Assembly: GCF_039654945.1 (NCBI RefSeq)
Contig: NW_027361754.1
Coordinates: forward strand, 27,218,001 to 27,282,000
Reading direction: 5' to 3'
Source: Dendrobates tinctorius
Lineage: Eukaryota
Length of the DNA stretch: 64,000 bases
Position 1 is the first letter of the stretch; each line of letters starts with the position of its first letter. The notes beneath the pieces are model-generated. The model did not search any database and was not told where the DNA came from. It saw only the letters and a list, made by a program, of their open reading frames with translations. The position numbers and the translations under genes were made by a program. Positions 1 through 64,000 of the stretch are shown here, piece by piece.

Positions 1-1558
1 TGGCAACACCTCTCGTGCAATCCTGCTTTCACGTAAACGCCGATCAACCTGAATGGCTAATGACATAGAATCGTCCAGACCAGAGGGAACAGGAAATCCC
101 ACCATAGTATCTTTTACGGCTTCTGACAAACCCTTCCGAAAGAGAGCAGCCAAGGCATTATCTTTCCAGGTAGTAAGGACCGCCCACTTTCGGAACTTTT
201 GACAGTACAACTCTGCAGAATCTCGACCCTGGTTCAATGCCAACAGGGTCTTTTCAGCCTGATCAATAGCATTAGGTTCGTCATACAACAACCCCAAGGC
301 TTGAAAGAATGCGTTCACATTAGTCAGAATAGGATCATCTGGTTTCAAAGAAAACGCCCAATCCTGGGGATCGCCACGCAGCAAAGAGATGACAATTTTA
401 ACCTGCTGCGCGGAGTTCCCTGACGAGTTAGGCTTTAAGGCAAAAAATAATTTACAATTATTTTTGAAACGCAAAAATTTAGATCGATCCCCAAAAAATA
501 CATCAGGTGTAGGGATCTTTGGTTCAACAGCATGCGAACGAGCAAGGTAGGCGGAAATTCCCCGCACTTCTGCAGCGAGCTGCTCCACATGATCAGACAA
601 TTGCTTTATCTCCATTGAGAGAAAAAAAAATTCCCCCTACGGCCTCAGAGATATAGAGGAAATAATACACACACTCTTTTTTTTTTTTTTTTTTTTAAAC
701 ACAATTCTTTCCTGCTATTGAGTACCCTAGGATCTGCGGTGTGGCGGGTGATTCTGTTATGAATGAGTCACCGTAGGAGGCAAAAACAGAAATGCTAGCT
801 AAGTCCAGAAAACCAGAGAAGTTGGCAGCTATCGGATTGCAGACCCCTGAACCTATCAACACAACTAGCAGTAGCCGTGGGGGGTTCCTACGATGCCCTA
901 GACCCCTCGATCACAGCCAGAGGACTATATAGTCTAAAGACAGAAAGGGAAATCTAAACTGCCCCAGAGCAGGCCCCAAAGCAAAAGGCAGCCCCCAACA
1001 TATAATGACGGTGAAGCAAGAAGAAAGAACACTAACACAGACAGAAAGATAGATTGAGCAAAGACGGGGCCCAAGCTAACTAGATAGGAAAGGACAGGAA
1101 GGCTGCTGTCTGCAATCCGTGAAAAACCCTATGAAAATAAGAGCCAACAGACTGACAGTGAAAAAGGCCCTGAAGACGTTAGGCTTCAAAAAGGCTATGT
1201 CAGTACTCAGGAATATTCTGAAGACAGAGCAACCGGCAAAAGGAGATTCAGCTCACCCCAGCAGGGAATGGCAGAATCCAGAAAAGCAAAGCAAACAAAA
1301 ACAAAACACAAATGCTAACAGGCAAAGCAGAAAACTTAGCTTTAGAGGAACAGGAATCAGACTGGTCTCCTAGAAGTCCACAGAGAAATCACCCGCAGGG
1401 CAGAAGGGCGTCGGCAGCCTTATATCCTGTCCGTGACTCCACTCAGCCAGTCATCATCATTAGGCTCAGGTGCCTGATAATCAGGCTCATTACCTTCCTT
1501 TACCAGAATAGGGAGTTCACCAGACCTCAGTGACGAAGGGGAAAATTAACTCACAACA
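1..1558 (-). mobile_element. Ty3/Gypsy element, 5' part: LTR (755-1558) and gag running off the window edge
   Basis: LTR has TG...CA ends. The minus strand of 1-440 translates as GNSAQQVKIVISLLRGDPQDWAFSLKPDDPILTNVNAFFQALGLLYDEPNAIDQAEKTLL, a sushi/PEG10/RTL1-type gag. The same LTR plus leader recurs at 63098-64000. Confidence 0.85.
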
Positions 1559-1614
1559 AGGTCCTACTGGTTGAGTTCTTCCCCCTCCCTCCTTTGTACG
1601 GAGTATGGCCTTTT

Positions 1615-2116
1615 TGTTATGGATCTGCAGCACAGGACTAGGGTAGAAGGGAGAAAACTGACCCTGCACTATGACTAGACTGATACCATATGATGGAGTG
1701 GGCGACCATACCTTCCAAATAGACCCACCGACGATCCTGGGTTAATCTCAAACGAAGACCTATAGATAGGGGGAGGGGGGTCCCTGAAAGATCTAAGGAC
1801 TGGGTACAACAACGGGTCACCTCTAATAGTAAACACAGAGAAGGCTGCAGAAACCAACTGAAAACAGAAACTAAGACTAGCACTTCCAGAGGTCCCAGCA
1901 CTGCAGAAATTAAACACACAGAAGGCAAAGCAGAGCACCAAGCCAGAACTCGAGGATTAACACTGTTGTCCAGCAAGGACTGGAAGACAGGTGCTGGTTA
2001 ATAAAGAGGGATACAATCACTTGACCCAAGACAAACCCAGCACCAGAGGAAAAAGACCAGCAGCCAGAACACCACAAGAAAATGGCAGATAGTCACAAAC
2101 TAAACAGATTCTAACA
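1615..2116. mobile_element. Probable solo LTR
   Basis: Termini TGTTA...TAACA. Flanks CCTTTT/CCTTTA form an imperfect TSD. Confidence 0.55.
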
Positions 2117-2477
2117 CCTTTAACGCATGTGTGCTGCTCTTTCCTAGGGATAAAGTTCAGGTTACACAAAGCAAACTAAAACAAAGTCCTTTGCAGCAGC
2201 CAGGTACAGTCCGCTTTTTTTTTTTATCCCAGGGCAAATAACCCCTCAGGGTCAAAATCCTGCAATCCAGCGGGGGGAGGTGCAACGGGCGCAACAGAAC
2301 TTGGGGGAGGGGGAAAATACAATGTTCCATATTAAAGTTCAACCGTAGACACACCGGCCACACTGCACTCAACTCCACACTAGGCTCTGGTGCTACAGGG
2401 CTCCTCTGCCACAGGAACGCGGAACAGTCCCATTTTCCATTTTCTATCAATAGGTGCAACAAGCACAACTCTCCTTT

Positions 2478-2924
2478 TCAAGTGATCCTTGTCAGTCTCT
2501 GTCCCAGGGGCACTCGTCCTGTGCCGCTGTATCCCAAATTGGGCTCTGTGCCCTTGCTCCAGGGGGTAACGGTAGTTCCGAGGCCACTACAGGTGTCATG
2601 TCCCCCCAGTGTCAACAACAGGGCAGATGCAGAGCCCGGCCGTGCAACAGGCAGGGAACGTGAGGATGATTGTGCCCATCCCTGGCGCTCATGTAGTTCC
2701 GGGTCATCCTCTGCGAGTGACAGAGCGACCACAATGGCATAATACCCCCAGGGTCCATGCTCTTTGAAAAAGGTGACCAAATCTCCTTCCCTCAGGGGCC
2801 TCTGGAACTTGACCAAGCTAGCATTCACATACACCTTGTCATCGGTGTAGGCCTCATGGATTAAGCCATATCCGCGAGATGGGTTGGTATGCACCAACAC
2901 CCCGCTGGTCCACCGTCCAGCCAT
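2478..2924 (-). CDS. Repeat-borne ORF with cold-shock (OB-fold) domain-like segment
   Basis: GVLVHTNPSRGYGLIHEAYTDDKVYVNASLVKFQRPLREGDLVTFFKEHGPWGYYAIVV follows the CSD pattern: RNP1-like RGYGLI, RNP2-like VYVN, LxEGDxVxF, GxxGxxAxxV. Confidence 0.5.
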   Translation of the reverse strand: MAGRWTSGVLVHTNPSRGYGLIHEAYTDDKVYVNASLVKFQRPLREGDLVTFFKEHGPWGYYAIVVALSLAEDDPELHERQGWAQSSSRSLPVARPGSASALLLTLGGHDTCSGLGTTVTPWSKGTEPNLGYSGTGRVPLGQRLTRIT

Positions 2925-3031
2925 TGCACCCCCTCCTGGTTGGCGCAGCTCTGGCCAGATTTCTCTCTCTCCTTCTTCCCATCAATCACCCCGCTATTCA
3001 CGCTGCCTGCCTAGGGGATGGGAAGGGACCC

Positions 3032-3855
3032 TGTTATGATTGAGTCACCGAGGAGGAAAAAACAAAACACAAGCTCAGCCCAGAAAATCAGAGAGGTTGG
3101 AAACTAGCGGATTGCAGACCCCTAATCCTATCACACAGCTAGCAGTAGCCGTGGAGTGTTCCTACGGTGATCGTAGACACCTCGTCACAGCCGGAGATCT
3201 AAATAAGCCTAAAGAGAGAAAAGGGAAAAACTGACTGCCCCAGAGCAGACCCCAAAGCAATAGGCAGCCCCCAACATATAATGACGGTGAAGCAAGATGA
3301 AAACACTAACACAGATAGAATGATAGGTTGAGCAAACGATGGGGCCCAAGCTAACTAAAAAGGACAGGACAGAAAAGCTGCTGTCTGCAATCCGAGAAAA
3401 CCCTGCTAAAAATATTACCAGCACAACTGATAAGCAAAAAGGACCCTGAAGTCACTAGACTTCAAACCCTATATCAGTACTCAGAATATTCTGAAGGCAG
3501 AGCAAAAGAGAACACTGATCAAGGAATAAGAATCCAGCACACCCCCAGCCAGGGATGGCTGAACTCCAAAAAACAAGGTAAACAAAACCAAAACTAATAA
3601 GTTCAATAGCAGAGCAAAAACTTATCTTTGGGAAGCAGGAATCAGACTGGTCTCCAAGAATCCAGCAGAGAAATCACCAGCCACTCAGAAGGGCGTTGGC
3701 TGCCTTATATCCAGTCTGAAATTCCTGTTACCCAGTCACAATCCACCAGATCAGGTGTTTGGTTTCTTTCATCCAAATCAGCCTCACTACCTTCCTTCAC
3801 CAGAAGAGGGAGATCCTCGGACACAAAAGGTGAATGAACAGATGAGCTCACAACA
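3032..3855 (-). mobile_element. Solo LTR (family A) with 6-bp TSD GGACCC
   Basis: Homologous to the 755-1558 LTR. TGTT...AACA termini. GGACCC at 3026-3031 and 3856-3861. Confidence 0.85.
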
Positions 3856-6399
3856 GGACCCTCTCCTTCCTGGTATCAGGTTGATGGACCAAGGGACGGA
3901 ACGTCTATGAATATGGGCCTGCGCTCCAGGGTGTGGGACTAAGTTCCACTCATCGCCTGCTCATCGTCCCGCTCCGGCTGTTCCGGTATCCCGGCCGCGA
4001 TCACTCCGCGATCGCCAGACTCCAACCGCACAGACAAATCCTATTGGTCTAACTAATCCCTATCATATCTACTGTGCTGCCCCCTACTGGTCTAAGTCCT
4101 ACACTATCCCTATATCTTCACAACACATAAAGATAGGTACAATGCACAACACAGTATATCAACATTACACAACATATGGAATATACTGCTTTTGCAGGGA
4201 CAAATGCAAGGAGTGCCGGACATTAAATTGGCCCCCGTACCCCTTACAGACATCAGACTTTATATAGGGGCCTGTGGTGGACATCATACTGTGTAGGGGT
4301 CTGTGGTGCTTCTCATATTGTATACTGGGGGCTGTGGTGTATGCCATACTTTATGGGAGGCTATGGTTACAATCTTACTGTGTGGGGTGCAGTAGGACAT
4401 TATACTTTGCATAAGGTATATGGGACAATCATGGGGTCATCATACTTTGTGGGGGCATAATACGCTACGGGGGCATGACAGGGGTGTCATTGTGAGTGAG
4501 ACCACTTAGGGGCTTCAGTAGGGGCAAATTAACTGTCTAACTGCTGCAATACATTTCCTTCTCTATTTCTTAAAATGTGTGGAGATTTGCTCTTTTTTGA
4601 CTGTGAAGTGATAGCACTTTTTCTATGTTACCTCTTATTTCTATGTCCACCCTGCTCCGGAGCGCTCCGGAGCATTTTTACAACAAAGAGGCACTGAGAG
4701 TCATTATTAAAAGGAGGCACAATGGGGGGATTGTTATCATTATGGGTCAGCAAGGAGGCATTATTATTAATATAAGAAAGCACAGGGGGTGTTTGTCTTA
4801 TTATTATAGGGAGGTACAATGTCATTATTATACGAAGTCAAGGGAGGCATTATTAAAGGAGGCACAGGGGAATTATTGTAAGGTATCACAAGTTATGATT
4901 TGTGTAGAGGTGATAGAATGTGAGGAGGGTTCTGGAATATCAGTAAAGTGAAGATGTCTGTGTGTTACATTTTACAGGGAAGAGTTATGAATGGAAGAAG
5001 AGGTCATGGTGGTCTGGACCGAATGCATAGGAAAAGGGAAAATGAATAACAACAATCGGTGAGACGTCACTGGTGAAAACCTGCAAAATATTAACATATA
5101 GGGTCTACAGAGCACTGGCATAGACCTGATATCACCATTACATGGTCACTGTATGGTGGTGATATCAGTTCTAGTAGAGTGGTTTTGGTTACAGTAGTTG
5201 TCCAAGCTTGAGGTTACAGTCAGCAGTGACTGTATGTGACCCTATGTAACTGCAGACTTCTGATTCCTTGCAGAACTTGTGAGGATTCTCTGGTGACGGC
5301 GCTGGGAGTTTGTGGTCATCGGCAGTGGCGTAACTTGAACAGCATGGGCCCCAATGCAAAAGCTCTAATGTAGCCCCAATTATTACAAGTCTAATAGGAT
5401 TGGCCTTTTTATGTAGGCCAAAGAAACTTTTGGTGCCCCTAGATTCCAGGGCCCTGGTGCAATTGCAACCCTCGTACCCACTGTAGTTACACCCCTGATC
5501 ATGCTACCGTAACTATATGATTTGCATACATGCGATCACCTGCTAACTAGACGTGCGTGGTCTCACTCAATACAAGTGAAATTAGCAAAGCTGAGGACAA
5601 TTAGTCAGAATGTGGCCAGAGGTGTGAAGATCGGAGTTACATAATGGCCGCGCCCAATGTCAGCACCGGAGAATCCTCAGTGTGCGCTATGAGGATTCAG
5701 AAATCCCTTAATCCTAACTCTAATATTTGATAAAACATGTAGAGTATCAGGAAAGAAGTCTAGTCATGGACCATATTCATGAACTGGGTGCCAATTTTTG
5801 CACGTTATCCTCACATGCAATAGTCAATAATTTGGAGAATTGGTTGAATTTATAGATTATTTGCAATATTTTAAATTGGATAAAACCTTTTGATGCCTGG
5901 TCAGATTAGGTGTACATATACTAGAGATGTGGAACTCTGTAGAGGGTCACAAGCAAAGTATCAAAACTTTTGGAACTCCGATCCCTAATGCCTTCTAATT
6001 TAAGCAACCAAGACACGAGACGTATTGCTGAGTTTAATTTTATTGAACAGAATGCGAATAGCACAAAGATAAGGCAATGATGGAAAGATGACGTAAACAT
6101 CGTAATATTGGGATACTGCACTGGCACAGGTGACAGAAGGGATCTTTGTTGTTCATATTAGTTACAGGTAGATTACCTGATCTGAGCTCTTACTATGGAG
6201 GTAAACTGAAAGGTCTGTAAACAACAAAGAAAAGTCAAAGATGGTTCTATGCTCTTGAGAGGCTGGGGCTTGTAACTGAGTAAACAATGTAGACAGAAAA
6301 TACAAGCTCTAGCATTCTATTAGTGGAATAGCACCGCTAATAATTGTAATGTTGAGTTGTATCATAGCTGGTCACTTTGTTCTTCAGTCTTCGGGTAAT

Positions 6400-9300
6400 T
6401 CAGTTTTTGGTGGAAATGCCCGTATTGATGAAATCTTGGATCTTGTCTCGGACCTTTATCTGCAGATGCTCCACTTGATCCTGAACGGTTACAGTATATT
6501 CTCCAAACTTCTTCTTCATGTCCTCGACTCTCTGTACCAGATCCTTGTTGAGGGCATCTGCATATGGGGTCATTGTGTCTTTGAACTCTACGATCTTCTG
6601 GTCCATCTTCTGGTTCATCTCGGTAAGGTAGGGATCCAATGTCTGCTTGATGTTTGTCATATCTCCATCCAGCTTGGTTCTCAGCTCATTGGCATAGGGG
6701 TAGAGTTGCTCTTTTAGTTGCCCAGTGAACTCAAACATTTTGCTTTCCATATGCTCAACGTTCTTCTTCATCTGGAAGTCCATGTTCTTGATCTTCGTTC
6801 GCAGTTCTTCCTGTACATCCTCAGCATAGGGTTCTAGGCTTTTATATAGCTCTTGGAGTTGTTGGTCAACATTATCTTTGACTTTCTCGGTGATGGGAAT
6901 TAGTTGCTTTCTGAGTTGTTCTACATTGTCGTCTATGGTAGCCTTGAGTTCTTGGGAAAATGGGGTCAATGATGACTGTATCTGGTCTGTGTTTTCTCTG
7001 ATCTTGGTCTCTAGATCCTTTGTTACACTCTTCAGCTGCTCACTGAGTGTCTCTGTGTTTTTGTCCAGCTGGGCTTTAATCTCTTCCGCATAAGGTGCAA
7101 GTTTTACCCGAAGTTCTTCTGTATTCTTAGTAAGCTGCTTCTGTACTTCCTCGGCATAAGGAATCAGCTTGTCCTTCAATTTCTCCAGCTCTTGTCTAAT
7201 TTCATCCTTCAGTCTTTCAGGATCTTGAGTTAGTTGGTCATGCATCTGCTTGACAAATGGACCAAGTTTTTGCTGCAGTTCTCCTGCATAAAGATTAATG
7301 CTCTTCAGGTTTTCGTCAATTAGACCACTGTGGAGAGCAAAAAATAATAATTATGGAACAACCTCTAAAATATAAAAAAAAATTCTTGTAATGTGCATAA
7401 AAGTATTGTGAACACTTCTGTGGTATTTTCATGGACTTTGCTTTGTCAGAATAAGTAGTTCACTGCCTTTCACTATCTGTGGCAGTGCCATAGGTATGAA
7501 TGGACCAGTGGCATGAACGTGTGGCCATAAGATGAAAACAAAGAAGAAGGAAATTATGAAATAGTGAAGAAGAGGAAAGAGCTTGTAATCATGATAGACA
7601 ATGTCAATGTGTAATGAAGGAATGCGGGAGGAGGAAGAGAATGCAAAGCAAAAAAGCAGTAAAGTTTGGAAAACAGAATGAACAGAAGTGGCCCAGGATG
7701 GGGGACATTATACATGGAAGGAACTCAGGATGGAAGACATTATACAAGGATGGAGCCCAGGATGGGGGACATTATACATGGATGGAGCTCAAGCTTGGGG
7801 TTAATATGCCAGAAGCGGGCCTAGGATGGGGGGCATTATACAAGGAAGAAGCCCAGGATGGGGGGCTCTAGACATGGAAGGAGATCAGACTTGGAGTTAT
7901 TATACCAGAAGGGGACCCAGGATGGGGGACATTAAATAAGGAAGGAGCTCAGGATGGGGGACATTATACAAGGAAGGAGCCCAGGATGGGGGATATTATA
8001 CATGGAAAGAACTCAGATTTGGGGTTATTATAGCAGAAGGGGGCCCTGGATGGGGGACATTAAATAAGGAAATAGCCCAGGATGGGGGACATTATACAAG
8101 GAAGGAGCCCAGGATGAGGGACATTATACAAGAAAGGATCTCAGGCTTGGGGTTATTATACCAGAAGGAGGCCCAGGATGGGGGGACATTAAACAAGGAA
8201 ATAGCCCAGGATGAGGGACATTATGCAAGGAAGGAGCCAAGGATGGAGGACATTATACATGGAAGGAACTCAGGCTTGGGGTTGTTATGCCAGAAGGGGC
8301 CCCAGGATGGGGAACATTATACAAGGAAGGAGCCCAAGATGGAGGTCATTATACAAGAATTGGGCTCAGGCTTTGGGCCATTATACCAGAAGGGGGCCCA
8401 TGATGGGGGATTTTATACCAAAATGAGGTACAGCATGGGGGGTCATTTTACCAGAATGAGGTCCAGAATGGGGGACATTATACCAGGATGGGTGATATTG
8501 TTAAAGAAAGGTGTCAGGATGGGGGACAATATTACAGTAACGGGCCCAAGATGGAGAACATTATACCAGGAAGAGGCCCATGATAGGGGACATTGTAAGA
8601 GGAAGAGGCCCAGGATGGGGGTCATCATACTAAAATGATTTCAAAGATGGGGGTCATTATAAAGGAAGGGGCCGATGATAGGGGCCATTATACCAAGATG
8701 GGTGTCACTATTACAGAAATTAGCCAGGATAGGGGATATTATACTAGTAAGGGGTCCATAATGGGCAAGATTATACCAGGATGGGGTACAATATACAGGG
8801 AGGGAGTCCAGGATGGGGGACATTATACAAGGAAGGAGCTCAGGATGGGGGACATTATACAAGGAAGGAGCCCAGGATGGGGGACATTATACATTGAAGG
8901 AACTCAGACTTGGGTTTTTTTTACCAGAATGTTGCCCAGGATGGGGACATTAAACAAGGAAGGAGCCCAAGATGGGTGACATTAAACACGGAAGGAGCCC
9001 GGGATGGGGGACATCATACAAGGAAGGAGACCAGGATGTTTGACAGTATACAAGGAAGAAGCCCAGGATGGGGGATATTATACATGGAAAGAGCTCAGGT
9101 TTGGCATTATTATACCATAATGGGGCCCAGGAAGGAGCCCAAGATTGGTGACATTAAATAAGGAAGGAGCTCAGGATGTTGGACATCAAACAAGGAAGAA
9201 ACCAAGGATGGGGGACATTATATAAGGAAGGAGCTCAGGATGGGGGACATTATACAAGGAAGGAGCTCAGGATGGGGGACATTATACAAGGAAGAAGCTC

Positions 9301-11813
9301 AAGATGGGGGATTTTATGCAAGGAAGAAGCCCAGGATGGTGGTGTTTATACAAGGAAGGGGGCCTATGATGGAGGTTATTATACCAGAATGAGGTCCAGC
9401 ATGGGGGGTCATTTTACCAGAATTAGGTCCAGAATGGAGGTCATTATACCAGGATGGGTGACATTGTTAAAGAAAGGTGTCATGATGGGGGACATTATTA
9501 CATTAACAGGCCCAAGATGGGGGACATTATACCAAGAAGAGGCCCATGATAGGGGTCATTATAACAGGAAGAAACTCAGGATGGGGGTCATCATACCAGA
9601 AATGTTTCAAGGATGGGGGTCATTATACAGGAAGGGGCCCATGATAGGGGACAGTATACCAAGATGGGTGTCACTGTTACAGAAATTGGCAAGGATAGGG
9701 GATATTATACTAGGAAGGGGGCCATAATGAGTAAGATTTTACCAGGATGGGGGACATTATACCAGAATGGGTGACATTGTTATGGAAAAGAACAAGGAAG
9801 GAGGATATTATTACAGTAAGGGTCCTAGTTTGGGGCACATTATACGAGGAAGGGGCCAAGAATAGTGGACATTATAACAGGAAGAGTCCCAGAATTGGCG
9901 TCATTATACCAGAATGAGATCCAGGATGGGTTACATTGTTACTGAAAAGAGCCAGGATGGGGGACATTATTACAGAAAGAGGCCCAGGAAGGGGGACATT
10001 ATTACAGAAAGGAGCCAAAATAGGGGACATTATTACAGAAAGTGGCCCTGGATGGGAGACATTATTACATGAATGGGACAGGACGGGGGGCATTATTACA
10101 GGAAGGGACAGAACGGGGATATTATTACAGAAAGGGGCAGGGCGGGGATATTATTCCAGGAAGGTGCCAAGATGGGGACACTATTATATGTATGTCTGTA
10201 TAGGATCTAAAATGCTGCAAACGCCATTACATCTGAACAACATGGAGATGGGATACAGGTCCAAATTTTGCACAGGGGCCAATGGGACTCCAATTACGCC
10301 ACTGATCCTTTCTATGATATTTTTATGCATATATTCAATTTTAAAGCATAGAGACACCCTTGGTTCCTTTCTCATTCAGCCACTCTGTAACTGTCTACAA
10401 CTTTCTGATAACAACAATAGAATAGTAATAAAACCAGTACTACATCAGCAATCACATCAGTGCATTCAGTCTGCGGTGACTGCCGTCTGTGCATATTTTG
10501 GACACCTACTTTAGCTGTCTGCTGATGTCAGATTGCTGTATCTGCTCCACTTTGTCTTTGGTGTTGCTGGACAGCTGGGTGAAGTAATTCCAGAAAGCAT
10601 CACTTATCTCGTCAGTGCTGATCTCGGCTTGAGATCCTAGGGCAGAAAAACAGATAGTAGAAAGTCACATACTATTCATCATACAAATAGAATAATATTG
10701 TATAGAGAATAACCCTCACTTTCATTTTTGTCATAAATAAATAATACAGATGACAATAAGCAGCTTCGTAATATATCTTATTAGAAAAATCTGCTTCTTT
10801 TTCCTCCAGGACTGATCTTTCACTCTCAAAATTCTCAATTCACAGGTAAAATGTGTCTTTAGTGACTACAAACCTTCCCACTACTGAGATAGGAGATGAC
10901 AGTTGGTGCTTATAAAGTTCTATGGAGAACTGTATTAGTCATTTCAGTAGAATGTCTGCGTCGACCTTTAGCTCCACCTTCTCCTTAGAATTTTAAAAGC
11001 ACCAACTGTCTTCACTGTAATGGGAACATATGTCTTCCTTAAATACAGATTTTATAGATTTTACCCCTGAATTAAGAGTGAAAGCTCAGTCCGGAAGGAG
11101 AAAGAAACAGATTTCTCTAATAAGATGTATTACAAAGTTGCTTATTTTCATCTCTACTATTGATTTGTGAAATATTAAAATCACAGTTACTCTTCAATGA
11201 TTGTTGATAGGTTATAGTTCAGGAGTAGTTATTGGTGGGGTTCAGGGTCTACAGACCCCTGGAAACAAAGAGGAAAAATGGATGAGCTTATATTCAAGTG
11301 AGAGCAAAGTGGCATATGGAGCCATAAACTTTTTATTAAAGAGGTTCACCAGGCTTAAGATATCAATATCAGATCAGTGGGGGGGGATTCTCCACCCAAT
11401 GCCCCCCATTGAACAGCTGTTTTCAGCTACATGTGGTGGTCTCCTGATGTGAGTACTAAAAAAGGGGCTGTAGCCTGTAACATATTGAAAATGTAGATAT
11501 CCTTTTATTTATCATATGAAAAAATACATATATGGAAGTATGAATACATTGTATCACTGGAAGTATATCATGATATATTCACCCATCAGTCTTTAGTTAT
11601 GGAGGTTGCAGAGGTCGCAACCCAGGGTCTGGTGACTTAGATGTTTAAATGACCCTATATCACATAAGAAGAGAATATTGTGGCACATGGTATCTGGTAT
11701 TTCCTCTTAGAATTTGGTACCAGAGTCCTACACTCAGATACTATTCACCTAGACATTTACTGACCTGTGATTGCGCACACAACTAGCGCCAGACCTAGGA
11801 CTTTCAGCAGCAT
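6400..11813 (-). CDS. apoa4: Apolipoprotein A-IV-like, copy 1; complement(join(6400..7327,10510..10636,11765..11813)), 367 aa
   Basis: All introns are GT-AG (phases 1 and 2). Signal peptide MLLKVLGLALVVCAIT-GSQA. The 127-bp exon reads EISTDEISDAFWNYFTQLSSNTKDKVEQIQQSDISRQLN, resembling human [39 protein letters not shown]. The 928-bp last exon consists of Pro-punctuated 22-mer amphipathic repeats. Good Kozak context (ACCACCATG), TGA stop at 6400-6402, AATAAA at 6039-6044 on the minus strand. Confidence 0.93.
7690..10190. repeat. G-rich minisatellite (~31-32 bp unit, AGGAAGGAGCCCAGGATGGGGGACATTATACA) in the last intron of apoa4 copy 1
   Basis: Dozens of degenerate tandem copies. These explain the repetitive ORFs at 7614-10514. 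Confidence 0.92.
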
Positions 11814-12027
11814 GGTGGTTCTCTGTACAGGTCAACCTTGTCCCAATGGTGAAAATCTACAACAACAAATGAAAAGAAATTTCAAAAGTAAAGAAATGGA
11901 TGGAAAATCATAAAACTAAGGATGATTTCTGTGCTTGCAAGAAGTGGTAGTTCGCCAAGACCCTAGGATCTTGTAAAAGTTCTGCAAGTCTCCTTATTCA
12001 GGAAGGATGGATGAGATTGCTCCTTAC

Positions 12028-12230
12028 CTGATCCCTTGGTGTTTAGATCTGAGGATGAAGTTGTGCCACTGCCGGCCCTTTATATTAGAGCATCTCTACT
12101 TTGGCTGATCTCCAAGGCAGCTTCATGGACTTTAGATCAGATGTGGAGTTCATGACGTGTCTCTGTTTTTAAAGTGATGCTGGAAGTCTGAAAAGCTTGG
12201 TGAGCAATGATCTCTGAGTCACAGTCATAA
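12028..12230 (-). promoter_or_regulatory. apoa4 copy 1 non-coding exon 1 and proximal promoter
   Basis: Donor CAG|GTAAGG at 12028/12027 and acceptor at 11857/11856. TATAAA at 12079-12084. HNF4-like TGGACTTTAGATCA at 12126-12139, TGACGTG at 12153-12159 and AP-1 TGAGTCA at 12215-12221. All of these are shared with the copy 2 promoter. Confidence 0.75.
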
Positions 12231-13319
12231 TCGTGATGAAATAGAAGAGTGCTGAGCTCGTGTTCTTAAGCCAAAAGTGCTGAACTGATCAGAACAGACC
12301 ATCACTAAAGGTTGTGATCTTTCAATTTCGTGGTCATTGAAGGTCAACTTTGGGTTTAAGTAGAATGAGGTGCTGAAATAATGTAACCGTGAGTCAAAGG
12401 AAGGCGTTTCCAGGACTCGTTGGTGCCATTTTCTATGTTCCTTGCTCTCAAAAGCTTTGTGGAACAGCTGATTTGCTGACTCAAAAAGCCAATTTTGCAA
12501 AAAAATTGTTAGAAAGGTCTATTTGATGTGATGTCGTCCATTGTATGAGAAATACAGGGAAATATTTTGAAGGTTCAGAATTCAAGAAGCAAATTGAAAT
12601 TGAGAACATACACTAAATGGGTTTTCTGATTCTGGAAAATCTCTGACCCTTGGCTATGCTTTATTCTATGGAAACAAATTGTACTTTACTCACCCTTCCC
12701 TGGTCCAGCGCTGAAAAAAAGCAAGAAAAAAGGCTGCAAAGGAGTGCCTCTATGGAGGGAGGAGGGGAAGAAAAACCAACAAAACACTTATACTAAAATC
12801 GATGTCTTGAATGTGTACAACGCTGTTAGAGCTCAATCAGCCTGCTGCTAAGAGCATGTTTCCATGGTCAGGAAACGCTGCGGATTGGACGCTGCATACA
12901 GCCGCAGCGTCCAGATGTTACAGTATAGTGGGGAGGATTTTATGAAATCCCATCTCCACTATGCGTTTAAAGATGCAGGTGGCAGACCTGCATATATGCA
13001 CATGCGGCGCGTCTATATAAACCGCAGCATGTCTATTTATCGTGTGGAGACGCTCAGTCTCCGCAAGATAAATATCACAGTCTATGTATAGGACCGGGTC
13101 CGGACATCCTAATCAGGTGCTGTATTGTAAGACAGCTTAAAAATCAAACAAAAAAAGGAGCACCAACCGAAGAGCGTAGTGAGTCCACACGGGGAGATGG
13201 GGAGTTGAAGAATTGAAGCTCTACTTACTTCAAAGGGGGGAGAAAAATTTCTATTCCTATCCGATAGAAATCTCCCTGCTCTTGCTATCTGCGATCTGAT
13301 TTTTTATTCCAGAGAATGT

Positions 13320-14855
13320 ATGCACTGAGGAGTATATGGTGCACAAAATACTGTATGGAGTTGTTTGTGGTTACCATAATACTATATGGAGGACTATATG
13401 GTGCAAATAATACTGTATGGAGGACTATGTGGTGCAAATAATACTGTATGGAGGACTATATGATGCTTATAATGCTGTACGGAGGACTATGTGGTGCCAA
13501 TAATTCCGTATTAAGGACTATGTGGTGCACATAATACTGTGCGGAGGACTATGTGGTGCTCATAATGCTGTGCGGATGACTATGTGGTGCCCTTAATACT
13601 GTATGGAGAACTATTTGTTGCCTATAATACTGTATGGATAACTATGTGGTGCCAAATTATACAGTATGGAGGATTATGTGATGTCCGTAATACTGTGTGG
13701 ACAACTATGTGGTGCGCATAATACTGTATGGAGGACTATGTGGTGCCCATAACACTGTATGGAGGACTATAAGGTGCACAAAATACTGTTTAGAGGTCTT
13801 TGTGGTTACCATAATACTGTATGGAGGACTTTGTGGTGTCCATAATACTGCATGGAGAACCATATGTTACCAATTATACAGTATGGAGGACTATGTGGTG
13901 GCAATAATGCTGCATGGAGGACTGTGGTGTCCATAGTACTGTATGGAGGACCATGTGGAGCCTTTAATTCTCTATGCAGGACTATGTGGTACCCATTATA
14001 TTTTTTGGAGGACTATGTGGTGCCCATAATACTGTATGAGTGACTATGTGGTGCACATAATACTGTGTGGAGGACTATGTGGTGTTCATAATACTGTGTG
14101 GAGGACTATATGGTGCACAAAATACTGTTAGGAGGTCTTTGTGGTTACCATAATACTGTATGGAGGACTATGTGGTGCCCATAATACTGTATGGAGGACC
14201 ATGTGGAGCCTTTAATTCAGTATACATGACTATGTGGTGCCCATAATATTGTTTGGAGGACTATGGGGTGCACATAATACTTTTTTGAGGACTATATGGT
14301 TCCCATAATTCTGTGTTGAAGACCATGAGTTGAACATAATACTGTATGGAGGAATATGAGGTGCACATATTACTGCATGGAGGAGTCTGTGGTGCCCATA
14401 ATTCTGTATGGAGGACTATGTGGTGCCCATAATAATGTACAGAGGACTATGTGATGCTCATAATGCTGTACGGAGCACTATGTGGTGCCCATAATACTAT
14501 ATGGAGAACTATTTGGTGCACATGATACTGTATGGACGACTATGTGGTGCCCATAATACTGTATGGAGGACTATGTGGTGCCCATAATACTGTACGGAGG
14601 ACTATGTGGTGCCCATAATACTGTATGGAGGACTATGTGGTGCCCATAATACTGTATGGAGGACTATCTGGAGCCCATAATACTGTATAGACAACTATAT
14701 GGTGCACATAATACTGTATGGAGGGCTATGTGATACCCATAATTCTGTATGGAGGACTATATGGTGCACAAAATACTGTTTAGAGATCTTTGTGGATACC
14801 ATAATACTGTATGGAAAACTATATGGTGCCCATAATACTGTATGGAGAACTATAT
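13320..14855. repeat. Minisatellite (~31 bp unit, ACTGTATGGAGGACTATGTGGTGCCCATAAT)
   Basis: Clear tandem array with near-perfect units at 14540-14680. Confidence 0.92.
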
Positions 14856-16006
14856 TGTTTGGTTTCTGAGCTATTGCATAATTTATAATAGATATCACTC
14901 ATGTAATTTAAGAAGTGAAATCTTTGGCATTGTACTATACCTATATTTCTCTGCCGTATCTGGGTATTATGAATTGTGGTATTTGTTAAAGGGCCCCATT
15001 GAGACTCTTTCATCTGGGGCCCACGAAAACCTGGAGCCGGCCGTGCCCTTATAGACGGCTTAGCAAGGGTGAGCCTACTGACGGATTTCCTTTAATTAGT
15101 AGGATAGATGCATAGTACTGGACAGATATACACAAAAAAGTTAAAAGTGACACAAAGATGCCCGGTCATAGCACCTTTCACTTCCCAATGCATGAAATCC
15201 CTGCAGGCAATCTAACAATTTTCCTAGTACAATCTAGTAAACGGAAGCTGAATTCTGGATATTTTGGGCAGCAAAACTTATCTCAGGTATGATTGCCCAT
15301 GGAAGTTTGATGAACACATTGGCCACCATGTAATGCTTGATTTTCCCCGTGGTGACGCTTGTTGTCTTGATTCTTCTTCGATCAGTGTGTTAGCACAAAA
15401 TGACTGTCCAAACCAAGCACAGTCATTGCTTCCCACCTTCATGTTTTCCATTTTTCTCCATCCTTAATTGGCTCCTGAAAAGCCAGAACTGTTAATCAAG
15501 TAAGAGGACAATGGAGATAAAAAAAAATAACGGACGCAGGATTCTTATAATTCTCCAATCTATTGAAATCCAAATAGTTATTGACATAGAGTAATATTAA
15601 AGCATGGAGCAGGTTGTGTAGGTGGCTTTTAGTAAGGTCTACATGTAATATTGTTCACCTGCTAAGTGCAAAAAAAAAATGATGTGTTGTCAATTGTGAA
15701 TAGAATTGCTCTTTACCCTGCTCAGGTTCACTTCTTCCAACTAGTTGTACTTTTACCTGTAATCGGCAGCCGCCCGTCCTATCATCACCTCCCTCACATA
15801 TTATTGATTTTGTATATTCATTGCTATCATGAACACATACACATCACAAAAAAACTGCTATTGTTTCATTTAGGCACAACCCTGCAGCAGATTACCAGAC
15901 TGTCTTTATGTCTTTGTATATTTGATTCCGACTATATTCTTAGATATACTGTTTATTTGGAGAGATTTTCCTCCTTTTGGGGTCAAGTTGTCTTTTAAAA
16001 AAAAAC

Positions 16007-16010
<4 letters not shown>

Positions 16011-16048
<38 letters not shown>
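16011..16048. repeat. (TA)n microsatellite at the Tc1 insertion site
   Basis: 19 TA units directly abutting the Tc1-type terminus. Confidence 0.95.
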
Positions 16049-16051
<3 letters not shown>

Positions 16052-16870
16052 TGCTCAAAAAAATAAAGGGAACTCTCAAATAACACATCCTAGATCTAAA
16101 TGAATGAAATATTCTCATTGAATACTTTGTTCTGTACAAAGCTGAATGTGCTGTCAACATAGTCACACAAAAATCATCAATGGAAATCAAATTTTTGAAC
16201 CAATGGAGGCCTGGATTTGGAGAGACCCCCAAAATGAAAGTGGAAACAAGTCAAAATGAAAATAAAAACAATACAAAATTAAAGTGAAAACAAGTCAAAA
16301 TGATGCACAGTATTGTGTGTGGCCTCCATGTGGCTGTATGACCTCCCTACATAGCCTGGGCATGCTCCTGATGCGGTTGCGGATGTTCTCCTGAGGGATC
16401 TCCTCCCAGACCTGGACTAAAGTATCCGTCAACTCCTGGACAGTCTATGGTGCAACGTGACGTTGGTGGATGGAGCGAGACATGCTGTCCCAGATGTGCT
16501 CAATCGGATTCAGGTCTGGGGAACAGGCAGGCCAGTCCATAGCTTCAATGCCTTCATCTTGCAGGAACTGCTGACACACTCCAGCCACATGAGGTCTGGT
16601 ATTGTCCTGCATTAGGAGGAACCCAGGGCCAACCGCACCAGCATATGGTCTCTCAAGGGATCTGAAGATCTCATCTCGGGACCTAATGGCAGTCAGGCTA
16701 CCTCTGGCGAGCACATGGAGGGCTGTGTGGCCCTCCAAAGAAATGCCACCCCACACCATTACTGACCCACTGCCAAACCGGTCATGCTGAAGGATATTGC
16801 AGGCAGCTGATCGCTCTCCACGGCGTCTCCAGGCTGTCACGTCTGTCACATGTGCTGAGTATGAACCTGA
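16049..16870 (-). mobile_element. Tc1/mariner transposon remnant (3' half of DD34E transposase)
   Basis: Motifs GSVMVWGGI, LMQDNTRPH and WPACSPDLNPIEHIW. Terminus CACTGCTCAAAAAAATAAAGGGAAC follows TA. Confidence 0.9.
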
Positions 16871-18271
16871 TGATTCTGTTCTGGTCTCAGATCGGCTGGT
16901 ACTGACTTAGCTTCCTGCCAGCCTGCTCTATCAGCCACTTCATGGACCAAAATCAGGAGCTCCTGTGTAAGTTCAGATCCCTGTATAGAGAATAGACATC
17001 ATATTTCAATAGTGGTGTGGAATAAGTGACCGCAGCTTTTGTCCCAAACGCCATAGTCACTGTTTCTGTCACTTCATTCACTGAAATTAGATATCATCAG
17101 TGGGTGATAACAGAAGCAGGGTGAGTGACAGCAGTGCTGCCCCACAGCTTCTGTTACCGGTCAAACTAAAACTAATCATCATCATTGCATAATGTGTAAG
17201 GGGGTGAGATATAATGTCCTTCTTGCTTCCCTTCCTCTGATTGCCCTTTGATTGTTAATGTTTACACATTGCTAATTGATAATGTATATGTCGAATGCTT
17301 GCATTACTGCTACATAGAAATATGTATTATTACTCATCTTTTATGGTATTGCCACATGTATATATGCTACCATTCTGTAGAGAACTGTAATATATTGTTT
17401 TATGTTCCTTTAGTATAGTATTGTATAATGTAATGTGATTGATGTTCATGTACAGTTAGGGTAAGTCAGTGCATCTTTTTGGGGAACATTAGAGGAGGAC
17501 ACTTTAGTATATTGTTCCTATAGATAAGGGTAAGTGTAATTCTGTTGTGGGCCACTTGATGGGGGCATATTAGTGGGCCTTATAGGCATAGCTGATAGAA
17601 TGTTTATAGAGGGTTAATTGTAGGAGGGGCTGCTGGGTAGTAAGAGGAAAGCTTGTAGGAAGTCAGACGAGCCAGAGTTCCCTAGTGTCCACATGGGCTA
17701 TAGGCCCGGACAGCTTGGCAACCATTCAACGTTCAAGCGCTGCAGCCCACGTTACCCACGGCCACTATGTCTTATAGCAGTGCGCCAGAACAGGAAAGGA
17801 AAGATGTGGTGACTTATCGCCTGGGCAGATGCTTTTAGGGCAGGAGTCGGTTAGGCTGATGAGATGAAGGAAGTTGCAGCTTCAATGAGATCAGTACAGA
17901 TGGGCCGGATGCTTTACCAGAGGCAACCAAACCTTGTGACTGATGATTTTGAGTCTGGGGTGAAACAGGCAGAAGGAATTGTCATCATGGCGAGGTCAGG
18001 CCAGGAAGGAACTGGGGAGCAGTCTAGAACAATCCGGTCTGGGCGTGTATTGCACAGAAGCGACAGCCAGAATGGGAAAGATGAGGAAACCAGTAATTGA
18101 CAAGCTGTGCCAACTGTTGATGTAACATTTAAAGTACTCAGTAAACAAAGTGTTAAAGTTAACTTGCACTGTGTCTCCATTACTGGGGGTCGCCTGAAAG
18201 AGGGACTGTCTTCGCCTGGGAAGTGCCCATAGGAAGTTGAATCAGGAGATGCAGGTATGTTGAAGAGAAGA

Positions 18272-18804
18272 TGATATACATAGAGAAAACAGAGCAGAGA
18301 AACACCATCCAATAAAATAATTATATTTTATTAATTCAAATAATTTTGAAAATATAAAAGATGTACATAGCAATATTAAGGCTTTTACAATAAAAAGGAA
18401 AGGAGGAATACTACGGCCAATACAGGGGTACACATGGTGATAGTGCGACCAAGAGTTATACAATATGCATATCGGTAATACAGTACAACAGGATAAATCC
18501 CAAGCAAAGTATCCATACAGAAACATGAGCAAATATAAACAACATTGTCCGGAACAATAACAAATCAGTGTGCCCATCTGCATCAAAATAAATATCATCT
18601 GTATTGGCCGTAGTATTCCTCCTTTCCTTTTTATTGTAAAAGCCTTAATCTCTGCTCCGTTTTCTCTATGTATATCATTCTATTGGGAGCATTTCCATTT
18701 TTTTCATTTGTTGTTAGGCATTATGCCCTATTCTTTGGAGTGAAGTTATTTCTTCAGCATTTACTATAGTTAATTTATGCTTATTTTGACTTATTTTTGT
18801 TTTC
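18272..18804. mobile_element. Fold-back insertion in the 5' LTR with ~15-bp TSD (Penelope-like or twin-primed retroposon)
   Basis: Absent from the 3' LTR. ATGTTGAAGAGAAGA is duplicated at 18257-18271 and 18805-18819. Internal inverted repeats at 18271-18300/18649-18678 and 18375-18425/18599-18649. Confidence 0.6.
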
Positions 18805-19983
18805 ATGTTGAAGAGAAGAGTACAGTTTTCTGTAGGGGAAGGACTGGACATAGATATTGCGGATATTCAGGTCATGACTACAGTCCTGTCCCTCCCTTAC
18901 ATTTGGTGTAGTTGGCAGGATGCGACCACCTCGCAATGTGGAGAACTCGCAGAAAGAAATGATGATGAAAATGTGTGTGCGACTGCTGTGCCCTTGGAAG
19001 ATGACCGGCAGAAAGAGTAAGTAGTTGTTATAACTGAAGAAGAAATTGTGCAAGAAACACTGGATTTGCCTACTACCAACTTTATGACCACACTGGACTT
19101 GACTACTGAATTGAACTTGACTGACTGGAGAAGAAAAGCTAAAACCTCTACTGTGACCAAGATAGCAGCGTTGAGAATGGTAGGAGATGGTGAAGAAACA
19201 AACAACAATGAAAACCGCGTCCTTCGTGGGCATTGCCGCCACATCTTGGCACCGAAACCTGCCTGTCAGTATGCCCTGGTCCTGGGTGCAGCTGAAGAAG
19301 AGAAAACCTCTCCCCCTTCCACTGACCAACAACGGATGGGTGGAGCAGCTGGAGGCTGACCCCCTGGAAAGAGGTGGGACCCAGAAGAAAAGTCCAAGTG
19401 CAGCTGCGGTGGCCTAGGCCACATGGAAAGGAGATGGTGACAGACGGAAGGCAAAAGAACCCGGCCCGCCATACAGTGGACAGAAATCGGAGAGCACCCC
19501 ACTTGCAAGCACCTGAAGAGTCTTCAGCTGCCAGAGTCTACAGCGTCCCGAGGACCAAAGCCCTTGCGTCTGGAGTCGGTGCCCCGACATCCTCTGCAGC
19601 AGGAACAATCAGTGGAGCCATCCTCTCAACGTTCTCTGGAGGCTGAATCATCGGGGCAACATCAGGCAGCGGAACTCTGCAGACCGGAACCTTTGTTGTT
19701 AGTTCAGCAGAGACCGGAACTCACGTCCACCCTGGAGGAACCGTTCCCGGAAAGCGAGGATGAGCCGGAGCTCTATCTACCAGCCGACTGTGCGGGTATC
19801 CCCACGGAAGGATCCAGCTTTCCCGGGATAGCCACGGTCTACGTTCTTGCGTCTGAGCAGGTGAGTGCACCTAGGCGCGTGACCCCGGAAAGCTGGCTCA
19901 GGCCCCGATCTTTCACCCCAGATGCCCGGCCTGTCATGCGGTCTCCCATCTCAGGTAGTGAGCTCCTGCATAGCATTACTATG

Positions 19984-20858
19984 TGTCATGAACTCATTTT
20001 CTGCTCCACCAGTTGAGAGTTCCCCTTCCGTTCACCCTCTGGTGGTGACAGGAGGTAGTGCTGTTGGTTTAAGTGGTAGTGATCTGCCACCTGATGAGGA
20101 ATATAACGATTGGATCTCTGGAGTATCAGACTGGATATAAGACAGCCGACGCCCTATCCGGGTGCTGGTGATTGAGTCTGCTTCTCAGGTCCTGGACTTC
20201 AGCTCTCTTCTAGTCTTCTCAAGTTAAGATTGTTTTTTGCTAATGTTCACACTTGCGCTTGTTGGTCAATTCAGTTTGTTGTGTATTCAGCCTGACCCTG
20301 CTGGGGCTATGCTGAATTTCCACTCCTATTAATCAGTATTTGCCAATCTGCTTTTTGTTCCTTATTAGATTGGCTTCTTTTTTGCTCTGTCTCAGAATAT
20401 TTCAGAGTGCTGATATAGGTTTTGAAGTCTAGTGACTTCAGCGTTAATTTTGCTATGAGAAGTGTTGGACAATATTTTTGTAGGTTGTTTTTGGCAGATT
20501 GCAGACAGTGTCTTTCCTTTTCTGTCCTTTTTAGTTAGCCGGGCCCCATCGTTTGCTCAGCCTATTTTCCTGCCTTTGTTTGTATTTTCATCTTGCTTCA
20601 CCGTCAATACATGTGGGGGGCTGTCTTTCCTTTGGGGTCTGCTCTGGGGCAGTTAGTTTTCCTCTTTTCCTGCTTTAGGCTTATGTAGTTCTCCAGTTGT
20701 GACGAGGCGTCTAGGACCAACGTAGGAACGCTCCACGACTGCTTCTAGTTGTGCGGTTAAGATCAGTGATCTGCAATCTGCATAGTTACCAACTTCTCTG
20801 GTTTTCTGAGACTTAGCTTGTTGTCTTGTTTTTCCTCCTCGGTTTCCCATTCATAGCA
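19984..20858 (+). mobile_element. Solo LTR (family A) with 6-bp TSD ACTATG
   Basis: TG...CA termini. Homologous to the LTRs at 59533 and 63098. ACTATG at 19978-19983 and 20859-20864. Confidence 0.85.
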
Positions 20859-21666
20859 ACTATGCCTCTTGGCCAGTCCACAGCTCACCAGTTTCGGAAG
20901 GCATCGTTAGCCCCCTGTTCCCCAGTCGATGAACGGCTGGATTTTGCCCCTCTCCTGACGTTGTGGCGGGAGGGGGACACAACACCTGTGGCTGCAGGGT
21001 CGTCTGCTAAAGCACGGGCATGGGGCCTGATGTCAACTGGAGTGGCACGGGTCACGTGCGGATGAACTGTTGTAAATACTGCTTAAAGGACGTTGTGCTT
21101 GTTGCACCATGAAACCATGAAAAATAACGGGACTGTTCCACGTCCCTGTAAGCACTGTAGCCCCCCTGGAAGAAATTCTCCCCCCACTCACGGTAAGCGG
21201 GAGTAATTCGGTCTTTGACGATGCTGAAGATGAAACGTCCGCGTCAGTTAAGTGTTTCGGTATGTGATTTCGGCTTAGAGAATTGCGAGCTAAGCAGAAT
21301 ATATAGAGCCTATGGACTTTTTTTTTTATTGCGCCTGTTGCACCCATTCTGCTGGAACAAGGAGAGACTGTCTTCCTAACCGGGGAGACCCCTGGAAAGA
21401 CTGTACTCCCCTCAAGGGAAGGGGGAGCACCTCTCCTAGAATTGCTTCCTCACTTGTGGAAGGTGTAAGTAAGATCTTTAAATCCTGGAGGACTGGGAAC
21501 CAGGAATGTTGCCTTTGTGTAATGAACTGCGGTGAGAACCAGATACGGTTTACGTTATGCCAAGTGACTTGCGGTTTTTACGGTTAAAAAGAAAGTTTTT
21601 TAAAAATGTTTTTTGTATCATGCCTTGGTCGAAGATGACCAAGTTCAAGGAAAGGAGGAATGTAAG

Positions 21667-24600
21667 TGTAGCATCCGCGGCAGTGCCTGGTCGCGTGTCC
21701 TCGTCGGCAGCACCAGCTGCCACCGCCCCCATCAGCGTCCTCGCCACAGCGCGCGCTCTTACCCTGCCTCTTGCTCTGCTACTTCTCTGCGCCCTCTCCT
21801 TAGGCCGCAGGCTTGAACAATATCACGGTTAAGAATCGATACCCGCTCCCGCTGATCCTGGAACTATTCGACCGGCTGAGAGGGGCTCGGATCTTCACGA
21901 AGCTGGATCTGCGGGGAGCCTATAATTTGATCCGGATCCGCGCAGGGGATGAGTGGAAGACGGCCTTCAATACCCGTGACGGTCATTATGAGTATTTAGT
22001 CATGCCGTTTGGTCTCTGCAATGCTCCAGCCGTGTTCCAGGAGTTCGTTAACGAGGTATTTCGGGATCTATTATACTCGTGCGTAGTGGTGTACCTAGAT
22101 GATATTCTTATCTTTTCACCCGACCTATCCTCTCATCGGAAAAGTGTACGCATGGTCCTGCACCGTCTCCGAGAGAATCACCTCTACGCCAAAATCGAAA
22201 AGTGTCTCTTCGAACAAACCTCGCTACCCTTCTTGGGGTATATAATCACTGACTCCGGCCTAAGGATGGATCCCGAGAAACTCTCTGCGGTGCTCAAGTG
22301 GCCCCGCCCTGTCGGTATAAAGGCCATCCAGCGTTTCCTCGGGTTCGCAAATTACTACCGACAGTTCGTACCACATTTTTCCACGGTGACCAAACCCATA
22401 GCGGCCCTGACCCGTAAAGGAACTAAACCAAACAGCTGGCCCCCCGAGGCTGAGGACGCCTTTCTGGCGCTGAAACGCGCCTTTGCCTCAGCACCAGTCT
22501 TGCATCGGCCGGTAGCCAGTAGGCCTTTTGTTGTAGAAGTGGACGCCTCTTCCACCGGAGCTGGGGCAGTTCTCTCCCAGCCGGGCTCCTCGGGTCAACT
22601 GGTTCCCTGCGGGTTCTTCTCCAGGTCCTTCTCGCCTGCGGAGAACAATTACTCCATTGGAGACAGGGAATTGCTGGCCATTAAGATGGCCCTAGAAGAA
22701 TGGCGGTATTTGCTCGAGGGGGCGGTGCATCCCTTTTCTATCTTCACGGACCATAAAAATTTGGCCTATTTACAGTCCGCTCAGAGGCTCAATTTCAGAC
22801 AGGCCAGATGGGCCTTGTATTTTTCGCGGTTTGATTTCAAGCTTCACTTCCGGCCCAGTGATAAGAACATCAAGGCGGATGCACTCTCCAGGTCCTTACA
22901 GTCGCCAGAGGAGGACGAGGGTCCATCTTATATTATCAAGCCTGCCAAAGTGATCACTGTGGCTCCTGTGAACTTTTCTACTCCTCCACCAGGCAAGACC
23001 TTTCGTTCCTCGGAATAAGCGTCTGGAGGTGCTGCGCTGGGGGCATTCTTCCAAGGTCGCTGGGCACGTGGGGACCAAGAAGACCCTCTTACTTCTCTCC
23101 CGTTATTACTGGTGGGCCACCCTCCGCCAAGACGTTATGGATTATGTTGCCTCCTGCACAACCTGTGCTCAGAACAAGGTCCCAAGGACCCTTCCCTCCG
23201 GTCTTCTCCACCCATTGCCCGTTCCGGAGGTCCCGTGGCAGCAAATTGCTATGGATTTCGTAACTGACTTGCCTCTGTCAGCTGGTTGCACCACCATCTT
23301 AGTCGTAGCGGACCGGTTCTCCAAGATGGCTCATTTTGTCCCCCTGGCCGGTTTGCCGTCAGCTCCGAAGTTGGCCGAGATCTTCATCCACCAGATCTTC
23401 AGGTTACATGGCCTCCCTCTACGGATTGTGTCGGACCGTGGGGTCCAATTTACGTCTCGCTTTTGGAGGGCCCTCTGTCGGCTTATGGGTACATCCATCG
23501 ACTTCTCCTCTGCTTATCATCCACAGACCAACGGGCAAGTGGAACGGATAAATCAGGGCCTGACCACCTACCTGCGTCACTTTGCCAACGCTCATCAGGA
23601 CAACTGGGTCTCACTTCTACCTTGGGCAGAATTTGCCCACAACAACCATCCCAGTGAGTCGACCACCAAATCTCCGTTCTTTGTGGTCTCTGGTCGCAAT
23701 CCGGGTGTTCCGCTGCCCTTTGCCGTGTCATCTGGAGTTCCCGCAGCGGATGCTCTCGCCATGGAATTTTCTGAGATTTGGAAGGAGACCAAAGACGCTC
23801 TCGTGAAGGCCAATGCCCGAATCAAGAAACACGCAGACAAGAGATGGAGGGACCTTCCCCTGTACCATCCTGGCGACAAGGTATGGCTCTCGACCAAGCA
23901 CATCCGCCTGAAAGTTCCTTCCTATAAGTTAAGTCCTCGTTACATCGGTCCCTTCGTGGTACTAAAACGCATCAATGACGTGGCTTATAAATTGAGATTG
24001 CCGGCTTCACTCCGAGTTGCCAACGCCTTTCATGTCTCGCTCCTGAAACCTGTAGTTCTGAATCGGTTCCAACCAGCCTCCATTACCCCTCCTTCACCTA
24101 TTGGGTCTGATGACATCTTTGAAATAAGGGACATTTTAGCCATGAAAAGGGTCAGGGGGAGGTCCCTTTTTCTTATTGATTGGAAGGGGTTTGGCCCTGA
24201 GGAGAGGTCTTGGGAGACTCGAGAAAATATCAACGCTCCCCTAATACTAAAAAGATTTCTAGCCAATCTCAAAAAGGGGGGATGTAAAGGGGGGGTACTG
24301 TAGCATCCGCGGCAGTGCCTGGTCGCGTGTCCTCATTGGCAGCACCAGCTGCCACCGCCCCCCATCAGCGTCCTCGCCACAGCGCGTGCTCTTACCCTGC
24401 CTCTTGCTCTAGTACTTCTCTGCGCCCTCTCCTTAGGCCGCGGGCGCGCGCCAGCATTCCTTCTTCTGCCGGCGGTGGGCGGCGCTGAGGGCTGGGCGTA
24501 CCTCCCACTTCCGGACCCTAAGGTATTTCAGGCGTCCTCACTGTAGAGAGGACGCCTGAGGATTGTGTGATACTCCACGCTCTGTTCTGGCCCCACTGTT

Positions 24601-25049
24601 TTGCTAAAGCTTTATGTTAGCTTCCTCTCCTTCTCCCTGGCTGTCTCTGCCCTGTCCTTCCTTCTCCTCGCCCCTTCCTCCTGGTCCCTTGGGTCTCGGC
24701 CCTTCTGTATTCTGTCCCGGTGTCTCCCTTCTGGGTCCTCTTAGTCTGTAACCCCTTGGCTCCCGCACCCTCTCCTGTGCTTCCCCTCTAGTAGCTGCTA
24801 CCTGGCTGCTTCCTCCTATATCCTGGCTCTGGTTCTCTGGATCCCCGTCCGGTGCCCTTGCCCTGTAGCACCCCGTGTCCCCGAGCCGCCCCTCCTGGTA
24901 CCGGCTGTCGCGGTTCTGTCCTCTGCGGTGTTGCCCCTAACGATCCCTGTATAGGGGTCGGTCATCACCTGGCGCGCTCGACCCAGGGGCTCCAGATCCG
25001 CAACCCAGAGGGTCCACTCTCGGACTTTGTCCATCCCCTGACCGTTACA
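21667..25049 (+). mobile_element. Gypsy chromovirus with internal deletion (truncated 5' LTR fused to RT; intact 3' LTR 24299-25049), TSD GTAAG
   Basis: The 5' LTR fragment 21667-~21808 matches 24299 onward. PPT GGGGGGGTAC precedes the 3' LTR. GTAAG at 21662-21666 and 25050-25054. Confidence 0.92.
21813..24303 (+). pseudogene. Gypsy pol fragment: RT, RNase H, integrase and chromodomain, with one +1 frameshift near 23003
   Basis: RT motifs KLDLRGAYN, MPFGLCNAPA and YLDDIL. RNase H motifs VDAS, RELLAI and TDHKNL. Integrase GH..C..C, MDFV, SDRG and QTNGQVER, then GPF. C-terminal chromodomain FEIRDIL..FLIDWKGFGPEERSWE. Confidence 0.93.
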
Positions 25050-28000
25050 GTAAGGAGGTGAGATATAATGTCCTTCTTGCTTTGCTTCCTCTGATTGCCC
25101 TTTGATTGTTAATGTTTACGTATTGCTAATTGATAATGTATATGTCGAATGCTTACTTTACTGCTACATAGAAATATGTATTATCACTCATCTTTTATGG
25201 TATTGCCACATGTATTTATGTGTTACCATTCTGTAGAAAACTGTATTATATTGTTTTGTGTTCCTTTAGTATAATATTGTATTGTATAATGTGATTGATG
25301 TTCATGTACAGTTAGGGTAAGTCATTGCATCCTATAGTTCCTATAGATAAGGGTAAGTGTAGTTCTGTTGTGGGTCACTAGATGGGGGCATACTAGTGGA
25401 CCTTCTAGGCATAGCTGATAGGATGTTTATAGAGGGTTAATTGTAGGAGGGGCTGCTGGGTAGTAAGAGGAAAGCTTGTAGGAAGTTAAATCAGATGGGG
25501 CCAGAGTGCCCTAGTGTCCACATGGGCTATAGGCAGGGACCGCTTGGCAGCCACACAACGCTCAAGCGCTGCAACCCATGTTACCCATGGCCACTGTGTG
25601 TTATAGCAGTGGGCCAGAACAGGAAAGGAAAGATGTGGCGAATTTTCGTCTGGGCAGATGATTTTAGGGTAGGAGTCGGTCGGGCTCATGAGATGAAGGA
25701 AGTTACAGCTTCGACGAGATCGGTACAGACGACCTGGATGTTTTACCAGAGGCAACCAAACCTGGTAACTGATGATTTCGAGTCTGGGTCGAAACAGGCA
25801 GAAGGAATTGTCATCATGACAAGGTCAGACCAGGAAGAACTGGGGATCAGTCTAGGATGGTCCGGTCCGGACGTGTACTGCACAGAAGTGACAGCCAGAA
25901 AGGAAAAGATGAGGAAACCAGTAAATGTCATGATGTACCAATTGTGGATGTAATGTGTGAAGTATTCAGTAAAGAAAGTGTTAAAGTTAACTTGGACTGT
26001 GTCTTCATTGCTGTGGGTTGCCTGAAAGAGGGACCGTCATTGCCTGGGAAGTGCCCAGAGGAAGCTGAATCAGGAGATGCAGGTATGCTGAATAGAAGAG
26101 TCGAGTTTTCTGTAGGGGAAGGACTCGACATAGATATTGTGGTTATTCAAGTCAAGACTACAGTCCTGTCCCTCCCTTACAGGTGCTGCTTTAACTTACC
26201 CTGCTTTGATCACTGCCACCTGATGACATCTCATCTTTAGTGGACAAGGAGCGATGACTGTGGCAGCAGTGACTGAAAATGTGGGTGGTTGGGCAAAAGA
26301 AGTGACTGTAGAAGCAGAGACTGAAGATGCAGCAGCTGGGACTGAAGCAGGGACTGTGGAAGCAGCAACTGAAGATGCAGCAGCGGATGTGGAAGTGTAG
26401 CAGTAGAAGCAAGAATTGTGATCACATCTCCATCATCGTTACTGAAATAGGACTTCATCAGGTAATGTCAGGGACAAAGCTGTGGCAAATAACTTTTGTG
26501 CATCCCTGATGAAGGGGAGTTTCAGGAGGGGTGATAGCTGCTGCAGAGATGTCAATACAAGGCCATACTCCTGGTGATGTCTCAATTAGTCTACCCTCCA
26601 TTGAAAAATCACAGGAAGTTAAAAAAAAATAAAAACAGATATCGGGATTAGCTGTATAGGAAAAATAGTAGGGAATTGTAAAATAAATCAAATATGGATG
26701 TGGGTTAATTTGCATACCTTTTTTCCAGGAGGCATCGCCTGGTCTATTAGTCTCCCTACACCAGTGGGAACCTGTTTAATTGGTTCACAGTTTTGCAGAG
26801 AAATAGAAGCTGTTGAACTTTGAGATTAAATTTTTCTTCCTCAAAGATACCGATAGCAAATTATCCCTATTGATAGAATTGGGAATAGGGGATAATGGGC
26901 TGCTTTCTGGGGTTCAGCTGCTGGGTTTAGGGGGTATTTGTATTTTTGTGACTTTTTCACTTTGAAATCTTGGCTTGTGTTGGAAGGAGTCCAAAGTTGG
27001 GCCACTGACCAATCAGATTCAGCAGAGTATATCAGATGACACAATCGACTAATCAGCTGCTCAATCCTGTATTTAAAAACATCCAATCCCCTAATGAACG
27101 AGCGTCTATTGTGTTAAACGTTGTGTATAAAATTCTTGAAAGCAGCTATTATATGTTGTTATCATAGATAATGATGGTGATAGATGCTCTTTAAGACTTC
27201 CTTCATACATCCTGGTGATTCCTGTCCAGGAAAAACCAGTACTGGTGAGATCCGTGGTTCATGTCCTTGTGTCATCCGTGTGTGTTTGTGATATCTGTCC
27301 ATGTTTACTGGCAGTGTGTCCATGTGTTACATCTGCCTGTCGTCCATGTGTCCGTGTTTACTGTCAGTGTGTGTATGTGTTACACCCGTGTGCCATCAGC
27401 GTGACACTTACCGGCACCAGGAAACAAGCAATACAGTTCTTGCTAATCCCAGGCGCCGACGGTTGCTGAAGGCAGCTGTCATCATTGTCTCCTCCTTGTG
27501 CTGAGATCAGCGCGACAAGAGGACAATGATAAGAGCTGCCTTCAGTAGCCAGCCAGCGCCAGGGAACAGCGCGAACTTTACAGCTTGTTCCCTGGTGCCG
27601 ATAAGTGTCACGCTGATGACAAAGAGATGTCATCCATGTGTCATCAGTGTGCACGTATGAAAGACCTGACATGTGCGCACCACCATGAATACAATGGGTG
27701 TGCGCATGTCCGTATTTGCGGTCCTTAAAAAATGGACAACATACAGACATACAGGACGGACATGTGAAGGAGGCCTAATGGGATGTTTCCATCTAAGACC
27801 ATCACCAATCGAGAGACTGAAGGTCCTGTGACCACCATTCTCAAACTTCCAGCCCCTTCATTCTATATTCATTAAATGTCCCAGAAATAACTCTGTGAAA
27901 GCAATATATTTTACAAGATAACTTTTTCCAAGTAGAATCATTCTATACATAAACTGTCTGACCATTTCCATACACACACCTTGACATTAACCCCTTCAAG

Positions 28001-28439
28001 GAGTTGTCCAGAATTAAAAATACATGTATATGTTTTGTCTTCTATTGTATATAGTTCTTCTCCATTGGTGCAATGCTCAGTTAAGAACATCGCTGTTCAT
28101 TTATACATTCCATTTTTACGTGACTTTGCTTTTTTTCTGTTTTTTCAGAATTCACTAAGTAGAATTGATCATTTTGCAGTACCGTAGATATAATTTATTA
28201 CCGTTAGTTTTTTTTTTTTTTGGGGGGGGGGGAAGGGAAGAAAACTGTAATTCTGCATTTTTGTGGGGATTTTCATCAGCCTTTACTCTGTACTAAACCT
28301 CCTGCCTCTGTCAACCCCTATAGATTTTGAAGTTGTTATTGGCCAATGCATCTAAACAGAAAAAAAAGAACTGGAGTATAAGATAGTATACATGAAAAAT
28401 ATAGGAGCATGTTCACATCGGCCAATAAACAGACAAAAA

Positions 28440-29020
28440 AGATAGAAACCAAATGAACATATACCCTGCTGTAAGTGAAAAAGCAATAGTACATATAAAT
28501 AACATAAGGTACTTAGTAAATACAGTTTTTGATTAAAAAAAAGCTTAAAAGCCATGCCACCAGCGTCAAGGTGACCCAAATTGAGACAAAATATGTTCAT
28601 TTTGTTTCTGTAACAGGTTTTGACTGTTTAATGGCCAGTGTGAACATGCTCCTATATTTTGCATACCAATTTATACTCCATTTTATTCTTTCAGTTAAGT
28701 TTCAGTTTTTTTCACTCACTGCAGGTAAGGGCCTCCTTTTTTTTGAGCTGGGCATTATTTTTACATAGCTCTCCATGGCTGGGTATCCATATTTGGTACC
28801 CGGTCCTGCTCGGTCGCTATTCACATTGACGTCATTTTGACACAGGTAAGGTTTTAATACTAGAGGTTAGGACCATTCCGATTTGGGTACACCTTGTCGC
28901 TGGTGGGATGGCTTTTATGCTTCTTTTGATCAAAAACGGTGATTACTAAGTGTCCAATGTTATTTATATGCACTATTGCGTTTACTTACTTACAGAAGGG
29001 GATATGTTCATTTTGTTTCT
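28440..29020. repeat. Degenerate inverted repeat / fold-back element
   Basis: 28483-28575 is an imperfect reverse complement of ~28888-28980. ATATGTTCATTTTGTTTCT recurs at ~28591 and ~29002. Confidence 0.5.
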
Positions 29021-30260
29021 ATCTTAGGATTTTTCATTGCATCTAAACAGTCAAACTATTGGAATCAGAATTATCACCAAGTTCAGCCTTTACAATTCAT
29101 GAATATTTGATGTTCACTACTGGTGGCATTGGCACAGTACAGTGCCTACAACATCACTGAGCTATAATAGTACAAGTGAATGACCTGTACACCCCTACGT
29201 ACTATTATAGTCCAGAAAGGGGTAAGGACAGTACAGAAACATATCCAAAAACTCATGTGCGGGCGTATACTATTATATGTTTGCTGATCTATGGATATTT
29301 TGTGACGTTTAAAGACAGTAAAGCTGGTTCTCATGACTGGCATTCAGCTTTCGAGTACCAATTCTGATGTCCGGACTGGTGTCTGGTCCCATTACCTGAA
29401 ATCAACAGCTTCACATGTTTATGAGATTCAGGAGATCCGTGGCCGGTCCATACATCGTGGTTTGTTCTTGGACCATGAATGTTAGACTTGTGAGACCTTA
29501 TATTTTAGAGCCTCTGTTAAGAGCAAATAAAGTAAAATGATGGACACCCCAACAGAAGCCTGGTGGACTCCATTTAGGTGGATGGGTCTGTCTTGTATCA
29601 CATGTGAGATGAGAAACAAAGGACAGAGAGCTCACCATCACCACGCTTCTTTGAAGATACAAAGTCGGTGAGTGCCAGATACTGCTGGTGAAGCACAGCA
29701 AACACGCAGCGTTAAGAAAGTGGTGCAGCACATCCCCAGTGAGTAAAATCAGAAAATCGTTCTTGGAACATCATAGTAAGTATGACTAAGGGCATTTGTT
29801 GTGCCAGAATGCAACAGTTTTTGAACATGTTTTTTGGATGGACACTTTGTTTTAAAGATGTTCCAATAAAGATTTTTTTTCCTTTTCCCGGTCGATGCGC
29901 CGACCACTTCTGAATCATTGACATAAACACTTTGTGCATTGCTCTGTTGCATTTTATTTACCAGAAGTAAAAATAAAAAATACTGAAAACATGAAAGAAG
30001 AAAAAACAGACGATCCAACATCGTAATGGGAGACAACAAACTCATTGGTCGTAATACTTAGAAATCCATACGTTTTACATTTACTTTGAAGCAAAGTATG
30101 TTATGAATAGAGGATGGTGCCAACTGGTCAGTACTGAAGACTAGCTCAACAACGATAGTAAAAGCAGAATAGCAGAATATAATTGCTATAAGTTTGTATG
30201 CCACTGTCCTATCTGTTAGTGCAACGTTTTTCAGATGGCAAAAAGTCAATAAAATGGCAT

Positions 30261-33200
30261 CTAATTTTCGTTGGAAACTCCCTTGTTGATGAAATCTTGG
30301 ATCTTGTCTCGGACATCTATCTCCAGATACTCCACTTGATCCTGTATAGTCACGGTGTATTCTCCTAGCTTCTGTTTCATGTCCTCCACTCTTTGTACAA
30401 GGGCTTTGTTGAGGTCATCAACAAAAGGGGTCATTGTGTCTTTGAACTCTACAACCTTCTGATCCATCTTCTGGTTCATCTCGATCAGGTAGGGCTCCAA
30501 CATCTGCTTGACGTTTGTCATATCTCCATTCAGCTTGCTCCTCAGCTCATTGGCATAGGGGTAGAGTTGCTCTCTCAGCTGCCCGGTGAACTCCAACATT
30601 TTGTTCTCCATTTGCTCAACATTCTTCCTCATCTGAAACTCCATGTTCTGAATCTGCTTGCGCAGCTCATCTTGCACGTCTTCAGCATAGGGTGTTAGGC
30701 TTTTATATAGTTCTTGGAGTTGTTGGTCAATATTTTCTTTCACTTTTCCAGTGATGGGCTTCAGTTGCTTTCTCAGCTGTTCCACATTGTCGTCTATCGT
30801 AGCCTTGAGCTCTTGAGAATATGGGGTCAGGGAATCCTGAACACGGTCAGCATTTTCTCTGATCTTGGCCTCCAGATCTTTCGTTACAGACTTTATCTGC
30901 TCACTTACGATCTGAGTGTTTTTATCCAGTTGTGTTCGTAGCTGTTCTGCATATGGTGCCAGTTTTATCTGAAGCTCCTCTACATTTCTGCTTAGTTGCT
31001 TGTGCACCTCATCTGCGTAATGAGACAACTTGACCTTGAGCCTTTCCAGTTCCTGTCTTATTTGCGCCCTCAATTTTTCAGAATCTTGAGTTAGTTGCTC
31101 ATGTATTTGCTTTGCAAAGGGAATGATTTGTTGCTGAAGTTCCCCGGCGTAAAGATTGACACTTTTCAGGTTTTCTTCAATTAGAACACTGGCAAGAAAG
31201 AAAAGGATTTAATTACTACAAAAACAGTCAACATTAGTAGTGATTTCAAGTTTTTTACCATAAGGAGAGGACCTCAGCCCAATCATTTCCCAATGGCTAA
31301 CATGTATTCCCAGACACACATTCCTCTAGTAATAATAAACAATTGCCAGGGATTTCTGAACCTAGACCAATGGTTGATCACCAGATCTTCTTCTATTGTT
31401 AAACAGGTGTTTTTCAAGGGACAACATTTATAAGGGGGTTGTCTAAGAAAAAAAAAACGTTAAAAATGTTTAAAATTGAAATGCTTGCTACATACGGTAT
31501 TTATATATCTTTTAATGTCCCATTATCTACACCAGTCAAGGGCCTCAGAAACTTTACTTCTTCATGGGGTTCAACAACTTCTTATAATAAATAAACCAGA
31601 AACCTTCTCCATCACGGCTGATGAATAGATTGAGAAGACGGCTGAATTAGCAACTGAAATGAAAGCCAGCCACCCCAATTCTTAGACGCAACAAGCCAAC
31701 ACAGAAGACTCTCTCCTGTTTCAAACCCAACGTAGAAGTGGAGCTGTCGAGACCCAAGAGCATTGCCAAGGACAGGACAATGGTGGAACTTGGATAATAA
31801 AAAATAATAGAAAAAGTTGCATATAGTGGGATGTCAAACGCATCTATAGATCTTTATTCTTCTAGTTGGTCAACTTCTTTAATGTTGTTCCTTATTCTCT
31901 AGTAGTCTAAATTCATAAGGAATAGACAAGCTCCGACACTGCTCACTTACTTCAGCTGTTTGGTGATGTCCGATTGCTGGATTTTCCCCACTTTATCCTT
32001 TGTATCAGTGGTTAGTTGGGTGAAGTAATCCCAGAAAGCTTCGGTTATCTGGTCAGAGCTGATATCAGCTTGGGATCCTGAAAAAAAAAACAACAAAGTT
32101 AGAAACTGAGGAGATCGAAAGATAAAAATAAATTCTTATTTTGTCTTTTAGTGTATACTGTTACAACAAACATAACTTAATAGGGTTATTCCCATATCAG
32201 CATGCTATCAACCATCCAACGAATAGGCAATTACTTGTCGATTGCTTGGACCCTTTACATATCCCACAAATAGGACTCCGAAGTGCATTACTATTTTACT
32301 CATTCTATACGTAACTGCAAGACATAGATAAGTGCTGCACTAATCTTCCTCTGGCGGTCTATAAGACAATAAATGGTGCAGTGGCGTACATGCTCAACCG
32401 TTACTCTAGTCATAAAGCTTCAATCTTGGAATCAAGAAGGATTCCAAAGGTGGGAGCTCTAGTGATCAAAAAGTTATCAAGATTATTCAGTTCTAGACAT
32501 GAGATTTTTTTAACGTGAAGAACAAAAAAATTCTACAATTCATACACCAGCCACTACTCTCCCTCCTCGATGATCTGCACAACATGAGCAACAGGATCCC
32601 TCTTCAGATATTTGGCTAGTGTGTGTCACCAATAAACTGAACAGCATGAGAAACATGATCTGTCTACAGCAATGTTCCCCAACTCTAGTTCTCAAGAACC
32701 ACCAGCAGATCATGTTTTCAGGACCTCCTTAAGGGGGCTTTACACATAGCGATATCGCTAGCGATATCGCTAAAGCGTCACCGATTTTGTGACGCAGCAG
32801 CGATATCGCTAGCGATATCGCTACATGTGATACTTACCTCAGACCACATCCATTTCTCGTCGTCGCCTTCCTGCTGGCGCCGATGAGCGAGCTATGGACG
32901 CGAGTGGAAGACGGCGGTCATCGCTTCGTCTGAAAGGTAAGTATGACCGCCGAGCATCGCTACATCGCTGTGAGATCTGCCTGTTTGGCAGCTCACTAGC
33001 GACCATTTAGCGATGCACCAGCGATCCTGACCGGGTCGTATCGTGTTCGGGATCGCTGGTGCACCGCTAAATGTAAAGGGGCCTTTGGTATTGCCCAGGT
33101 GATGGAATTATCACCTGTACAATACTGTGGAAATCCTGATAGCATGACCTGTGGGTGACTCATGAGGGTGGGAGTTGGGGAAACCTGCTCTACAGATATC

Positions 33201-34526
33201 TGCCTAGCACAAGTGTCACCTGCAAACTCCACAGCATGAGCAACATGATAGATTAGGACATTTAGCTATCTTGTGCTATGACACTTGCATGGCGAAAAGA
33301 ATAAAAAGAATGGCTGGAAGATAATTTACTAATAAGTAAGTAAAACAGGTAATAAAATATTGCATATGAATCTGATATTCTGGTGGAGATGAAAGCATGA
33401 GCAGAAGATTCTGATGGTGAAGGAAATGTGGCTGAGATTTTACATGGACTCTATGAGACAGCAGTAAAGGGTTTGTCTATTTTGTGTTTTTTTTTTTTCA
33501 ACACATGTTGGAGATATGATTTTGTGCATTATCATTATAGTATTGTACTCTGTAAGGATTTACTCACACTGACATGTATTCTCTCATGCCAGAGAATCGG
33601 GCCGATTATCAGAGTGTGGTCCAATTCTCCGGCATGAGAAGATCCAGGCACAACTGCTGAGAAGACGGAGAATTTAATTTCTCCATTGTCTCTGCGAGCG
33701 TACATCGGACTGCACTCACATGACAGCCGAGTGCAGTCCGATGTTGTACTCGCAGCATGCTGAATCGGCATGAGAAATTAATCGCAGATCTCAACTGCCC
33801 CATTGTATTACATTGGACAGAGTACTATCTGATAAAACATCACGTAGCACTTGGCCATGTTATATGCCAGTGTGAGCGTACCCTTAGAGGGTAGTATTAA
33901 TTATTACAGATTGTCAACCCCCTTGTTAGCGGAGCTTTTCTCACAAACTGCACAGTTCTCCCATTCTTAACAAATGCATATGACTAGACATGATCAGCAG
34001 CGGCATGCCATGAAGCTCATGGGCCTCAATGCAAAAGCTCCAACGGGTTCCACAGCTATTGCAAGTCCTTATTACTAATGGTCTTTTCATATTGGCCAAA
34101 GGCACCTTTGGGCCCCGTTAGGCTCCAGGGTTCAGGTGTAATTGCAAACCCGGCATCTATTACAGATACACCCCTGCTGACCAGTCTCCTCCAATCGAAA
34201 AACAGCTTTCTCATGTGCAGTGTTTTTCAGTTGGAGGAGGCTGATTGACAGGTCTGGTCACATGCTTCTCCATCAGTGGCCATACTGCAACTAAGAAATC
34301 TGTGCTGTCTGTGAAAAAGAACCTGCGATACTTATATATTAGTGATACAGTCATGTCCCCAGTACATTTTGTTAAAATACAGCTAAAGTGGACACCCCAT
34401 TTAAGTGCCATATATATTATTCTCATCCTCCCATTAGACAACTACAGATAACCCAGAACCACTTAACCAGTACTGACCTGTGATTGCGCACAATACCAGT
34501 GCCACCACTGCCACCCTCACCAACAT
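30261..34526 (-). CDS. apoa4: Apolipoprotein A-IV-like, copy 2; complement(join(30261..31188,31951..32077,34478..34526)), 367 aa
   Basis: Exon sizes (49/127/928) and phases are identical to copy 1. Sequence begins MLVRVAVVALVLCAIT-GSQADISSDQITEAFWDYFTQLTTDTKDKVGKIQQSDITKQLN-VLIEENLKSVNLYAGELQQQIIPFAKQIHEQLTQDSEKL. Aligns to copy 1 without gaps. TAG stop at 30261-30263, AATAAA at 29953-29958 on the minus strand. Confidence 0.93.
32670..33187. mobile_element. hAT-type MITE with a nested Harbinger-type MITE (~32733-33083) in an intron of apoa4 copy 2
   Basis: Outer TIRs CAATGTTCCCCAAC / GTTGGGGAAACCTG with 8-bp TSD GTCTACAG/CTCTACAG. Inner TIRs GGGGGCTTTACAC / ATGTAAAGGGGCC with palindromic AGCGATATCGCT motifs. 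Confidence 0.7.
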
Positions 34527-34682
34527 GTTGACTCTTTGGATGGGGCAATGTTTCCCAGACGTATAAAACTATAGAAAGAAAGGGTGGTCATGAGTAAAAA
34601 TGAGCTGACCTTCTAATAATCCCACCAGACCTCCTTCCATATTTTGGGTCTTGGTTTCCCCACTCTGCCCCAGTTTCTTTAC

Positions 34683-34895
34683 CTGATCTCTGGGTGTCTG
34701 ACGATGATGAGTAGAATCCACGAGCCGTCCTTTATAGTAGACTATCTCTGTGTCGTGGCGGGGCTTCAAGGCAACGGCCTGGACTTTTGATCACCTTTAC
34801 AACGTGGAATTCCTGACGTGTTCCTATTTTCCGAGGAGTGATGCTGGAAGTTTGATTAGTTCTGTAAACCCTGGACACTGAGTCACAGTCACGAT
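34683..34895 (-). promoter_or_regulatory. apoa4 copy 2 non-coding exon 1 and proximal promoter
   Basis: Donor CAG|GTAAAG at 34683/34682 and acceptor at 34569/34568. TATAAA at 34731-34736. HNF4-like TGGACTTTTGATCA at 34780-34793, CCACGTTG (minus strand) at 34800-34807, TGACGTG at 34814-34820, AP-1 TGAGTCA at 34879-34885. Confidence 0.75.
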
Positions 34896-35404
34896 GACGG
34901 ATGGTGGTGATGGTTGTGGAGGAGGAGGTTGGGGGATGAATGTTTGTTTTTGTTCAAAAACTGCTTAGTTAACACACAAAAAAAAAATACCAAGTGTCCA
35001 TCAGTTACAAAATGCTCCTTGTCTGTGAGCCGGAGGTTATTTCAGGTCACATCTATGGACATTCACAATAACAAGAGGCACAATCCGGGCCAAGATTCTA
35101 GAGCATCAGTCTGAATAACTTGTTTACTGATGGAACGGGGTCAACTAATGAAATAAAATTAAAATTCTACAAATTGATCACTTTGTCCTAACAGAATACA
35201 TGGAATTACTTTGTGGTCTGTTCTGCTATTTGGAAGAATATAAAGTTAATTGACAATCCCAGGCACTGAAAAAATATTTGGTATATATAAATCTATGTGA
35301 AGGGTTTAGCATTTTGATCCCAAGGAGTTGAACATCATGATAATTAATTTTGGCTAGGAAACCTTCAATCTAATGGAATTGTGTAGGCTGCAGCCCATCA
35401 TCGG

Positions 35405-36285
35405 TGTTAGCGTGGGTGGTCTAGAGCAGGAAGCCACGGGAGTGGACCCTCTGGACCGTGGCACCGAGGGACCCCAGGCAAGCTGCCAGGTGGAACCGAC
35501 CCCTATACAGGGACCGTTAGGAGCAGGCCCAGGGGTTCGAGTACCACGGTAGCCGGTACCGAGAGGGGTGGCTCAGGATGGACCGGAGTAAGACTGAGAC
35601 TTGAGTAAGACGGCAGGAACACTGAAGGCAGGACTGGAGTAGGACGGCAGGAGCACTGGAGGCAGGACTGGAGTAGGACGGCAGGAACACTGGAGACTGG
35701 ACTGGAGTAGGACGGCAGGAACACTGAAGACAGGACTGGAGTAGGACGGCAGGAACACTGGAGACAGGACTGGAGTAGGACGACAGGAACACTGGAGACA
35801 GGACTGGAGTAGGACGGCAGGAGCACTGGAGGCAGGACTGGAGTAGGACGGCAGGAACATTGAAGACAGGACTGGAGTAGGACGGCAGGAACACAGGAGA
35901 CAGAACTGCGGAAGAGATCAAGGAACACGGGTAGCAGGGCTGAGAAGCTGCTGCAGGGAGCAGCCGAGAACAGAACTGCAAGAGCAGAGAGCACACGATG
36001 AAGCGAGGCCAGAGTGCTAGGAAACACAACGATCAGGCGCCTCCCTCAGGGGGAAGCGGCCTGATATGGCCCCGTCTGGGCAGCCATTGGTCCAAAGGTG
36101 CTTCCGGGTCAGGGCACAGCCGGAGCATAGGAAGGAGGCGCGGCCGCGGCCTATGGTGCATGCGCATAGCACGCAGGGACGGCATCGGCCGCGAGCCCGT
36201 CTCAGGTGACCGCCGCGGCCGTCGGGTGGAGAGAGGCTGCGGCGTGGGAGCGGAGGCCGGGTGAGTATGGCGGAGCGGTGTAACA
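35405..36285 (-). mobile_element. Solo LTR with an internal 34-bp tandem array, TSD ATCGG
   Basis: TGTTA...TAACA termini. ATCGG at 35400-35404 and 36286-36290. Shares CCCTGTATAGGGGTCGG and CAGAGGGTCCACTC with the 24299 LTR. About 9 copies of GGACTGGAGTAGGACGGCAGGAGCACTGGAGGCA at ~35600-35905. Confidence 0.85.
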
Positions 36286-36618
36286 ATCGGCTGCAGCGCT
36301 CACATGTCATAATGTAATGAGATCGCCCAGGATCACAGTGGTCGGCGTGTCACCATCCCCTGGGAATTGTCCCGTAGGGACATGATGATACCAGTGTTAT
36401 TATAGACTCCACTTTATAGAGTTGATAACCAGAAAGCAATTTTCAAAAACTGAGCTGAAACTGAGAGGAAGCACTATGAATCCTCTTCAAAAATTCAAAA
36501 CTCTTTAGAAATTTGAAGATTCAGCTCAGTTTCTGTGTAAGGAGGTGTTGGAGACCATCACGTGCCTCCTCTCCCCTAGGAGCTGCTTACAGGGTTGCAT
36601 GCAGCACCTCACTGTTTA

Positions 36619-37341
36619 GGCCTCTTTCACACATCCGGTTTTCAGCATCAGGCGTGATGCGGCGAAAAGTGTAAAAACCGGATCCGGCGCCGGTTGCCAC
36701 CGGATCCGGTTTTTCCCCCATTCAGATTCATTATCGCCGCATCGCGCCTGATGCCTATGCGGCGTATCCGGTTTTTGCCTGATCCGGCAAAAACAGCCGG
36801 TCCGGCATCTGGAAAAAATGTTCTCTGCAACGTTTTTTCTCAGCGCCGGACCGGCTTTTTCCACAGCGCATGCCCGGACTCTGTGAATGTTAACCCCACA
36901 AGTGCCCGGCGAGAGAGAGAGAGATCTCTCTCTGTCACCCGGACACTTGTGAGAGATCTCTCTCGCCGGGCACTTGTGGGGTTAACACTCACAGTGTCTG
37001 GGTGAGAGAGAGAGATCTCTCTGTGGGGTTAACCCCACAAGTGCCCAGCAAGAGAGAGAGATTCTCTTGCCTGGACACTAATGTTAACCCCCCATGTCTC
37101 TCTCTCTCCACCCCCCTCCCCTCTCCTCCCCTCTCCTCCCCTCTCCTATCCTCTCCTCCCCTCACCTCCCTTTCAGCAGCTGTCTCATTGGCTGCCTCTG
37201 TCCTGCGGCTCCTTTAATAACGTCCGAGCCGTATCATCTCGCCGCACACACATCCGGTGTCACGGCTGCAGGCCGGATCCGGCGGCCCGGCTTTTCGCCG
37301 CACGCCGCCGGACCCCACACACCGGATGTGTGAAAGTAGCC
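36619..37341. mobile_element. Harbinger-like MITE
   Basis: TIRs GGCCTCTTTCACACATCCGG / CCGGATGTGTGAAAGTAGCC flanked by TTA/TAA. Internal palindromic CCGGATCCGG motifs. Confidence 0.75.
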
Positions 37342-37399
37342 TAATTAATGTGAAATGTAATTTTTATGTACTGTAATGTCATGTGTCTGTCAGGTACAT

Positions 37400-39539
37400 A
37401 GGCTTAGGGCATAGATTCTCTATGGGGTTAAAGTCAGGCGAGTTTGCTGGCCGATCAAGCACAGTGATACTGTTGTTTGTAAACCAGGTATTGGTACTTT
37501 TGGCAATGTGAAAACGTGCCAAGTCCAGCTGGATAATCAAATTTCCATCTCCAAAAAGTTTGTTGGCAGAGGGAAGCATAAAGTGCTCTAAAATTTCCTG
37601 GTAGACATCTGCATTGACTTTGGTCTTGATAAAACACAGTGGACCTACACCAGCAGATGACATAGCTCCCCAAATCATCATTGATTGCAGAAACTTGACA
37701 CTAGACCTCAAACAGCTTGCATTATTGTGTGCCTCATCACTCTTCCTCTAGACTCTGCGATCTTGATTCACAAATGAAATACAAAATTTACTTTCATCTG
37801 AAAACAACACCTTAGACCACTGAGCAACAGTCCAGTTCTTTTTCTTCTTGACCCAGGTAAGATGCTTCTGAAGTTGTCTATTGGTCATGAGTGGCTTGAC
37901 ACAAGGAATGTGACACTTGTACCTCATGTCCTGGATACATCTGTGTGTCGTGGCTCTTGAAGCAATGACTCCAGCAACAGTCCACTCTTTGTGAATCTCC
38001 CCCAATTTTTTGAATGACCTTTTCTTTACAGTCCTTTCAAGGCTGTGGTTATCCCACTTACTTGTGCACCTTTTTCTACCACACTTTTTCCTTCCACTCA
38101 ACTTTCCATTAATATGCTTGGATACAGCACTCTGTGAACAGCCATCTTCTTTATCAATGACCTTTTTTGGCTTACCCTCTTTGGGGAATGTGTCAATGAC
38201 TGCTTTCTGGACATCTGTTAAGTCAGGAGTCTTCCTCATGATTGTGGAGCCTACTGAAACAGACTTAATGTCATGAACTGGGGGTGTGAGGTTGTCCCCC
38301 AGTTATCAGAGACTTATATACCACTTTCCAGCTACGGTTATGAACTTGCAGCTCTCTGTTGCCCCATACCCTCAGATCAGTCAGGGAACTACACCTAGGA
38401 TAAGTAGTCGCCAGAAAGGCTGCCTTGCCATGTACTGGCTATTGGGCACTCTGCAGTGAGGGCGGTATGTATATCCCCAGTCTCAGGCAGGAAATACATA
38501 CATAAAACCTCCATTTCATCACTGCCAGAGTCTCCTCAATACCCCAGAACACTTTGCTGCCACCAGCTCCTCGTTCTATTTTGAAATCAATATCGGGTCA
38601 GGGGCCAACGAACACGGTAGGGTAATTTTTAAAAAAAGAGATAAACGGGCACCACCCACACAATCAATTTAAGTGGGATCACCTTGTGCATATGCATAAG
38701 TTTATATAGAAGCACATGGAGAAAAAAAGTATATGCACACAAATAGGGATCACCACACAATAATGTGATCAAAAAATATCAGTTTTATCTTTTATCTTTC
38801 ATTTAAGACCAAAGCATCTTATATCTAGGTACTACTGGGAAGCATATACCCTTTTCTCGATTTCTGGTGGGCTCCGAAGCTTCAAAACCCACCTGTGGAT
38901 AGCTCTAACCATGCAGTTTCCAAAAATATAAGTTTCCTGCCTCTATGAATATTTTGTGTTATTATAGTTGATCCTGAATATACAAAGAACCATGTGCTTT
39001 TAAACAAAGCCTGAGTTCGCTGGTCATAAGACACATTACCAAGGGAGGGGGAAAGAGTGGAATCGAATTACCCACAGGCAGAGAGACTGCAGCTATATGC
39101 CATTCCAACAGGGGGGGAAAATGGAGGGGGTTGGACGCTGCAGCAACGAGCCTGTACATAAGCTCAGTGTGACACTGCACAACCTAATGGATGAGAGGCA
39201 GCGTGTCATTCAAAAACCAAGGAGCTGCAGCCGATAACCCTGTATGTGTAATCAGAACAATTAGAAATACTTCATATTTCCTGACACTAAGGGATTTTTT
39301 TAAATGCTTAGGAAGCCTTTGCAGGTGTTTTTTGTTAATTATTCCAATTTACTGAGCTAATGACTTTTGGGTTTTCATTGGCTGTAAGCCATAATCATCA
39401 TCATTGACAGAAGTAAACTCTTGAAATAGATCACTCTGTTTCTAATGACTCTATAGAATTTATGAGTTTTACTTTTTGTATTGAAGAACTGTTAGAAATT
39501 AACTTTTTGATGATATTCTAATTTTGCGAGAAGCACTTG
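37400..39539 (-). mobile_element. Tc1-like transposon with degenerate transposase (37400-38239), interrupted by ~1 kb of other repeats (38269-~39260)
   Basis: HTH N-terminus, WSKVLFSDESKF, MIWGAMS and NSPDFNPIENL. Tc1-type terminus CAAGTGCTTCTCGCAAAATTAGAATATC on the minus strand at 39539, next to TA. Confidence 0.85.
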
Positions 39540-40554
39540 TATATGGCTCTGCAGAGGGATAAAAGAGCGACCAACTTTCCTTCCATTCAATAGATTAAAG
39601 GTTCATTGGGGTACATTTTTGCATCGATATTGCACCGCCATTCCTGACAACATCTTAGAACCCTATAACATTGTTATTGGGGTCATAAAATCCGCTGGGC
39701 CTGGACTTGAGGCCGTAATACAGATACTTTTTGGTCTGAACAAGGTCTAACATCCATTCTCAGCAAAACAAACAGCAATTTACTACCTACAGATGTGGTC
39801 TTGACTTAAGTTTTTATTGCCCCCCTTGCATAAGAGCAGATGGTGAGCACTTGATTGCCAGATTCTGTAGTAAATCTATTTATGAGAACTTTTTTAGGCT
39901 GTTAATATGGCATTTGGGGTTTCAGTAGCCCAGTGTGAACTCTGTGGTAACAGTGATCCCTTTTTATGTTTACTTTTCTAAAATAACATGAAGCGGAATC
40001 AGATGATATTGCAGCGTTGGTTCACGTTCCTGGACTATGGGGCTTTCCGTGCCATATACGTGGATCTAAGCCGTGTCAGGTTATGGATGGATTGAGATAA
40101 ATATGTTGTTAGCACAGAGTCTTATCTTCATGTAGTTAGAAGCTGTGATGTGTATCCCATACCAAAGTCTGCTCACTTACAAGAGGACAAAGTATCTGAC
40201 GAAAACAGAAAGTTCAGATTAACTCTGACATCACAAAATGTGTAATAGTCTTAATAGATGTATGAAATTTAGACATGGTGCAAATCGAGTTCCAGGACCC
40301 GGTCCTTCAGCCACATCAATGATCTGTGGTCGTTGGACAGGAGTTGTGAGAACCTTCTAGTAGCTGGCAATATCCGAGGCTCTTCTTTTGAGTAGCCGGC
40401 CTGGCGTAATGTTTCAACATGATGCACATGTGACATCTGCCCAGGTGGGTTAATCAAAAAAGAGCTTCAGATGTCAGGAGTTTGTAAACAGTTCTCATGG
40501 CTCCCATCCAGCGACCATTACGGACATGGCCGATGGACCAGGTCCTAGGTATTA

Positions 40555-43037
40555 TGTGACGAGGTCAGCTTACGCTGAGTCAACTTTTTCTTTAGAGTGG
40601 ACCCTCTGGGTCGTGGCACCCACCCACCTGGGGTGAGCTGACCTTGTGAGAAACCACCACCTATATAGGGAGTGTCAATGGCAAGACCAAGGGGGTGAGC
40701 CACCACGACTGCTGGACCAGACGGCCGGCTCAGGTAGACACTAGGTACGAGTGTCTGACGACAAGGACGAGTAGGAAGCAAGACAAGACAAGACGTAAGT
40801 TCACAGTATCTTCATTAAGACAACTTCAGGATAACATTCAGTGCAAAAACGTGAGAACAAGCAAACACGGCAAGATGTGTGCTTGGGCACGCCAAGGTCC
40901 ATAGCATGGTACGTGCCAGGTGGCACGCCTGGGTACAGGCAAGGGCTCAATGGCATCGGACTCCAGACAACTGGCCATGATCGACAGGAACAGGGCATCC
41001 GGCTGCGGACATCAGCTCCGGACATCAGGCCGCAGTCATCAGGCTTACGATCTCTGGCAGCGATCGGCAGGTTCCGGGCATCCGGCAGGCAAACCAGGGT
41101 TTAGGCAAGGAGGCACAACAGATCTCCAGACATGGTGCGTGTTAGGGAACACGCCGAGGTCCAAGGCAAGATTCCAGGCACGGTGCATGCTAGGGGCACA
41201 CCAGGGTCCAGAGCAAGGTTCAAAGCAAGGTGCGTGTGTAGGGGACACGCCAGGGTACAAAGTTCAACATACAAGACAGGGTGCGTGTGTAGAGACACGC
41301 CAAGGCAAAAGGTAGAGTCCTGCGTGTGCAGAGGGCATGCCAGGGTCATAGTTCAAGGCAGAGTCCTGCGCGTGCAGAGAGACACGCCAGGGTCAGGGTT
41401 CAAGGCAGAATCCTGCGTGTGCAGATAGACACGCCAGGGTCAGGGTTCAAGGCAGAGTCCTGCGCGTGCAGAGAGACACGCCAGGGACAGAGTACAGGCT
41501 AGGACCTGTGCGTGCGAGGGGGCACGACAGGGTACATGGCAAGACCTACGCGTACTTTTACAGAAGCACGGGGAGGTATGCGCATGCTAAGAGAGAAGCA
41601 CGCAAAGCACAGTGCAGAGACAGCTTGAGTGCAAGGAAGCACAGAGAGCACGGCTGGGGCACTGGCTAGCTGGACAGGCTGCAGCAAAAACAGGAGGGCA
41701 AGACTCCAGAAACCCGGCTGGGGCATAGCAGGCGACACAGCTGTCACTGACCGACGAGCACGGCTGAGGCACAAGCAGGCGGGCACAGCTAGAGCGGGCA
41801 TGGCTGAGGCACAAGCAGGAGGCTAGGAAGGCCAGGCGCATGCAACGGGCACACGAAGAACCAAGGCAAGGCAAAGCAAGAAACAAGGCAAAGCTAGGCG
41901 AGAAACAAGGCAAGACAAGGTACAGAACACGGAGCGGAACGTAGGCAGAAACACAGAGCCAGGGAAGAGCAAGAACAGAGCTAGCAGCAGAGCGTAGGCC
42001 GAAGCCCAGAGCCGGGTCAAGGGAGAACCTTGAGACTAGCCAGGAAGTGTGCTAGAGAGCACCAGAGGACAGAGTCTAGCAGCGGAGCGTACGCCGAAGC
42101 CCAGAGCCGGGCCAAGGCAGAGCCTTGGGACTAGACATGGAAATGTGCAAGAGAGCTCAAAAGGTAAGAGAGGAGGAATGGTGCGTGTGCCAGGAGGCAC
42201 CACAGAGCACCATAGAAGACAGCGAGGCAGAACAAGCAAAGACAGAGAACATAGGAAGGAACACAAGGCAGAGCATAGCGAAGGCAATACATGGCAGAAG
42301 CAGGCAAGGCAGAGAACACCGGAAGGACAACAAGTCCAAGCAGGACAAGACCGAAACATGGCACAACGGACAAACATAAGACAAGGCATCGGACAAGAGA
42401 CAGAGTACAAGCACAGAGCGTGTGCAGAGATGCACGACAGGGCAAAGTGCAGGGGCACAGAATACAGGGAGCGACCCAGCAGACCAAGCAGCCATGCAGG
42501 GAAGCAACACGATACTCAGACCCTGGCCATAGGGAGGGGTGGTCTGATATAGCACCTGCAGTTCGGGGTCAGGATCATGGAAGGACTTCCGGTTCAGATC
42601 CTCCAGGATCATAGAAAGCATCGCTAGAACAGCCTGGGTAGAACCATAGAGCAGGTCACATGATCAGGAGTTCCAGGAATACAGCGGATTGCAGAACCAG
42701 AGCAGGACTGGAACATAGGAAAGGTCATATGATCAGGGGTTTCCATGAATACAGTGGATTGCAGAACCAGAGCAGGGCTGGAACATAGGAAAGGTCACAT
42801 GATCAGGGGTTTCCAGGAATACAGCAGATTGCAGAACCAGAGCAGGGCTGGGCTGGAACATAGGAAAGGTCACATGATCAGGAGTTCCAGGAGTACAGCA
42901 GATTGCAGAGTCAGACAGAGACGGATGGTTACCCAGCAACAGAGTGCAGCCATGAGGTAAGGCGTGCGTGCACACTGCTCCAGGCATCTTGCGGCATGAC
43001 AGACATGGCAGAAATAACAGACATGGCGGACATGACA
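40555..43037 (-). mobile_element. Large LTR-like element (solo LTR expanded by internal tandem repeats), TSD TATTA
   Basis: TGTGA...TGACA termini. TATTA at 40550-40554 and 43038-43042. Shares AGTGGACCCTCTGG with the LTRs at 24299 and 35405. Several internal ~40-60 bp repeat arrays. Confidence 0.75.
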
Positions 43038-44869
43038 TATTAATTAGCACCAACTCTAATGAAAATGACATAAATCAAATGGCCAAATGGAGTAAGCCAG
43101 GTTCACATTTGTACAACGCTCCACACTGAACATTTAGTTTGGGGTTTCTGTCAAAATCTCTAAAAAATGTGAAACCCCTAAAATAGCCCCAATGACGGCT
43201 TTCAATATAAAGGGGCAGACGAAATCACTTTGGACTTCGTTTGGCCTCAATTCCCAAGATGACCATTTTTTTTTAGGTGGACACAATAGACTAGGGTAGA
43301 CTATGCTTTTTGTCCACCTAAGAGGGACACTGCTTGAACGTAAGACAAAGTGCCTCCGTCAGCTCAACTAAACTGAATGGCTCCATTAGGGGTTCTGAGG
43401 GAATCTTGTTTTTCAGGGAATTAGATGGAAACCCCCAACGCAGCAATGTATGAATGTGAACCTAGCTTTAGACCTTTACAATACAGTTTCCATGCTAAAT
43501 TAAATCACTCCAACAGGAATCCTATATCAGACATTTAGAACGTATACTCAAGATATGTCATAAATATCTGAGAGATGCAGGCTGAGAGATGTAGGTCCCA
43601 TCTCCGGTACCTATCGTTAGAATGGTGGTGGGAATACATAGGTGGCTGCGCATATGCAACTCTCTTCATTCACTTATAAGGGAGTTCTGAAAATTCTAAG
43701 CAGGCATACAAAAATGAGGTATAACAATTGAAAATTCAGTAATTCACCATTTTAGAGGATTATTCCCCAAAACAAGTTATCCCCTCTAACTACATCCTGA
43801 ACAGCATGGAAGTGTGCATACATGACCTCTTCTCCATTCATTGTTCATGGTCTGCAGAGCGCTGCACAACACTATTTCCATAAGTCCCCTAGGCAATGAC
43901 TGGAGTAGAGGACAAGCATGTACAACTCCACTACATCCATGATGTGGCTGCAGAACCCGTTCTTAGGGTTTCTGAGCTCCAACCTTGGAAACGCTGGGTG
44001 TCCCAGCGGTAAGATTCCTAGTGATCAGCAAGTTATCACCTATCCATAGAATACTTGATTTTTGGGGGAATCATCTTTTAAGAAACCTACAGTACTTACC
44101 TACTTATCTGCAAAATCACTCTAACCTTGTGATTTTAAAACTCTAGCCAAGGCAGAGTACCTTGTTGGTGACCAACCTGGCATCCAACACCTGGGGGCAC
44201 ATACCCCATCAGGCCATCAGCTCTAGTCACAGAACTACAGAAGGGCTGGTGGTAAGAATTGATGATGCATCACCATAGTTTTCGGACCATCACCTAAGAA
44301 GGGAAGATTTCTGCTGGATCCAATACAATTGGGCATGATCAGACTTCTAGATGTTATTTTTCGTACCCAATACAGAAGCTACAAGTAACATTTTGTCTCC
44401 ATCCCAGATCACTTAATCTTTTGATCATCTGACTCCTGAAAGTTCCCAAGGTAGCTAAATTAGAAGAACATCCCATTTGGTGAGCCATGGAAACAAAGAC
44501 TTTTGCTTCAGCCTCTCAAATGCATAACAGTGGACAACTGGATAGATGGATCCATTCCACTTGTAGACCCACTGTGTAACAGATTTGTTGAAGATCTAAA
44601 CCAAGAACCAGAAACTGTGGGAGTTTGCATACTTCAACCTTGACCACCACCAGGGTATGTAGAAATGTTGCTGCACTCAGTAGTCTCCATTTTGACAGTT
44701 AACATATAGACAGCAGAAGAATCCAAGGTCCGATACTGTGGCAGCTTGTGTACATGTGGTCAGGAGGAGCAAAGGTTGTGGCTGGCAGAGCTATGCCATA
44801 TGCAAAGCAATGGAGGTCCTGAAGATAAATTAGGACTAGGAGATGGACTAGAGAATATGGTCATCATTC

Positions 44870-45075
44870 ATCATCACTGTCCCCAATGGGGCTCACAATC
44901 TACTTTCCCTACCAGTATGTATTTGGAGGGTGGTAGAAAAACTGAGAATCTGGATGAAACTCATGCAAACAAAAGGGGAACATACAAGCTCCTCGCAGAT
45001 GTTGTCCTTGCTGGGATTTGCACCCGAGACCCCAGTGCTGCAATGTAACAAAGATACCCACTGAGCAGCATTGAC
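44870..45075 (-). mobile_element. tRNA-derived SINE (V-SINE-like)
   Basis: The minus strand has A-box-like GCTCAGTGG and B-box-like GGGTGCAAATCCC, followed by a GCTTGTATGTTCCCC..TTTGCATGAGTTTC core. Confidence 0.65.
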
Positions 45076-45659
45076 TATTGTCAGGGACATTAGAGTGCAC
45101 GGACTCTAAAAGAAGCCAGGAGCCTGTTCGATCCACAGGTGAAGTGTCGCGATGAAGGAGGACAACAGTGGTCAGAAAGAGGGCAAGTGAGACGACGAAT
45201 CGTTACACATATATATGCAACATATGGAAAGATAAGCCCCTTCCTTATGCCGTGTGGACCGCTTAAGCATGGGATCCAATGCTTTATATTAGACAGCCAG
45301 TTATTTGCAATGCTTCAGATGATATTTACGTAAAAAACATTTAAAATAGCAAAACATTGTCGTGCAAATTACCATCTTCTTGTGATTTCTTACTTGTTTA
45401 TTTTTTTTCCTTTTTTGCAAAATGTTCCCAAAACCTAGAAATCTCTTTGTCTAAAACTTGCAGAAATCTGCAAAATATGGTAAATGTCGGCATCTATACA
45501 GGTATTGGCTCTGAGATTATTTCCTATCAGTTGAGCCTTTCCTATCTCTTCCACACCAGAGTCAGCAGTTCCAGCTGCACCTTTCTGATCTGGCTCTGCA
45601 ACCTTCACCCCTTCTCTGCACACCTCTCCTCTTCCTCCCTCCCTTCAGCGGACCCAGCC

Positions 45660-45727
45660 TATATAACAGTGGCACCTGTATATTGGGCCAATACACTGGA
45701 CTGAGCTTGAAGTGCAGCATTGAACTG
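45660..45727 (+). promoter_or_regulatory. apoc3-like TATA box and short non-coding exon 1
   Basis: TATATAA at 45660-45666. Donor CTG|GTGAGA at 45727/45728. Matching polypyrimidine-CAG acceptor at 47513/47514, 21 nt upstream of the ATG. Confidence 0.65.
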
Positions 45728-45857
45728 GTGAGATCCCCTTTAAATCTGTGCCAATAGTGTTCCTATAAGTAGAATTATATTAATAGACTCGTTGCCTGGG
45801 CATAGTAACCCACTATGGTTAGTTATAACAAATTATAATGATTATGTTGCACATAAA

Positions 45858-46383
45858 AACCGTGTATCTAATCCTATCCTGTGTGATACTGACTGCTGAG
45901 CCGTGTATCTAATACTATTATCTGTGATTTTGTCTGCTGAGCCGTGTATCTTATACTATTCTGTGTGATACTGTGTGCTGAGCTGCGTATCTAATCCTAT
46001 CCTGTGTGATACTGTCTGCTGAGCTGAGTATCTAATCCTATCCTGTGTGATACTGACTGCTGAGCCGTGTATCTAATCCTATATCCTGTGTGATAATGTC
46101 TGCTGAGCCATGTATCTAATCCTATTCTGTGTGATACTGTCTGCTGAGCCGTGTATCTAATCCTATCCTGTGTGATACTGACTGCTGAGCCGTGTATCTA
46201 ATCCTATCCTGTGTGATACTGCCTGCTGAGCCGTGTATCTAATCCTATCCTGTGTGATACTGACTGCTGAGCCGTGTATCTAATCCTATCCTGTGTGATA
46301 CTGACTGCTGAGCCGTGTATCTAATCCTACCCTGTGTGATACTGACTGCTGAGCCGTGTATCTAATCCTATCCTGTGTGATAT
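45858..46383. repeat. 41-bp tandem repeat (CTGCTGAGCCGTGTATCTAATCCTATCCTGTGTGATACTGA) in apoc3-like intron 1
   Basis: About 13 near-identical copies. Confidence 0.93.
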
Positions 46384-47109
46384 TGGACTCCCCCTGCAGT
46401 CTGTGTCAGAGTGTGGTCTGTGTTGGCACGGTAATAAATTGTGTTATTTCCAGCTTTACAGAAGGACGATAACACCATAGAAATGATAAGAATAATAGGC
46501 CTCAGTTACCACAACTGTCTACAAAGAAAACTGTTGCTGATAGCAACCAATCACAGCTCATTTTTCATCTTTTAAACATCTCTGGGACAGCGTGGCGAGT
46601 TTTGAGTGGCGACTTTTGTGTTTCGTCTTTTATGTGGCGAGGTTGGTGTATGTGTGGTGAAATGTGTGCTGAGGGTGGTATATGTGTTGGAGCACGTGGT
46701 AGTGTGTGGTGAATTTTGTGTGTGTGTTCATATCCCCGTGTGTGGTGAGTATCCCATGTCAGAGCCCCACCTTAGCAACTGTACGGTATATACTCTTTGG
46801 CGCCATCGCTCTCATTCTTTAAGTCCCCCTTGTTCACATCTGGCAGCTGTCAATTTGCCTCCAACACTTTTCCTTTCACTTTTTCCCCATTATGTAGATA
46901 GGGGCAAAATTGTTTGGTGAACTGGAACGCACGGGATTAAAATTTTGCCTCACAACATAGCCTATGACGCTCTCGGGGTCCAGACGTGTGACTGTGCAAC
47001 ATTTTGTATATATCAAGTACTGAGCACACTCATGGGGTTGTGATGTGAAAAATTATATTTAATACCTACAGTAGTCACTAGTAACAAATAGACCTTCCTC
47101 AGTGTCCTA

Positions 47110-47150
47110 GTACACTGATGAAGGTCTAGCAAGACCGAAATGTTTGGTAC
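47110..47150 (+). ncRNA. Degenerate minimal hammerhead-like motif
   Basis: GTACA-CTGATGA-A-GGTCT(AGCA)AGACC-GAAATGTT-TGGTAC. Helix III looks like AACGTT after CpG decay. Confidence 0.45.
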
Positions 47151-47534
47151 CAGTCAGTAGTGCCGTAGATAAGCCCTAGGGACCTTCAGGGCCCACTCGG
47201 GACTAATACATGGCAGATTTGCTTGTACAAAATTTGCTATCGCAGTAGCAGAAGGATGGATGAGATTTAAGAAAGTTTGCAAAATCTCATTCAAACTTTG
47301 CAGAGAAAATTTTAATTGCTGTGGATTTAAATTGCTGATTTCATCTTTTGCGACAAAATCTGTACGATTTAGTGCTGATTTTGCCGCTCTGGATTTTGAT
47401 GCAAATTTTTAATTTTCCCATAGGTTAAAAATAGTTAAATTGACGTTCTCCACTTATTTAAATGTTATATTTTTAGAATTCATTTTATGACATTTTTCTT
47501 TTTTTTTTCACAGGTCTGCCATAATAACCTGAAC

Positions 47535-50488
47535 ATGAAGCTCTTGGTGATCTCTGCTCTGCTTGTCCTTGCAGTCTGTGCAGGTGAGAACTTCTTCCTC
47601 TATATTGCAACTTACAGAAAAGATTTGAGGGTAACTCAACTTTTACATTTTCTGATAAGTAAAAGCCAATAAAAAGTATTGTTGATCCATGTGGATATCT
47701 GTGAAGCGCATAGAATGCAGATTACCACCTCAGATGGTCCGGACAACCTCCAAGCATAAGCTGGGTGTTTTGGGTGATGTGTTTGGATCAAAGAACCCTG
47801 ACCGACACCGATCAAAATTACTTTACAGTGGTAACAACCTATGAAGAAATCATGTAAAAGTTCAGTTGGCTGACAATTTAGGTCACTGCCAGCACTATGC
47901 TGCTCCATGTTTTTGCCTCCACATGCATCCCCTAATAACCCTTTGCTGACTTCCTCTTGTCAGGCTGTGACTCATGAACTCTCATCTGACTTTCCTAATG
48001 TTGTACACAAAGCTTTGCAATCCAGAGGTTGATTAACATCTGAGTACTGGAGGGAAGAACATTGGGGCTGACTTAGTAGTAATGTTGGGGAGATAAATTT
48101 TCTATATATTTCTGATCTTTCTCCTAAGACTGGACCCGCTTACTTGATAAATCTATTCCCTAAAATAATACCACTACTACTTTTGGTGCTATTTTTTCAC
48201 CATAGATTTCTATGGGCAGCCTAAGATGTACGTGTTAAATCGCAACTGCGGAATTGCGCTATTTTTGCACTAAAATTTTCTGCACACCCAGAAATATAAA
48301 AACATGCAACAAGCACACCATAAACAGTACAGATGGCTATTGCATTTTTTGGTGTGGACACTCCCAGAAAACGTACAGAAAAGCATTTTCGCTCCGGGAA
48401 TGCATCCTTAGTATAGCAAAGCGATGGAATAATTGACTGTGGATGAGCAGAACTACTTGATCAGATATTTAAAGGGGTTGTTCTACTACATACTGTACAT
48501 TCAACATCTATTGACAGCATAGGTGAGAAACGTATGACCGTTGGTGGTCCGATCAGTGATCCTGAGAACAAGGGTCCAAAGTCACCAATTGTGAATAGAG
48601 CGATGGAATGAGAATGGAGTGATGGTCACGCATGGGCACTACTACTCTTTTCACACAAGAAACTTTGGTGTCCCGGAACTCTGGGTGGGTGAAGGTCCCA
48701 TTGGTCAAACCCCTAATGATCATACATTTATCCCCTATTCCGTGGGTAGGTTTTCAATATATTAAGACGGCCAACCCCCATATAAAGGGGTTGGCTAGGA
48801 TTAGAAAACACATGACTACCTTCTTCCAAAAACACAGAATGCAGCTTGTGTGACCATATATTGCCACCCAGCCCCAGCCATTTCTACAGGACTTGTAATA
48901 TCAGACACCTATAGAAGGATGTTGCAGTTTCTCTAGAACGTCAACCATGTTTCTCTTGTCTTGTACAATTCATTTGAAAAACCTCTTGATGTGTCATAAG
49001 TCATGTGGAGCGTGTCTTCAGTGGGAATCTCGGTACTCAGAATCCCATCGATCAAAACTTGACTTATTCCTATGACATGTGAAAAGTTTTAAAAAAAAAT
49101 GAAAGTTTCTCCAACTATGTCAATGGCTACCAGCCAAGGAGTTGTGCATTTTAAAGGAAGAGAGGTACCAACTGGAAACTTTTTGCCTTTTTACCAATGT
49201 TATTTCTTAACCCATGTAACCCCGAATGAACTTCTTACCATAACTCTGCTGCTTTAACTCTTTTTTTTTGTTCTGATCCCAGTCTCTGCAGAGGAGGAAA
49301 CTTTCCTGTCATCGACAATCAACTATGTGCAGGACTTGGCCAGTGAAGTTGCCACCAAAACAACAGACGCTTTGAACCAAGTAAAGGAAATGCCCCTGGC
49401 ACAGCAGGCAATGTAAAGATATTTTGGATTTATGACAGACATGACAGCACACACGCCTCTTGCTTATGTCTCTCCCCTTTGCCTTCCCCTTGAATGTGGG
49501 TTTTAATTTTGGGGCACATGGTATAAAAAAGTTAGGGGAAGCATTGCCTTGTTGGAGGCTGCCAATTCTTCGGGGAGCCTCAAGGACTTCCAGAAGAGCT
49601 GGGAAGTATGAGTTAGAACCTACGAGGAATCACAGTGTTCCTTTAGTATTTAGGCCACCAAAGCAGACCAATTTCAACTGTAAATGAATAGAAACATATG
49701 ACCCAGGCTTGTCACCTATAGCCTTTATCCAAACAATATAATCAAAATGCTTCCTGTTTCATAGAGGTGGGAATAAGTTGGACTTTTGGTAGGGTGGTTA
49801 AGGGTGATGTGGCATTAGTGCAGGGCTACCAAGGCTGGGCGCAATATATTTCCTTATTCAGTCATGTACCATGTATCCCATTTTACCCAAACTGTGAGCA
49901 CTTTGTTAGACTTGGAGCTTGGTCGTCATAAGCGTTGGGAGCATGCCAACTCAAATTCACCGTCACCTGATATTGAAAATGGCAGGAGGCATCAAGGGGT
50001 TTTCCAGGATTTTGGTATTGATGGCCCAGCCTTAGGATAGGTCATCAACATCAGATCAGTAGGGATCATGATGATCGGAAGTGTACGGAGTTGGAACATT
50101 ACAGCTCCATACACTGTGTAGTTATCATACCCGGGTATTGCAGCATATCCCCTTTTCTTGCGTCCACCCTATTTCATAGCATAGCAGGCAGTTGATATCG
50201 AAATCTTGAAAAACACCATTATTGGATGGGGATAGGAAAACATGAAATGGGGGCACTAATGGAAATTTTCTAGTTTCAAGTTTACGTTATATCAAAGGGT
50301 GGTTTGGATCTAGAGTTGGCTAATGTTCTTCCTTCACAGACATATAAGTGTGAATTCAGCTTGACTGTTCTGTCCTTTATTCCTTTAGTGGCATGTATGA
50401 TTCTGGATCTGAGTACGTCAGCTCTTTGTACTCCTCAATTTTCGACAAGGCAATCGAGAGATGGGAACAGCTGACCAAATCCTTCTAA
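47535..50488 (+). CDS. apoc3: Apolipoprotein C-III-like; join(47535..47583,49283..49412,50389..50488), 92 aa
   Basis: Spliced product: MKLLVISALLVLAVCAVSAEEETFLSSTINYVQDLASEVATKTTDALNQVKEMPLAQQAIGMYDSGSEYVSSLYSSIFDKAIERWEQLTKSF. It resembles human ApoC-III (..[47 protein letters not shown]). The phase-2 intron falls right after AQQA, as in APOC3. Orientation is divergent from apoa4, as in the mammalian cluster. AATAAA at 50742-50747. Confidence 0.85.
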
Positions 50489-51620
50489 TGTGACCCAACG
50501 AGCAATCTCTACAAGCCGAGTATTTCCTGGCAATCAACTATATGTACAGCGTATCTTGGAGAACAGGGAATGTACCATTCTGGCCACTACATATGGCGTA
50601 ACATGGAAAATGTTATCTTTCTTAATAAGTCCAGGTTCAGAATTGTCCGCCCATAAATCGCACTGTCTACCATGCCGCTGTTTCTCCGATTTTCTCTGCA
50701 ATTAGTTTTATTTGATGTTTTTTTAAAGGATGTCTTTTATAAATAAAGTCACACTGACGGCAACATCTATGGCATTCATTTATTTAGCTTAAAGGGGTCA
50801 TCTAGCTAGAAAAAATATGTAGATGGGTTTAAAATATCTAGCTTACTAATATACTTTTAATTATCAAAAGTGAATTGATATGAAGATATCCGCACTGGTT
50901 CTGGGTCCCCGCAGCTCCTCTTCCAGCCAACAGAGATTACCAGTTCTGTGTGATGGAGGTCGGCAAAATGGCTAGTTTTAGTAGAAAACCCAACCCCATG
51001 TTCTGTCTATGCATGCAGGCCTGTGACAAAAAAATAAACAAAAGTAACTGTATAGGTATTCTCTAAAAATATTTAGACATACTTTTTTCATCTGGACAAC
51101 CACTTTAGATGTCAATGTGCAAACAGCGACTTTTTTCCACAGTCCTTTCTATCTATTGTCTGCTGTAAGCACGGACACAAAATTCTCCATCATAGTGCAC
51201 AAACGAGGAAATTAAATCTTCTGACCCCTGTAACAAAGCCCCCGCTTCATGTAGAGAGACAAAGACCCTCCCTAATTTCCCGTAGAGAGATAAAGCTCCA
51301 CCCAACTTCCTGTAAAGAGATAAAGAGTCACCCCCACTTCATGTAGAGAGATAAAGACCCACCCCCACTTTCAATAGAGCAGTGGTGGCGATCCTGTGGC
51401 AAGCATTCAGAGTCGACTCTGAGGGCACAGATGTGCTGCTGTCTCCTGTGATTTCTGCACCAGCCCTACTGTCGCCTGCAATGTCTGCACCAGCCCCAAT
51501 TTCTCCTGCGATGTGTGCACCAACCCCAATGTTTCCTGTGATGTCTGCACCATTCCCAAACTCCTCCTGCAATGTCTGCACCAGTCCCAATGCCTCCTGT
51601 GATGACCGCACCAACCCCAC

Positions 51621-52646
51621 TGTTAGGCTATGTGCACACACTGCGGATTGATCTGCGGATTTTTATCTGCAGAACCGCAGGTAAAACAACTGCGGTTTTG
51701 CCCTGCGGTTTGCCACCTGGACAATGGAATAGGTGGCAAACCGCAGCAGAATCCGCAGAAATAATCGATATGTCAATTGTTTCTGCGGATTCAAAACCGC
51801 AGCTTTTCCGCAGTTAAAAAACCACAGCAGAATGTTAATCCCATAGGATAACATGCTACTGTACACTGTCTGCAGAACTGCTGCAGCGTGTGCACATAGC
51901 CTTAGGGTTCCTGCAGTGGTTCAACAGGAATCCAGAGCCTCACATTCTGCGGTCTCCCATTATCTTTCGACTGCAGAGGAGATTGCTCAGCAATCCCGGC
52001 TTCCCAGATGCTCTGCCCAGACCTGCTCTGTGGGGCAGGCTATTGCTGCCACCTTTGGGTCAGCAATGGCAGTGCAGGTTGCTCAGCAGCAAATTGCTCC
52101 AGAGGCTAAGTCCCTCCGTCGCTCTACTGAGCATGCTCACGAGACGATCTCCCATTGGAGATCGGGAGTCACATGTCCAGGTCTTTCTCATGATCTGATT
52201 GGTCCATCTCAGGGATCTGGAAGCTTCCGGAAGGTCCCGGCTATAAAAGGTTCGCATGGCCGCTCGGCCATGCGCTAGTATAGTTTCTAGTTGCTAACTG
52301 TCTGAATGATGATGGATGCATGAACCTGTGAATGACTCATTAAGATCCCCTCCCTCTGATATTATGAGTGTGTATAGGGACTTAGCTATAGAGTCATTGC
52401 GAGCCAGCGGCAAGCTACAAGCCACTACAACATCCTCCACAGTGCTAGCGTCCGACAGTGCACCTGCTTCCGGGCATTGTCGACTAGCGGCAGTGTCTGT
52501 CGCCACACTGCAGTCTGCAGCTCCTCTTGGCGTCCACAATAGCGACACCGCACGCACGGTAGGTCTAGACGGATGCTGACCCTCTGCCTAGGGCCCAGCT
52601 CCTTGTGACCATATACCGTGCGTGCACTTCTCTGAGACCTGTGACA
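51621..52646. mobile_element. LTR-like repeat with nested Harbinger-type MITE (51626-51901, TTA TSD)
   Basis: MITE TIRs GGCTATGTGCACAC / GTGTGCACATAGCC. The host reads TGTTAGGG...TGTGACA and has CCAAT/TATA-like motifs near 52200-52250. Confidence 0.6.
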
Positions 52647-52845
52647 CTAACAGGCTCAGCCTTTTTGTGTTTTACACTTAAGGCATCTCTGTGAGTATTC
52701 AAAAAGAGAAAAAGAAGCCAGCTCACCTGAAGGCATGTGTAGTGGATAGCCCGGACCACGTGCAGTCTTCACACAGTAACCAAGGAAAAAGAAAAAAGGT
52801 CCAGCTTTGCAAATTCAAGTCCAATTTATTGTTAAAAACAAGTCC

Positions 52846-52998
52846 AAAACAGAGCAAAAAATGGTGTGTTCACATGAGTAACAAGTAGTAGATTACGCGT
52901 TTCGAACAATAGCTTTTTCTTTCAGAACAAGCTATTGTTCGAAATGCGCAATCTACTACTTGTTACTCATGTGAACACACCATTTTTTGCTCTGTTTT
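52846..52998. repeat. ~70-bp-arm near-perfect palindrome with hammerhead-like 3' half (Penelope-like remnant)
   Basis: Arms at 52846-52915 and 52929-52998 with a 13-nt spacer. Contains GTTCGAAACGCGTA on the minus strand. Confidence 0.7.
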
Positions 52999-52999
52999 T

Positions 53000-53710
53000 T
53001 TCTGTCTGTCACTCTAGTTATATAAAGCACTATTTTGCACTTAAAAAAAAACAGGCCACACATTTTACAGTGTGGTATATTTGTTACACGCCTCATACAT
53101 CCGTGTGCTAACAATTTTGGCATTTTAGGATGGTATTCCAGTGTTTTCCTGTCTGCTACTTCAGTTATATACAGCACTATGTTGCAATTTTTTAAAAAAA
53201 CAGGCCACATATTTTAATGTGGTATATCTGAGAAACGCCTCATACTTCCATGTAATAAAAATTTGGACATTTTAGGCAGGTATTCGAATTTTTTTCTGTC
53301 TGTCTAGTTATATACAGCACTATTTTGCAATTATTAAAAAACAGGTCACATATTTTACAGTCTGTATATCTGTGACACGTCTGATACATCCGTGTGTTAA
53401 AAATGTAGGCATTTTTGGCCGGTATTCCAGTGTTTGCCTGTCTGTTACTCAAGTTATATACCGCGCTATGTTGCATTTTGTAAAAAAAAACAGGCCACAT
53501 ATTTTACACTGTGATATGTCTGTGACACGCCTCATACATCCATGTGCTAAACATTTTGGCATTTTATGCCAGTATTCCAGTGTTTTCCTGTCTGTTACTC
53601 AAGTTATATAAAGCACTATGTTGAATTTTTTTTAAAAACAGGCCACATATTTTACATTGTGGTATATCTGTGACACGCCTCTTACATCTGTGTCCTAAAA
53701 ATTTGGACAT
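53000..53710. repeat. ~147-bp tandem satellite, ~5 copies
   Basis: The anchor CAGGCCACA/CAGGTCACA recurs at ~53052, 53201, 53342, 53491 and 53639. Confidence 0.85.
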
Positions 53711-56700
53711 TGTTCTGTCTCCGACATTTAATTCAGAATCCCTGATTATCTGCTTGTTAAATGTTTTTGTTGCTTTCTGGCTCCATCTAGTGAGCCAGAG
53801 TCATAACCGCAGTGTTATTGTGTGTTTTACTTCCTGAATCTCTTTTTCCCTCCATTCGCAATACACCCTGGTAAGCTTTGCAAAGGATTATGGTTAGTCC
53901 AGCCTCCATTTTCCCTCCAGTTCTCCATTTTCCCTCCGTCTGCATCCTGGAAGTATCTCATTTCTCTTCTCCCCGTGTGACAGCATCGCTGGTATGTAAT
54001 CACGCTTCCTGTATCTAATTTCTGTCCCATATTAGCCTGCCTAGTTAGTTTTCTCCGGCTCAGCTAGTAGTGCAGATGTTGATTCATAATGTATCATGTT
54101 TGATATGTATCCCTGATGTACTCTGTATTGACTCAGTGTATATATATTTGTTTTACTTGTAGTTTCACCGCGCCAATATACCATCACATTCAATAAAGCA
54201 CAGATTCAACCTCCAGTCTCCTTATTGGACCCCGGTATAGCGATTAAGCTGCCTGTATAGCTACCTAAAGTCTGCTTCATTTAGTGACGACAGAACAGTG
54301 AAACAATGGCTCTCCAGCTAGTGGGAATTCAGGGAAGAGACAGTCTTCCATCTTGCAGGACCGCAGTGAAACAGCGGCTATCCAGCTAGTGGGAACTCAG
54401 AGATAGAAGAGTCTTCCATCATGCAGAGGCCAGTTACACAGCACCATCCAAATAGTGCAATTCTGGGAAAAGACAGCCCTTCATCCAGCTTGCAGGAACT
54501 AGTGAAACTGCGCTCACCCACCTAGTGAGATTCAAGTCACCGCTACACAGAGACTAATACAGCTACAGCAATCTCTGCACAGCCAAGCATTTCCCCAAGA
54601 TACCATGTCCCACAAATCACACAGGACAAAATCTGCTACATCTGTCTCCTCAAAGACTGTATCCATTAGCAGTACAGTCGCCATTGCACGTGCAAATGCT
54701 GAAGCCGCCAAAATGTGAGCAAGCTTTGTTGAATAAGAGATGCAACTTAAGTTAGAGAAATCACGCATAGATAATGAGAGAGACGATCAAGAGAGAAAGG
54801 CGCAGTTAGAGAAGGCACGCATAGATGATGAGAGAGCTGATCAAGAGAGAAAGGCACAGTTAGCGAAGGCAAGTGTGGATGCCGCCTTAAAGAGATTAGC
54901 AGCAAAAAGAGAAGCTGCTGCAGCCCTAGCTGAAGCAGAATCGCTAGAAGCCGAGCACAACCCTGAACTGCATAGCCGAAGCAGTACGTCAAGTCTGAAG
55001 TTGCCACTGCAAGATTCGCCACAACGCTCATCTCAGTATGTTAATTAACTTCCTGATCCAAACTATAACCAAGAACACGACACATTCAGTGAAGCGAGTG
55101 AGTCATCATGAGGCTCAGCTCCAGGAAAACGTGGAGCAAAACAAATCTGCTAATGACTACCTTGCCCCTCACCAGGTAACTAACGTGAATCACCTTGCTG
55201 ACACACCGCACATCAGACCGAAGCAATATGACACTGGCTGGCACCACTCTGAGGATACTAACAGGTATGAACGCACCTCACATCACTATCAGGGTAACCC
55301 ATCACCAGTATACTCTGCTGACAACCGGTTCACAACAGAATTTGCTAAGTTCTTCACACGACGTGATCTGGTTGCCAATGGACTCATGAAATTCACTGAC
55401 CACGCTGAAGGTTACAGAGCTTGGAAAGCTTCCTTCCAAACTGTCACTAGAGACTTGGAGCTGCAACACAGGGAAGAGATAGACCTCTTAGTCAAATACC
55501 TGGGAGAAGAGTCAGTCAAACACGCAGTAAGGATCAGAGACGTTAATATAAACCACCCTCAAATTGGCATTAAAGAGATCTGGAAGAGGCTAGATGAGTG
55601 TTACGGCTCAGAAGAGGTAATAGAGAGAGCCTCGTTCAAAAGAATCGATGACTTTCCTAAAATATCTAACAAAGGTCTCCAGAAACATAGAGAACTAGGT
55701 GACCTGCTAAAAGAAGTCCTAGTTGCCAAATGTGAAGGTGACCTGCATTCCTTGACACAGCCAAAGATGTTAACCCTATAGTCCAAAAGCTGTCCTACAA
55801 TCTACAGGAGAGGTGGTTCACACCTGGTTCCTCATACAAATACAAACACAGTGTTCCATTCCCTCCCATCTACGTTTTTGTAGACTTTATACACGAACAA
55901 GCGACAATCAGAAATGATCCCAGCTTTGATTTTGTAATGTCATATACCACACCGTCACCAGCTGCAAACCCACGCAGAACATCTGTGGCAGTGCACAAGA
56001 CTTATGTTTCTTCTTCAAGTTCCAATTACAGGTCTGCTGGCTGCTCTCAATCAGAGACAAAGGCGCAGGACCCTGACAAGCAGTGGCTGCTCCATCAGAA
56101 GCCTCATCCTTTCTTGAAATGCAGAGCCTTCAGAGGAAAATCTATGCCAGATCGCAGAAGCTTCCTGAAAGAGAACGGTATCTGCTACAAGTGCTGCTCA
56201 TCCACAACCTACCTCGCCAAGGATTGTAAGGTCAGTGTAAAATGCACAGAATGTGGCACCACAGATCATAACACTGATCTACACCCTGGCCCAGCTCCAT
56301 GGAGTGCACAAAACACGCCAGCTGACAGTGAGCATGGTGGGGAGGAAAGGAGCACTGATGCAGCTATGCCAGAGATAACTTCACAATGTACTGGTCTGTA
56401 AAGGGACAATAGACAGTAGATCCTGTTCAAAAATATGCCTCGTCAGAGTGTACCCAAAGGGTAAAGCTGTAAGACTGTATGCTATCTTGGATGATCAAAG
56501 TAATCGATCCTTGGCTAGATCAACATTCTTTGTCCTATTCAACATCAAAGGGCCAAGCACCCCCTACTCATTAAAGACATGTGTAGATACTGTGACAACA
56601 GCAGGTAGGAAAGCTACTGACTACCAAATTGAGTCCTTAGACGGATGATTTTGCCTACTACTGCCTACAATCATTGAGTGTAATCAGATCCCAGACAACA

Positions 56701-56916
56701 GATCTGAAATACCTACGCCGGATGTGACAATCCATCACGCTCACTTGAAACGCATAGCACACCTTATACCGGACTCAACCATCAGGCCCAGATAATACTG
56801 CTGTTGGGAAGAGATATCCTACAGGTTCATAAAGTGAGAAGTGATATCAATGTACTCCACAATGCTCCCTATGCCCAAAAGATAGACCTAGAATGGGTCA
56901 TAATAGGAAATGTATG

Positions 56917-59900
56917 TGTCACGAAGTGACTTGCCCTGTGTGACGCGACCAGCCGGTCGGTAGCTAAAACAGCAAGACAAACAAGGGGAGACCGGGGACA
57001 CAATTACAACGGTGGGCCCTACAATAGGGAACGGGTACGTGGACACCTCCTGCACTCTCCTGAGGCTGTGTCCCTGAACACTCCTCACGTTCCCTATACA
57101 GGTTCTTTCAACCTGTTTCCGACCAGGATACCTCAGTCCCTCACTAGCCCTGCACCTATCCCTTACTAGGGAACTGGCTAGTGCGGACACTGGTCCCACC
57201 ACTGTACTAATATAACACCAGGGAAAATAACGAACAGGAAAAAAACAAACAACTTAGCTTTCTCTGTTGCCAATGCTATTGAGGCAACAGAGTAAGGATC
57301 CGATCAGCATTCAGCAGCAACTCCACTGCTCCAGACAAGCTGAACCCCCTCTCCACCAGGTAGGACCAGTCCTCACCAAGGTTGGTTAGCAAATGAACAA
57401 TATCACCAACAGTGATCCAGAGCACCTGACAACCCTTTATAGGAAGGAGGGGGGTTGGTAACACCTGCTGGCTAATTTAAACATGTAGTAACCCCAGCGG
57501 CCACCGGGGGCAAAAACCCATTAGAAGAGCAACTAAGGTTGTGATAACACTGGCGGCCACCGGGGGCAAAAACTAACATTAAGTCAGAGGCTTGAAAGAA
57601 AAAAAAGGTTATATATGAGCCCGGATCTGCCACAGATCCAAACATGGATCGTGACAGTACCCCCCCCTTCAATGAGGGGCCTCTGGACCCTCAACACTGC
57701 ACCTCACCGGAAAACCACCTACAGTGAGGACGCCCAGATCCACCAGAGTTCACTTCAGCAACTACTTGACTCTCAGGTTTATGGCAAACATGGGCAGATG
57801 GAAGTGGCAATGTATGCTCCGGAGGCACCACAAATCTCCAGAGCGCCGACCTGGGGAATTAGATGTGTATGGGCATATTTTGGGGGTAACTCCAGCTGGT
57901 AAGTCCTCGGGCCAAGGATGGCCGACACCCGATACGGCCCGATCACCCGAGAACTCCAGACCCCAGCAACAAACTTCCACTGGATGTTTTTGGTGGCCAC
58001 CCATACATACTCGTTCACACACAGGTCCGGACCTGAAAGTTTATTGCCACACACACGTTTGCCACAAGACGGTGAACTCTTTACGGCACATAGGCATCCC
58101 CCTGTGTCACCACACTCACACCCCCGCAATTCACAGAGGGAACCACCACCCTCCTCCGACCCCTCCTCCTCCGCCTCTCAGGGTTGGCTAATGGCGAGGG
58201 CTAAGACTTGCCCCTACTCCCTGGCAGCACCTCTGCTGCCCCTACTGGAGAAGGGGACAGTTGTAGAAAGACGGCAGAGACAGTAGCCCCCAGGCAGCAG
58301 CCCTCACATGACTGATCCCAGCTGACCACTTCCCTAGACCGCCAATCTATGACCGGGTTGTGTTTCTCCAACCAAGGGAGGCCTAAAACGATTGGTAATG
58401 GCATTCCCCCCAAGACGAAGCACAACAGGGACTCTACATGAGTTCCTATACGCAGATGTATATTTTTTACGACTTGGGTCAATGGCCTGGATGCTTAGAG
58501 GTTTGGCCAGCGTCCTACACTTCAGGTCATGAGTTTGGACAAAGTGAGCATCCACCAGCACCAGACTGTCCTGCTACACTGTCCACAAGCACCGGTATGC
58601 CCTCAGGTACCCCGCCAACCACCACTTCTGCTGACATAGTACACTGAGAGAGCAAAATGGAGGAAATATACACTACCTGGTCGCCTCCCTCACACACGAC
58701 CAGGGGAACGCGGCTTCTTAGATGGTACAGAAGGTTTGGCATGCACTGAGTCTGCCCACAGCTAAAACATGCCCCCACACCACGATGAACCGCAGGCAAC
58801 ACCACTGGGGAACCAACTCCTCCCACCTGCCTGGGCTCGTCCACCTGCACATGTGCGTCCTCCTCCTTAGCAAGGACCACAGGGGGGATATTCACCAAAG
58901 CTTCAAAAAACTCGTCCACCGACTGTAGAGATGGTGAATCGGCCAGCAGGGAGAAGGCCCAGGATAGGAGATCACCTTCAAGGTGGGCTATAATGAATCC
59001 CACCCACTGTTCCTCACTCCCTAGTGAATGAGGGCGGAGCTTGAAGTGTAGCTTGCAGGCCTCCTGAAAAACCAAAAAATTCTCTCTCCCTCCAGAAAAC
59101 CTGACTGGGGGAGATAACTTGGGCTCTGGTTGAGCCTGTATCTGAGCTGAGGCCCCGTACCCCTCCCACTGCTGCAGCTGCTGCTCCCCCACACAACGCA
59201 GCACCCCACACTCCTCAGTGAGGATCTGTAGCAATTGGGCAAAAGTCTGCATTAGGTCCATGGCTCACCAGGAAAAAATGGGTTGGTTGGTGATAATGTC
59301 ACAAAGTGACTTGCCCTGTGTGACGCGACCAGCCGGTCAGTAGCTAAAACAACAACACAAACAAGGGGACACAGGGGACACAATTACAACGGTGGGCCCT
59401 ACAATAGGGAACGGGGATGTGGACACCTCCTACACTCTCCTGAGGCTGTGTCCTGAACACTCCTCATGTTCCCTATACAGGTTCTTTCAACCTGTCGCCG
59501 ACCAAGATACCTCAGTCCCTCACTAGCCCTGCTGTTGTGAATTCTCTCTCTGGCTTCCCTCTGTTGATTACTGACGATAGTGGAGCTGGTCAGATTAAGA
59601 GTTCTCTTTCTGGGCTCCCTCTGGTGGTTACTGGAGGTAGTGTAGCTGATCTGATTGACAGTGGCTTGCCACCTGATAATGAGGAAGACAATTGGAGATC
59701 TGGGGTTTCTGATTGGGATTTAAGACAGCTGACTCCCTCTATCCCTGCTGGTGATTTTCTTCCTGGTCCTCCTGAGGTCTGATGTCTCCTTCTCTTTCCC
59801 TGCATGTTCAGCTACGTGGTTCATTTGCTATTCTGTTTGCATTTGATCTGGTTTTGTTTATCTATGCTTTGTGCGGGTCAGCTAGCTCCGGCTGGGGCTG

Positions 59901-60937
59901 TGCTGAATCACCGCCCAGATGTTACTGCATGTGCCAGTTTGTTTTGTCCCCTTTTATATTGGTCTCTTTTTGCTTTGCTTTCAGAATATACCAGAGTGCT
60001 GATATAGTGGGGGGCAAAGTCGTGCGACTTCAGTGCTTTTGTGCATCAGACGTGTTGGACTTTTTGCAGGGTTTTTTGCGTGATTGCAGACAGTGTCTTT
60101 CCTTTCTTGTCCTGTCTAGTCAGTGTGGGCCCCATCGTTTGCTCAGTCTATTTTTCTGCCTGTGTTTGTGTTTTCATCTTGTCTCATCGACAATATATGT
60201 TTGGGGGCTATCTATTCCTTTGGGGTCTGCTCCGGGGCAGTTTAGATTTCCCCTTTCTTGCTTTAGGCTTAGTTAGCTCTCCGGCTGTGCCAAGATGTCT
60301 AGGATCATCGTAGGTACGCTCCACGACTACTGCTAGTTGTGTGGACAGGATCAGGGGTCTGCATCCGCTTAGTTACCAACCTCTCTGGTTTTCTGTGGCT
60401 TAGCTTGGCCTGCTATCCTCCTCAGTGACCCATTCATAACACCCTGCACCTATCACTTACTAGGGAACTGGCTAGTGCGGACACTGGTCCCACCGCTGTA
60501 CTAATATAACACCAGGGAAAATAATGAACAGGGAAAAAACAAACAACTTAGCTTTCTCTGTTGCCAATGCTCCTGAGGCAACAGAGTAAGGATCCAATCA
60601 GCATTCAGCAGCAACTCCACTGCTCCATACAAGCTGAACCCCCTTTCCACCAGGTAGGTCCAGTCCTCACCAAGGTTGGTTAGCAAATGAACAATATCAC
60701 CAACAGTGATCCAGAGCACCTGACAACCCTTTATAGGAAGGAGGGGGGGTGGTAACACCTGCTGGCTAATTTAAACGTGTAGTAACCCCAGCGGCCACCG
60801 GGGGGCAAAAACCCATTAGAAGAGCAACTAAGGATGTAATAACACCGGCGGCCACCGGGGGGCAAAAACTAACATTAAACCAGAGGCTTAAAAGAAGAAA
60901 AGGTTATATATGAGCCCGGATCTGCCACAGATCCAAA
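56917..60937 (-). mobile_element. Non-autonomous Gypsy deletion derivative nested in the BEL element (3' LTR 56917-57656; 5' LTR 59297-~60937, truncated and interrupted)
   Basis: Paired LTRs with a PPT at 57657-57668. Remnants of gag (PEPKLSPPVRFSG..LLSWAFSL), protease (IVLGLPWLEKHNPVIDW) and integrase tail (GPYRVSAILGPRTYQLELP). No RT or RNase H. Confidence 0.85.
59533..60441 (+). mobile_element. Solo LTR (family A) with 6-bp TSD CCCTGC
   Basis: CCCTGC at 59527-59532 and 60442-60447. The empty site in the sister LTR (~57142-57160, CACTAGCCCTGCACCTATC) has a single CCCTGC. Confidence 0.9.
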
Positions 60938-62289
60938 ATGACTTTTATGTTGATGACTGTCTGAAAGCCATGACTTCAAATGAGACTGCCATCAGTCTTC
61001 TCGGGAGAGCCCAAGAGATGCTTGCTTGCTCCAACCTCAGTCTTCACAAAATAGCCTCAAACAGCCAAGAACTCATGAAAGCATTCCCTTCACAAGACTT
61101 GTGTAACGGTCTCAGAGACCTGGACCTGGGGTCAGACCCTACACCAATGCAACATAGCCTCGGGCTTCTCTGGAATCTACAGTCAGACACTTTCACCTTC
61201 CAGGTCAGCCAGGAAGAAAAGCCTTTCACATGCAGAGGTGTGCTGTCTACCAACAACAGCCTGTACGATCCCTTGGGTTTTGCAGCTCCTGTTACTATAC
61301 AAGGCAAAGCCATACTAAGAGACTTAACTAAGGAAATATCTGACTGGAATGCACCTCTGCCACCTGACAAGAGAACCCAGCCCAGTAGGAAGTATTCAAG
61401 AACTTTTTAGCAGCCCTCTCCAACCTGAATGTTCCAAGACCATACACCCCTGTGCCGTCTACAGAAATACAAAGCCAAAGACTGTACGTATTTGCAGATG
61501 CTTCTGTGAAAGCAATTGCTGCTGTTGCCTATCTCAAAACTGTAGACTACAAATGTCAGAGCCACATTGGATTAGTTATGGGGAAGGCCAAACTTGCTCC
61601 ACAACCAGAGCACACTATACCAAGGTTAGAACTTTGTGCAGCAGTCTTAGCCATTGAGTTAGCAGAGTTCATCGCATCCGAGATGGAGAACCACCTTACA
61701 CAAGCCAATTTCTACTCAGACAGCAAAGTAGTCGTGGTATACATCAACAATGAAACTAGATGATTCTACGTTTATGTCAACAACGGAGTGCTACAAATTA
61801 GGAGATCAGTTCATCCAAAACAGTGGCATTCCATTCCCACGGACCAAAATCCTGCAGATCATGCAACTAGAGCAGTTGACGCAAGTCGACTAGGGAGCAC
61901 AACATGGCACTCAGGACCAAAACTATTGTACACTGAGGAAAAGTTTTCCAGAGACCTTTGAACTAGTGAGAGAGGACTCAGATGCTGAAATCCGCCCTCA
62001 GATGTCTACACTTCATACATTGTGAAAAATGAGGATGAATGAACTCATGGAGATCAACATCCAACACTGCAGAGACACCATCACATGTTTCTCAACGCAG
62101 TGATTCTAGAGCAATGCCCCCATCCCTTATGGGAAATATGTAAAAACATGCAAAACACAAGCCGCGGAGACACCATCACATGTTTCTCAACGCAAGCAAT
62201 GACTAGCCAGGTCTTTCCCCGGGAAGGAACAACCACGGGAAGGGCAGTCTCCAATTAAGGAAACCACCTATGCCAAAACATGGTATCCA

Positions 62290-62333
62290 TCCACAGACAG
62301 CTGTTTCGGGGTATTGCCCCTCATCAGTGTGGA
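62290..62333 (-). ncRNA. Minimal type I hammerhead ribozyme
   Basis: Minus strand: UCCACA-CUGAUGA-GGGG(CAAUA)CCCC-GAA-ACAG/CUGU-C^UGUGGA. Complete catalytic core, perfect helices I and II, loopless palindromic helix III, GUC cleavage triplet. Confidence 0.85.
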
Positions 62334-62677
62334 GTAGGAAACTATACCCCGAAACAGCTGTCTGTGGATGGATACCATATTTTGGCATAGGTGGTTTCCT
62401 TCATTGGAGACTGCCCTTGCCGTGGTTGCTCCTTCCCGGGGAAAGACCTGGCTAGTCATTGCTTGCATTGAGAAACATGTGATGGTGTCTCCGCGGCTTG
62501 TGTTTTGCATGTTTTTACATATTTCCCATAAGGGATGGGGGCATTGCTCTTGAATCACAGTGTTGAGAAACATGTGATGGTGTCTCCACAGTGTTGGATG
62601 TTGATCTCCATGAGTTCATTCATCCTTATTTTTCACAGTCTTCTACTAGGCATTGCTCCTACTGGCCAGTTTCCTAC

Positions 62678-62721
62678 TCCACACTGATGAGGGGAAATAA
62701 CCCGAAACAGATGTCAGTGGA
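62678..62721 (+). ncRNA. Second, slightly mutated hammerhead copy
   Basis: UCCACA-CUGAUGA-GGGGAAAUAACCC-GAAACAGAUGUC^AGUGGA. Core intact, with mismatches in helices I, II and III. Confidence 0.7.
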
Positions 62722-63097
62722 TTGATACCATGTTTTGGCAAAGGTAGTTTCCTTCATTGGAGACTGCCCTTCCCGTGGTTGTTCCTTCCCGGGGAAAGAC
62801 CTGGCTAGTCATTGCTTGCGTTGAGAAACATGTGATGGTGTCTCCGCGGCTTGTGTTTTGCATGTTTTTACACATCATACATTGACTCCAGCTACTCTCC
62901 TGACCCAGAAAACAGGACCATCCAGTGCCCCTCCAGGAAGATTTGACACTAAGGACATCTACAAGCGCCAATGGAAACAGGTACAAAGTCTTGCAAACAC
63001 ATTCTGGGACAGGTGTTGCAAACAATATTTGTCTACCCTGCAGCCACGGATGAAGTGGCAATCTACCAGGCCTAATCTAGGCATTGGTGACCTCATC

Positions 63098-64000
63098 TGT
63101 TGTGAGTTCATTTTCCCTTCACCATTGAGGTCTGATGAACTCCCTCTTCTGGTGAAGGAAGGTAGTGAGGCTGATTACCAAGCACCTGAGCAGGATGATG
63201 ATGACTGGGTGACGGGAATTGCTGACTGGATATAAGGCAGCCGACGCCCTTCTGCCTTGCTGGTGATTTCTCTGAGGGATTCTAGGAGACCAGTCTGATT
63301 CCTGCTCCTCAAAAGCTAAGTTTTCTGCTCTGCTTTTTGCATTTGTGTTTTGGTTTTGTTTTGCCTTGTTTTTCTGGATTTATGCCATTCCCTGATGGGG
63401 TGAGCTGAATTCTTTTTTGCTCTGTCTTCAGAAAATACCTGTGTACTGATTTAGTCTTTTTGAAGCCTAGCGTCTTCAGGACTTTTTTCCCGATCAGTCT
63501 GTTGGCTCATGTTTTGATGGGGTTTTTGAGGATTGCAGACAGCAGCTTTTCTATCCTGTCCTATTTAGTTAGCTTGGGCCCCATCATTTGCTCAGCCTAT
63601 CTTTCTATCTGTGTTAGTGTTTTTTCATCTTGCTTCACCGTCATTATATGTTGGGGGCTGCCTGTTGCTTCGGGGTCTGCTCTGGGGCAGTTTAGATTTC
63701 CCTTTCTGTCTTTAGGCTATTTAGTTCTCCGGCTGTGATCGAGGGGTCTAGGGCACCGTAGGAACCCCACACGGCTACTGCTAGTTGTTGTTGATAGGTT
63801 CAGGGGTCTGCAATCCGATAGCTGCCAACTTCTCTGGTTTTCTGGACTTAGCTAGTATTTCTGTTTTTGCCTCCTACGGTGACTCATTCATAACAGAATC
63901 ACCAGCCATACCGCAGATCCTAGGGTACTCAATAGCAGGAAAGAATTGTAAAAAAAAAAAAAAAAAGTGTGTATATTTTTTCCTCTATATCGCTGAGGCC
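63098..64000 (+). mobile_element. Gypsy family A 5' LTR (63098-63895) and leader, running off the window
   Basis: Reverse-complement homolog of 640-1558, including the post-LTR leader GAATCACCAGCCATACCGCAGATCCTAGGG. It interrupts the BEL integrase tail. Confidence 0.88.

What the first reader, a model, noticed from the sequence alone, without database searches (positions are those of the whole stretch)
45660..50747. Hidden ApoC-III orthologue in a probable amphibian, not recovered by the ORF track
Seen: four small exons with canonical splice sites, a TATA box and a polyA signal give an intact 92-aa secreted protein with the KTTDALNQVKEMPLAQQA motif. Established: human APOC3 has the same intron phases and sits head-to-head with APOA4. 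Inference: this is a true apoc3 orthologue, diverged enough to be missed or left unnamed. It bears on when this lipoprotein-lipase inhibitor arose. It ends at ..RWEQLTKSF and lacks the human C-terminal tail that carries the O-glycosylated Thr. A second in-frame acceptor at 49291/49292 would drop 3 residues at the signal cleavage site.
Basis: partly seen in the sequence, partly recalled or inferred. Interest (0 to 1): 0.72.

Follow-up and report, generated by a model that had tools for sequence, protein, structure and literature searches.

The report
Frog apolipoprotein C-III gene, expressed
This is a real, spliced and expressed gene for the small blood-lipid protein apolipoprotein C-III in a poison-frog-like genome, but the same gene is already annotated under that name in several other frogs and salamanders, so it is an ordinary find.

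Summary
All three GT..AG junctions and the poly(A) site appear in spliced contigs of public runs of the same species and of a relative.

The interpretation also holds. The peptide's only apolipoprotein match in Pfam is Apo-CIII (E 3e-6, whole profile, but below the curated cut-off). A frog profile finds human apoC-III as the only apolipoprotein among solved structures. The gene lies head-to-head with an apoA-IV gene. It is under purifying selection (dN/dS about 0.15).

It is not "hidden", though. NCBI already names 66-95% identical proteins "apolipoprotein C-III" in Ranitomeya, Anomaloglossus, Leptodactylus, Pyxicephalus, Mixophyes and Eleutherodactylus, and more distant ones in three salamanders.

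Three details need correcting:
- The second acceptor at 49291/49292 is unused in the contigs and not conserved.
- One transcript contig starts upstream of the TATA box, so the start site is unsettled.
- apoA-I is not within the 13 kb to the right.

The short C-terminus, without the human tail, is shared by all amphibian sequences seen. Lipase inhibition is inferred, not shown. The ApoC1/C2/C4/A2 phylogeny could not be run.

The parts
45480..45667 (+). Conserved proximal promoter block ending in the TATATAA box (45660-45666)
   Evidence: It is 91.5% identical to Ranitomeya imitator over 188 nt, against about 84-85% in the introns and 80% in the exon-1 stretch after the TATA box. Its function as a promoter is inferred. 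One transcript contig starts inside it at 45611.
45611..45727 (+). Exon 1 (non-coding 5' UTR); the 5' limit is the furthest contig end, and the true start site is unresolved
   Evidence: The X15 contig covers 45611-45726 and joins to 47514, with GT..AG ends. The same exon 1/exon 2 junction is implied by the Ranitomeya RefSeq model.
45860..46382 (.). 41-bp tandem repeat, 12.7 copies, inside intron 1
   Evidence: Tandem Repeats Finder, 91% matches. It is not part of the gene's function.
47514..47583 (+). Exon 2: 21 nt of 5' UTR, the ATG at 47535 and 16 1/3 codons of the signal peptide (phase-1 donor)
   Evidence: Sequence. The joint 47583|49283 is seen in four runs. It is 93% identical to Ranitomeya and conserved in Pyxicephalus.
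49283..49412 (+). Exon 3: end of the signal peptide (VSA) and the N-terminal amphipathic helix with the DAL..V.E...AQQA core
   Evidence: On its own it hits Pfam Apo-CIII at E 9.9e-5. It is 97% identical to Ranitomeya and 82% to Pyxicephalus, where the flanking introns do not align. Joints lie on both sides.
50389..50763 (+). Exon 4: the last 32 1/3 codons (C-terminal amphipathic helix, Trp85), stop TAA at 50486-50488, 3' UTR, AATAAA at 50742-50747 and the poly(A) site near 50763
   Evidence: Contigs cover 50389-50765 with no mismatch. An X17 contig carries 24 A after 50763. Sequence.
30261..31073 (-). Last exon of the neighbouring apoA-IV gene, divergent from apoc3
   Evidence: Pfam Apolipoprotein A1/A4/E at E 1.4e-53. 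Human apoA-IV scores E 2e-56 against apoA-I at 2e-11.
6400..7245 (-). Last exon of a second apoA-IV-like gene further upstream
   Evidence: Pfam PF01442 at E 1.5e-59.

Best explanation
This is the apoc3 gene of a dendrobatid-type frog.

Shown: it is transcribed, spliced from four exons and polyadenylated. It encodes a 92-aa precursor.

Predicted: a signal peptide (MKLLVISALLVLAVCAVSA) followed by a 73-aa mature peptide that forms two amphipathic helices (about residues 23-50 and 54-91).

Inferred from the family: the peptide is secreted by liver and gut. It sits on triglyceride-rich lipoproteins and HDL through its aromatic C-terminal helix (Tyr74 and Trp85 align with human Trp54 and Trp65). 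There it slows triglyceride lipolysis and remnant uptake, as mammalian apoC-III does.

The amphibian form ends 7 residues earlier than the human one, so it lacks the tail with the O-glycosylated Thr74.
For: - Gene model and peptide.
- Transcripts: three GT..AG joints, a full-length spliced contig with no mismatch, a poly(A) tail, and very high k-mer depth on the exons in a relative's run. Intron depth is two to three orders of magnitude lower.
- Family: Pfam Apo-CIII at E 3.1e-6 over profile positions 2-66 of 69. No ApoC-I, C-II, C-IV or A-II model matched at E up to 10. Of 10 amphibian members, 9 hit Apo-CIII and none hit another apolipoprotein family.
- Solved structures: a frog profile finds human apoC-III (2jq3, E 1e-3, frog 22-86 = human 6-66) as the only apolipoprotein at E up to 10.
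- Named orthologues: proteins 66-95% identical are called apolipoprotein C-III by NCBI.
- Synteny: an apoA-IV gene lies on the opposite strand upstream. The same arrangement holds in Ranitomeya. Pyxicephalus has an apoA-I-like last exon 8 kb downstream, convergent.
- Selection: dN/dS is 0.15 and 0.17. Coding exon sizes of 49/130/100 nt are identical in three frogs. In the distant Pyxicephalus only the three coding exons align.
- Structure: helices predicted at 23-50 and 54-91. The hydrophobic moment peaks in both halves.
Against: - The Pfam score of 27.1 bits is below the curated cut-off of 34.1.
- The amphibian profile found no amniote or fish protein at library-wide significance.
- The language-model search ranks ApoC-II clusters (0.91) almost level with ApoC-III (0.92).
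- UniRef labels two frog orthologues 'Apolipoprotein C-II'.
- The tissue of the RNA runs is unknown, and the runs are not on record as RNA.
- No functional data exist for any amphibian apoC-III in the papers searched.
- The structure model has low confidence (pLDDT 55).
Confidence: 0.92

Rival explanations
1. It is a different small exchangeable apolipoprotein, most plausibly ApoC-II, mislabelled as C-III by automatic pipelines.
For: The ESM Atlas feature search puts ApoC-II clusters at 0.91, next to ApoC-III at 0.92. UniRef names the Aquarana and Engystomops orthologues 'Apolipoprotein C-II'.
Against: The Apo-CII, ApoC-I, APOC4 and ApoA-II Pfam models do not match at E up to 10, while Apo-CIII matches at 3e-6. 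Among solved structures only apoC-III is found. The gene sits beside apoA-IV. From general knowledge, APOC2 lies instead in the APOE/C1/C4/C2 cluster.
Confidence: 0.04
2. It is an amphibian-specific gene that arose independently at this spot, for example from an apoA-I/A-IV fragment, and only resembles ApoC-III.
For: The link to amniote ApoC-III is weak in sequence: below the Pfam cut-off, and E 1e-3 to the human protein. No amniote protein was recovered in the large searches.
Against: The match runs the whole length of the Apo-CIII profile and keeps the DAL..V.E...AQQA core, Gly66 = human Gly46 and Trp85 = human Trp65. The position and orientation next to apoA-IV are the same. Intron 3 falls in the codon aligned with human Arg40, which is where I recall the human intron to be; I did not test this.
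Confidence: 0.03
3. It is a decaying or non-functional copy that happens to keep an open frame.
For: None beyond the low Pfam score.
Against: dN/dS is 0.15-0.17 over both short and long distances. The frame is intact in 12 or more amphibians. Spliced polyadenylated transcripts are abundant. The window holds a single copy.
Confidence: 0.01

Closest known systems
Human/mammalian apolipoprotein C-III (APOC3; Pfam PF05778; NMR structure 2jq3)
   Same: Both are small secreted peptides with two amphipathic helical halves. The conserved core is D-A-L..V.E...A-Q-Q-A. Gly66 aligns with Gly46, Tyr74 with Trp54 and Trp85 with Trp65. Both genes have four exons, with introns in the 5' UTR, in the signal peptide and after the AQQA motif. 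Both lie head-to-head with APOA4.
   Different: Roughly a quarter of the residues are identical over the aligned 61. The frog form has a 4-residue insertion in the N-terminal helix. Its C-terminus is 7 residues shorter, without the Thr74 O-glycosylation tail. Its Pfam score is below the curated cut-off. The amphibian sequences have a nearly invariant Thr four residues after the Trp. Whether that Thr is glycosylated is unknown.
NCBI-annotated 'apolipoprotein C-III' of Ranitomeya imitator and other frogs, and of Lissotriton, Pleurodeles and Ambystoma
   Same: The frog proteins are 66-95% identical, nearly all are 92 aa long (Mixophyes 94), and they share the VSA|E signal junction and the ...KSF end. 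The exon sizes and neighbours are the same.
   Different: The Ranitomeya model is 161 aa because it starts at an upstream ATG and reads through the 5' UTR. That extension is not conserved as protein in the window: 69% amino-acid identity against about 90% nucleotide identity. The window's own protein is not in the protein collection.
Apolipoprotein C-II
   Same: It has a similar size, a signal peptide and amphipathic helices. It is a near neighbour by language-model features.
   Different: There is no match to the Apo-CII profile. Its genomic neighbourhood is different. From general knowledge it has the opposite effect on lipoprotein lipase.

Membership tests
Apolipoprotein C-III (APOC3 orthologue group; Pfam PF05778) | Specific sequence similarity to ApoC-III over the whole mature peptide, and to no other small apolipoprotein family | tested here: met
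   Pfam Apo-CIII matches at E 3.1e-6 and 27.1 bits over profile 2-66/69, with no other apolipoprotein model at E up to 10. Of 10 amphibian members, 9 hit it. Human apoC-III is the only apolipoprotein hit in the PDB. Caveat: the score is below Pfam's curated cut-off of 34.1 bits.
Apolipoprotein C-III (APOC3 orthologue group; Pfam PF05778) | Lies head-to-head (divergent) with APOA4 | tested here: met
   The apoA-IV last exon at 30261-31073 is on the - strand upstream of the + strand gene. The arrangement is the same in Ranitomeya.
Apolipoprotein C-III (APOC3 orthologue group; Pfam PF05778) | Lies tail-to-tail (convergent) with APOA1 | tested here: inconclusive
   There is no apoA-I-like match in the 13 kb right of the gene in the window, or in 10 kb in Ranitomeya. 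In Pyxicephalus an apoA-I-like last exon lies 8 kb downstream on the opposite strand. The frog intergenic space here is probably just larger than the window.
Apolipoprotein C-III (APOC3 orthologue group; Pfam PF05778) | Four exons: intron 1 in the 5' UTR, intron 2 in the signal peptide, intron 3 in the mature peptide at the codon matching human residue 40 | tested here: met
   The frog junctions are shown by contigs. The phases are 1 and 2. Intron 3 splits Ile60, which aligns with human Arg40. The human intron positions are recalled from the literature and were not re-derived here; human DNA was not fetched.
Apolipoprotein C-III (APOC3 orthologue group; Pfam PF05778) | Small secreted peptide of amphipathic helices | tested here: met
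   There is a hydrophobic N-terminus with a V-S-A cleavage motif. Helices are predicted at 23-50 and 54-91, at low confidence. The hydrophobic moment is 0.4-0.56 in both halves.
Apolipoprotein C-III (APOC3 orthologue group; Pfam PF05778) | Expressed in liver and intestine | tested here: inconclusive
   Abundant spliced, polyadenylated contigs occur in four runs from two studies. The tissues are coded and not known to me.
Apolipoprotein C-III (APOC3 orthologue group; Pfam PF05778) | Inhibits lipoprotein lipase and hepatic uptake of triglyceride-rich lipoproteins | not testable with these tools
   This needs the recombinant peptide and an LPL/emulsion assay, or a knock-out.
Apolipoprotein C-II (Pfam PF05355) | Match to the Apo-CII profile and a position in the APOE/C1/C4/C2 cluster | tested here: not met
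   There is no Apo-CII hit at E up to 10 for the window peptide, or at E up to 1 for 10 amphibian members. The neighbour is apoA-IV.

The most novel reading that the evidence does not exclude
Amphibian ApoC-III may be an early, tail-less state of the protein that falls below the family's curated profile cut-off. If no fish gene proves orthologous, APOC3 arose in the tetrapod stem by insertion between apoa4 and apoa1. The O-glycosylated C-terminal tail would then be a later amniote or mammalian addition, with possible differences in how the protein controls lipolysis. My searches neither found nor excluded fish or amniote links.
Probability: 0.3. Interest if true: 0.35.

Novelty: already known. 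Interest (0 to 1): 0.15.

Why it matters
It adds a transcript-verified apoc3 gene model for one more frog genome. It shows that amphibian ApoC-III scores below Pfam's curated cut-off. That fits with several orthologues being left as 'hypothetical', 'Uncharacterized' or mislabelled 'Apolipoprotein C-II' or 'Uteroglobin' in public databases, though the link is my inference. It confirms that the APOA4-APOC3 arrangement predates the split of amphibians and amniotes. It does not change what is known about the gene family, and no new mechanism is implied.

Tried and rejected
- Phylogeny with ApoC-I, C-II, C-IV and A-II: not run, because no tool supplied those sequences and I did not type them from memory. 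Profile discrimination was used instead.
I re-ran it with database proteins only. It found only amphibians plus two spurious repeat proteins: a 4320-aa Pseudovibrio Ig-repeat protein and a 510-aa repeat ORF.
- The alignment-based word search found only amphibians, so the age of the family beyond amphibians stays open.
- Exon 4 alone gives no Pfam hit.
- Exon 3 alone against the PDB gives only chance-level DDRGK1 matches.
- The structure prediction has low confidence (pLDDT 55), so no fold search was made.
- A tblastn search for apoA-I to the right of the gene found nothing.
- The alternative acceptor at 49291/49292 is rejected as incidental.
- The TATA box as the sole start determinant is questioned, because a contig reaches 45611.
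- An imperfect DR1-like element (CAACCTTCACCCC, about 45599-45611), fully conserved with Ranitomeya, recalls the HNF4 site of the mammalian APOC3 promoter. That is a recollection and was not tested.
- Paper searches found nothing on amphibian apoC-III itself.
Full report
**What is in the sequence**

The gene lies on the + strand. Reading 45400-51000 and splicing by script gives this model:
- a TATATAA box at 45660-45666;
- a non-coding exon 1 ending at 45727 (CTG|GTGAGA);
- exon 2 at 47514-47583, with the ATG at 47535 and a phase-1 donor;
- exon 3 at 49283-49412, with a phase-2 donor AAT|GTAAAG;
- exon 4 from 50389, with stop TAA at 50486-50488 and AATAAA at 50742-50747.

It includes the KTTDALNQVKEMPLAQQA stretch and the ...RWEQLTKSF end. 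The window has no N and holds only this one copy.

**Transcript evidence**

One search for runs used exon 4 plus the 3' UTR. It found four runs of one species (organism G, one study) that hold all sampled words. It also found runs of a related species (organism A) that hold about a quarter.

I laid X15, X16, X17 and X1 on 45600-50800.
- Exon 1 to exon 2: joint 45727|47514, GT..AG, seen in X15 and X16.
- Exon 2 to exon 3: joint 47583|49283, GT..AG, seen in all four runs.
- Exon 3 to exon 4: joint 49412|50389, GT..AG, seen in X15, X16 and X17. In X1 the loose end after 49412 reads the start of exon 4.
- A 694-nt X15 contig carries all four exons without a mismatch.
- An X17 contig ends in 24 A after 50763, which is 16 nt past the AATAAA.
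- Summed contig depth, a poor measure of level, is two to three orders of magnitude higher on exons than on introns. The runs therefore behave as RNA, although they are not on record as RNA.

These are contigs, so rare isoforms and exact ends cannot be judged.

Two corrections follow.
- The acceptor used is 49282|49283. The in-frame acceptor at 49291|49292 is not seen. Its AG is absent in Ranitomeya (GCG for GCA) and not conserved in Pyxicephalus. I treat it as an accident of the Ala-Glu codons.
- The X15 contig starts at 45611, upstream of the TATA box. The Ranitomeya RefSeq model also runs through the TATA region from a further upstream exon. The start site is therefore unsettled.

Other evidence favours a TATA-directed promoter. 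The 188 nt ending at the TATA box are 91.5% identical between the window and Ranitomeya. The introns are 84-85% identical, and the exon-1 stretch after the TATA box is 80%. That pattern is what a constrained proximal promoter would give.

**What the protein is**

- In Pfam the whole peptide matches Apo-CIII (PF05778) at E 3.1e-6 and 27.1 bits, over profile positions 2-66 of 69. That is below the curated cut-off of 34.1 bits. No ApoC-I, C-II, C-IV or A-II model appears at E up to 10.
- Exon 3 alone gives E 9.9e-5. Exon 4 alone gives nothing.
- Of ten amphibian relatives scanned, nine hit Apo-CIII and none hits another apolipoprotein family.
- A profile of the frog proteins searched against all solved structures finds human apoC-III (2jq3) at E 1e-3. 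It is the only apolipoprotein at E up to 10.

That alignment pairs frog 22-86 with human 6-66. It keeps the D-A-L..V.E...A-Q-Q-A core. It pairs Gly66 with Gly46, Tyr74 with Trp54 and Trp85 with Trp65.

After the alignment the frog has 6 residues and the human 13. The frog form is therefore 7 residues shorter and lacks the part that, from general knowledge, carries the O-glycosylated Thr74. All amphibian sequences end at about the same place. A Thr four residues after the Trp is nearly invariant in them. Its significance is unknown.

**Relatives and names**

The word-index search returned nine frog proteins, 66-95% identical to the window's peptide.
- Named 'apolipoprotein C-III' by NCBI: Ranitomeya imitator (95%), Anomaloglossus baeobatrachus (88%), Leptodactylus fuscus, Pyxicephalus adspersus, Mixophyes fleayi and Eleutherodactylus coqui.
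- Named 'hypothetical protein': Aquarana, Pristimantis and Engystomops. UniRef calls two of them 'Apolipoprotein C-II'.

The exhaustive profile search added three more:
- Hymenochirus boettgeri, labelled uncharacterised;
- Pelobates cultripes, whose 113-aa model appears to read on past the end of exon 3, and which UniRef labels 'Uteroglobin';
- the newt Lissotriton helveticus, named apolipoprotein C-III.

The alignment search added Pleurodeles and Ambystoma. No amniote or fish protein reached significance against these very large libraries. My searches therefore say nothing about the family's age beyond amphibians.

The 95% identity to Ranitomeya, against 88% to the aromobatid Anomaloglossus, places the window in a dendrobatid-type frog. 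So does the roughly 83% identity across non-coding DNA.

**Neighbourhood**

Upstream on the - strand are two apoA-IV-type last exons, at 30261-31073 and 6400-7245. The nearer one matches human apoA-IV at E 2e-56, against apoA-I at 2e-11. The head-to-head arrangement with apoa4 therefore holds. Ranitomeya has the same arrangement.

To the right, the 13 kb left in the window hold no apoA-I-like sequence. In Pyxicephalus an apoA-I-like last exon lies 8 kb downstream on the opposite strand. The expected convergent neighbour therefore exists in frogs but falls outside this window.

**Constraint**

The coding exon sizes (49, 130 and 100 nt) are identical in the window, Ranitomeya and Pyxicephalus. 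dN/dS is 0.15 and 0.17. Against the distant Pyxicephalus only the three coding exons align.

**How it most likely works**

Shown: transcription, splicing, polyadenylation, an intact conserved frame, and family-level similarity.

Predicted: a cleavable signal peptide (V-S-A|E). Two amphipathic helices at 23-50 and 54-91, from an AlphaFold2 model with pLDDT 55, which is usual for a lipid-free exchangeable apolipoprotein. Hydrophobic moments are up to 0.42 in the N-terminal half and 0.56 in the C-terminal half.

Inferred from mammalian apoC-III: secretion from liver and gut, binding to triglyceride-rich lipoproteins through the aromatic C-terminal helix, and restraint of lipoprotein-lipase action and remnant uptake. 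No amphibian data on this were found in the papers searched. A review of the family's evolution places APOC3 late and lists no zebrafish apoc3 among the genes it names (PMC7431520).

**Rivals**

- ApoC-II is suggested by two UniRef labels and by near-equal language-model scores. The profile searches and the synteny contradict it.
- An independent amphibian invention is made unlikely by the full-length profile match, the shared residues, the same neighbour and the same intron placement.
- A pseudogene is excluded by expression and selection.

**Verdict**

The identification as apoc3 is right, at about 0.92 confidence. The gene is already annotated under that name in close and distant amphibian relatives, so it is neither hidden nor new.

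The residual value is a transcript-checked model, the note that amphibian ApoC-III scores below Pfam's cut-off and is mislabelled in places, and the shared tail-less C-terminus.

The requested phylogeny with the other small apolipoproteins could not be run with the sequences available. It remains the main open check.

Noticed in passing
window 45860-46382: A 41-bp tandem repeat (12.7 copies, 91% matches) lies in intron 1. In all four laid runs it collects summed contig depths in the thousands, so it belongs to a dispersed, transcribed repeat family and not to this gene.
   Followed up: partly
window 46357-46906: All four runs give contigs of 376-550 nt on the - strand of this stretch of intron 1, and the contigs share the same differences from the window. 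It looks like a dispersed expressed repeat (SINE-like), not intron retention.
   Followed up: no
window 51239-51624; L001 20300-22600 and 25950-28400: 30/31-bp minisatellites lie just downstream of apoc3. In Ranitomeya the same units are expanded to kilobases, and a gene caller has turned them into an 858-aa 'protein', which is probably an artefact.
   Followed up: partly
L001 10001-16182 (Ranitomeya imitator); window 45542-45733: The NCBI Ranitomeya apoC-III model is 161 aa. Its first 69 residues come from a far-upstream exon (the model starts about 380 nt from the neighbouring gene call, 4551-9619 on the - strand, whose last exon is apoA-IV-like) plus translation of the 5' UTR through the TATA box. 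In the window that frame is only 69% identical as protein, so the extension is probably not real protein.
   Followed up: partly
proteins P0005, P0009, P0010: Public labels for these frog orthologues look wrong. UniRef calls the Aquarana and Engystomops proteins 'Apolipoprotein C-II' and the Pelobates protein 'Uteroglobin'. The 113-aa Pelobates model diverges after the end of exon 3, as if it reads into intron 3.
   Followed up: partly
window 45480-45667: The block upstream of the TATA box is 91.5% identical to Ranitomeya, well above the intron background. It contains an imperfect DR1-like element (about 45599-45611) that is identical in both frogs, at a distance from the TATA box that recalls the HNF4 site of the mammalian APOC3 promoter. 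That resemblance is a recollection and was not tested.
   Followed up: partly
window 21813-24303 (+): Two long ORFs (401 and 424 aa) have the look of reverse-transcriptase/RNase H and integrase (Ty3/gypsy-type retrotransposon pol). They lie between the two apoA-IV genes. I did not scan them.
   Followed up: no
window 37379-38239 (-) and 16445-16849 (-): ORFs here resemble Tc1/mariner-type transposase pieces, judged by eye only. One lies between apoa4 and apoc3.
   Followed up: no
protein P0011 (Pseudovibrio, 4320 aa): A bacterial Ig-repeat protein matches the frog ApoC-III profile at E 1.5e-14 through 32 short repeated stretches (profile 35-66). This is a spurious repeat-driven hit and a caution for profile searches with short helical peptides.
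   Followed up: partly
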